The notes beneath the pieces are model-generated. The model saw only the letters and a program-made list of their open reading frames with translations. It searched no databases and was not told the DNA's origin. Source: Prorocentrum cordatum (lineage: Eukaryota). From it: a DNA stretch of 53,917 nt. The stretch lies in contig CAUYUJ010000283.1 of the NCBI GenBank assembly GCA_963575745.1, forward strand, positions 62,001 to 115,917, written 5' to 3'. This document shows positions 1 through 53,917 of this stretch, piece after piece. Position 1 is the first letter of the stretch, and every line of letters starts with the position of its first letter. A program made the position numbers and the translations under genes.

Positions 1-1153
1 CGTCGCTGAGGGGCGCGCCGTCGCGAAGGCTCGGCGCGAACTGACAGCGGAGCTCCGCCACGCTCTGGCACAGGCACAGGCTCCACGTACGTCCCATCGG
101 GAGAGCCTCGGGGACAGGGAAGATGACGTCGTCGTAGCCGAGCACCTTCCCCTCCAGCATCGCCCCGTGGAGCCTGACGTCCCCGGCCTCCAGGGCGGGC
201 AGGCCGAACAAGCGCTTCATCCAGGGCGGCAGCCGCACGCGGTGGAAGGCGCCCTTCACGTCCGCCACCCCCGCCGAGAACTCCACGTCCTTGAGCGCCG
301 CCTGGAAGGCCGCCTGCAGATGGCCCTCGGCGCCCCCGTCCTCCTCGAGTTCGAAGGCCGAGAGACCCTCCGCTGTCAGCAACTGCACCGACGGGGGACC
401 TATCAACCAAGCGTTGCTCCTGCGACAATCCAGAATCATACGAGTCGTTTCCCCCCCGTCTTCCACGCGAAAAAGATGCCCACCGTCTCCGAGACCTGAC
501 GTGCACATGACACCAGCCCACGTTTCGCGAGATCCCTCACAAAGTCACCGTACCGCCGCCGGCTCCGCACCAGCGATGGTTCGCTGAAGGGCGCCCGCGG
601 ACAACGCTCCAGCGCCTCGAGCGCGCTCTCGTGGCCCCGCAGCATGCGCTCGCCCTGCCCCATCCACGCACTGGCGCGCCCGCCCCCGAAGCAGCTCGCG
701 AAGCGCGGGCGCCTCGGCGATGCCCTCGGGAAGCGACGGCAGCCCAGGTCGGCAAGGGGCGAGCGCGTCCTCGGGAGGGCCGCCAAGGTAAGGCGACCTC
801 CCTCGCATCAACTCCCGCAAGGCTGAATGCGGAGGCTGCAGCCCCACGCCCCGCATCGGCTGCGCGACGTCGTTCACCTGCCCATCGATGCGCTGCGCGA
901 CGTCGAGCTGCGCGGCCGCCACGGGCGTCGTGGAAGACCCCGCGGATGCCCCTGCCAGCCAATTGAGGCTGTCAACCGCCTCGTTCACCAGCACATCATG
1001 AAAGCGTCGCTGACGAAGTCGACGCCGACCTCGCCCTGACGCCGCGTGGCCCACGAGCTCCCCCCTCCCTGGCAACGGGAAGATGTCGCGAACGCCCCCC
1101 CCCAGGCCACGGCCCAGGCGGTCCTGCACACTCGAGGCCGCTGGCTGAACCAC
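1..1153 (-). pseudogene. Reverse transcriptase N-terminal part, frameshifted
   Basis: Across frames: VGIFFAWK..GK, RMILDCRRSNAW, GVADVKGAFHRVRLP (~230-270), PEALPMGRTWSLCLCQ (~65-115). Confidence 0.75.
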
Positions 1154-1200
1154 GTCCAGCGGCCACTCCTTCCATCGTCATTTGTCAGCCCCCGACGCGG

Positions 1201-2601
1201 TCACGTCGGAGCCTTCGGCCCTTTCGGACCCTTCTTGTTGCCGTTGCCGTCATCTCTCTCTGACTTGGGCCGCTCGGCCGCCGTGAGGCCTCGAACACGA
1301 GCGCCCAGGAACTCGGCGTCCTCCTTGGCCCGCTTGGCACCGAAGCTGCGCAGCTCAGGCGCCACCACGTCTCCCGGGCCCGTCTCGCCTGCGAGGTAGC
1401 GGGCCATCCGCCAGTTGGCTGGAGCTCCAGGCACAGAGTGGGCGTCGGTGATCACCTGAATTCGCCTCGCGAGCCTCTCCAGCGACCGCAGACCGCCCAA
1501 GCTCAGGCAGAGAACCTCCAGCTCGTGGTAGATCCGATCCGTGCGCTCGATGCGGTGCTCTCGGCTCCACTCGGCCAGCCAGCGCATCGGGTCGCCCCCG
1601 CTCTTGTACATGGCCTTTGCCAGGTGGGCGATCGACGCGGGACCATCGATCGGGTCGTCGGGGGAGCTCTCGGCCGTGATCTCGCTCGCTCACCACGCTG
1701 CGCCCATCCTTGAACCTTTCCCCGTGCCCGTCGAAGTCCACGCTGAGGGTCCTCACGTCGCCTACGCTACTGGTCGCTATACGCTCCTCTCCACTGCCAG
1801 CCTCGCCCGCGGTCTCGCTAGTGTTCAGCCCGAGCTGGTCCTTCACTCCCGTTCCACCGATCTGTCGACCTGAGGCTCCAATACGTCTATGGCTCGGCGC
1901 AGGCGCGCTATCTGCTCAATGGCCAAGGCGGGTGCACTACCGACACCCACCCGACGCACTCGAGACACCTCCGAGCCCATGAACTTCAGCCCGTCGCTTC
2001 CAGTAATCACGTCCGTCGGTGTCATGTGCACTTCCTCGCCTATGGCCCGTCCGCCGCCTGACTCCATCAGCACCCAGATCGTGTCGGAAGGGGGTGAGAC
2101 GTCCACAAGCTGAGCCAGATCACCTCGAGGTGCACGCAGAACAGCCGACAGCTCCGTTCGATGACCGTCGTCCCCGATAACGTACTTTGGCCATTGCTCC
2201 AGCTTCTGTCCCCTCGCCGTCTCGACGTCGCGGCACCCCTTGCTTAGCGTCATGATCTGCTCGTGACTCGGTCTCTCCCTGGACTTGTAAAGCCGCCGAG
2301 CGCCAAGCAACGGGTAGCCTACGTTCGGCATCGGCCGAGCCCCGCTGGGGCCCGTGAGAGGATCTTCTCCGTCGAGCCGCTCCTTCCACACGTCTCCGTC
2401 GGGAGAGAGAACCCACCAGACTTCGTCGTCCTCTATGCCCGACCCGTCTTCGCATACACGTCGAGCTGGCCACAGCAGATGTCTCTCGTGATCCACGTCA
2501 TCATCTGAATAGCTCACGCGGGCCCGCGAGCCCACGGCCGCCTCACGCCAGAACTCCTGCTCCCCTGCGGCGAGGCGCATCGGCACGTGAGCTCTCGCCA
2601 T
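1201..2601 (-). pseudogene. Gag-like ORF1 of the DIRS-like element, broken into several ORFs
   Basis: ORFs 1843-2601, 1355-1846 and 1201-1611 are collinear, have protein-like composition and lie directly upstream of the RT region. Confidence 0.55.
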
Positions 2602-3479
2602 CTCTCGTCGCCGTTTCTGTCCTCACTCCTCGCCGCGCCTGCCACACGTGCCACGCGGCGCCGCCGAGCACCTGCCCCGCCCACCACAGCAGCGGGCCAC
2701 GCTCCCAGCCTGCTGGGGGCTCGGGCGCGGGCGCGGGGCACTCCTGCGCAGCAGGCTCCCAGGCGGGGCACTCGGCCGCCGCCCACGGGGGCGCCCCAGC
2801 CGCCCACGCGGCCGCTGGCGCGGCAGGCGGTGGCGGCGGTGGCGGCGGAGGCGGCGCGGCCGCGTTCGCAGTCCAGTTGCGAGCCGCCGCCACTTCGCGC
2901 TCCCGCACGGCCTGCGAGAGCTTTTCTTGCACGAACTCGCCGAGCTGCAACCAGAGAACCAGCCACAGAGGAAGGTTCGGAGGCGCCTGCCACTGCATGG
3001 CCTGAGAACCGAGATGGGCTGCGGTCGCAATGCTCCCTGCTCATCGTTGGCAGACGACACCCCACTCCCCGCTTAATCATATCCGTGCACGCACCCCCAT
3101 CATCATCATCATCAACATGATCAACGTCAACATCACCATGAAACAAGACATCCTCCGACTGGAGTCCCGGACATTTACTGGAATGTGTGTTTTCAATCCG
3201 CGGCCCCAGAGGTGCCGACCGCTTGCTTCCCCGAGGGTAGTTTTTCGCCACGGACGCATAGATCCTCCACCGTTCCCCCTGCCGCGTTGAGGCATGGTGG
3301 AGCGCCAAGTTCTGTCTGGTGGGGTTTTTGTACTCAAAAAAAAAAAAAACGCCCCCCTAGTCGCAGACTGGTGCGTGCATCGTCCCAACTCCCGAGGCCA
3401 CGACCCCTCGTTAAAAGCGATGGATGCGCTTTCCAGGGGCCACGATCACTCGAACAACAAAGATGTGTCCGCGTCCCGA

Positions 3480-3890
3480 GCTTCCAAGACGGTCCAGGCA
3501 GGCAACCAAGGCAACCAAGATGACTTAAGATGCCTCGACGACGGTCAAAGATGGCCCGCCCCACGGCTGTCTAATATGGCTTCAAGATCGCCCCCGAAAC
3601 CTCCACGATGGCTCCAAGTCGGTCCAAAAATTACCGAGGATCCCAAGGTGGCCCAAAAGGACCCCACGATGGCCCAATAGGCATCCTGTACGGATCCAGG
3701 ACGGCCTCCCCATGGGATCCCAGACGGCGTTAGGCCCTGTGAAGGCCTAAAACGGCCCCCAGACATCCACCGTGTGGCGGCCAAGAAGGCTCAAGACGGC
3801 CCCAGAAGGCCCAACGACTGCGACATAAGGCCCCAACACGGCTCAATCGGCCTCCAAGAGCCCCAAGATGGCCCAACAGGACTCCACAAA
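3480..3890 (+). repeat. Degenerate CCAAGA(C/T)GGCCC-type minisatellite
   Basis: Recurrent ccaagatggcc/caagacggcccc words; related tracts at ~19570-19750, ~28200-28450 and ~38510-38760. Confidence 0.6.
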
Positions 3891-4195
3891 CCTTCCTCTT
3901 CCTCCTCCTCCTCGACCTCCTCCTCCTCCTCCTTCTCCTCCTCCATCGCCTCGTCATCGTTACCATCCTCATCATCCTCATTGTCATCATCATAGCTCCC
4001 CCAAGCCTGAATATACGAGATGTCACACGAGACGGCCTCCCGTGCCACCTCGAACATGCATCACCCAAAGATGCTGGGCTGGCACGGTGGCGGGACTTGC
4101 AGCAAGCAGCTGGATAACGGACCCGAGAGGCCGAAATCGGGGGAAAAACAGCTAGGATGACAAAACATATCGTCGGAGATCTGGCGTCGCCTTCG

Positions 4196-4575
<380 letters not shown>

Positions 4576-4939
4576 GCGCCATCGCTCGGGGAGCCACGCT
4601 GCGCAGCAGCCACCGCGCCACCGCGCCGAGCAGCCGCGCGGGCCGGGGGCCGTCAGGCTCGGCGGCCTGCCCAAGGGTGGGTTGGGGATTGATTTTCTGG
4701 GAGGAGGAAGAGGAAGAATACTACGAATAATAATAAGCATACTGGCAGAACAAATGATAAGAGAAAGACGGATAAGAAGAGTACTACGAATCATCACACT
4801 TATAGGGATAATAATACTGATCATCAAAAGAAGAACAATCGGAATACTAATAATAACACTAATAAGACTGATAATAAGCAAGACTATTACTATTAATACG
4901 AATAATACTGATAAAAAATAAAAAATATTAGGAGGCGGC

Positions 4940-5186
4940 ACGAGGAGGAGGGAGGAGGAGGAGGAGGAGGAGGAGGAGGAGGAGGAGGAGGAGAAGAAGC
5001 AGCAGGAGCAGGAGGAGGAGGATCCGAGAGAATTCGGCGACGACGGAGTCAAGAACTGCCAGCTAGGACGTGTTGCAACTTCGGCGCCTCCTGCGACCCA
5101 AAGATGAGGAGCAGGAGGAGGAGCAGCAGGAGCAGGAGGAGGAGGACGAGGAGGATGAGGAGGAGGAGGAGGAGGGCGAGGAAGAG

Positions 5187-5220
<34 letters not shown>

Positions 5221-5274
5221 GCGAGGAGGAGGAGGAGGGGGAGGAGGAGGAGGATGGGGAAGAGGAGGAGGAGG
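4940..5274 (+). repeat. (GGA)n-rich tract
   Basis: Directly visible; interrupted at ~5020-5105. Confidence 0.9.
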
Positions 5275-6220
5275 ACCAGTGTAACACCAAGAGTCATCAA
5301 CGATGTTGGAATTAACCATCCCTCCAAGCTCCCTCTTCATAGGCCCCACAACGGTTCATTTCCATTGAGAGAACTGCCTCATTGAAAGACAACCGTTTGA
5401 AAAGCCTGCAACATGCCGAAACATTGCTCTCGGAATTTCAACGCCATGTATCAACCTGACTGCTGCGTCTTGACGATCCGAAATCGTGCCAGAACGCCAT
5501 TTGGGGGATTTCAACACCGCGAATCAACATAACTGTTGCACCCGCTCCTTCCACAACACCATTTCTGTTACGTTGACCATGTGAACCCGTGAAACTCTTG
5601 CAAATTTTGAAAATGAATGTGCGCGGCGCTAAGGCGAGAACCATATGTTGAAAAAGAACCGCCCTCATTCCGTGAAACTCTTGCAAATGTTCAAAGCGAG
5701 TGTGCACGGCGCTACAGCGAGAGCCACATGTTGAAAACCACCCGCCCTCAATCCGTGAAGCTCTTGCAAATTTCTACAAAGAATGTGCACGGCGCTCAGG
5801 GGAAAGCCACATGTTGAAAACCACCCGCCCTCAATGCGTGAAAGTCTTGCAAATTTCTACAAACAATGTGCGCGGCGCTAAGGCGAGAACCACATTTGAA
5901 AACGACCCAGCCTCAATCCGTGAAGCTCATGCGATACCGTGAAAGCAAATGTGCACGGCGCTCAGGCGAGAGCCACATTTTGAAAACCACCCGCCCTCAA
6001 TTCGTGAAACTCTTGCAAGTGTTGAAAACCAATGTGCGCGGCGCTAAAGCGAGAGCCGCATTTTGACAACGACCCGCCCTCCATCTGTGAAACGGTTGCC
6101 ACTTTTTAAGCTTCAGAGCCAGAAATGGTGAGGAAGTCTCAGGCGAAACGCCCGGCCCGCCCTAAAAACTGGCCTCGGGGTGCGACAGGGCGGAGTTATC
6201 TATAAGGAGAAGGAATGATG
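5275..6220 (+). mobile_element. Non-coding dispersed element with an internal 83-bp tandem array, embedded in (GGA)n (copy 1)
   Basis: Starts accagtgtaacacc. About 6 units of 83 bp (gtgaaactcttgcaa...ccgccctcaatcc at 5589, 5672, 5755...). Ends ggggtgcgacagggcggagttatctataagg. Homologous copies at 9405-9732 (+) and 12141-12914 (-). Confidence 0.75.
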
Positions 6221-6252
<32 letters not shown>

Positions 6253-7559
6253 TGAGGAGGAGCAGGAGCAGGAGGAGGAGAAGCAGGAGCAGGAGCAGGA
6301 GCAGGAGGAGGAAGATGAGGAGGAGGAGCAGAAGGAGGAGGACGAGGAAGAGGAGGAGGAGCAGCAGCAGCAGCAGCAGCACTAGGAGCAAGAGGAGTAT
6401 TGTAAGCTCGACCGCCACGCGGCGCAGCTGCCGCTGACCACCACACCGAGAGCTGACGCCAACGGTGGCACAGTCATGGGGGCGCTTGCACGAAACTGGG
6501 GTCCAAGGGGCGAGGAGGAGTAGCAGCAGCAGGAGGAGGAATCTGTTGGCCAAGCCTGAGAGGCCGAGCTGCACCCAACGACGAAGGCACACCTCAGGCC
6601 AACCACCTAAGCCCCTGACCTTACCTGCACCTGCGCCGAGAAAGGTGCCACCAGTCCACCCGAAAGGTATGCCCTGCATGCCCACTTCTCACGAGTTCTC
6701 GCTGGCCGTGCTCGCGCCAGCAGCCCCGTCGGGCGTGAAAGCCTGCAGGCGGCTTGCACCATCGTTCCGTGGTTGCTCATGGGCGCGGAGGACTGCCTTT
6801 TGGACGCCCTCGCGCCCAAGGTACAAGCTTTCGAGGGACCGCGGCAATTTCTCGGCCCCTCTCCTGGCGGGGCCAGGGCGCTCCTGCAGCGCGTGCCGAG
6901 GCTCCTCGGTGCTCTACCTGCCACGGCGGCGGCCGCACGCCACCGGACACCGAGGCCCGAGGGCCAACACCTCTTGTCGCGGACTCGGCGAACCCACAAG
7001 TCGGTAGGAGGAAGTGGATCGAGTTGCGGAAAAACATACGTATTTCGCCGAGTGCGCTCCACTACTCGCAAAGTGCCTACTCGCAAACGTCAAAAAATCA
7101 CACGTTCGCCTCGATGTAATTTATCGTAGATCCTTCGCGGCTGATCCAGGCCATTTGCGAGCTGTGACTTCGCGAGTAGCGGAACGCGCTTGCCTAGTAT
7201 TAGCACCAGGACAAGGCGAAGGAGGGAGAGCGGACGCGGAAGGGACGGACGAGGGACGAGGGCGGCACTCGGGACAGAAGGCAGGGGCTGCGCCAGGCTG
7301 CCGGCTTCAGGCGACTTGCAAAACTGCAGCAGGCAGCGAGACTGCGCCAATCCATGGCAGCGTCGACGAGTCCGTTTGCTTCCACACTTGACCACCTCGT
7401 AGGCCGAGGACTGAAGTGCAGGGGGGGGCGTTCCGCGGAGGGAGGTAGGAGGAGGGGGAGGATGACGGGGGGGGTGCTCGATGCGCGAACCCTGCTGTGC
7501 TGAGCCTGGGCCGCACGGCTGGCGCCATCGGCACTCACCTAAGTAATGAAAGGGGAACG

Positions 7560-9400
7560 GGAGAGGCTCAGGGGGGAGGAGGGGAGAAACACCAGGCGTG
7601 CGGCACGGCGAACGGATCAAGACGCTGGCGCTGCATTCTCGCCGCCGCTGGGGCCATCCGTCAAGACGACGAGACCCCCAAATTTGGCGCCCATGGCCAG
7701 CTCGCCGAAAGGCTGGGGCCGACGGTCGCCCGAAGAGTCACCGCTGTGAGCGTCCCGGCGGAAGGCGGTGGCGCTCTGTCTCGCGACACTCCCGTGGCGT
7801 GTTGCCGCGCGACTTACACCCACATGATGCACGGAGAATGTACGCACCTGCCGACAACGGACGATGGCGACCGCCACCCGCGCCGCAGCGAGGCGGTAAG
7901 TGTGACGTCCGTGTGCCGCTGCGCAGGCACCGCACACGGCGAAACCCGCCACGGAACGCGATCAGCTCATGCCTGCCGCCCTGCACGGGGACATCCGCAG
8001 TGACGGCAGGATCGGCGCGGCTGCCAAACACGCGGCCGCGTTCCTGCCATGGGACGGCCGCGCGTGCAGAAACCGACCGGGGAACCGGCCCCCACACACT
8101 GCGCCGAGCTGGATGCCCCTAGCACCCTCCGCTCCGCAACGGCATCGCTGGGATGGGAGCGGGCGCCCTTCCGTGCAGCAGAATCGGCTTCTGCATTGCC
8201 GAGCCGACGATAGCGGACGTCAGGACTAATGTCGTCCTCGCTTGCCCCGGCATGCCCTTTGACCCTGCAGACCCGCACTTGACAGTCGAAATCGTCAAAA
8301 AGGCATCCCAAATAGCCGTCCACAAGTCGGCCGCGACACACCCGGCATGAGTGGTCTCCCAGCGCCCTTTAGCGAACGAGGATACCACCCAGTGGCAGTC
8401 AGAGTCCAGAACTGTGCCCGCCACCCCGCGAACCCTCAAGCATGCAGGGAGGGCCCATGCGCTAGGACCCTGACCGTGCCCGACGGCGACACTCGAGCGA
8501 GGCCCCGACCCGCCACGCGCAGAAGGAGATCCCCTCTCAGTCACCGAAGACATCGCCCTCGCAACAGAGAGGGAGGGGGCAGGGCCAGGGAGGAACTCCT
8601 GGGGGTCGGGCACGAGCCCATGCCGCCATAGGCACCAATCTGGGTGCGAGGCTGCAGGCTCCAGCAGGCTCACGGGCAAATCATAGTCGCGCCTCCGCAC
8701 GCGCGTGGTCACACAGCTACCCCCGGCTGTGTGCTGCAGGGTGCCCGCCTCGCCGCCGCAGTATGGGGAGACGCCTGCAGCCCCGCGTCGTGGCGCCGCG
8801 TTGCATCCCAGATGCCATTGCCGACGACTGCGCAGACGAGCCCTTGGTGGGCCAGGCTCCAGTCGGCCGACACCTTGCCCGTGGCCGGCGCCCGCAGCGG
8901 CTCCAAATAGGGCTCGCGCGTGAGGTCGGCCATGTACGGGCGCGGCGCAAGCGCTCGCTGAAGCAGCCACCACTGCGCGGAGCGCTGCGCCAACACCATG
9001 ACCGTCTTGGGGCACATCTCCATGAGGTTGACCCTGAAGCCGTCGTGGGAGTGGAAAATGCACGGCGTGCTAAGCACCTTCCAGCAGATCCGCCTGGCCA
9101 ACGCCACTGCCGCGCCCACGGGGCCTGCGACCAGCTGCCAGTCCACACAGTCCGTGCTGTATGCAACCGCCGCGTCGGCTGCGTAGGCCAGCTTGGTCAG
9201 CCACTCGCGCGGCAGCCACATGTCCCAGACCGCTTTAGCGAAGTTGCCGATCAGCCCCACCGTGCAGGCGTAGGCGGGATCGAGACTGTGCGGCGTAACC
9301 TGGATGGCGAGGTCCAGGGCACAACGCCAGGTGGGCGGCCCAGGGCACAACGCCAGGTGGGCGGCCCTGCGCAGCGGTTCGATGCGGGACCACGCCCAGC
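7560..9400 (-). pseudogene. 5'-truncated non-LTR (LINE) retrotransposon remnant: post-RT region, RNase H, Cys-rich tail
   Basis: W..VAGPVGAAVALARRICW (post-RT region). RNase H motifs SDCHWVV, AADLWTAIW, VKGHA, RLGNAEADSAARKGA (~8150-8420). Cys motif AVCGAC near 7930. Multiple frameshifts. Confidence 0.7.
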
Positions 9401-9404
9401 CAGC

Positions 9405-9732
9405 TAATGTGCGCGGCGCTAATGCGCGAACCACATTCTGAAAACGACCCGCCCTCCATCCGTGAAACTCTTGGAATTTGATTAATCGTATGTGCGCCGC
9501 GCCAAGGCGATAACCACCTTGTGAAAACGACCCGCCCTCAATCCGTGACGAACGTGCGCCACGCCCAAGCGAGAACCACATTTTGAAAACGACCCGCCCT
9601 CCATCCGTGAAACTGTTACCAATGTTTAAGCTTCAGAGCCATACGTTGTGAGGAAGTCTTAGGCGAAACGCCTGGCCCGCCCTAACAACTGGCATCGGGG
9701 GGTGCGACATGGAGAAGTTATTTATAATGAGT
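9405..9732 (+). mobile_element. Partial copy 2 of the (GGA)n-embedded 83-bp-array element
   Basis: Same array units and same right end (aagcttcagagcc...ggggtgcgaca...agttatttataa), followed by (GGA)n. Confidence 0.75.
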
Positions 9733-9962
9733 GGAGGAGGAGGAGGAGGAGGACGAGCAGGAGGAGGAGGAGGAAGGGGAGGAGGAGGAGGAGGAGGAGG
9801 AGGAGGGGAGGAGGAGGAGGAGGAGGAGGGAGGAGGGAGGAGGAGGAGGAGGAGGAGAGGAGGAGGAAAAGAGGAGGAGGAGGAGGAGGAGGAGGAGGAG
9901 GAGGAGGAGGAGGAGGAGGAAGGGGAGGAGGAGGAAGGGGAGGAGGAGAAGGAGGAGGAGGA
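9733..9962 (+). repeat. (GGA)n microsatellite
   Basis: Directly visible. Confidence 0.95.
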
Positions 9963-10568
9963 AACTCCAGCGGATCACACTTTGACCGAGCACTGCAACA
10001 TGATCCGAATGTATTAGAATCATGCTGGGCGCCCCGAGGAGGCCACTCGGGCCCTCAAGTACTTTAGATTTCTGGCGCAAAGTGCGTAGTGCTTCCTAGC
10101 AACGCTTGCCAAACAGTGGCTTTCTTGCAGCACAATGAGGGCCTGCACGAAGCGCCGCACCCTGCCAGGACGAGCTCCTCTCATGGGCACGCGCGACCTC
10201 CTGATAGCGGCCTTGCGCTCGTGGGTCATGAGGCTGCCTCGGTACCCAAGGCCGTGGGGCCTAATGAGGGGGCCAGCTGGCGTTTTCATCGCCACCGCGC
10301 TCCGTCTTGGATGGGCCACGCAAGCGCCGTGGTCCATAACATGTGACGCATAGGTGATAGATCTCGCCCGCACCAATTTAAATGTCTTGCATGGGCTGGT
10401 CAGAACGGCCACACATATCGGACTTCAGAGGGCGGGGCTTGCCCGTTGGCGCTAAGAAGCCAGAGTTCAGGATCAGAGCCTTCTAGAACCGATTCGCTCG
10501 AGGTGTGCCCTCCCGCCAATAAATATTCACTGCGATTGCCAGGCCGTCGTAGATGAAGCTGGCACGGG

Positions 10569-10978
10569 TGATGATGATGATGATGATGATGATGATGAGG
10601 ATGATGATGATGATGATGATAATGATGATAATGATGATAATGATGACGATGATGCCGATGCTGATGCTAATGATGATGCTGATGATGATGATGATGTTGA
10701 TGCTGCTGCTGATGACGCTGGTTATGATTATGTTTATGATTGTGATTATGATTATGACTATGAGTATGATTATGAATATGAATATGATTATGATGATGAT
10801 AATGACGATGATGATAATGATACTGATGATGATGACGATGATGATGATAATGATACTGATGATGATGCTGATAATAATGATGATGATGATGATGGTGCTG
10901 ATGATGATGATGATGATGATAATAATAATGATGATGATGATGATGATGATGATTGTGATTATGATTATGATTATGATT

Positions 10979-11060
<82 letters not shown>

Positions 11061-11080
11061 GGGGTGGTGCTCCCGTCTGG
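10569..11080 (+). repeat. (GAT)n microsatellite
   Basis: Directly visible. Confidence 0.95.
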
Positions 11081-12140
11081 CCAAGGCCCACAACGACCTC
11101 TGGCGTGAGTTTTGGCTTCGTGCTGGTGCTCCGGGAGGCCTGGGGCCCCGAGGGGCCTCCCCAAGACGATCAAAGCCCACGCGACTCGTGCACATCGGCG
11201 CGAGTCGTGGGAGCGTCTCCTGTCTTGGAAACAAGGACTCCCAACTTCGCGCTTCGCGCTGCGCGAAGCGCGAAAAGCGGATAACTTCGCGCTCTCGCGC
11301 CGCCTCCCAGGGGCGAAAAGGAAGATGAGGAGGAATCGGAGCCGAACCGCGAAGCGCGAATAACTTCGCGCCCTCGAGGGCGCCCTTGGGAAATAAGCTA
11401 ACTAATAACGCCGCCAAGCAAGGCGCGAAACTAAACGAGCATCAGTTTGGGCAACGATAAGCGTATGAACATAAATTCAGCATGGTAGCAATTGCAGTGG
11501 AGTGTTCTATCCGGCTCGGAGCGATGGCGTCGGATGTTGTGGACACAATGGCCGACGCCACCGAGGACAGCATCACGAATCTCGGAGGGACCACGGCCGT
11601 CGAATCGACTCCCCCTCCCCCTCTTCCTCCTCTGACGCGTCCTCCTCCCCCCCGCCTTCGAACGAGAACGAGCCGACGGCCGACACCGAGGTAGTCGAAA
11701 CAGCCCGCCAGGATCGTATTCTCAAGGCCCGACTGCTGGGACACCACTTTGTGTGTTTCGGCAAACTTGCGCTTTCAGTCGACGATGTGTCTTTTGTGTT
11801 CAGTGTAAGTGGACGGTTATGATCAACCATCCCTGCAGAAGGGGCCAAGCGTCGGACGACCAAGGATCGGCTGACGCGCGTGTGGGAGGGGCGCCATCCC
11901 AAACCAGGGGCTCCTATGTAGAACAGTTTGCAAGGTGCCAGCAAGCGCCCGTCGCTCTGATCTCTGGCGGGTGTCTTAGACTGAACAGGATCCTTGACCA
12001 GATCCTACCACCTACCTCCTACTTCCTCCACCTCCTCCTCCTCCTCCTTCTCCTCCTCGTCCTCCTCGTCCTCTGCGACCTCCTCGTCCTCCCTCCTCCT
12101 CCTCCTCCTCCTCCTCCTCCTCCTCTTCCTCCTCCTCGTC

Positions 12141-12914
12141 CATTCCTTATCCTTATAAATAACTTTTCCGTGACACACCCCGAGGCTAGTTTTCAGGGCG
12201 GGCCGGGCGTTTCGCCTGAGACTTTCTCAGCATTTATGACCCTGAAGCTTTACAATTGGCAAGGCAACAGTTTCACGGATGGAGGGCGGGTCGTTTTCAA
12301 AATGTGGCTCTCGCCTTAGCGCCGCGCGCATTCGTTTTCAAACTTTGCAAGAGATTCACTGATTGAGGGCGGGTGGTTTTCAAACTGTGGCTCTCGTATT
12401 AGCGCCGCACATTCGTTTTAACCATTGGCAACACTTTCGCGGTTTGAGGGCGGGTCGTTTTCAAAATGTGGCTCTCGCGTTAGCGCCGCGCACATTCGTT
12501 TTCAAAATGTGCAAGAGCTTCACGGATTGAGGGCGGCTCCTTTTCAACATGTGGCTCTCGCCTTAGCTCCGCGCGCATTCGTTGCAACAACATCCAGGAA
12601 ATTATTCGCCGTACCAAGAGCATTTTTTTGGAGGATTCACGATTATGCGGGCGCAACAATTGCGATGATTCACGGAGTTGAAGTCCCACGAACGGCGTTA
12701 TGGCACGATTCGGGATCGTCAAAACGCAACAGTCAGGTCATCCGTGGCGTTGGAATACCTGGAGCAATGCTTTGGCATGCTTCAGGTATTCAAACGGTTT
12801 CTTTCGACACAGCATGTCTTTATGTGGAAATTAACCGTTGTAGGGGCCCATGAAGAGGGAGCTTGGGGGAGCGTTTATTCCAACATCGTTGGTGCCCTTT
12901 GGGTTTACACTGGT
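12141..12914 (-). mobile_element. Copy 3 (reverse orientation) of the 83-bp-array element, flanked on both sides by (CCT)n
   Basis: Reverse complement of 5275-6220 at both ends (cattccttatccttataaataac... and ...gggtttacactggt), with fewer array units. Confidence 0.8.
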
Positions 12915-13162
12915 CCTCCTCCTCTTCCTCCTCCTCCTCCCTCCTCCCTCCTCCTCCTTCCTCCTCCTCCATCATCCCTCCTCCTCCCTCCTCCTCCTCC
13001 TCCTCCTCGTCCTCCTCGTCCCCCGCGTCCTCCTCGACCTCCTCGTCCTCCTCGTCCTCCTCGTCCTCCTCGTCCTCCTCGTCCTCCTCGTCCTCCTCGT
13101 CGTCCTCCCCCCCCTCCCCCCCTCCTCCTCCTCCTCCTCCTCCTCCTCCTCCTCCTCCTCCT

Positions 13163-13193
<31 letters not shown>

Positions 13194-13300
13194 TCCTCCT
13201 CCCCCTCCTCCTCCTCTTCCTCCTCCTCCTCCTCCTCCTCCTCCTCCTCCTCCTCCTCCTCCTCCTCCTCCTCCTCCTCCCCCTCCTCCTCATCCTCCTG
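12915..13300 (+). repeat. (CCT)n microsatellite
   Basis: Directly visible; a shorter tract lies at ~12010-12140. Confidence 0.95.
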
Positions 13301-13719
13301 GTTCTGCTTTCCTCGTGGAGGATGATGATGAGGAGGAACCGGGGGCGGGGGGGGACCTAGGCAATGGATGCGAACGGTGAGGTGGAAAACGCGAAGCTTT
13401 TCCTGAAGGCGAAATGTACGAAATGTAGAACGTTTAAAGCGAAACCAATGTGGGCGTGCTAGAACGCTTTCCTGAAGCCCAAACGGCTGCGGATGCAATG
13501 CAAGGGGTAAGAAAAGGCAGGATGGAGACCGCTCGTGTTTGGCGTTCCGACAGATCCCCCGTGCACTTGCTGGCACTACACACGTTCATAAGGGGTGTTC
13601 TGCTGACCGCGCCTTCATTACTAAAAGTTGGGGAGAAAGGGGGAAAAAGAGAGAGAGAGATAGAAAGACCTGGAAACAGAGACAGAGAGCTGTGCTGAGA
13701 ACTCGGGACGGCATTATTT

Positions 13720-14981
13720 CGCTTCTCGTCGCTAAGCTTGACCGTCTCATGGTCGTCGCTGATCTGGCCGTCCATCGCACTGGGAAAGATACCCGAACCC
13801 ATGCCGCCAGCGGTCATGGGATCGGCCAGCGCGCCCCGGGCGTCGCACCAGAAAAGGGTCCACTGCTTCGTGCGCAGCTGGTCGGATAACCACCACAGGT
13901 GGCACGCCATGCTGTTCTCGGAGGGCGGCAGCAACGGGTCCACGAGCAGGGTGCCGAAGACGGACGTGCCGTCTGTGACGAGATCGGCAGGGAACAGAGG
14001 ACTTCCTTCCTCCCTCAGCCCCCTGAATGCCTCGGCAAGGGCGGGGCCGCGCACCATCTCGCGCAGCGCGAAAGAGTGCGCCTGCTGTCCGTCGGCTGAG
14101 CCGCGCGCCGCGCGCAGCTCTAAGCCGAACGAGGATCTGCGCGCCAATTTGTGCGATCGGCTCGCTGCCCCCAACAAGTGGCACACCTGTTTGACGGCGC
14201 GACGGCGCATGCTGAGACGGATGCGCACGGCCACTCGCATGCCGAATCCTGCCCCCCCCCCCCCTCCTTGAAAGATCCGTCGTTGCGCGCGCAAGCTCGC
14301 CCGGCGCGCCCCATTGCTGGACATGCGATGAGTGTCTTCATTTTCTGCGCTGCCAGAGCGACTGACTTGAGCTGCGTCGCGAGTCAGTTAAAGAGCTGGT
14401 TCTTGGCCCTCTGCAGGGCGAAAGTGCACGCGGCGATGCGGCGCTGGGTGAGCAGCGCGCAAGCCGCTGCTCCCAATAGAGGATACACAGAAGGTCTGGA
14501 AGCTGACCTCTGGCCGGCTCGTCAGCCTCGGCCTTGGCGATGCCGACGTGCCTGATCGGCATCAGAGCGTCGATGCATTCGCCCTGGCAGAGCGTCGCTG
14601 AACCGTCGGCTGCGCGGCGCCAGCGCGCCCCGCAAGTGGCGAAGACGCCGCGGTCGCCCTTCATCTTGCCGAAGACGCCCTCGGCGCGGTCAATCAGCCG
14701 GTCGAAGTGCACCTTGTGTCCAGCGATAGTCAGATCGCCGACGCGTTTGGACAACGCGAGCACTAACTCCGAGACGCTCGTGCCACAAGTGCCAGGCGTC
14801 TCGCTCTCGATCTCCAGCTCCGGGCCCCGCCTGGCGGGTTTGGCGACGCTGCGGGGCAAGCTCGGGGCGCGCCCTTGCAGCCCGAGCCCGGCTCGATGCG
14901 GCGCGCGCGCTCGGTCCGCTCGACGCAGCCCTCGCGACCGGGCGCCCGCCGGAGGGTGGCTGCGCTGCCGGGCGGCAGGGC
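13720..14981 (-). pseudogene. Decayed Ty1/copia pol, 3' half (RT C-terminal part and RNase H), interrupted by the giant TIR element
   Basis: FALPPGSAATLRR..., PGSGCKGAPRA, SKRVGDL (decayed HVDDL), EGVFGKMK..GVFATCG. RNase H end: LVTDGTSVF...PSENSMACHLWWL...LFWCDARGALADPMTAG. Confidence 0.8.
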
Positions 14982-14985
14982 GAAG

Positions 14986-15017
14986 CTGGCCGAAGCTTAG
15001 TCGCAGGTCTTCAGGTC
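14986..15017 (+). repeat. Left terminal inverted repeat (ctggccgaagcttagtcgcaggtcttcaggtc)
   Basis: Exact reverse complement of 43330-43361. Imperfect inverted similarity continues inward (tcc..caaaa; cccaacatc...gtcgccatc; (ATAGC)n versus (TATGT/C)n). Confidence 0.95.
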
Positions 15018-15396
15018 GCGCATCCTCCAAAAACCCGATCCTTCTCCACATCCGTCTTCCCAACATCACAGTCGCCATCGCCAGCGTAGCATAGCCCAGC
15101 ATAGCATAGCATAGCATAGCATGGTGCGACCCCCTTCGTAGCGAGGATCGCATCGATGACCCCTCGTCGCGGGGACCTAATCGACCCACCCATCACAGTG
15201 ACAGCGGGGACCTACGTAATCGACCCCCTCCCCATAGCGGGGACATAATCGACCATAGCGGGGACCTGATTGACTCCCCCTCTCATCGACTACCCTTCGT
15301 AGCGGGGAGCTAATCGACCCACCGCCCTCATAGTGGGGACGTAATCGACCCCCCCATCACAGCGGTCGTCATCATCATCATCATCATCACCACCAC

Positions 15397-15430
<34 letters not shown>

Positions 15431-15466
15431 TTCATTTTCATCTTCATCATCACCATCATCATCATA

Positions 15467-18400
15467 CGGTCGGCACAAGGCTTACGAACTTCGGTGGCTC
15501 GGGGAGGGTACCCTTATGTTCTTCGTTTTTGTTCCATGTTCTTGTGAACCCTGGGGGAGGGTATCCTCGATGTTCTTCAGTTTGGCGCCATTATTCCTTC
15601 GTTATGACAAAGCTGGGGTTCGGGGCTCACGATTCGGCTACGAGCGTCCACGGCGGGGGCGGGACCCTCCATGTTCTTCGGTCCCGAAGTCACGGCGCGG
15701 CCTTCAGCAACCGCGTGCCCCTTCATGATGGTGGTGCGATTGCAATCACCCTCGCATGTTCTTAGGGGACTGTTTGGCGTTGGTGGGCTTCGGGCTGCGG
15801 GGCTTAGGGCGTGCGGATGCAGGCTTGATTGGGGCTACGTGCGCACGTAGGCCGCAGGGCTCGCGCGTCCGCGGCACGGGCAGGACCCTCCATGTTCTTC
15901 GGTTTCGATGTCAAGGTGCGGCCTCCAGCAACCGCGTGCCCCTTGATGATGGCGGCGTGAGTGCAATCACCCTCGCATGTTCTTAGGGGAGAACTTGGCG
16001 CTAGTGGGCTTCAGGTTTCGGAGAGTAGGGTGCGCGGCTGCAGGCATGAGGCTAGGGCGGGCGGGCGAAGCCACGCGCAGCTTCCTGGGCTGCGGCAGGG
16101 CTGAGAGGTTGGATGTGCGGATGACGTTCAGGACGTAGCGCTGATGTCGGTCCTATGCTAAGGCCCATGGGGTAGGCCGCAGGGCTCGCGCATCCGCGGC
16201 GCGGGCAGGACCCTCCATGCTCTTCGGTCTCGATGTCAAGGTGCGGCCATCCGCAACCGCGTCCCCCTGGATGATGGTGGCGCGAAAGGAATCGCCCTCG
16301 CATGTTCCTAGGAGAGAGTTTGGCGGTTGTTGGGCATCAGAGCGGGGTATGTGCGCGCGTGCGTGCGTGCGTGTGTGCGTGCGTCCTACCGAGGGCCACG
16401 CAAAACTTGACATGCGCGTCTGCGCTGCCGAACGCGAGTTAAGAGGCCCGCGTTGTCAGCAATGGGAGAGTCGCCATGTTGGCTTGGAAAACCAAAGTGA
16501 ACCTTCAGCGTCGCCAGTCAGATTTCCAGGCTAGCATGGGCTCTGGCGCATGTGTTCAGAAACGGCGCATGCAACCACTTCTCGCGCGCGCCTGCGCCGC
16601 CGCGCGCGCGGCGGCGCCGCCGCGCGCGCGGCGGCGCAGGGGCGTGGGGCGCTCAGTGTTATCAGCAATAGAAGAAGCGCCATGTTGGCCTGGAGAATCA
16701 AAGTGGACCACTAGCGGTTGCCGATTGGATTTCCAAGTCAACATGGGTTCTGGTGTACGTGTCTTGCAACGGCGTATACAACAACCCCTCGCGCGCGCCC
16801 GCGCCGCCGCGCGCGCGGCGGCGCCGCCGCGCGCGCGGCGGCGCGTGCGCGTGGGGCGCCCCGCGTTATCAGCAATAGAAAAGTTGCCATGTTGGCCTGG
16901 GAAATCAAAGTGAACCCTTAGTGGTTGCCGATTGGATTTCGAAGTTAACATGGGTTTTGGTGCATGTGTTCTACAACAGCGCAGACAAACACTCCTCGCG
17001 CGCGCCTGCGCCGCCGCGCGCGCGGCGGCGTGTGCGCGTGCGGAGCTTCGCGTTATCGGCAATAGAAGAGTCGCCATGTTGGCCTGGAAAATCAAAGTGA
17101 ACCCTTAGCGGTTGCCACTTGGATTTCCAAGTTAACATGGTTTCTGGTGCATGTCTTCTGCAACAGCGCGCGCAAAACTTCTCGCGCGTTCCTGCGCCGC
17201 CGCGCGCGCGGCGGCGCGCGCGCGCGAGAAACGCCGCAGCGCCAGCAATAGGACAGTTGCCGCGTTGACTGGGGAATTCAAAGGGAGCCCTTGGAAGTGG
17301 GCAGTTTGATTTCCAAGTTAACATGGGTTTTGGTGCATGTGTTCTGCAGCGGCGCATGCAAACGCTTCTCGCGCGCGCCTGCGCCGCCGCGCGCGCGGCG
17401 GCGCAGGGGCGTGGGGCGCTCAGTGTTATCAGCAGTAGAAGAAGCGCCATGTTGGCCTGGAGAATCGAAGTGGACCACTAGCGGTTGCCGATTGGATTTC
17501 CAAGTCAACATGGGTTCTCGTGTACGTGTCTTGCAACGGCGTATACAACAACCCCTCGCGCGCGCCCGCGCCGCCGCGCGCGCGGCGGCGCCGCCGCGCG
17601 CGCGGCGGCGCGTGCGCGTGGGGCGCCCCGCGTTATCAGCAATAGAAAAGTTGCCATGTTGGCCTGGGAAATCAAAGTGAACCCTTAGTGGTTGCCGATT
17701 GGATTTCGAAGTTAACATGGGTTTTGGTGCATGTGTTCTACAACAGCGCAGACAAACACTCCTCGCGCGCGCCTGCGCCGCCGCGCGCGCGGCGGCGTGT
17801 GCGCGTGCGGGGCTTCGCGTTATCGGCAATAGAAGAGTCGCCATGTTGGCCAGGAAAATCAAAGTGAACCCTTAGCGGTTGCCACTTGGATTTCCCTGTT
17901 AACATGGTTGTCTTCTGCAACAGCGCGCGCAACACTTCTCGCGCGTTCCTGCGCCGCCGCGCGCGCGGCGGCGCGCGCGCGCGAGAAACGCCGCAGCGCC
18001 AGCAATAGGACAGTTGCAGCGTTGACTGGGGAATTCAAAGGGGGCCCTTGGAAGTGGGCAGTTTGATTTCCAAGTTAACATGGGTTTTGGTGCATGTGTT
18101 CTGCAGCTGCGCATGCAAACACTTCTCGCGCGCCTGCGCCGCCGCGCGCGCGGCGGCGCCGCCGCGCGCGCGGCTGCGCAGGGGCGTGGGGCGCTCAGTG
18201 TTATCAGCAGTAGAAGAAGCGCCATGTTGGCCTGGAGAGTCAAAGTGGACCACTAGCGGTTGCCGATTGGATTTCCAAGTCAACATGGGTTTTGGTGTAC
18301 GTGTCTCGCAACGGCGTATACAACAACCCCTCGCGCACCGCGTTATCAGCAATAGAAAAGTTGCCATGTTGGCCTGGGAAATCAAAGTGAACCCTTAGTG

Positions 18401-19417
18401 GTTGCCGATTGGATTTCGAAGTTAACATGGGTTTTGGTGCATGTGTTCTACAACAGCGCAGACAAACACTCCTCGCGCGCGCCTGCGCCGCCGCGCGCGC
18501 GGCGGCGTGTGCGCGTGCGGAGCTTCGCGTTATCGGCGATAGAAGAGTCGCCATGTTGGCCTGGCACACATGCACCAACACCCATGAGTTGCGCCGCTGC
18601 AAGACCCAGAGTTGTTGGGGGCGCCGCAGGGTTGGGGCGAGAGCTCGCGCGCGTGCATGAGTGCCAGGGCGTGAGACGTGGCGCTGAGGCCCACTGCTAG
18701 AGCCCTAAGCTGGCCGCAGGCCTCGCGCGTCCGCGGCGTGGGCAGGACCCTCCATGTTCTTCGGTCTCGGTGTCAATGTGTCGCCTCCAGCAGCCGCGCG
18801 CTCGTGGATGACGGCGGCGCGGAGACGCACACCCTCGCATGTTCTTGTTTTGGGGCAACAGCAGCCTGGAGCTGGGCCTAGGGTGGCGGGGGCCAGGCCG
18901 CGCGGCAGCGGCCTTGAGTCTGGGGCGAGCAGGCGAGGTCGCGCGAGGCTCCCTGGGGCGCCGCGGGGTTGGGGCGAGAGCTCGCGCGCGCGCATGAGTG
19001 CCAGGGCGTGAGACGTGGCGCTGAGGCCCACGACTAAGCTGGTCGCAGGCCTCGCGCGTCCGCGGCGCGGACAAGACCCTCCATGTTCTTCGGTCTCGAT
19101 GTCAACGTGCTGCCTCCAGCAACCGCGCGCTCGTGGATGACGACGGGCGCGCGGAGGCAGATCCAGGGCACAGGAACACAGCGTGGGTCTCGGGGGGCGG
19201 GGGGGGGTCAGGGCTTCGGGGTTGCGTGGTCCAGGCTGTGCAGTCGAAGGCTTTAGGCTGGGGGCTGAACCAGATGCGTACTTACGCACGTTGGCTCGGA
19301 AGTGAAGGCCGGGGACACCTCGGAAGGGCGTCCTCGACGTCCTTATGGTTTGGGGTACTTTGGCCCGCGGAGGGTCTCATGTTCTTGTCCGATGTTCTTG
19401 TGGCCTTGTTCCGGCCG
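15467..19417 (+). mobile_element. ~3.95-kb non-autonomous TIR element with TA flanks (Tc1/mariner-like ends), copy 1
   Basis: TA|cggtcggcacaaggc...gccttgttccggccg|TA, inserted in an (ATC)n tract. Second copy at 38934-42826 with different flanks. No convincing ORF. Confidence 0.8.
16450..18565 (+). repeat. Satellite of ~190-bp monomers in a ~767-bp four-monomer higher-order repeat, with CG palindromes
   Basis: Recurring gccatgttggcctgg..aatcaaagtg..cc..tag.ggttgcc..ttggatttc..agttaacatggg. Equivalent positions lie 767 bp apart (17095 vs 17862). The palindrome cgccgccgcgcgcgcggcggcg occurs in most monomers. Confidence 0.9.
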
Positions 19418-19564
19418 TAATAATCATCATCATCATCATCATCATCATCACCATCATCATCATCAGCATATCCATGCTCATCATATTTTTACTCACCATG
19501 GCCATCATCGTCGTCGTCTGTGTCGTGGCCGTCGTCATCATCACACCAGAAATCATCCTGATTT

Positions 19565-19840
19565 CTGCTTCCCCAAGACGCCCCCCAAGATGCGCCACCA
19601 AGACGACCCCCAAGACGGCACCACCAAGACGGCACCCCCAAGACGGCCCCCAAGACGCCCCCCCAAGACGCCCCCCAAGACGACGCCACCAAGACGACCC
19701 CCGAGACTGCTCCACCAAGACGGCACCACCAAGACGACACCGTCAAGACGGCCAATTAACCGCCGACCCGCGCCGAATGCTCTTGGGTCACGAGGCGTAG
19801 TCCGCGGGCCTCCTCTCGGGCCCCCAGGCGCATGAGGTAT
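19565..19840 (+). repeat. Direct repeat B (CCAAGACG minisatellite plus ~85-bp unique tail), copy 1
   Basis: The tail ccgccgacccgcgccgaatgctcttgggtcacgaggcgta...gcgcatgaggtat is nearly identical to 38773-38853. Confidence 0.85.
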
Positions 19841-20100
19841 AATGTTGCATCGTTTATGTTATGTTGTTGTTTATGATTGGTTTGCTATATTATGTTATGT
19901 TGGCGGCGGGGCGTACTAGCTTGGTATGTTATGGTATGATTGCTATGCTACGTTACGCTATGTGATGGTATGTTGTGTTATGTTATGTTATGGTGTGACT
20001 GATACTATATGTTATGTTATGTAATGCGTGGTTACGCATTGTTTATATCATCATATGCTATGTGATGCTGTACTGTTATGCTATGATATGCTATGGTATG
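19841..20100 (+). repeat. Degenerate (TATGT/TATGC)n pentamer tract
   Basis: Directly visible; similar tracts at ~42840-43210 and, as complement, 15085-15122. Confidence 0.85.
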
Positions 20101-20440
20101 TCACTGAAGGGTCCTCTTTGGCGTTATTCGGGGTCCTCTTGGGCGCTCCGCGCGGACGGAAATGGCGCCAGCCTCATGGCGTCGGAAGTGGCGTAAGCCC
20201 CAAGAACATGTCTGCGTCGGAATCGACGCAAGCCTTGTGTAACAACCCATGTGGCCGAAATATTCAAAGCACGATGCGACGGCACTGAAAAAACTTTGCA
20301 TCATCAGATACAGGCAACAAGCAAGCGTACAGTAGAAACGAGCACATGCTCTTGTTGTATTGCGTTGTTATCCTATGTTTTTTTTTTTGTTTTTACATTG
20401 TTGTCAATGTCAGTGCTACGTCCCTACGACGTAGTGATTC

Positions 20441-23400
20441 CTACACTACGGTAGGGAGCTCTTTAAGCTTCAGCCCTTGCTGAACAGACGCTCCGCACCT
20501 GGACTCGTCCAAGTGGCGGAGCCACACCCCGAAAGTTTGAATTGTGAACACATTTTTCCACGTGGAGAAATCTCTTGACTTCTCTGAGAGTGAAACCAGA
20601 GCGATCGTGTCCATGGGTCGCTGCTGCAGTTTTGGTCTCTTCTTATCGGCCTCGACTGCAGCCCTGAACCCATCCTTAGAAAATATGGTCTTCCAACCAG
20701 GTGGACGTGGCTCCTGCAGCATGCGAGCAAAAAACGGGTGGCCTGCAGCGAACGCAGCCGATATAAATATGGATCTCTGTGTGGCAGCACCGTTCGTCAA
20801 TACCAAATGCGCGCCACGTCTACCGTGCGACGTGAAGAAACTAGGGGTGCCGACTGTGCCACCTACCAGAGCTGAGGCCCAGAGAATCCGCTGGCCAGGG
20901 TTGGCAGGGTCGTTCGCAATGAAAATTGATGCGCTGCGAATATCATCGTCGCCAACCCTGGACAGTCTACATAACCGCAAAACCGAAGACACTTCAGCAT
21001 CCGCAATCTTACATGCAGGATGCACGTATACTTTCTTATCGAAAAAGGCTGGCTTCGGAAGGGAACTCACTCCTAAGCGTCTCATTTTTTTCCGTCGTTC
21101 CACATCGAACTTGTGGTCCCCAGCTTTCCTTTTTTTGATGCTTTCTTGCAAGTCTACTTCCAATTGTGAGTCCACCTCGCGGTCCAAAAGGTGGCCGTTC
21201 TCATATGATTGCACACGGTGTTTATATGCTTTGTCTTTGAGTTTTTTTTCAAAGGCTGCGCGTTTGTCCCCCCACGAAGACGAGCTTCTCGAAATAGCAT
21301 GCTTGAGTACATCTTCAGTCGATCGAGAGATCGCAGACGAACTGCCTTTACCAACCGCATTTCGCCTGTCGTCAAGAAACGATGTTTCAGTATTTGTTTG
21401 CAAACGTTTCTTTGCAAATCTGGAGCCCTTGTCAAACCGTATCTTTAATCGTTGGGTACCCGAAATCCGTGCTGCCCCGAAATACTCTGTCCAAATTGTG
21501 ATTGCGTCGGCAATTATTTGTTCTGTGTCTGACGGCTGTAAGTCCACTTTGAGTTTGAGTGAGACGAGTTCCATATGATCATCCAGGTGTTCGTGTCTGC
21601 TTGTGCCAAGCAGCTCTTCAAGCCGAGAAAAAACAGATTCCACCCGACTTGTTGTTGAACCAGAGTACCCCACGTATCGTTGCAACACAGGGGAAATAGC
21701 ATCCACAGGGTGCTTTGCACTCATGCTGTTCCTACTTTGCGATCGGCGGACTGCGACTCGCCACCCACCCTCTACGGCAACACCGCCTTGTCGTGAAACA
21801 TGCCTATCGTCCTCCCCTCTAGGTTACCAGGTTACCCGTGTACCCACATGCTTTGAAAACCATCCCAATGGTTTTACCCACCCTATCCCTTCAAATCGTT
21901 GTGTTATCATCTCTTGCCCTCACAGGGCTTTCAGTCCTAGAGGGGAGGCCGAGTAGGTATGTTTTCGGGCGTCCAGGCCTTTGTCGAACTCCTGCTTGGC
22001 ACAATAGAAGTGATCGGCCAGCTGCGATGCCAGAGACTCTGCATTGACCTTGTACGCTTTCGCCAGCCTGGCAACAGCAGCATCTGTTGAATGAAACTCC
22101 TTCGACGCCCCGTTCACGTTCAAATCGAGTATCCCAAACGCTTGCATTATGTCCCAAGCCGGAAACTCAGCATGCAATGTGGCAATCGTAAGTCTGACCC
22201 AGCTTGCGAGTCTGCCAATGCAGTTTTGCGTCAGGGCGTGGGTGATTTTCCAGGCCCCCCAATCGTCATCACAGAAATGCCTGTATGTATCATGATAACG
22301 TCGCTCAGTTGGTCCAGCATGTATTTAGTATACCCCACACTCAAGCATCCATCTTGCAAGAATATATAATCGATCCTTTTGACGAAAGCGTGAATCCGAG
22401 CTGGCCTCTCAGAAATGTCGTGCTGCCTGTCGTCGAAGTATCTTAATAATAAACTGATTTCGTCGCCTGCGTCGGCGAGCATCGCTAGTAAGATCAACCG
22501 TTCCTCAGATACCCAATCCAACCACTCGCGAATCCAAATTGCCTCGTCCCTGCCAGATCGAGTGGCCAGAACTTGAGCAAACACGCTGAATACTGCGGGC
22601 AAGAATAACACAAATCGTCCCAATGGTTTTTGTGTGCTCTGAAATCGCTGTTTCGCCGTCTGCAAGTTTTTGATGCGGCCACCTTTCACTGGGCAGTTTT
22701 CCAAGACACAAATGGTTTTCCTGAACATTTCTGAAAGCTGAGGTGAATATTCCAATATCGACGAAGCAGCTTTCTTACCCCTATGGTGAGAAACAATGCA
22801 CATCTGGAAAACTTCGTCTAATGCAGCGTCGTGCTTCCATGGATTCGCAAGTCTTGTGCAGGCGTGCGTTGGGTCTTTCAGCACCATCTTAAGATTCGGA
22901 AAAAAACTTGTCGCTCCGAGATTCTATCGTGCAAATGCCCTGCAATAGCTTCCCTGCCCGCTGCTCGTCGGAAGCAGCATCGGCCCCATATATCTCAGTA
23001 ATGTTTCGTAGGTGTCTGAGAAGTGTAGTATTCGTGGTATGCATCTCCTTCAACGGGTTCCACGATGTTTGCAAGCCACTGCGAGGAGTGCAGAAATCAC
23101 TGTATATCTGAATCGTTTGTGCACGCAATGATTCTGAGCCAGTTCCTTTCCTCATTTTCGCAAGTCCCAATATGCCCTGCCGCCTGTCCATGTTTGAGTT
23201 GGCAGCAACGAAATACGCACCGAGATGTAGTCGTCGACCATCCTGGTAAAGAGCAAGAACGCTAGCAGATTTCAACCAATCCCGATCTCTGTCTAGAAGC
23301 GCTTCTCCAAGACACCATGTCATTTTTGCTGCTTTTCTGCACCCCAATTCAGATGACCTCCACGACGTGTTGGCATTGATCTCTTTAAGTAGCTGTTGAA

Positions 23401-23986
23401 ATCGTTCTTTCTCGGGTGCACCCACCAAGTCTGTACTTTCGCTTTCTTTGCCCAAGTATTTGGTGATCGCAAGACGGTGACTCTTCATTGTGGCGTGCTG
23501 CTTGATCCTGCTCAGCCGATCTACAACACGAGCTCCAAAGCGCGACTCTGCTGAACGACCCGTATTCTTATAAGCCTGGTCGCACACCCAACAAGTGATA
23601 GTCGTCAGGTTGGCAGTGCTCTTGTCCAGTTTGATCCACACACCAGCTGCGGAGTTTCCCCTGTCAACCAAGCAGCAAGGTTCGTTCGCCCACTTGTTGT
23701 ATAGAGATGCGATATCCGTATGTTTTGGCGAACCATTGGCGAGCCGCGCGGCTACGCCTTTGCGAAATGCTGCTGACAACTTTGGTGGGGTCGCCTCCAC
23801 AGGCATTCCATGCTGCTTTTCAGGTGTTACACTATTCAGAAGACGATCTGCTCGCGACGCTTTCAGCAACATTTCGCAACATGCATGGGCCAAAACGGCT
23901 ACGGAACCGAAGCTGGCTGTGCGGCATTGTGTTTGGGGAAATCGTGTACCGCGTTTGCCGCTGTACTTCGGGACATCGTTTTTCAT
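20441..23986 (-). pseudogene. Divergent hAT-like DDE transposase with N-terminal Zn finger and extra C-terminal domain; frameshifted, probable intron ~21787-21970
   Basis: Motif order: CWVC...RIKQHATMKSH (TTF/BED-like C2H2); LYQDGR (D1); YGADAASDE (D2); KDPTHAC (CxxH position); KQRFQS (hAT RW.S position); AEFPAW; YSGSTTSRVESVFS (hAT S...ER.FS). Frameshifts near 22900 and 22230. The segment has lower GC than its surroundings. Confidence 0.7.
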
Positions 23987-25253
23987 GCTTCGTGTTCATG
24001 GCACAGAAGTGCTGGTTTTGCCAGCGTGGAGCCCAAACAGTGGGTGTTTTTTTGTTGCTTTTGCTTTTCAGATGTGGCATATGCAAGCCGCCATCCAAGT
24101 TGTGCAACCTAGGCGATGCAATATACCCGATGCGACTATGACTATGGTGGTGCAAGGTATCTTGTATATAATGCGCCATAGGATGCGCCATCTGTGGTTG
24201 CGCCATAGGTTGCACCATCCATAGGTTGCGAACGTGTCGAAACTTCGCTTGGTCCATCATCCAATAGCTAACGCCATATGTGTCCCCGAACAGCGCTTGC
24301 TCCTGAACGACGTAATTTCCCGAACTCTTACATGTGTTAGCGTTTTTTGTCTGAGCGTTTAGTCCTCTCCTCCCTCGCTCTGTTCCCTGCTGCTGCGTGG
24401 GCTGCTTATCTCTCGTCACTTGATTGGTCCCCCGATGTGTAATTCGAATGCCACATATCAATGCACGAGGGTGTTTGGGAGGCGTTCCGACACACAATAT
24501 GCCTGAGACTTGACATGTAAATCGAGGTCGCCGTCTGGCCTGCCTCTGCAAGCTGATGCACGCACGCGGCGCCAGTGACCTCAGAAACTTGATGAGTAAA
24601 AGCCTTCATCCAACTGAGCCGTGTGAGCCAAACCAGTTGAATCACGAGAGGCAACATATACACATAAACACGTACAAGTGGCACGTGCGCGCCCAGGCTC
24701 ATACAAAACATGCATGATGTACGCACGGGCGTTTGGATCGAGGACCGAGGATCGTGGATGAGAAAGTCCTTTGTGTTTTCGGACCCTGATGTCGCCTGCG
24801 CGAGGGATGCGATCGAGTTTCAGAATTATGAGGATGTCCCGAGCGAAACGACCAAAAACATCTTGGAAGGGACGAGACCTTCAATACATCGCTTCTGAGC
24901 TCTACTCTTTCGGAGAGGTGCCCATGAGAATCAGCGCCATCGCTTTGCCAAGCTGCGGAGTGAGGGTGTTTCTCGCCCTGCAAGCGGGTCCTTGGGGCTG
25001 TCGGCCCAGCGCGCTCAGGAGGCTCAGAGATGACTTAGCATTGCATGCTGGAGCCTAGCAAGCACGGTGGCGGTCGGGAGCGTAGCACGCTGGTGGCACC
25101 AGAAGGAGAAGGAGAAGGAAGGGCAGGGTGCGAAGTTTGAGATTGGGGAGAGGGACGGGGCAGGAGAAGAGTTTGGGAAGGGGAGGGCTGCGTGCACCCG
25201 CGCTCCATTCACAAAATTGCTCACGCCCCGATCTGCTGGATAATCCCCACTGA

Positions 25254-25517
25254 TCAGTCAGGGTCCACCGGAATATTTGCGATCTGGTGGATGTACTCTG
25301 CACCGCTGTCTGCCAACAAGTCGTCGGCCTGAAGTGCATCTGCGAGCATGTCTGTGGCCTTGTCAACCCTGCCCCTCATCAGCTTCATCCGGTGGCGGAG
25401 GTATCTGCAGCGAAATTTCCACACCAACAATTCACGCCAGAGTATTTTGAACCTCTTTCTCGTCACGGGCCTGCACTTCGATAGAAATTTCGGGTTGGGC
25501 AGTGTCGGCGACGGCAT
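25254..25517 (-). CDS. Small hypothetical protein (87 aa, MPSPTLPNPKFLSKCRP...), basic N-half and acidic C-half
   Basis: ATG-started, non-repetitive ORF upstream of and co-oriented with the transposase; no family recognised. Confidence 0.3.
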   Translation of the reverse strand: MPSPTLPNPKFLSKCRPVTRKRFKILWRELLVWKFRCRYLRHRMKLMRGRVDKATDMLADALQADDLLADSGAEYIHQIANIPVDPD

Positions 25518-25732
25518 CACAGACAGGTGTAGGATTGAAACTTGCCAGGCGCCTGAAACCTGAGAGCAAAAACAGCAAATCGGGATCATCGCAGAGAGGC
25601 AACACGTGTTGCATGATGAAGGCCATGGTAGTGACACGGATGATGTTGGTGATGGTGATGGTGATCTCGGCGACGATGGTGATGATGATGATGATGCTGA
25701 TGATGATGATGATGATGATGTTGATGATGTTG

Positions 25733-25764
<32 letters not shown>

Positions 25765-26227
25765 GATGATGATGGTGCATATTGTGCATATGATGGCGAC
25801 TGAGTTTATGTTGCATATGGTGATGATTATGATGTTGTTATGATTCTGACATTGATGGCGATGACGATGACACCATTGTGAATTTTCATTGCCATGTTGG
25901 TGATTGTTTTGTTTGACTATTTATTAGGTCTGATCCGCCAGCGCCGTCGTCGGCCGCCACGCCGCGAAGTTCGCAACTGAGCAAATTCCTTGGACATAAG
26001 TATTCACGAACCCCTGAGTGCAGCAAGCAAGGTCTGGGGAAATCGAGCCATCTGTCCCGCGCAAAAAATGTGCCCCGCCCACGGCTGTGTCGAACAATTT
26101 GTCCCGCGCGACGTTTCCCAAACCATTTGTCCCAGAAACGTCGTTTCAAACAATTGTATTGGGTAGCGTTTTCCTGAGAAGTTGTCCCACACACACGCGC
26201 AAGTTCCAACAATGACTACATGCGCCC

Positions 26228-26382
26228 TGTTGCGCCATAGGTCGCGATCAGATGGCCGTGGCGGGTTGCACAATAACTTTGACCACGCACAGGTTGCGCC
26301 ACAGGTTGCGACAATTGTTACTCAGGGAGCGGCGACGGTGACGGTGACGGTTGCGCCATAGGTTGCGCTATAGGTTGCGCCC
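26228..26382 (+). repeat. Cluster of GGTTGCGCCATA-type 12-mers (second cluster at ~24170-24232)
   Basis: ggttgcgccataggttgcgctataggttgcgcc; caggttgcgccacaggttgcg; the same word occurs just upstream of the transposase. Confidence 0.75.
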
Positions 26383-26749
26383 CGTCGGCGGCGCGGGTGA
26401 CGGCGCCGATCCATTTCCTTAGAGACACAAGTAGGAACCCCTAAGTGCAAGCAGTTGTGGGGAAATACCAGTTATGAATTGTTGTTTCATTGTTGAGACG
26501 CTAGGGGTGACACTTGCGTTATATTATAATTTGAAGACACTTTAAACGAACACCGTCAGTCGGCTACGCATGTGTTGGCGGTGCGTGAGCATATGGGCCC
26601 ACCCGTAGCGTCAGTCGGTCTTAACGTTGAGGGGGTTTAGGCATGAGAGCTTAGGTATCGGCTCCAAAACGTTTACGTCATTCGGGCTTTGGCAAGGCCA
26701 TCGGGCATATAAGAGCTTAGATGGTAAAAAAAGCTAAGGGTTTCGATAG

Positions 26750-27740
26750 GTCCAGGGCGACCCGACCACTAGCCTTCATCAGTCCAGGACGACCCGAACC
26801 CAGGCCCACATCAGTCCAGGACGACCCGACCACTAGCCTTCATCAGTCCAGGACGACCCGAACCCAGACCCGACCACTAGCCTTCATCAGTCCAGACGCC
26901 CCGAACCCAGGCCCACATCAGCCGAGGACGACCCCGACACTAGCCTTCATCAGGTCCAGGACGAACCCGAACCAGGCCCACATCAGTCCGGACGACCGAC
27001 ACTAGCCTTCATCAGTCCAGGAGATCGCGAACCCAGCCCACATCAGTCCGGAGCACGAAACACACGCACCACCACCTCAATCAGTCCGGCCAACCCGAAC
27101 CCGGCCCACATCAGTCAGGACTCCACGAACCACTAGCCTTCATCAGTCCAGGACGACCCCGACAGGCCCAGGCCCACATCAGTCCCGGACGACCCGAACT
27201 AGCCTTCATCAGTCAGGACGACCAACCGCAGCCCACCACAAGTCCCAGGCCGACCCGACCACTAGCCTTCATCAGTCCAGGACGACCCGAACCCAGGCCC
27301 ACATCAGTCCAGGACGACCCGACCACCAGCCTTCATCAGTCCAGGACGACCCGAACCCAGGCCCACATCAGTCCAGGACGACCCGACCACTAGCCTTCAT
27401 CAGTCCAGGACGACCCGAACCCAGGCCCGCATCAGTCCAGGACGACCCGACCACTAGCCTTCATCAGTCCAGGACGACCCGAACCCAGGCCCACATCAGT
27501 CCAGGACGACCCGACCACTAGCCTTCATCAGTCCAGGACGACCCGAACCCAGGCCCACATCAGTACAGGACGACCCGACCACCAGCCTTCATCAGTCCAG
27601 GACGACCCGAACCCAGGCCCACATCAGTCCAGGACGACCCGACCACTAGCCTTCATCAGTCCAGGACGACCCGAACCCAGGCCCACATCAGTCCAGGACG
27701 ACCCGACCACTACCCGAACCCAGGCCCACAGCAGTCCAGA
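26750..27740 (+). repeat. Tandem array of 32-bp monomers alternating as a 64-bp dimer
   Basis: Constant catcagtccaggacgacccga (21 bp) followed alternately by acccaggccca or ccactagcctt (11 bp). Indel-rich stretch at ~26890-27250. Confidence 0.95.
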
Positions 27741-27874
27741 CTGAGTCCTGAGCCAGAGGAGTCGGGGGAAGAGGAGGAAGAGAGGGGGGGGGCAGTGTTC
27801 ATGACGCGGCGCCGTCCTTCTTCAGGTCGGTGCTGTCGTTGAAGTTGCCCACGGTCTACCTGGCGGGGGGAGGG

Positions 27875-28181
27875 CAGAAGCACTCTGTCTCATCAGTCAC
27901 TTTTCCGAAGTGACTGATGAGACAGAGTGCTTCTGGAAGCGCTCTGCCTCATCAGTCCAGGACGACCCTGACTGATGAAGCAGAGTGCCCTGACTGATGT
28001 GGCAGAGTGCTTTGGGGTGCCGCGCGGCGCAGGCACTATCTCTCATCAGTACTTTCTCTATCAGGGCACTCTGCTTCACTCTCATCAGTACTTTCTCTAT
28101 CAGGGCACTCTGCTTCATCAGTCCAAGACGACCTGGACTGATGAGGCAGAGTGCTTCCAGAAGCACTCTGTCTCATCAGTC
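27875..28181. repeat. Nested inverted repeats (foldback cluster)
   Basis: Perfect 28-bp arms at 27875-27902 and 27908-27935 with a 5-nt loop. 27911-27993 is an imperfect inverse of 28100-28181. Shares catcagtcc with the adjacent array. Confidence 0.9.
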
Positions 28182-28519
28182 GCTTTGTCAGGTCGGGCCG
28201 GAAAGCGACGACGGCCCAAGGGTCCCAAGACGGCCCAAGAGGGGCCCCAGGAGGGCGCCGACAGGGGCCCAAGAAGGGGAACATGTCGAGCTCTCCGCCT
28301 TACCAGCAGGCCCCCGAGAGGCGCCCAAGAGGCCCACAAGAGTCAACAATAATAGAAGCCTTCCAAATGGCCCCGAGGCCTCATGACACCCCAGCCCTTA
28401 CTCCAATGAGGGGCTCGCCGAGAAGCCTCCCGCGATCCCAACGAGCATCCAACAGGCCTCTGGCCTACAACTGAGGCGCGGTGGCGGAATAGGCCGAAGG
28501 CCGCTAGATACAGGAGCAA

Positions 28520-29311
28520 CGACGATGATGATGCTGATGATGCTGATGATGATGATGGTGATGATGGTGATGGCGAGTATGATGATGATGATGATGATGA
28601 TGCTGATGATAATGATGATGTTGGTGATGATGCTGGTGCTGGTGATTACGATGATGATGATGATGATGATGATGACGATGATGGTGGTGCTGGTGATGCT
28701 TGTGATGATGATGATGATGATGATGATGACGTTGATGATGATGGTGTTGCTGATGGTGGCAATGGCGATGGTTTTGGATACGATGGTAATGCCTACGATG
28801 AACACTACGACGACGATGATGATGGTGGTGATGGTGATGATGGTGGTGAGGATGATGCTGATGAGGGCAAACCTGATAATGGGGATGCTGCTGGTGATGA
28901 GGACGCTGATGATGATAATGATGATGCTGCTGATGATGCTGATGATGCGTATGCTGATGGTAACCATCACCCATGTATATCTATCCTCGTGCCTGCCAGC
29001 GCTACGCCTGGCTGGGCCGTCCCTGCCAGGCGCCACAGGCATTGCTAGCGACGGCGAAGGCAGCATCCCAGTGAAAGGGACGGCGCAGGAGGTGGAGACG
29101 GAGGGGGAGGAGGACGACGACGACGATGAGAACGACGTGGAGAAGATAAGAAATAGCAAGGATGATGAGGAGAAGGGATGGAAAGGAGGTGGTTGATAAG
29201 GATGACCGTGAGGAAAATGATGATGCGGATGGTGAGGATGATGATGATGCTGATGACAGTGATGATGACGACGACGACGACGATGATGATGATGATGATG
29301 CTGATGTTGAT

Positions 29312-29342
<31 letters not shown>

Positions 29343-29825
29343 CAGCTGACGATGATGGTGATGGTGATGGTGATGATGACGATGATGACGATGATGATGC
29401 TGATGATGATGATGAGGATGGTGGCGACGACGACGCTGATGGTGGAGTTACACTCATGGTGATGACGACGATGCGTACAATGCTTATGGGTATGATTGTG
29501 GTATGGTTGGATGTAGGCGATGGCAGTGAACATGATGATGCTGCTGATTATGATGATGAATATTGTGGTTATGGTGATGTTGATGATGATTATCATGATG
29601 ATGATGATGATGATGATGATGGTGATGACGATGATGATGATGCTGAGGAGGATGATGAAGGTGATGCAGGTGCTGAAGATGGGTGGCGATGGTGATTATA
29701 TCGGAGCCGATGGTGATGATGCTGGCTCCGACGCTGCTGATGGTGATGCTGATGATGTAACGATGATGATAATGACGATGGGAGTGATGATGATGATAAT
29801 ACTGAGGAGGACGCTGATAATGAGG
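28520..29825 (+). repeat. Degenerate (GAT)n tracts
   Basis: Directly visible; unique interruption at ~28965-29110. Confidence 0.9.
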
Positions 29826-32599
29826 AGGGGGAAGAGGATAACTACTACACGAATGCGCCTCGGCGGGCCGTGCACGGCCAGAACACAAACGATGCGTCGA
29901 ACGGCTCAGCTACCCAGAGCCTGAATCCACGGATTCTGCATCGGACTGAGGAGGAAGCGGAGGAGGGGGGAGGAAGGGGAGGAGGAGTAGGATAAGGAGG
30001 AACCCTCCATCGTCCTCATCCTTCCACCACCTCATCACTGAAACGTTGGCAGCTCGCGGCCACCGAAAAGCACCTACTCATGCGCGGAATCATCGGGCTC
30101 CTCATCGGCCTCTCCGCTGTCGCCACCCTCGGCCGCCTCGTCGGGCTCGGCCTCGTCACCAACCGAGGCCTTGGCAGTTGCCTTGGCCTTCGCCTTGGCA
30201 GTGACGGCCTTGCGCTTGGCAGCAGCACGGCGCCTCGCAGCAGCCTTCTTCTTCGCCTCGGCCTGTGCCCCTGCCGTAGTCTCGGTGCTCTCGAACGCGC
30301 ATTTCATGTGGCTGTCGTAGAACTCAGCCACCTCCGCCTTGTACTTATCGTCGTTGTCCTCGTTCCGAAACTCCTGAAATACTTTCGCGGCCAGCCACGA
30401 GTGCATCATGTCAGCGTGCAGCTGGGCATGCGTGAAGCCTAGATACGGCGCCTTCTCGTTGATGGCTTCGATGGCAAACTGTCCATCGTGAGCAGTGAAA
30501 TCTATGATGGCTTTCGGCTTGAAGCGATGGATGACTTCTGAATACCACTTCCTCGGCATCGCGTGGTAATTGGCAGGCTCCACGTCCGCGTCGTTCCGCT
30601 GGCCCTTCATGTCGCAGTAGTTCTCACCGTCGGGCGAAGCGCCACCGACGTCGGCGCGGCCAGACTTGCCGAACATGTCTTTCTTCTGGGCGAACGTGGC
30701 CTCCCAAGGGCGCTCGACGGAGTCAGCGGCCACGGAAGGCATGTCCAAGAAGCCGATGACCGAGCCTTTGGAGGTCCCGTTGAAGTGCCGATTTGCCTGC
30801 ATCTTGATGTTGAGACTCTCCTTTGTCACGATGAACGCGGTCTCCTCCTGACTGAGTGACATCGGGCCTTTGGCGACGGACCTCTTCTGCATGAGAGCCT
30901 CCTCAGAATACAGGATCTTCAGCTTGGTCCTCGAATGTTCCATCGTGTCCTCGAGTGCTTCAGCGATCGATGCATCGATGTATCCCCCCCAGGGCCCCCG
31001 TCCCTCCTCAGGTCTCCTATCTCTCGTCTCTCCTTCCCCTTCGTTTTTGTTTGGCAAGCCGATTTGAACGCAGATCCTCCTTCTCCACCTCCTTCCTCCC
31101 TTGTTCCCTCCTTCCGTTGTTGTTTCAAACCGACTTGAAACAACAATTCCTCCTCCTCATCCCTCCTCCTCATCCCTCCTCCTCCCTCCTCGTCCAGGGG
31201 ATCAAAGGGTCGGGATACATCGATTTATCAACACAAAAACCTTGTTCGGAGCCCTCCAGGGCTTGATCAGCTTCGCGTGGTTGCCCTCCTTGCCGTTGTC
31301 CAGCACCATGTACAAGTCGCCTTCGTGCAACGCGCCATCCAATCCACGAGACTTGATCATCATATTCACGCATTGGTCGAGATGCTCGCCCTTGCCGCGG
31401 AGGGGTGGGTCACGAATGTGAGGCATTGTGGCTGCTTCGCATGCTTGCTTAGGGTCGTAGTGGATGATCACGTAGCGCTGCTCCCCCGTCTCGGCCCTGA
31501 TCGTGCCCACGTGGCAATCGTTCATCAGCTGCTTGAACGCCTTCTCAGACGTTGGCTTCACAGTCAGCTTGACTGTCTGGTTCACCTGCCGGATGCACGC
31601 CTCATGGATCTCGGTTGCCTGCTCCTTGATCTCCTCGCTCCACCCGTTCACGATCTGGTAAATCTTCGCTTTGCTCGCGTCGGTCATGATAGCATAGTTG
31701 TCGCCAAACAGCGAGTAGAAGGGCTTCAACTTCGCCTCGATGCGACTATCCCGCGCCGCCGAGGCCGCAGTCGAATTGGCAGCACTGGGCGCGGCAGCGG
31801 CCTCGGACTCGGCGGGCCCGAGGGACAAGGAAGGCGGGGTATCCGCGTCTTGCGCAGCCTTGCCCTCCGTTGTCAAGATCTCCTCGACCTCGTCGAGGCT
31901 GCCCCTGACGGTCTCATTATCCAAGATGTCTTCGACTGCCCTCGAAGCTCGAGCCTGGTGGTGGATCGTATTGTTGAACGTGCTGCCGTAGACGAACCCC
32001 TCGATGAAGGTCAACAGCAGCTGCGAACTCGGCTGGAGTGCCGACATCCACGTCAGGTCTGCTGCCCCCGTCCTGCCGTTCCCGAAGTAGGACCTGTAGC
32101 TCGCCCAGCTCGCGACGGCTTCCCGCATGATCGTCTTGTCTTGAGCTTTGAAGGGCCTCGTCTCCATCCACGTGTTGACCATATAGTTCTTCATCTGGTA
32201 GCGCAGGAGGAACTCGTCGATTTTCCCTTTCCCGCCTTGTCCTTTTCCGCTCAAGCTACGGGAGGACAGCTCGCCACGCACCGTGGGAGCCTCTGAGACC
32301 ATATCGACGATCGTGTCAATGCACCACAGCCTCTGATGAACGTCGGATGTCTTGCGGGAAATCGCCTCGAACTTATACAGGGAATCGAACGGCGTCTTGT
32401 GCGAGCCCAAGTTCTGTTCGGCCTGGAGCACGCGGTTCCTCGGGCGCGAAGAACTCCTCAAGGTACGCCAACACCGAACATGGGGAATGAACCACTGTTT
32501 ACTCGGGTGGGCCCCAAACAGTGAGTTGAGTACGGGATTACGGATGTGACCTATACGAAGCGTGCTCAAAGTAGTTGTTTATAGTGCCTGATTGGGCTC

Positions 32600-32980
32600 A
32601 TTTCGGGTTTAGGGTATTCGGGTATCAGGGTGTTCAGGCTTTAGGGAGTTATGGCCGTGGGGTTGCAGGGTATTTGGGTCGTAGGGTCTTAGGGGGTCAG
32701 GGTGTTATATGTTTAGGGTGATAAGGTATCAGGGTATTGTGATGGTCGGGCTTTATGGCTGTAGGGCATTCGGGACTTAGTTTCTTGGGGCATTATGGCC
32801 TTAGGGCTTTCGGGTCGTAGGGCCTCTGGGCGTTGGGGTTTTGGGGTCTTCTGGTATTACGGTATTATGTGCTCTAGGGTCGTGTATTCTCAAGGCATTA
32901 GGGGGCTCGGGTCTTAGGTCTCAGGGTTTTAGGGCCTTGCTGCGTTAGGGTCTTAGGGTCTCAAGGTGTTAGGGCCCCAG
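32600..32980 (+). repeat. Degenerate TTTAGGG/TCTTAGGG-like tract
   Basis: Many tttaggg, cttaggg, tcaggg and ttcggg words with ~8-nt period. Confidence 0.65.
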
Positions 32981-33199
32981 GGAGGAGGATGAGAGGGAGA
33001 GAGAAGGGAGGAGGGAGCGGAGGAGGAGGAGGGGTGTGTGTTTTTCCAATGTGGTTTGACAGAGAGGGCGGAGGAGAGAGGTGGGAGGAGAGGGGTAGGA
33101 GAGGAGGGGGAGAAGGTGGAGGAGAGAGGTGGGGGGAGATATGGACGATGAGCTTTCACTCTCTCACTCGGCCACTCTGAGTCCCGTGGACTCCGCCGA

Positions 33200-34060
33200 T
33201 CAGCCACTGCTGCTGGAGGACTTCTCCGACTTCTCCAGCGCAAAGCCCCTGCCGTCGTCGCCCTCGGTGTACTCGCGCTCACTGTGAGTGTCTATGTCGC
33301 ACCTCAGGGCGAAGGTTCTGACGCGGCCCCTCGGGGCGCTCTCTGGACGACCGCCATGCGGGCCCATGGCTTTGATGAACCCCTCGCGGAGGCGCGGTGG
33401 GATGTCGTCCCACGCCTCGTAGGCAAGGGAGCACGTGATGACCCCGCACTTCGTCCAAGTGCCGTTGTACTTCAGCTTCGTGTCGTCGTCGGGCTTGGCG
33501 CCGGGCTTGGCGTAGGGCTTGGCGTGTACTGGCGTAGGGCTTGGCGTCGGGCTGGACTTTGCTGGCGTAGGGCTTGGCGTCAGAGCTTTCGGAGCTGGTT
33601 GCATCTCTAGCTTTGCTGGCGTCTGAGGAGCCTCAGCTGGAGGTGCCGAACACGTTGGCAAGGTCGGCCGAGCGCTCGAAGGACTACCTGCCAGCACCTC
33701 AGCGCTGGCCTCTGCGAAACTCCTCATCATCTGCGGCGGCGCCGGGGGCGGCATCTCGGGCTCTGGCGCCTTCTGCGGCGCGGCCATCTCCAGCATGTGC
33801 TGGAACAGGTCGGAGTCGGTCGGCATCTGGGAGTCCTGAGTGGCTCTCGTTCCACATAGTCCAATCTCCTCTGCTCGCTCCTCTCCCCCTCCCCCCCCTT
33901 GCGGGGGGGATGGGCGGGCATTGAACGGGATCGATCGGACTGCGCGGAACGAGAGCCTGTCCTGCGGCTCGTCGGCGGCCAAGTCCAGCGGCGACTCAAC
34001 CATCGTGTCCTCTGCGCCGCCGTACAGGTCAGGGCCAGGAAGTGCGGGCTGCGACGCCAT
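33200..34060 (-). CDS. Hypothetical protein, 286 aa, Pro-rich middle and small globular-looking C-terminus
   Basis: Uninterrupted ATG-started ORF (MASQPALPGPDL...KLKYNGTWTKCGVITCSLAYEAWDDIPPRL) lying between two coding blocks of the MTase-like gene. Confidence 0.5.
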   Translation of the reverse strand: MASQPALPGPDLYGGAEDTMVESPLDLAADEPQDRLSFRAVRSIPFNARPSPPQGGGGGEERAEEIGLCGTRATQDSQMPTDSDLFQHMLEMAAPQKAPEPEMPPPAPPQMMRSFAEASAEVLAGSPSSARPTLPTCSAPPAEAPQTPAKLEMQPAPKALTPSPTPAKSSPTPSPTPVHAKPYAKPGAKPDDDTKLKYNGTWTKCGVITCSLAYEAWDDIPPRLREGFIKAMGPHGGRPESAPRGRVRTFALRCDIDTHSEREYTEGDDGRGFALEKSEKSSSSSG

Positions 34061-34097
34061 CTGATGCAGCTGCAGAGGTGTCGCTTGTGCTACTGTC

Positions 34098-34201
34098 CCT
34101 GGACTGCTTTACAGGGCAGCCAAGACGAGAGGCCCAGACGACTCACCCTCCTGTGAGTCGTTCGGTCCCCTCGTCTTGCCTGCCCTTTAAAGCGGTCCAG
34201 G
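34098..34201. other. ~104-nt imperfect hairpin
   Basis: cctggactgcttta-c-agggcag-c-caagacgag...acgactcac [cctcct] gtgagtcgt...ctcgtcttg-c-ctgccct-t-taaagcggtccagg. Confidence 0.85.
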
Positions 34202-34424
34202 CTGCGACAAACAAGTGAGCTACTCTCCACATTGTGCTCGAATCGAAACAGCTACGGGAGATGACGAGGACGAATGGCGCAAGCGCCAGGAGGGCTGGCC
34301 TCCCCAACTAAGGGGTGGTTTGGGGAGTACGCAGGAACCCCTGCTCATATTTATCCTCTTCTGCCTGCTGCTCCTCGCTGCAGGCAGAAGAGGATGAATA
34401 TGATCCCCCTCCTCAGATCTTCCT

Positions 34425-34568
34425 CCTCCTCCTCATCATCATCATTATCGTCTTAGCACTCTCCTACTCATAATCATCCGCATCATGTTCATCGTCATCA
34501 TCGGCATCATCATCAGCATCATCATAGTGATCACCATCAGCAGCATCAACACCATCAGCATCACCACC

Positions 34569-34599
<31 letters not shown>

Positions 34600-34965
34600 C
34601 CACCATCATCATCATCAACATCATCATCATCATCATATTCTTCATCATCATCACCATCACTATCATCATCATCATCATCAGCATCATCATCAGGAGGAGG
34701 AGGAGGAGGAGCAGGAGGAGGAGGAGCACAAGGAGCACGAGGAGGAGAAGGAGGAGGAGGAGAACCAGGAGGAGGAGGAGCAGGAGGAGGAGAAGGAGGA
34801 GAAGGAGGAACACGAGGAGCACGATGCTGATGATGATGATGATGATGATGACGATGGTGATGATGATGATGATGATGATGATGGTGATGGTGATGGTGAT
34901 GGTGATGATGATGATTATAATGTCCTCCTCGTCCTCCTGCTCCTCGTCCTCATTTGTCCTCATCC
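34425..34965 (+). repeat. Compound (CAT)n-(GGA)n-(GAT)n microsatellite
   Basis: Directly visible; the CAT and GAT tracts are complementary arms around a GGA core. Confidence 0.9.
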
Positions 34966-36159
34966 TCTTTCTCGGCCTCCTCGTGTTTCCACTGGGGCCG
35001 TGGGGCGAGGGAAGGAGGGGAAGAGGGCGATTTCGTTGGAGCGCTCCTTCTTCAGGTAGACGACCACCGCGATGTAGTCTGCTGTGACCTTCTCAGAGGA
35101 CGGGGCGAGCTCAACCTTTTTAAAATCTCTCTCGATCTTCGCAGGGTCGCTGGAACCACTGCGATTCAGGTACGACACCACCTGGCAGTAGCGCTGCATG
35201 GGGGTGAGGGCGAGGGCAGCCTGCTTGTGGCCGAACCCCTCGCGATTCTCTAAGCCCTTCCAGAAGAGCTCGTCTGTGCTGGTCACCTTCTTGAACGTGC
35301 ACGCAGTGTTCAAGAAGCACGCCCTCCACGTCGCCATGATCTCGTCGTTGTCGCCGTGCTCGTCGATGTCCTCGGCCACCCGCAGGAGCAGCGCATATCG
35401 AATCTCCTCGCACGAGGTCGCGCGCAGGTGGCCGTGTGATTCAGGGTCGGCCGGGTCTTCACCGTCTGTGATGCAGATCTCGAGCGGCTCTGGATTGGTG
35501 GGGGGTGGCCTTCATGTAGCTCGTCTGCATCAGGTGCTCTATAGACTTCATATTCAGAGGCACGCCACTCTGCGGCGTCCACATCACACTGGCCCACCAG
35601 AAATTTATATTCGAAGTGCTCGTGCCGACGTCCTTCATATTCTTAGCGTAGGCCTTACTGTCGAAAGCCGCCATGTTGAGGTCTTGGGGGGCAGCAGTCG
35701 TGATGTCTGAGAACTTGCTATGACCCAATATCTTCTCATAAGCGTCCTGCACCTTGGCCAGGACACTGGTGTTCACGCTGCGGGTCTCCTCGTCGATGTT
35801 GAATCCGAGACGAGGCGCCTTCGGCGGAGGACCATCTGATCGTTTCGGCGGTGCGGACTTTTGCCGTTTAGCCATCTGGATGTGGCGCCGAAACTCGAAA
35901 CTGATTGAAGCAGAACTGCTATGGGAGGTCATGGAGGACGGATACAAAAAAAAATTATCCCGGCAAAGCAACCTAACAGCGATGTGTAGAAGCATATCTG
36001 AAAGCATTCCCCTTAAGATTCAGATGAAAGGCCTCCAAAAAAAAACAAAAGAGTTGGAGAGCAGGAAAGTGTTGTCGAATTCTGCTTTCTCGCAGTCGTA
36101 GTCGCTCGCGATGACAGGTCGCAGCGGCACGGCAGCGGCAGTCCACAGCCTCAGCCTTC

Positions 36160-37517
36160 AGCCTGCTCCTTCTCCCTCCGGGTCCTCCTCCTCTTTCTCC
36201 TGCTCCTCCTCCTCCTCCTCCTCCTCCTCCTCCTCCTCTTCCTCCTGCCCTCGTCCTCGTTTCTCGTCCCTCCTCGTCTTGCTCGTCCTCCTCCTCCTGG
36301 TGCTCTCGACTTCTCCTCCCTCCTCCTCCTCCTCCTCCTCCTCCTCCTCCTCTGCCTCCTCCTCCTCCTCCTTCCTCCTCCTCCTCCTCCTCCTCCTGGT
36401 GTCCTCGTTCTCCTCCTCCTGGTGCTCTCCCCCCCCCTCCTCCTCCTCGTCCTCCTCCTCCTCCTCCTCCTCGTCCTCCTCCTCCTCTTCCTCCTCCTCC
36501 TCCTCCTCCTCCTCCTCCTCCTGGTAGTCCTCCCCCTCCCCTCCTCCTCCTCCTCCTCCTCCTCCTCTTCCTGGTCGTCCTCGTTCTCGTCCTCCTCGTC
36601 TTGCTCGTCCTTCTCCTCCTGGTGTTCTCTCCTCCTCCTCCTCCTCCTCCTCCTCCTCCTCCTCCTCCTCCTCCTCCCCTCCTCCTCCTCCTCCTCCTGG
36701 TGGTCCCCTCGTTCTCCTCCTCCTGGTACCTCCCCCCCCCTCCTCCTCCTCCTCCTCGTCCTCGTCCCCTCCTCCTCCTCTCCTCTTTCCCTCCTCCTCC
36801 CTCTTCTATTTGTCTTTTTTTTTTTTCGTTTCACTATCTTGTTCTACTCTTTTTTTTTTTTCTTTCTCCTTTTCTCTCTTTCCTTCTTCCTGGGGGGGGG
36901 GGTTGTCTTTTGTTTTTCTTACTTTCCCCCATTTTCCCTCCTCCTCTTTCTCTGCTCCTCCTCCTCCTCTCCTCCTCTTCCTCCTGCTCGTCCTCGTTCT
37001 CGTCCTCCTCGTCTTGCTCGTCCTCCTCCGCCCTGGTGCTCTTCTCCTCGCTCCTCCCTCCCTCTCCTCCCTCCTCCATCCTCCTCCTCCTCCTCCTCCT
37101 CCTCCTCCTCCCTCCCTCCTCCTCCTCCTCCTCCTCCTCCTCCCTCGCTCCTTCCCTCCTCCTCCTGTGGCCTTCGTTCTCCTCCTCCTGGTGCTCTCCC
37201 CCCCCTCCTCCTCCTCGTCCGCCGCCTCCTCCTCGTTGCTCCTCCTCCTCTTCCTCCTCCTCCTCCTCCTCCTCCTCCTCCTCCTCCTGGTAGTCCTCCC
37301 CCTCCCCTCCTCCTCCTCCTCCTCTTCCTGGTCGTCCTCGTTCTCGTCCTCCTCGTCTTGCTCGTCCTCCTCCTCCTGGTGTCTCTCCTCCTCCTCCTCC
37401 TCCTCCTCCTCCTCCTCCTCCTCCTCCTCCTCCTCCTGGTGGTCCTCGTTCTCCTCCTCCTGGTACTCTCCCCCCCCCTCCTCCTCCTCCTCCTCGTCCT
37501 CGTCCTCCTCCTCCTCC

Positions 37518-37552
<35 letters not shown>

Positions 37553-37770
37553 CTCCTCCTCCTCCTCCTGGTACTCCTCCCCCTCCCCCTCCTCCTCCTC
37601 CTCCTCCTCTTCCTGGTCGTCCTCCTCCTCCTGGTCGTCCTCCTCCTCCTGCTCGTCCTCCTCCTCCTCCTGCTCGTCCTTCTTCTCCTGCTCCTCCTGC
37701 TCCTCGTCCTGCTCCTGCTCGTCCTCGTCCTCCTGGTCTTGCTCGTCCTCCTCCTCGTCGTGCTCTTGCC
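36160..37770 (+). repeat. Long (CCT)n-rich tract with internal repeated words
   Basis: Directly visible; recurring ctcgttctcgtcctcctcgtcttgctcgtcc and ctggt words. Confidence 0.95.
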
Positions 37771-37777
37771 CCTGCTG

Positions 37778-38273
37778 AAAATGTGGCCCAGGAATGGAGT
37801 TCTGGGAAGTCGAAGAGCACGAAGTTGCCTACAGTTGGCTACGGGCATTCAAAATGTGGCCCGGGAATGGAGTTCTGGGACTCGAAGAGCACGAAGTGGC
37901 CTACAGTTGGCTCCGGGCATTCAAAATGTGGCCCGGGAATGGAGTTCTGGGAACTCGAAGAGCACGAAGTGGCCTACAGTTGGCTCCGGGCATGCAAAAT
38001 GTGGCCCGGGAATGGGATTCTGGGAACTCGAAGAGCACGAAGTGTGTGACTGTTGCATCCGGCCCTCCAGAATGTGGCCCGGGAATGGAGTTCTGGGAAC
38101 TCGAAGAGCACGAAGTGTGTGACTGTTGCATCCGGTTATTCTAAATGTGGCCCGGGAATGGCGTTCTGGGATCTCGAAGAGCACGAAGTGTGTGACTGTT
38201 GCATCCGGGTATTGAGAATGTGGCCTGGGAATGGAGTTCTGGGAACTCGAAGAGCACGAAGTGTGTGACTGTT
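37778..38273 (+). repeat. Tandem repeat, ~72-73-bp unit, ~7 copies
   Basis: aatgtggcccgggaatggagttctgggaactcgaagagcacgaagtg followed by one of two tail variants. Confidence 0.95.
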
Positions 38274-38509
38274 GGTGAAAAACGAGCCCGGCACCTGCCG
38301 CCCGGCAACTCCCAACACCTGCCCGGACCCCCCTGTGGAGTGATCTGTGAGCTCTTTTGAGACCACTAGAAACCTATCAGTCTTCGCTGTTAGGTAAAAC
38401 AAAGTCTTGATAGCATACAACTCGTGCGTGGCACAGCCACGGCTAGCAAAGTCTTGTTAGCATACATTTCGTGCGTGGCTACAAACGCGGCACGGCACCA
38501 CCAGCATGG

Positions 38510-38853
38510 CCCCAAGACGGCTCCCAACCAAGATGGGCCCCCCAAGACTCCCCCCCAAGACGGCTCTCCAAGACTCCCCCCCAAGACGGCACCCCCAAGA
38601 CGACACCCCCAAGACGGCCTCCAAGACGCCCCCCCAAGACGACCCCCAAGACGTCACCCCCAAGACGGCACCCCCGAGACGTCCCCCAAGACGGCGCCAC
38701 CAAGACGGTTCCACCAAGACGGTTCCACCAAGACGGTTCCACCAAGACGGCACCACCAAGACTGCCGAATAACCGCCGACCCGCGCCGAATGCTCTTGGG
38801 TCACGAGGCGTAATCCGCGGGCCTCCTGTCGGGCCCCCAGGCGCATGAGGTAT
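38510..38853 (+). repeat. Direct repeat B, copy 2
   Basis: Matches 19565-19840. Confidence 0.85.
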
Positions 38854-38933
38854 GATATATTTAGCGTGTGACTATTTTTGTCATCGCCTCATTTCTTTTT
38901 TTGTGTCATTGTATAAGATAGTTGTTTGATGTA

Positions 38934-41900
38934 CGGCCGGCACAAGGCTTAAGAACTTCGGTGGTTCGGGGAGGGTACCCTTATGTTCTTCGTTTTTGTT
39001 CCATGTTCTTGTGCACCCTGGGGAAGGGTATCCTCGATGTTCTTCAGTTTGGCGCCATTATTCCTTCGTTCTGACAAAGCTGGGGTTCGGGGCTCACGAT
39101 TCGGCTACGAGCGTCCGCGGCGGGGGCGGGACCCTCCATGTTCTTCGGTCCCGAAGTCACGGTGCGGCCTTCAGCAACCGCATGCCCCTTCATGATGGTG
39201 GTGCGATTGCAATCACCCTCGCATGTTCTTAGGGGACTGTTTGGCGTTGGTGGGCTTCGGGCTGCGGGGCTTAGGGCGTGCGGATGCAGGCTTTATTGAG
39301 GCTACGTACGCACGTCGGCCGCAGGGCTCGCGCGTCCGCGGCACGGGCAGGACCCTCCATGTTCTTCGGTTTCGATGTCAATGTGCGGCCTCCAGCAACC
39401 GCGTGCCCCTTGATGATGGCGGCGTGAGTGCAATCACCCTCGCATGTTCTTAGGGGAGAACTTGGCGCTAGTGGGCTTCAGGTTTCGGAGAGTAGGGTGC
39501 GCGGCTGCAGGCGTGAGGCTAGGGCGGGCGGGCGAAGCCACGCGCAGCTTCCTGGGCTGCGGCAGGGCTGAGAGGTTGGATGTGCGGATGACGTTCAGGA
39601 CGTAGCGCTGACGTCGGTCCTATGCTAAGGCCCATGGGGTAGGCCGCAGGGCTCGCGCATCCGCGGCGCGGGCAGGACCCTCCATGCTCTTCGGTCTCGA
39701 TGTCAAGGTGCGGCCATCCGCAACCGCGCCCCCCTGGATGATGGTGGCGCGAAAGGAATCGCCCTCGCATGTTCCTAGGAGAGAGTTTGGCGGTTGTTGG
39801 GCATCAGAGCGGGGTATGTGCGCGCGTGCGTGCGTGCGTGTGTGCGTGTGTGCGTGCGTCCTACCGAGGGCCACGCAAAACTTGACATGCGCGTCTGCGC
39901 TGCCGAAAGCGAGTTAAGAGGCCCGCGTTGTCAGCAATAGGAGAGTCGCCATGTTGGCTTGGAAAATCAAAGTGAACCTTCAGCGTCGCCAGTCAGATTT
40001 CCAAGTTAGCATGCACCAAAACCCATGTTAACTTGGAAATCAACTGCCCACTTCCAAGGGCTCCCTTTGAATTCCCCAGTCAACGCGGCAACTGTCCTAT
40101 TGCTGGCGCTGCGGCGTTTCTCGCGCGCGCGCGCCGCCGCGCGCGCGGCGGCGCAGGAACGCGCGAGAAGTTTTGCGCGCGCTGTTGCAGAAGACATGCA
40201 CCAGCAACCCATGTTAACTTGGAAATCCAAGTGGCAACCGCTAAGGGTTCACTTTGATTTTCCAGGCCAACATGGCGACTCTTCTATTGCCGATAACGCG
40301 AAGCCCCGCACGCGCACACGCCGCCGCGCGCGCGGCGGCGCAGGCGCGCGCGAGGAGTGTTTGTCTGCGCTGTTGTAGAACACATGCACCAAAACCCATG
40401 TTAACTTCGAAATCCAATCGGCAACCACTAAGGGTTCACTTTGATTTCCCAGGCCAACATGGCAACTTTTCTATTGCTGATAACGCGGGCGCGCGCGAGG
40501 GGTTGTTGTATACGCCGTTGCAAGACACGTACACCAGAACCCATGTTGACTTGGAAATCCAATCGGCAACCGCTAGTGGTCCACTTCGATTCTCCAGGCC
40601 AACATGGCGCTTCTTCTACTGCTGATAACACTGAGCGCCCCACGCCCCTGCGCCGCGCGCGCGAGAAGCGTTTGCATGCGCCGCTGCAGAACACATGCAC
40701 CAAAACCCATGTTAACTTGGAAATCAAACTGCCCACTTCCAAGGGCTCCCTTTGAATTCCCCAGTCAACGCGGCAACTGTCCTATTGCTGGCGCTGCGGC
40801 GTTTCTCGCGCGCGCGCGCCGCCGCGCGCGCGGCGGCGCAGGAACGCGCGAGAAGTTTGCGCGCGCTGTTGCAGAAGACATGCACCAGAAACCATGTTAA
40901 CTTGGAAACCCAAGTGGCAACCGCTAAGGGTTCACTTTGATTTCCAGGCCAACATGGCGACTCTTCTATTGCCGATAACGCGAAGCTCCGCACGCGCACA
41001 CGCCGCCGCGCGCGCGGCGGCGCAGGCGCGCGCGAGGAGTGTTTGTCTGCGCTGTTGTAGAACACATGCACCAAAACCCATGTTAACTTCGAAATCCAAT
41101 CGGCAACCACTAAGGGTTCACTTTGATTTCCCAGGCCAACATGGCAACTTTTCTATTGCTGATAACGCGGGGCGCCCCACGCGCACGCGCCGCCGCGCGC
41201 GCGGCGGCGCGGGCGCGCGCGAGGGGTTGTTGTATACGCCGTTGCAAGACACGTACACCAGAACCCATGTTGACTTGGAAATCCAATCGGCAACCGCTAG
41301 TGGTCCACTTTGATTCTCCAGGCCAACATGGCGCTTCTTCTACTGCTGATAACACTGAGCGCCCCACGCCCCTGCGCCGCCGCGCGCGCGGCGGCGCCGC
41401 CGCGCGCGCGGCGGCGCAGGCGCGCGCGAGAAGTGGTTGCATGCGCCGTTGCTGAACACATGCGCCAGAGCCCATGTGTTCTGCAGCGGCGCATGCAAAC
41501 GCTTCTCGCGCGGCGGCGCAGGGGCGTGGGGCGCTCAGTGTTATCAGCAGTAGAAGAAGCGCCATGTTGGCTTGGAGAGTCAAAGTGGACCACTAGCGGT
41601 TGCCGATTGGATTTCCAAGTCAACATGGGTTTGGTGTACGTGTCTTGCAACGGCGTATACAACAACCCCTCGCGCGCGCCCGCGCCGCGCGCGCGCGGCG
41701 CGCCGCCGCGCGCGCGGCGGCGCGTGCGCGTGGGGCGCCCCGCGTTATCAGCAATAGAAAAGTTGTCATGTTGGCCTGGGAAATCAAAGTGAACCCTTAG
41801 TGGTTGCCGATTGGATTTCGAAGTTAACATGGGTTTTGGTGCATGCGTTCTACAACAGCGCAGACAAACATTCCTCTCGCGCGCCTGCGCCGCCGCGCGC

Positions 41901-42826
41901 GCGGCGGCGTGTGCGCGTGCGGAGCTTCGCGTTATCGGCAATAGAAGAGTCGCCATGTTGGCCTGGAACACATGCACCAAAACCCATGAGTTGCGCCGCT
42001 GCAAAACCCAGAGTTGTCGGGGGCGCCGCGGGGTTGGGGCGAGAGCTCGCGCGCGTGCATGAGTGCCAGGGCGTGAGACGTGGCGCTGAGGCCCACTGCT
42101 AGAGCCCTAAGCTGGCCGCAGGCCTCGCGCGTCCGCGGCGTGGGCAGGACCCTCCATGTTCTTCGGTCTCGGTGTCAGTGTGTCGCCTCCAGCAGCCGCG
42201 CGCTCGTGGATGACGGCGGCGCGGAGACGCACACCCTCGCATGTTCTTGTTGTGGGGCAACAGCAGCCTGGAGCTGGGCCTAGGGTGGCGGGGGCCAGGC
42301 CGCGCGGCCGCGGCCTTGAGTCTGGGGCGAGCAGGCGAGGTCGCGCGAGGCCCCCTGGGGCGCCGCGGGGCGAGAGCTCGCGCGCGTGCATGAGTGCCAG
42401 GGCGTGAGACGTGGCGCTGAGGCCCACTGCTAGAGCCCGACTAAGCTGGTCGCAGGCCTCGCGCGTCCGCGGCGCGGACAAGACCCTCCATGTTCTTCGG
42501 TCTCGATGTCAACGTGCTGCCTCCAGCAACCGCGCGCTCGTGGATGACGACGGACGCGCGGAGGCAGATCCAGGGCACAGGAACACAGCGTGGATCTCGG
42601 GGGGCGGGGGGGGGGGTCAGGGCTTCGGGGTTGCGTGGTCCAGGCTGTGCAGTCGAAGGCTTTAGGCTGGGGGCTGAACCAGATGCGTACTTACGCACGT
42701 TGGCTCGGAAGTGAAGGTCGGGGACACATCGGAAGGGCGTCCTCGACGTCCTTCTGGTTTGGGGTACTTTGGCCCGCGGAGGATCTCATGTTATTGTCCG
42801 ATGTTATTGTGGCCTTGTTCTGGCCG
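38934..42826 (+). mobile_element. ~3.9-kb TA-flanked non-autonomous TIR element, copy 2, with internal inversion 40010-41476
   Basis: TA|cggccggcacaaggc...gccttgttctggccg|TA. Collinear with 15467-19417 except for the inverted satellite block. Confidence 0.8.
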
Positions 42827-43329
42827 TAGCGGACGTGTGATGTTATAGTGTGTGGCTGTGATGTTTTGTATGTTACGCATGTTGTATCTATACTACATTA
42901 TGATATGACGTTATATGATGTGATATTGTGTTTTGTGGTGTTTTCGCGAGCGCCCAGGATGGCACACTCTTGTTTCACCAGGTTGTTTTCGCGAACGCCC
43001 ACGGTTGCACGTTACTGTTTCAGCGGGTCGTTTTTGTGAACGCTCAGGGTGGTACATTTCTCTTTATTCGAGATCGTGGCAAGCGTTATGTGATTTTATG
43101 TTGTGGCATATGATGTCGGATGTTGGCGAATGATGTTATGCATGGTATGTTATGTCCTGGTTTGATATGTTATGCTGTGATATGTTATGCTACGTTATGT
43201 TAAGTTATGTCAGGACGTATGAATTTGATGTCGTGATGGCGACGGGGATGTTGGGTAGTGAGTGTGGTTCATGGGCTGCTGCGCGAGGAGGGAGGATAGG
43301 GAGGAGGGGGAAGCTTTTGAAGGAGTCGG

Positions 43330-43361
43330 GACCTGAAGACCTGCGACTAAGCTTCGGCCAG
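43330..43361 (-). repeat. Right terminal inverted repeat of the giant element
   Basis: gacctgaagacctgcgactaagcttcggccag followed by GAAG. Confidence 0.95.
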
Positions 43362-43365
43362 GAAG

Positions 43366-44830
43366 TTGACTTCGCGGGGTGGTCCGTCCTTGTTTTTGCA
43401 CCTCGGCGCAGGTCAGGCCTTGCAGGAACGCCTTCTCGACCTCCACAGCGACGCGCGCCCGGTCTGGGCGTCGCACCGCCTCCCTGGATAACGGGCGCCG
43501 CGGCGCCCGCTTCGCTGTTCCAGCGAACGTCTCCGGGGACCTGGCGCCCACGTCGCGGGGGCCTCTTTCAAAGCCATGCGGCGCAGGATGATCTGGGCCG
43601 TCTTGCCGTCGGCCACCTTCCGGCGCGTCCACTTGTAGACATGTCAGGAGCCCACTAGATCTCGGGCGCCTTTGACCACTCGCCTCTCGAATCATGGAAG
43701 TGCATGTGGTCCAGATACTGATCCCTTCGAAGACGGCCGCTGCGATCTCCCTTGACGGCCTCGACGCTTCCTCGTCGGTCAGAAGCGCGGCATCGCGCAT
43801 AATGACCGCGGTCAGCGCGGCAGGGAGCGCTGGCGACGCAGTCGCCAGACGCTTCTTCTAGGAAGCTCAAGAATTATTCGCGCACCCCTGGATCAAGAAG
43901 CAAATCCACGCGCGACCCCCCTTCGTCGTCGTCATCCTCCTCTGGCGTGGCGTAGCCGCCCGAGGAGGCCACGCGCAGGTAGTGCTGGCACTGCGCGTGG
44001 CTGCTCTGGCGCTGGCGCTGCGGCTCGGGGCGCTGGGGCCACTCGCGGGCCCTGCGACCAGCTAGGCCAGCCGCGGCGTGCTCGACAGCAGCGTAGACCT
44101 CCTGCTGACTGTCGGTGCTCTCTTGCTCCTCGGGCTCCTGAATCAAGCCTTCTGCCCCCTCGACTTCGCGCCAAGCTGCCATCGTGACCTGTCGGATGTG
44201 GCCGGAGACGTCGCTGCCGCTCTCGATGGCGCTGATGGTGAACCCCCTTCGGTTGTTCTGGCGGCGTCCTCGGGAATCTCGATGACACAGTCATCGAACG
44301 ATCCGTCTGGATATTGTCCGGTGTCTGATACCAGCAACTGAATGATGCGAATTTCCTTCCGACGCTCGCCGGTAATTCGATGGATGTCGAATTTGGCGCC
44401 GTCGAGATGAATCTGCTGGATGTCGTTCGCATTCTCAAGGGTACCAGATAGCCAGGCTGCGGGTGTAGCCCGGCGAATGTTCCACATATTTCTGGCCGCG
44501 TATCAGGCGCATGGAGCGAACGTCGGGCAGCTGAAAGCATCTGCGGGGCAGATGACGCAGAGCTTCGAGGATGTCGAGGCACTGTCGGGTCTGCGCGGTG
44601 ATTTGCACGCCCCCCACGTCTTCCCAATGGCCTAAGGCCCTGGCCCCCCGGAGCCTTGTACAGTTCCAGGAAATCCAGGAAGACCCCCAACGCGGTCCCA
44701 TGCCAGGCCTGCTCGCGCCAGGCCGGTGCCTATGTCGTCGAAGATGGCACCGATGAGTGGCCAGACGTTTTGCAATCTGAATACCATATCGGCTCGGCGG
44801 TTCCCCGAGAACTAACGCTTCGTTCCCCCG
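43366..44830 (-). pseudogene. Decayed Ty1/copia pol, 5' part (linker and RT N-terminal part); continues at 14981
   Basis: QIILRRMAL (KARLV.RG position), ETFAGTAKR, VAVEVEKAFLQGLT (DV..AFLQG motif), then REVNF at the TSD. The upstream boundary is approximate. Confidence 0.75.
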
Positions 44831-44849
44831 CGATTCTAGAACCGCCTGC

Positions 44850-45330
44850 CCACTCAGCGAGGGCCCCGCGTGGCTGGGAAACCTGCCTGGGGAAATGCGG
44901 GCAAGGTTCTCCTTGCCTGCGTTAATCCTGGAAAGACAGGGCTCAGCCAACTGACGGGAGTCCACTGAGGCAGTCGTGCCTCAGAACAAACATGCAAAAA
45001 AAGCCGATCCAAGAATCCAAACTTGGGGGTGGGGTCGAGACCACCCCCCCGCACAGAAACAGAAAACGGAACCGGCAAGACCATGTCATGTGGCCAACTG
45101 GCCCCATCACCGCAAGGAGCTAGCATTGCATTCATCACCTGGCCCTTGGCCGAAATTAAACGACAGCGGACGCAGTGCCATCTCGATACTTCTCGGCGGA
45201 TGCAGTGGAAACTAGCGGCGACCGCTTCCTCAAAAGCGGGGACGTTGCCCTCTCCTCCAGGACTCCTTGAACTTTTGGCTGGAGGGGGTCTGCCACAGAA
45301 GAAGCCACTAGAGCTCTGCAAGCCCTCTTA
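44850..45330 (-). pseudogene. Possible LINE 3'-end remnant (Cys-rich tail)
   Basis: RWHCVRC...LAPCG; SRQLAEPCLS...ENLARISPGRFP resembles the Cys-rich C-termini of non-LTR elements such as the one at 7560-9400. Confidence 0.35.
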
Positions 45331-45787
45331 CGAACGAGAGAGCAAATCGCGTCCCGTATGCCGGAGAAGGGGGAGACCGAGGGTGGTGGTGGTCAGTCGG
45401 TCGGTCTTTCGATCGGAATCTGTGCGCCGACCATTGGTTGACTCTTATTCCCCAAGAGCCAAGGGAGGGAGATAGGGCGGAGAAGGGGAAGAGGAGGTAG
45501 GAAAGGACAAGTCCGCCGACCCTGTCGGTGTGGGTGTGAGACGTTCTTCCGTTTGAGTCATCGCCGTCGCCGTCGCCGTCGCCGCTCCCCTCTTCTGTTT
45601 GAATCGTCGTCGTCGTCGCCGCTGCACTCTCCCCATTTCCCCCGTCGCCGTTGCACTCTCCAACCAGACGGAAATCGAAGAACGTCGAACTTGAGTCGAA
45701 GGGAAGCCATCCCCTTGGATTACTCCCCCGCCAGAGGGGGGGGGGTCCTGGGATGGGTCACGCGGGAGCTCCGTGGGCGGCCCCCGG

Positions 45788-45929
45788 TGACGATCCAGGG
45801 ATCTTGTGGCCGTGATTTTCTCTTCGTCACTCCTGACTATCCGTGCGTGTAGCACTTGTGCTCAACGTGCCGCGGTGGTGCAAAATACATGAGTCACATC
45901 ATTTACTCGTAACAACAGTTACTTCGACA
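45788..45929 (+). repeat. 5' LTR
   Basis: tgacgatccaggg...ttacttcgaca; 6 substitutions versus the 3' LTR. Confidence 0.97.
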
Positions 45930-45930
45930 T

Positions 45931-45945
45931 TGGTAGAGCGGAGCG
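45931..45945 (+). promoter_or_regulatory. Putative primer-binding site (TGGTAGAGCGGAGCG)
   Basis: TGG starts 1 nt after the LTR's terminal CA, as expected for pairing with a tRNA CCA end; the primer tRNA was not identified. Confidence 0.6.
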
Positions 45946-46061
45946 TGTTTTCTCTTTCTGTGCGCGGGGTGTGCACATCGGTTTCATTCCCATCGGAGTG
46001 GTGACGCCTTTGATCTACAACTACCAGCAGAGCGCGGAGTTCTGCAACTCTCTTCGTCGGC

Positions 46062-46991
46062 ATGGCCGACTCCGACAATCAGAATGGCGCCGTCAGGAGG
46101 TTCTCGGGTGACAAGCCCACCGAGTACAAGGCGTGGAGGAAGTGGGCGAGAGCATGGATCAAGTCCAAGAATAACAATGAGGATGCTCGAGGCTCAGCAC
46201 TGGTCACTCTCCTGACGGGGGCGGCCTTCAGGGCCATCGAGGACGTCGAGGACGACCTCATCGAGCAGGCTGGCGGAGATGATGTGATCTTCGCCATCCT
46301 TGACGACAAGTACCCCGACCTCCCAGCCACAGACCGGCTGGGCGAGGTGATGCGTGCCTGTCCGAGGCTCAAGACCCACAAGCATGAAGAGGCCAACGCA
46401 TACACTGCCCGAGCCAGGGCCATCTTCGCTGATGCCGAGCGCAAAGGTATTGTCTTGCCAGAGATCGCGCGCGGCATCATGCTTCTCGAGGGTTGCCACC
46501 TGGACTCCGAGAAGGAGGCGGTCGTCATGGCCGCAGCCCACAGCTCCTGGCGGGAGCCCGACGTCGCTAGAGCTCTGAGGACCACGTATCGGGCAGGCCT
46601 TGGGAAGATGGCCATGGGCGGTCAGAGTCACTACAAGGCCTTCGTGGCTGAGCAGGAGCTCGACGGCGACGAGACTATCGAGGATGACGACGGCGACCCG
46701 GAGTGCGACGCACTTTTGGCCGACCACGGAGCACATGATGATGCCGACCCACCTGTTGATGAGCGGGATCTCATCGACGCCTTGATCTCATGGACGGAGC
46801 AGCGGAAGCTACACGGGAAGGTCAAGTTGGGTCGAGGTTTCGTGAAACCGAACCTAGAGGCGTATCGTCCAACAGAAAGGTGCCACAGTTGTAAAAAGAT
46901 CGGCCACTTTCAGAAGGACTGCAAGGGGCCTCGCAAATCCACGGCAGGTACGAGCTCTACCGAATCAGTGAAGAGTCAGTTTTTCACATAA
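46062..46991 (+). CDS. gag: Gag with CCHC zinc knuckle
   Basis: 309-aa ORF; FSGD..EYKAW near the N-terminus; RCHSCKKIGHFQKDC (CX2CX4HX4C). Confidence 0.9.
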   Translation: MADSDNQNGAVRRFSGDKPTEYKAWRKWARAWIKSKNNNEDARGSALVTLLTGAAFRAIEDVEDDLIEQAGGDDVIFAILDDKYPDLPATDRLGEVMRACPRLKTHKHEEANAYTARARAIFADAERKGIVLPEIARGIMLLEGCHLDSEKEAVVMAAAHSSWREPDVARALRTTYRAGLGKMAMGGQSHYKAFVAEQELDGDETIEDDDGDPECDALLADHGAHDDADPPVDERDLIDALISWTEQRKLHGKVKLGRGFVKPNLEAYRPTERCHSCKKIGHFQKDCKGPRKSTAGTSSTESVKSQFFT

Positions 46992-47002
46992 TGTTTCTCT
47001 AA

Positions 47003-50000
47003 TGTACCGACACCCATCAAGCCCATCGGGAGCATGACGTTCGACGAGATTCTCAGTGCGACGATCCAGAAGACCCGTTTTCACTAGGGCCGGATCGGAG
47101 CCCTGAGATCAAAAGGGATGTTTTTCTCTCGTCGGCGCCAGGCCATGCGATCCTTGACCTCGGATGCGCCAAGGGCATGGTGGGCGCGGAGACCTTCGAG
47201 CAGCACTGCCGACGACTCCGACGGGATCATGGACTACAGCCAGTGCGTCTACCCGATGCCCCGCAGGTATCTCTTCGCTTCGGCAACGATGGCAGCCAGT
47301 CGTCAGTGGGCGAGGTGCTACTGCCGAGTGGGATCCTGGGCAGGAACGCGGTCACGAAGTGGTCTTTGGTGCCAGGTTCGGCGCCTTTCCTCGTGTCCAA
47401 GCAGCAGATCAAGGCCATGAAGTCCCAGATTAACACCACCAGGGACACAGCTACCACTGCCGATCTGCCGGAGTGTACACTTCCCACAGGTGCTGGCGGC
47501 CACTACGTTCTTTCCCTGACCGAGTTTGACCCCAAGGGTTTCCGTGACAACCTGGACCCGATGATCAGCGACCCCGAGGTCACTATCTACATGGCGGTCG
47601 CCGCTACGGAGAAGCAGCCAAACGTGATCCCCGCTCCCGAGGGGTCGGCAGGCGACATCGAGGACATGACCATGTGCGACAGGGCTGGAGGTCCACCACC
47701 TACACTTCCAAGGGAAGCTGAGGATGCTGCTCGCATCATTCTCGGCGACAACCATGACCGGTGCCTGGCGACGATAGCACCAGCGGATCTCGACCTTATG
47801 CCAGCTGACCGGCAGGAGCGTATCGAGCCCCGTGTCGAGTCTACTGCCGATGCTGAGGATGACGCTGGTATCTCCGAGGACCTGATCGACGAGCTCGCGG
47901 AGGCCTATCCTCCATCGGGTGATGCCACTGGCGAGCTCACCCGCCGACAGCGACGACGATTGGCGAAGGACATCACCACGGTCACCGCGCAGCTGCGGCG
48001 CGCGGGACTCTTCGAGTTGTTCAGCCCTGAGCGAGTGGGTCCGAAGGCCGAGCTCAAGGGTCTGGGCCCAGCAAAGGCCCTGGACCTGACCACCGGCTGG
48101 GACCTCCTGCGCGCAGATCACCGTCGAGAAATGTGGCGACAACTGGCTGAAGATCAACCTGAGTGGGTTGGCATGTCGCCACCCTGTACGTTGTTTAGCA
48201 TCCTGCAGTACATGAATAAGCAGAGGGATACTCCCGGATATCAGCGAGCGACGTTTGGCAAGCGCTCGGCTCCTACTTCGACTGTGCGTTCAGGTTGCCG
48301 AGTACCAACTGGCTCACGACCGTCACTTCTATATCGAGCAGCCACAGTCGGCGCAGTCGTGGAACGAGCCTGCGATGATCAGACTAAGGCGCCAGGACCG
48401 GGTGCATGAGGCAGTTGGCCACGGTTGTCAATATGGTTATCACGACGCGATCAGTGGCAAGCCCTATCGCAAGGCCTTCAGGCTCATCACTTCGAGTCCG
48501 GTGTTGGCTCAGGCTCTGTCTCGACGCTGCCCAGGCGACCATCACCACGAGACGATTCAAGGAGGAGCTGGAGGTGAACGACGGAGCGCAGCTTCTCAGC
48601 GCTATCCCCCCGCACTGATTAGGGCCATCGTGAGTGGGATGTCCAAGGAGTCGTCAGCTCTTTTTTCCGAGGTGGAGGTCGAGGAGTCGCTGCAGGCGAG
48701 GGCCGTGCTCTGGCAGGGTTTGGTCGAGGTCCACGCCCACGAATCTCTCATGGCGGAGGTGTTTGCCGCGCCCAAGAGGCGCAAGAAGGCTGATCAGGAC
48801 GTGGAGGAGCCGCCAGAGTCCCAAGCTGAAGCTCGAGATCGACGACGGAAGCTGGAGACGGCGGTCCGCAAGATCCATGTCAATCTTGGCCATCCTGCAG
48901 CTGGGGACCTGATCCGCATCCTCAAGCATGGTAACGCGACTGAGGAGGCCATCGCCATCGCGCGGGATTTCAAGCGCGACGTATGTGAACAGAACCGAGC
49001 TCCCAAGTTGCCACGGCCAGCGACGGTTCCCAGAGACATTCAGGTGTTGTCCGAGGTAGGCTTCGACGTCAAGGAGCTGCCGTACTACATCTCTGAGAAG
49101 ACTTGGGCCGCTCTGAACGTCGTGGACGGTGCCAGCTCTCTCCAACAGATGATGCCGCTGGCAGGTAATGAGGAGAACGGTGAGACTCTCAGGAAGGCCT
49201 GGGACGTGGGCTGGCGAAGGCCGCACGGAGCACCGGTCAGGGCCAAATGTGACTCGGCCCGGGCCAATACCGGTGCCATCATGTCCGAGGTGCTGGAGTG
49301 CGACGGAGAGGATTTCGACGTCATTCCAGGAGAAGCTCACTGGTTACTCGGAAAGGCTGAAAGACATGGCTCGTGGTTCGCCAACATACTGAGCAAGGTG
49401 ATCGAGACAGTCCAGCCGAAGAACCATCAGGAGTGGGAGCAATGCGTCAGTACAGTCTGTGATCAGAAGAACCGCCTCTTGAGGAAGCATGGGCACAATC
49501 CATGCCAACATGTGTTCGGACGTGATCCTCCTCTCCCGGCCGACCTTCTCAAGGATTCACCTGCCATCGTTGCGAACGGCTTGGCACTGCGCAGCGACGT
49601 CTACCAGCGGGCCACGGCTGTTCGGACTGCCGCCCGCATGGCTGTCCTGATGTACAGTGACGATGAGGCCATGAGAACAGCTCTGGACGCTCGACCTCGC
49701 CCCCTCCGAGAGTTTCGAGCAGGTGATCGGGTAGCCTACTGGCGGCGAGGTCGAGGCAAGGGCCGGCAGAATGACGGCAAGAATAATGCACGTTGGCATG
49801 GGAGGGCTACAGTCCTTGGCGAGGAAAATGGTCACTACTGGTTATCACACGCAGGTGCCCTGATTCGAGCAGCTCCCGAACGCCTTCGACATTCTACCCG
49901 CGAGGAGGAGTGGGCAGACTGGCATGTGCGTCAAGAGTTCAGGGCTGCCCAAGAGAAGTTCAATGGAAAGCAAGGCAACCCGGTCTACGTGGATCTGCCT

Positions 50001-52275
50001 GCTGAGAATCAAGGACAGGCGCCGGCTCCATCTGGCGACGGTCGTATCATCGTGGTGCCGGCGCCTCTGCCTGTCGGTCCTGAGCCTGCTCTACCTCCCG
50101 GGCCCGCTCTATCTGAGGACCGACCCCAGCCTGACGCTGGATCGACTGACAATGTGTTGGCTCCAGCTCCTGGGGACACCGGCCTCGAGGTGGACCAAGC
50201 CGCCAAGAGAAAGATCGACGAGCTGCAGGATCCGAGCCTAGTCGCCCGACGCGTGTTCGACATCGAGGGTAAGCCCTTGAAACGCCTGAGGGAGAAGACA
50301 GCAGTCCCGACTGAGGGTCTCACATCATCGGCGACATCTGGTCAAGCTATCACCATTGCTGTGCAGCCTGCCGTCGAGGAACCTCCGACTCGGCCAGCTG
50401 ATGCTCGGCAGGCGCTCCTGGACTCCGATCCAGAGCACGACGAGCTAGTGGCAGAGGCTGAGACGGAGGATCAGGACGTGATCATCCCTGCTGATGTCTG
50501 CCTGACCTCCATGGCGCGCACCGGCGAGCCCTGCTACGAGGCATTGCTGGCGAAGGGCCGCAAGGGGATCACCGAGAAGCTCCGCCCCGACCTCATCGAG
50601 GAGATCCTGAACGCCAAGATGACAGAGTGGCAGACCGTGGACCAGGAGAAGCATGCCGTACGTGTGTGCAGCTTGAAGGAGTCAGGTGAGATCAAGCGTA
50701 CCCGACCCGATCGGCTCGTTGACACACGTTTCGTCCTGACCATCAAGCACGACCCCGACGGCAAGGAAATGGTAAAGGCCCGCTGGGTTGCCAGAGGTTT
50801 CAAGGACCCGGACGCTCTCAAGCTCGTCTACTGGAACCAGACGGCCGCACCTACGGTATCGCAGAACGCTCGCATGCTGACACTTCAGCTGGCTGCATCA
50901 CATCAATGGCGACTTGAGATCGGAGACATCCGGGGCGCATTCAAGGAGAGCGACCCACTACAACGACCAGATGGACCACTCTACGCGAAGCAGCCACCTG
51001 GCGGCCTTCCTGGTCTTCATCCTGATCAGGTGGTGGAGCTTGTGATACCTCTGTATGGCTTGGATGACGCTCCTTGCCGCTGGTACTCGAAGATATCAGG
51101 TTGGCTTACAGATCAGACGGCTCACGAGTGCAGACCGTGGACGAAGTCACGCTTGGACCCCTGCCTCTTTCTCCTTCGCGATGCTCAGTGTAAGCTTTGT
51201 GGTATTATTGTGGTCCATGTTGACGATGTGTTGATCGCGGGTGAAGATGATTATTTTCATGAGGCGGTGCGGAGATTGAAGGGGAAATTCCCTTTCCGAA
51301 AGTGGGCTGTCGGTGAGGGTGAGTACTGTGGCAGTGTTCTCCACCAGGATCCGAAGACGTTTGACATCTCCATCCGCCAGACCACGCCTTACCAGGAGCT
51401 CAAGCCAGTGACAGTTCGACGACGGGTCGCGGACAATGAACCAGCTACTGAAGCGGAAGTTGCAGGACTTCGACGCTTACTTGGTCAAGGAGGCTGGCTC
51501 TGCAGTCAGACACGACCAGACACCAGTGTGCAGGTCTCTCAGGGACAACAAGTGCTGCCTCGACCGACTGTGGGTCAAACCAGACGGACCAATGCACTTG
51601 CACGACGGCTACTTCAACATAAGGATATGATGCTAATCGTGAAGAGCATCCCACCTCAGGAGCTGTGTATCATCATGCACCGTGACGCGTCCTTCCTGAA
51701 CGCTGCCAAGAACGGCACTCAGGCTGGGTACATCTTGGCCTTCACGACTCGCGAGATGGCGGAGGGCAAGAAGTCACCCTGGAGTCCAGCAGCCTGGCGA
51801 TCGTACCGTCTCAAACGCGTGGTGGGTTCTACCTTGGCAGGTGAGACACAGGCTCTGTCTGATGGCATTGGTCACCTCGAATGGTTGTTGTGCCATCTGG
51901 CCGAGGCCCTCTACGGGGACTTTGACATCAAGACGCGTGAGCGCTGGCTAGGTCGACATCCCTGCCTCGCAGTGACCGACTGCAAGAGCGTGTATGACCA
52001 CATCACTGGCGCTTCATCGCCATCCACAGTCGGAGATCGCAGAGTTGCCGTGGACATGGTCGTCGCTCGAGAAGGTTTGGCTCGATCCACAACAGCACTG
52101 AAGGTGGGCACCCACCGACCGCCAGCTGGCGGACGGGTTGACGAAAGACACTGCTGAGACTTGTGACTTGCTCAGGGGTGTCATCAGGACCGGATGCTGC
52201 CAGATCTCCGAGGAGAGCCTCATGCTGCAGTTGGCCGAGACGGAGCGGGAGCAGAGGAAGGTCATCGAGAAGTGA
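47003..52275 (+). pseudogene. pol: Pol: aspartic protease, C5-DNA-methyltransferase-like domain, integrase, RT, RNase H; frameshifts near 48245 and 52103
   Basis: PR: HAILDLGCAK (D at 47156). DNMT-like: ELFSP, SPPCTLFS, FYIEQP, CQYG, RYPPAL. IN: HVNLGHP, GFD, KCD, GKAERHG. RT: KARWVARGFKDP, DIRGAF, LYGLDDAP, DPCLF, VHVDD. RH: DASF, STLAGE, TDCKS and, after the shift, WAPTDRQLADGLTKD to TGA at 52273-52275. Confidence 0.93.
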
Positions 52276-52508
52276 CATCACCGCAGGGGGGACTGAGCTG
52301 TTTTCAGTCGTGTGTAGTTTTTGTTCTCGCGTTTCAAAGATACCCGCATGTGCGTTTTGGCCTGTTGGTGGAAAAAGCGGTTGCGACGAGTGCGTCTACT
52401 CTATGGGGGCAACCAACACCGATGCCAAGCACGTCTCCTATGTACCTTGTGGCTCAAGCATTTCTTTATGAGGCACCTCGTGTACGACCTTCCACACGGT
52501 GCTCAGAG

Positions 52509-53210
52509 ATGGTGCACTTTGTGGTTACTGGTGATCACGACACGTGTCGCACGTTTTTGAACACTTTAGGTTATGCGTCCACCGCTGGGGCAGTGGTCCA
52601 CAACAAGTCATCCACCAAGGCCAAGGTCAATGCGAGTGTCTTGCTGGGTTCCAAGTACGACAATCAGAAGATCGGCCTGACCTACACTCTGACGACCAAG
52701 CGTGTGCAGATCACCAGGCCCGCAGCTATCATCGATGCGGCCGAGATTATACTGGTCGATCAAGAGAATCGTTTCACCAACTTCATCGCAGCAGGAGACG
52801 ACAGTGAGTTTGCTGGTGCTCCTCCTGCTGCTTCTATTGCCATTGAAGCGCTGAAGGTATGGGCCGCTCATGACTATGAGGAGCCCACTACAGCAGAGGA
52901 GGCTTCGGAGCAGGTCAAGAAGCAGGAAAAGGACAGCCCTGACAGTCACGGGTTTCAGCATGTGACGGCGTCAGGTTGGACGTCTCGTCGTCTAGCTTTA
53001 TCCTCCCAGCAGGAGGTCATCATCGGAGAGATTCTGCAGGAGTCTCGCAGCAAGCTCGAGTGTCACCCAGAGCTGTACAATCGCCTCCGGTCTATTTTGA
53101 TCCATGAATTCACGAATTCCATCGAGGATGGTTTTGAGACGGCACCGCTGCCGTCCTGCAAGCCCGACGTGAGCATGGGAGAGGACAAGGCTGGGAAGTC
53201 CAAGCCTTGA
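52509..53210 (+). CDS. Extra ORF (233 aa from ATG 52509) between pol and the 3' LTR, function unknown
   Basis: Open, non-repetitive, sense-strand frame (MVHFVVTGDHDTCRTFLNTLG...); open from 52194. Confidence 0.65.
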   Translation: MVHFVVTGDHDTCRTFLNTLGYASTAGAVVHNKSSTKAKVNASVLLGSKYDNQKIGLTYTLTTKRVQITRPAAIIDAAEIILVDQENRFTNFIAAGDDSEFAGAPPAASIAIEALKVWAAHDYEEPTTAEEASEQVKKQEKDSPDSHGFQHVTASGWTSRRLALSSQQEVIIGEILQESRSKLECHPELYNRLRSILIHEFTNSIEDGFETAPLPSCKPDVSMGEDKAGKSKP

Positions 53211-53389
53211 GAATACGCTGAGCATGCAGCTGCTCGTGAATGACGACCAGGCGGGCAGCCCCGCCCTGCAGTTGTCCCCTTTCCTGTTTCCTCTCTTCCT
53301 CCTTCCTCTCTCCCTCGTGTGCTGTCAGCGTGCTCTACGATTTTGTCAGATAGCTCAGGAGACTTTAACGAACATTTAAGTTTTGGGAG

Positions 53390-53531
53390 TGACGATCCAG
53401 GGATCTTGTGGCCGTGACTTTCTCTTCGTCACTCCTGGCTATCCGTACGTGTAGCATTTGTGCTCAATGTGCCGCGGTGGTGCAAAATACATGAATCACA
53501 TCATTTACTCGTAACAACAGTTACTTCGACA
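53390..53531 (+). repeat. 3' LTR, preceded by short purine tract (ttttGGGAG)
   Basis: Direct repeat of 45788-45929. Confidence 0.97.
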
Positions 53532-53536
53532 CCCGG

Positions 53537-53917
53537 GGCGGGTCGCGGGGGAGGCCCCGGGGGCCACGCGGGGGGTGGCCCCTCCCCGGTGGACCGGAGG
53601 AACCCGAGGCCCCCGCCCTCCCGCCCGCTCACGCGGGGGGTCTCCGCCCTGCGCACCGGGAGAACTGGCTGCCCCCCGCCTCCCGGCCCCCGGTCCCCCC
53701 TGCGGACGGCAGGGGGACACAGGGGGGTTGCCCCCCCCTGTGGACAAGGGAAACTTGAGGCCCCCCCCAGCCCTTCCCCCCCCCCTTCCCCCCTGTGGAC
53801 AAGGGGGACAAAAGGGGATGGCCCCCTGTGTGCAAGTGGAACTCAGGACCCCTCCCCCCGCCTCCCCCTGTGGACAAAGGACCCCCCCCTTCCTTCCGAA
53901 TCCCCCCCCTTCCCGGA
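53537..53917 (+). repeat. G/C-run-rich flank with repeated ccccctgtggacaa
   Basis: The word recurs at ~53735, ~53790 and ~53865; similar G/C runs lie left of the 5' LTR. Confidence 0.6.

Follow-up and report, generated by a model that had tools for sequence, protein, structure and literature searches.

A predicted three-exon gene of Prorocentrum cordatum from a large unannotated dinoflagellate family with a possible, highly diverged methylase-like C-terminal domain

Introduction

Does this part of the genome of Prorocentrum cordatum, a red-tide dinoflagellate, hold a transposon that carries its own DNA-modification gene? The window analysed here is a stretch of 53,917 nucleotides of contig CAUYUJ010000283.1, and a sequence-only reading of it had placed at 30074..35875 a transposon-borne, intron-containing gene, ParB-like at its N-terminus and N6-N4 DNA methyltransferase-like. 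In dinoflagellates roughly one gene in two is without assigned function; the extract of PMC10666404 gives a share of 52.2% for the 85,849 P. cordatum genes. A review of adenine methylases in eukaryotes names none from dinoflagellates in its excerpt.

Gene structure and protein family

Positions 30074 and 35875 are the two ends of a single minus-strand gene, because its stop (TAG, 30076-30074) and start (ATG, 35875-35873) codons sit exactly there; the sequence-only reading had given the exact stop-to-start span. The motif strings that it quoted were all found in the translated ORFs: YHAMPRKWYSEVIHRFKPKAIIDFTAHDGQFAIEAINEKAPYLGF lies within ORF 30074-31156, VIIHYDPK within ORF 31202-32578, and the N-terminal ORFs contain GVPLNMKSIEHL, PLEICI, ENRE and LTPMQR. 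VIIHYDPK, said to lie about 200 residues upstream of the last motif, is 198 residues away in the spliced protein (residues 233-240 of protein P0001 against 438). Three co-oriented coding blocks had been described; the co-orientation is correct, but four ORF pieces are seen in the translations (minus strand, 35459-36019, 34960-35511, 31202-32578 and 30074-31156), the first two being out of frame with each other by 1 nt at a run of six C (35500-35505). Also co-oriented is a fifth ORF (33200-34108), which lies inside intron 1 and is unrelated to the gene.

The proposal that the blocks form one intron-containing gene is borne out by a collinear full-length profile match, by full-length relatives of 840-1101 aa that hold all blocks within one chain, and by the model of P0001. 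A profile of 19 full-length homologues matched the window at 35492-35836 (E 1.1e-21), 35050-35505 (5e-25) and 30110-32473 (1.2e-145), collinear over three exons across profile positions 18-907 of 923, and this match is far above chance.

The exon junctions are predicted from homology and the NCBI model, and all five features lie on the minus strand. Exon 1 (35047..35875, its 3' end approximate), defined by translations and junction scoring, encodes a basic N-terminus and a conserved N-domain; the profile covers it at positions 18-126 and 123-278, one per frame, because the extra C at 35500-35505 causes it to be read in two frames. Intron 1 (32457..35046, ~2.6 kb), placed by homology only, has an AG acceptor and a donor that is GC in the window allele or GA in the read-supported allele, and carries a (TCA)n array at 34468-34692. 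Exon 2 (31241..32456) encodes a helical middle domain, an acidic/Ala-rich linker and the first half of the C-domain. Intron 2 (30950..31240, 291 nt, GT..AG) contains an in-frame stop and is placed by homology and the NCBI model: its junction (…NK followed by DTMEH…) is identical in P0001, and P0002 and P0003 are continuous across it. Exon 3 (30074..30949) encodes the second half of the C-domain and a charged K/A/E-rich tail. This presumably nuclear three-exon gene would thus specify a product of ~930 residues in five parts, namely the basic N-terminus, the conserved N-domain, the helical middle domain, the C-terminal domain and the charged low-complexity tail.

The closest protein, P0001, is an unnamed P. 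cordatum product of 600 aa with 7 differences in 600 residues. Membership of a wider family can be read directly from the searches, which returned 665 clusters at 50% identity at E<=1e-3, 180 at 1e-10 and 4 at 1e-30, with named members from Prorocentrum and Symbiodinium sp. CCMP2592. Judged from these sequences it is a very large, unannotated ('dark') dinoflagellate family, and with 665 clusters one of the large families of this group to lack an assignment; a literature search found no description of such a dinoflagellate family.

The C-terminal domain

The first alternative to consider is that the family is unrelated to methylases and has a fold of its own, any C-terminal similarity reflecting a generic Rossmann-like helix-strand-loop-helix pattern or chance. 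The domain databases are in keeping with this. None of the 152 scanned members matched any Pfam domain, PF01555 and PF02195 included, and PF01555 found no match in the four ORF pieces of the window, with E values up to 10 admitted for these pieces and for 45 members. PDB profile searches with the family found no methylase, NCBIfam gave no match and PHROGs no meaningful one.

Set against this is one stretch, YHAMPRKW…IIDFTAHDG…YLGFTHAQLH (30416..30568, minus strand), spanning helix X, motif I and strand 2, which hhalign, a ranking test and column counts identify as the only one with statistically supported similarity to beta-class amino-methylases. The description of the gene as methyltransferase-like holds for these ~60 residues, which match beta-class N6/N4 methylase profiles above controls, but not for the catalytic DPPY loop, which is absent family-wide. 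When 38 C-domains were compared with 35 PF01555-type sequences, query columns 272-330 aligned on template 187-247 with a score of 28.9 (P 0.0045); column shuffles gave 13.2 +/- 2.4 with a maximum of 21.9 (0/150 reaching the observed score), and the reversed query 16.5. Comparison with 34 small methylases scored 30.9 (P 0.0025), against 13.4 +/- 2.25 for block shuffles (maximum 20.6, 0/100), 15.1 for the reversed query and 13.8 for an N-domain control. Three template sets aligned the same 58-61 columns, and the local similarity, a direct result of sequence comparison, exceeds 250 shuffles and all cross-controls. The outcome varies with the alignment used: another alignment pair matched the same columns at 22.7 (P 0.059), one further pair placed its top match elsewhere (17.6, P 0.28), and hhalign probabilities were low throughout (0.9-11.7%). 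The missed match and the low probabilities lend the unrelated-fold explanation some weight.

The ranking test also argues for a methylase relationship. The family profile was run over 773 bacterial ORFs, 198 of them methylases, and methylases took the top 7 places and 8 of the top 10, and the match always involved the same columns of the profile and the C-terminal (motif X-I) end of the enzyme; a Mann-Whitney test over all 773 ORFs was not significant. Single members scored against the methylase profile exceeded the 99th percentile of shuffles in 1-3 of 38 cases. In the ESM Atlas, 7 of 10 structure rows were PF01555 clusters (TM 0.32-0.67, 224-296 residues aligned within P0001 residues 26-529), although the service marked all rows 'under the bar: name no family', and the model behind them had a mean pLDDT of 0.54. 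Structure and feature searches independently gave PF01555, and we consider it unlikely that the family is unrelated to methylases. The family is well defined, and the fold assignment plausible but unproven.

We favour, at about an even chance, a three-exon P. cordatum gene of a dark family with a diverged methylase-like C-domain that lacks canonical catalysis, no transposon being demonstrated. The C-domain would most likely be an amino-methylase fold of the permuted beta class (PF01555-like), highly diverged and presumed in full, that keeps the half with the cofactor pocket (helix X, motif I, strand 2) and has a different near-invariant motif, D-x-K..G-E..P..R, in place of the catalytic (D/N/S)PP(Y/F/W) loop. 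Such a protein would not carry out canonical DNA methylation, and may be a pseudo-enzyme that binds DNA or chromatin in the nucleus, or else an enzyme whose chemistry is different. If a methylase fold with a rebuilt loop is indeed present, it would offer a way into the marking or reading of the unusual dinoflagellate genomes, and would add to the DNA-modification domains that eukaryotes have taken over from bacteria or phages.

The PF01555 beta-class methylases (CcrM, E. coli YhdJ, small type II and phage enzymes) can be aligned with these ~60 residues, which lie near the C-terminus in both cases, through 'HPtqKP..L' of helix X, 'VLDPF.GsGTT..A' of motif I and 'iGiE' of strand 2; relaxed alignments stay collinear across the entire domain. 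Unlike those enzymes, the dinoflagellate family has no Pfam-level match, D-x-K..G-E..P..R in place of DPPY and a partly degenerate glycine loop, and its C-domain is part of a eukaryotic protein of ~930 residues that also has two other domains and charged tails. N4CMT of bdelloid rotifers offers a parallel to our reading of the C-domain, as a bacterial-type PF01555 domain in a eukaryotic nuclear protein with other modules; in the extract of PMC8885841 it keeps SPPY, is active and is recognisable by Pfam, whereas the dinoflagellate family has no SPPY, presumably no such activity, and no Pfam match.

Conserved columns and catalysis

VIIHYDPK (31448..31471, minus strand) had been proposed as motif IV. 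It starts the most conserved motif of the family, [YF]-D-x-K-x-x-G-E-x-x-T-x-P-x-x-R-x-P-P-L-R, in which the column counts are D 82/102, K 64/102, G 81/101, E 94/101, P 95/99 and R 98/99. The conserved D is followed by Pro in 20 of 102 sequences (V in 31), then by the K column and a variable column, the window reading Y-D-P-K. The catalytic motif IV, (D/N/S)-P-P-(Y/F/W), is thus missing at the proposed site family-wide, a loss read directly from the column counts. The assignment of VIIHYDPK as motif IV gained no statistical support from the comparison of the N-terminal halves of the family C-domain and the methylase domain, which scored 14.9, a value equalled or exceeded by 6 of 80 shuffles; this result counts towards the unrelated-fold explanation. 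The same counts bear out, family-wide, the remark on the degenerate DPPY and FxGxG motifs.

Motif I is partly retained (D 24/34, G 14/34, D 24/34, G 25/33, A 31/34), and the acidic residue after strand 2 is present in 21 of 32 sequences (E/D), shifted by two residues. Further columns are near-invariant (Q 49/54, E 50/54, H 31/32) at ~25% overall identity. The near-invariant residues look more like an active site than like a dead domain, a point against the favoured reading. These proteins could then be active, non-canonical SAM-dependent nuclear enzymes that modify DNA or RNA, with D-x-K..G-E..P..R as a new catalytic loop, and the near-invariant E, P and R of that loop, together with motif I glycines and the acidic residue in most members, would fit such a role. 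The first motif I glycine is found in only 14 of 34 sequences, however, and is replaced by H in the window copy, while in the extract of PMC8885841 a change of SPPY to APPA inactivated bdelloid N4CMT. We therefore regard an active enzyme of this kind as distinctly unlikely.

State of the copy and mobility

Two indels break the frame of the window copy relative to public reads. The run of six C at 35500..35505 (minus strand) has five C in one public run, which restores the frame: in run X1, the sole run spanning the site, one letter is missing at 35500 at a depth of 15.9 of 15.9 (1 contig). At 32437..32438 (minus strand), runs X1, X2 and X10 carry 5 extra letters at full depth at the site, implying a 5-nt deletion in the window near the start of exon 2; the junction peptide with the 5 letters fits the family better (profile score 132.0 vs 129.3). 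Of the exon substitutions listed, 9 of 11 are non-synonymous, and the window copy has a non-consensus residue at two conserved family columns. The two indels point to a decaying duplicate or allele, or to an assembly error, and the copy is best viewed as ordinary and possibly decaying.

Decay of this kind could also be expected if the family were the cargo or sole protein of an unrecognised mobile or virus-derived element (such as a polinton-like virus or one of phage origin), the window holding a decayed insertion. In Symbiodinium sp. CCMP2592 the family is represented on separate contigs by six protein variants (9 accessions, 97.9-99.8% identity), which, like the 665 diverse clusters, would suit an element of this type, and N6_N4_Mtase is frequent in marine polinton-like viruses according to the extract of bioRxiv 10.64898/2026.05.28.728513. 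Precedents for active or dead methylase domains multiplied in eukaryotes, dinoflagellates included, are the DNMT-bearing retrotransposons of Symbiodinium (extract of PMC5890265) and the DIRS1 retrotransposons with an inactive methylase domain (extract of PMC4738411). In those sources the domains are of C5 or PCIF1 type and lie inside retrotransposon polyproteins, whereas neither the family protein nor the DNA beside the gene has a reverse transcriptase, integrase or transposase. The surroundings of the gene in the window yielded no TIR, LTR or transposase, a fusion to a mobile-element domain is seen in 0 of 152 members, viral and metagenome contig scans for the locus found nothing, and the introns are of spliceosomal type. 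Dispersed duplicates in any case make up 64.8% of P. cordatum genes in the extract of PMC10666404. We find a mobile or viral origin quite improbable.

The N-terminal domain

The N-terminal block had been called ParB-like. Its hhalign comparison with the ParB part of ParB-methylase fusions scored 19.1 and 19.2 with two templates (P about 0.07), on the ParB core 'P.lv…aGHGR..AA' region and with 0/100 shuffles reaching these values, but an unrelated control scored 22.2, and the comparison with chromosomal ParB gave P 0.35. The best alignment puts the GxxR arginine of ParB on a variable column (S9 V6 E5 T5 M4 of 49). As far as these sequences go, the ParB similarity of the N-terminus is within noise.

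Bacterial and phage ParB_N + N6_N4_Mtase fusions (413-488 aa; 11/20, then 38 ORFs recovered as templates) have the same order, a possibly ParB-like N-domain and then a methylase-like C-domain. The dinoflagellate proteins are double their length, have ~200 residues of helical middle domain and lack the GxxR arginine, and the fusions are not the closest methylase templates, scoring 14.0-15.3 at the same C-domain columns. A phage-type ParB-methylase might nevertheless have been multiplied into hundreds of dinoflagellate lineages, its loop rebuilt and its cofactor pocket kept, to give a new DNA-modifying or modification-reading enzyme, perhaps as a selfish multi-copy gene; we hold such a descent to be very improbable. 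Dinoflagellate chromosomes are nucleosome-poor and rich in hydroxymethyluracil and 5mC, a setting into which an enzyme of that description would fit.

Surroundings of the gene

The location of the gene within a transposon is not supported. The sole 'inverted repeats' around it are triplet microsatellites, a (TCC)n-type array upstream (36183..37756, from TRF) and (GAT)n/(ATG)n arrays downstream (28524..29666, from TRF and repeat comparison), and these (GAT)n/(TCC)n/(TCA)n arrays are 58-79% similar. A transposase domain was found in 0 of the 44 long ORFs of the window, whose only Pfam matches, RVT_2 and zf-CCHC, belong to a copia-like element at 46-53 kb. Two 4-kb repeats (15465-19419 and 38932-42828) are in direct orientation and internally rearranged. 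ORF 22889-23995 has 3 homologues, no Pfam match and no PDB relative, and its relict spliced leader suggests a retrogene rather than a transposase. The scenario first put forward in full, a TIR DNA transposon whose ParB-methylase fusion marks its own DNA or resists silencing, can draw on the recurring weak match to the ParB core and on a single row of the ESM Atlas structure search, which is a viral cluster combining ParB_N and N6_N4_Mtase, but is highly improbable given the control that outscored that match, the variable GxxR column, the probable retrogene character of ORF 22889-23995 and the lack of TIRs and transposase in the window.

A ~78-nt fragment of a very high-copy repeat lies 75-150 nt upstream of the ATG (35950..36029, minus strand), where it was recognised by read depth. 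An Rfam search of the fragment gave no match. It occurs once only in the window. In run X1 the bin depth is 26,934 here, compared with about 11-16 otherwise; position 35990 has 19 contigs in X1 and 97 in X5, with loose ends at 35950-35953 and 36027-36029.

Gene structure and family

The gene under study is real and belongs to a large 'dark' (unannotated) dinoflagellate protein family. Its translation starts at an ATG at 35875 and stops at a TAG at 30076-30074 on the minus strand, and these are the limits (30074-35875) that the sequence-only reading had proposed; all the strings quoted there are present in the stop-to-stop ORFs 35459-36019, 34960-35511, 31202-32578 and 30074-31156. The surroundings are GC-rich (0.49-0.68 across the window), with abundant triplet and tandem arrays. 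A profile built from the 19 longest relatives maps onto the window with positions 18-126 at 35492-35836, positions 123-278 at 35050-35505 in a different frame, and positions 277-907 at 30110-32473. It leaves ORF 33200-34108 unmatched and detects no second copy of the gene in the window. Full-length relatives (840-1101 aa) hold the N-terminal, middle and last blocks in one chain which, together with the profile coverage of the pieces, upholds the earlier proposal that the three blocks form one gene.

Because P0001, the 600-aa P. cordatum protein closest to the window's gene, has its exon 2/exon 3 junction at …NK|DTMEH…, a GT..AG intron (intron 2) can be placed at 31240-30950 on the minus strand. 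Intron 1 (about 35046 to 32457, minus strand) is inferred by homology from the splitting of the family profile matches across the window; its best junctions have a GC or GA donor, a type that the P. cordatum genome paper treats as normal (PMC10666404). Contigs from four public runs of DNA or unknown type were aligned to the window, and none bridged either intron. Intron 1 also holds a 302-codon open frame (33200-34108, minus strand) that lies outside the family and has no Pfam match, and contigs from run X5 (type unknown) cover 33468-34079 in this region.

Three proteins matched the last ORF in a word-based search: P0001 itself ('unnamed protein product [Prorocentrum cordatum]', E 2.8e-185), which differs from the window translation at 7/600 residues, and two others, likewise unnamed, which are 566 and 562 aa long. 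Exhaustive phmmer searching with ORF 31202-32578 matched 665 clusters at E<=1e-3, a number that falls to 180 at 1e-10 and to 4 at 1e-30. The named members belong to P. cordatum and Symbiodinium sp. CCMP2592, the latter with six variants on separate contigs (941-945 aa, 97.9-99.8% identity, 9 accessions); all but one of the other members checked are metagenome or Logan proteins without a name, the exception being labelled 'MAG … [bacterium]'. Searching for longer proteins with exon 2 gave no match, no related loci were found with P0001 and a second protein (P0006) against metagenome contigs or with a third (P0050) against viral contigs, and a literature search found no description of the family. 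The accessible portion of a review of eukaryotic adenine methylases mentions no dinoflagellate PF01555-like clade (PMC4738411).

A methylase-like C-terminal domain

The conserved C-terminal part of the family protein (the C-domain) is rather likely to have a methylase fold. Using PF01555 (N6_N4_Mtase) alignments built from E. coli yhdJ and bacterial genomes, comparison of 38 C-domains with 35 methylases gave an hhalign score of 28.9 (P 0.0045), above all of 150 column shuffles (13.2 +/- 2.4, maximum 21.9) and the reversed query (16.5). Against 34 small methylases the score was 30.9 (P 0.0025), again above every one of 100 block shuffles (13.4 +/- 2.25, maximum 20.6; reversed 15.1). A separate hhalign run with alignments A4 and A5 aligned the same columns at 22.7 (P 0.059), and a run with A1 and A5 missed the methylase match altogether (P 0.28); the hhalign probabilities for the C-domain against methylases were low, at 0.9-11.7%. 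In the 35-methylase comparison, the family pattern 'EPvf.H..p...y.El.h....k.viDlT..DG..A......PY.G' aligned on 'HPtqKPe.Ll..i......VLDPF.GsGTT..A..lgR..iGiE'. When the family profile was ranked against 773 bacterial ORFs, including 198 methylases, methylases took the top 7 places and 8 of the top 10, all at the same family columns and at the C-terminal ends of the enzymes. Taken singly, only 6-7/38 sequences scored above the 95th percentile of the shuffles against the methylase profile.

The earlier claim of an N6/N4 methyltransferase-like protein is thus sustained at the level of C-terminal profile similarity, but not by Pfam, where 0/152 family members and none of the window's four ORF pieces reached any family, nor by the N-terminal halves of the C-domain and the methylase domain, which showed no significant similarity (14.9, with 6/80 shuffles at least as high). 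Sequence or profile searches of NCBIfam and PDB gave nothing relevant for the family, and PHROGs gave nothing useful beyond one weak 'methyltransferase' match (protein P0014, E 0.09) and a low-complexity match for P0001. In an ESM Atlas structure search with P0001, PF01555 clusters occupied 7/10 rows, with TM by row of 0.32-0.67, all rows falling under the Atlas's own bar and the model having a pLDDT of 0.54; the N-half (P0044) gave no lead, with a best score of 0.76. The conserved N-terminal part (the N-domain) did not match methylases by hhalign (P 0.069, 0.4 and 0.58).

The methylase-like end of the protein, itself a probable reading, is degenerate. Relaxed alignments put motif IV at the family's [YF]-D-x-K-x-x-G-E-x-x-T-x-P-x-x-R-x-P-P-L-R, where D is found in 82/102 sequences, Pro after it in only 20/102, K in 64/102, E in 94/101, P in 95/99 and R in 98/99. 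DPPY is therefore absent from the family, in agreement with the degenerate motif noted previously, and the motif spotting in that reading was good. Motif I is partly retained across the family (G 14/34 and 25/33, A 31/34), and reads IIDFTAHDG in the window's copy. A study of bdelloid N4CMT reports that mutation of SPPY abolishes activity (PMC8885841). The almost invariant loop in the place of DPPY suggests that the protein has a function, though not canonical amino-methylation.

The N-domain and ParB

The proposed ParB-like N-terminus fared less well, and remains unproven. Two comparisons with the ParB portions of ParB-methylase fusions, the first using 11 fusions and the second 28, gave N-domain scores of 19.1 and 19.2 (P about 0.07; 0/100 shuffles as high, shuffle maximum 18.9), with the match located on the core 'P.lv…aGHGR..AA' region. 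These scores lie below the spurious 22.2 of an unrelated control, the C-domain against ParB, in the same test. The arginine of the ParB GxxR motif falls opposite a variable family column. By hhalign, no match was obtained for the N-domain with chromosomal ParB (P 0.35), for full-length proteins with the ParB-methylase fusions (P 0.41-0.69), or otherwise for the C-domain with ParB (P 0.54-0.77).

State of the window's copy

Run X1 carries the P0001 allele, with 6/7 of the P0001 differences among its listed changes. At 35500 it has one C fewer, which restores the frame (depth 15.9/15.9, 1 contig), and behind 32437 an additional 5 letters are present in each of the runs X1, X2 and X10; the window's copy therefore has two frame-breaking differences. 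The exon substitutions listed are non-synonymous in 9/11 cases, and at two conserved columns the copy has a non-consensus residue. The differences indicate one of two things: that the copy is a duplicate or allele in decay, or that the assembly contains errors. Most of the changes that separate the window's sequence from the read-supported allele across 30074-35875 are transitions (in X1, 15 C>T, 13 A>G, 7 G>A and 6 T>C, with 12 transversions). Several lie at CpG within Ala or Pro codons, as would be expected for heavily CpG-methylated DNA.

Flanking repeats and neighbouring ORFs

A transposon-borne gene, as first proposed, is rejected on present evidence: the inverted matches on its flanks consist of triplet arrays, (GAT)n, (TCA)n and (TCC)n, with 58-79% similarity, the ~4-kb complex repeats at 15465-19419 and 38932-42828 (95-97% identical, with internal tandem units) are direct overall with an inverted middle part, and a Pfam scan of 44 long window ORFs matched only a copia-like retroelement at 46-53 kb (46014-53210, plus strand), in which a zinc-knuckle ORF (zf-CCHC) is followed by a 1313-aa ORF with RVT_2 (E 1.3e-17). 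The 4-kb pair brackets 19.5 kb containing retrogene-like ORFs and the gene studied, and the gene region is flanked by tandem arrays at 26750-27712 (64-nt units, 14.8 copies) and 37778-38274 (73-nt units, 6.8 copies). An inverted repeat pair at 5106-6341 and 12015-13086 (78-82% identity, arms about 0.6-0.8 kb) encloses about 6 kb without a Pfam-recognisable ORF.

Just upstream of the ATG, at 35950-36029, lies a ~78-nt fragment of an extremely abundant repeat. In run X1 its bin depth is about 27,000, as compared with about 11-16, and in run X5 as many as 97 contigs cover it. The sequence on both sides differs in the other copies of the repeat; the fragment's folding is no better than that of shuffled sequences (z 0.30), and Rfam has no match to it or elsewhere in the window.

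Downstream of the gene, the ORFs at 20441-23995 are without a Pfam or PDB relative, and ORF 22889-23995 falls into no family and matches 3 homologues. At its 5' end (23884-23904, minus strand) lies a sequence with 3 mismatches to the dinoflagellate spliced leader (0.01 expected by chance). This relict leader-like sequence suggests that the AT-richer 20-24 kb gene is a retrogene, derived by retroposition from a trans-spliced mRNA.
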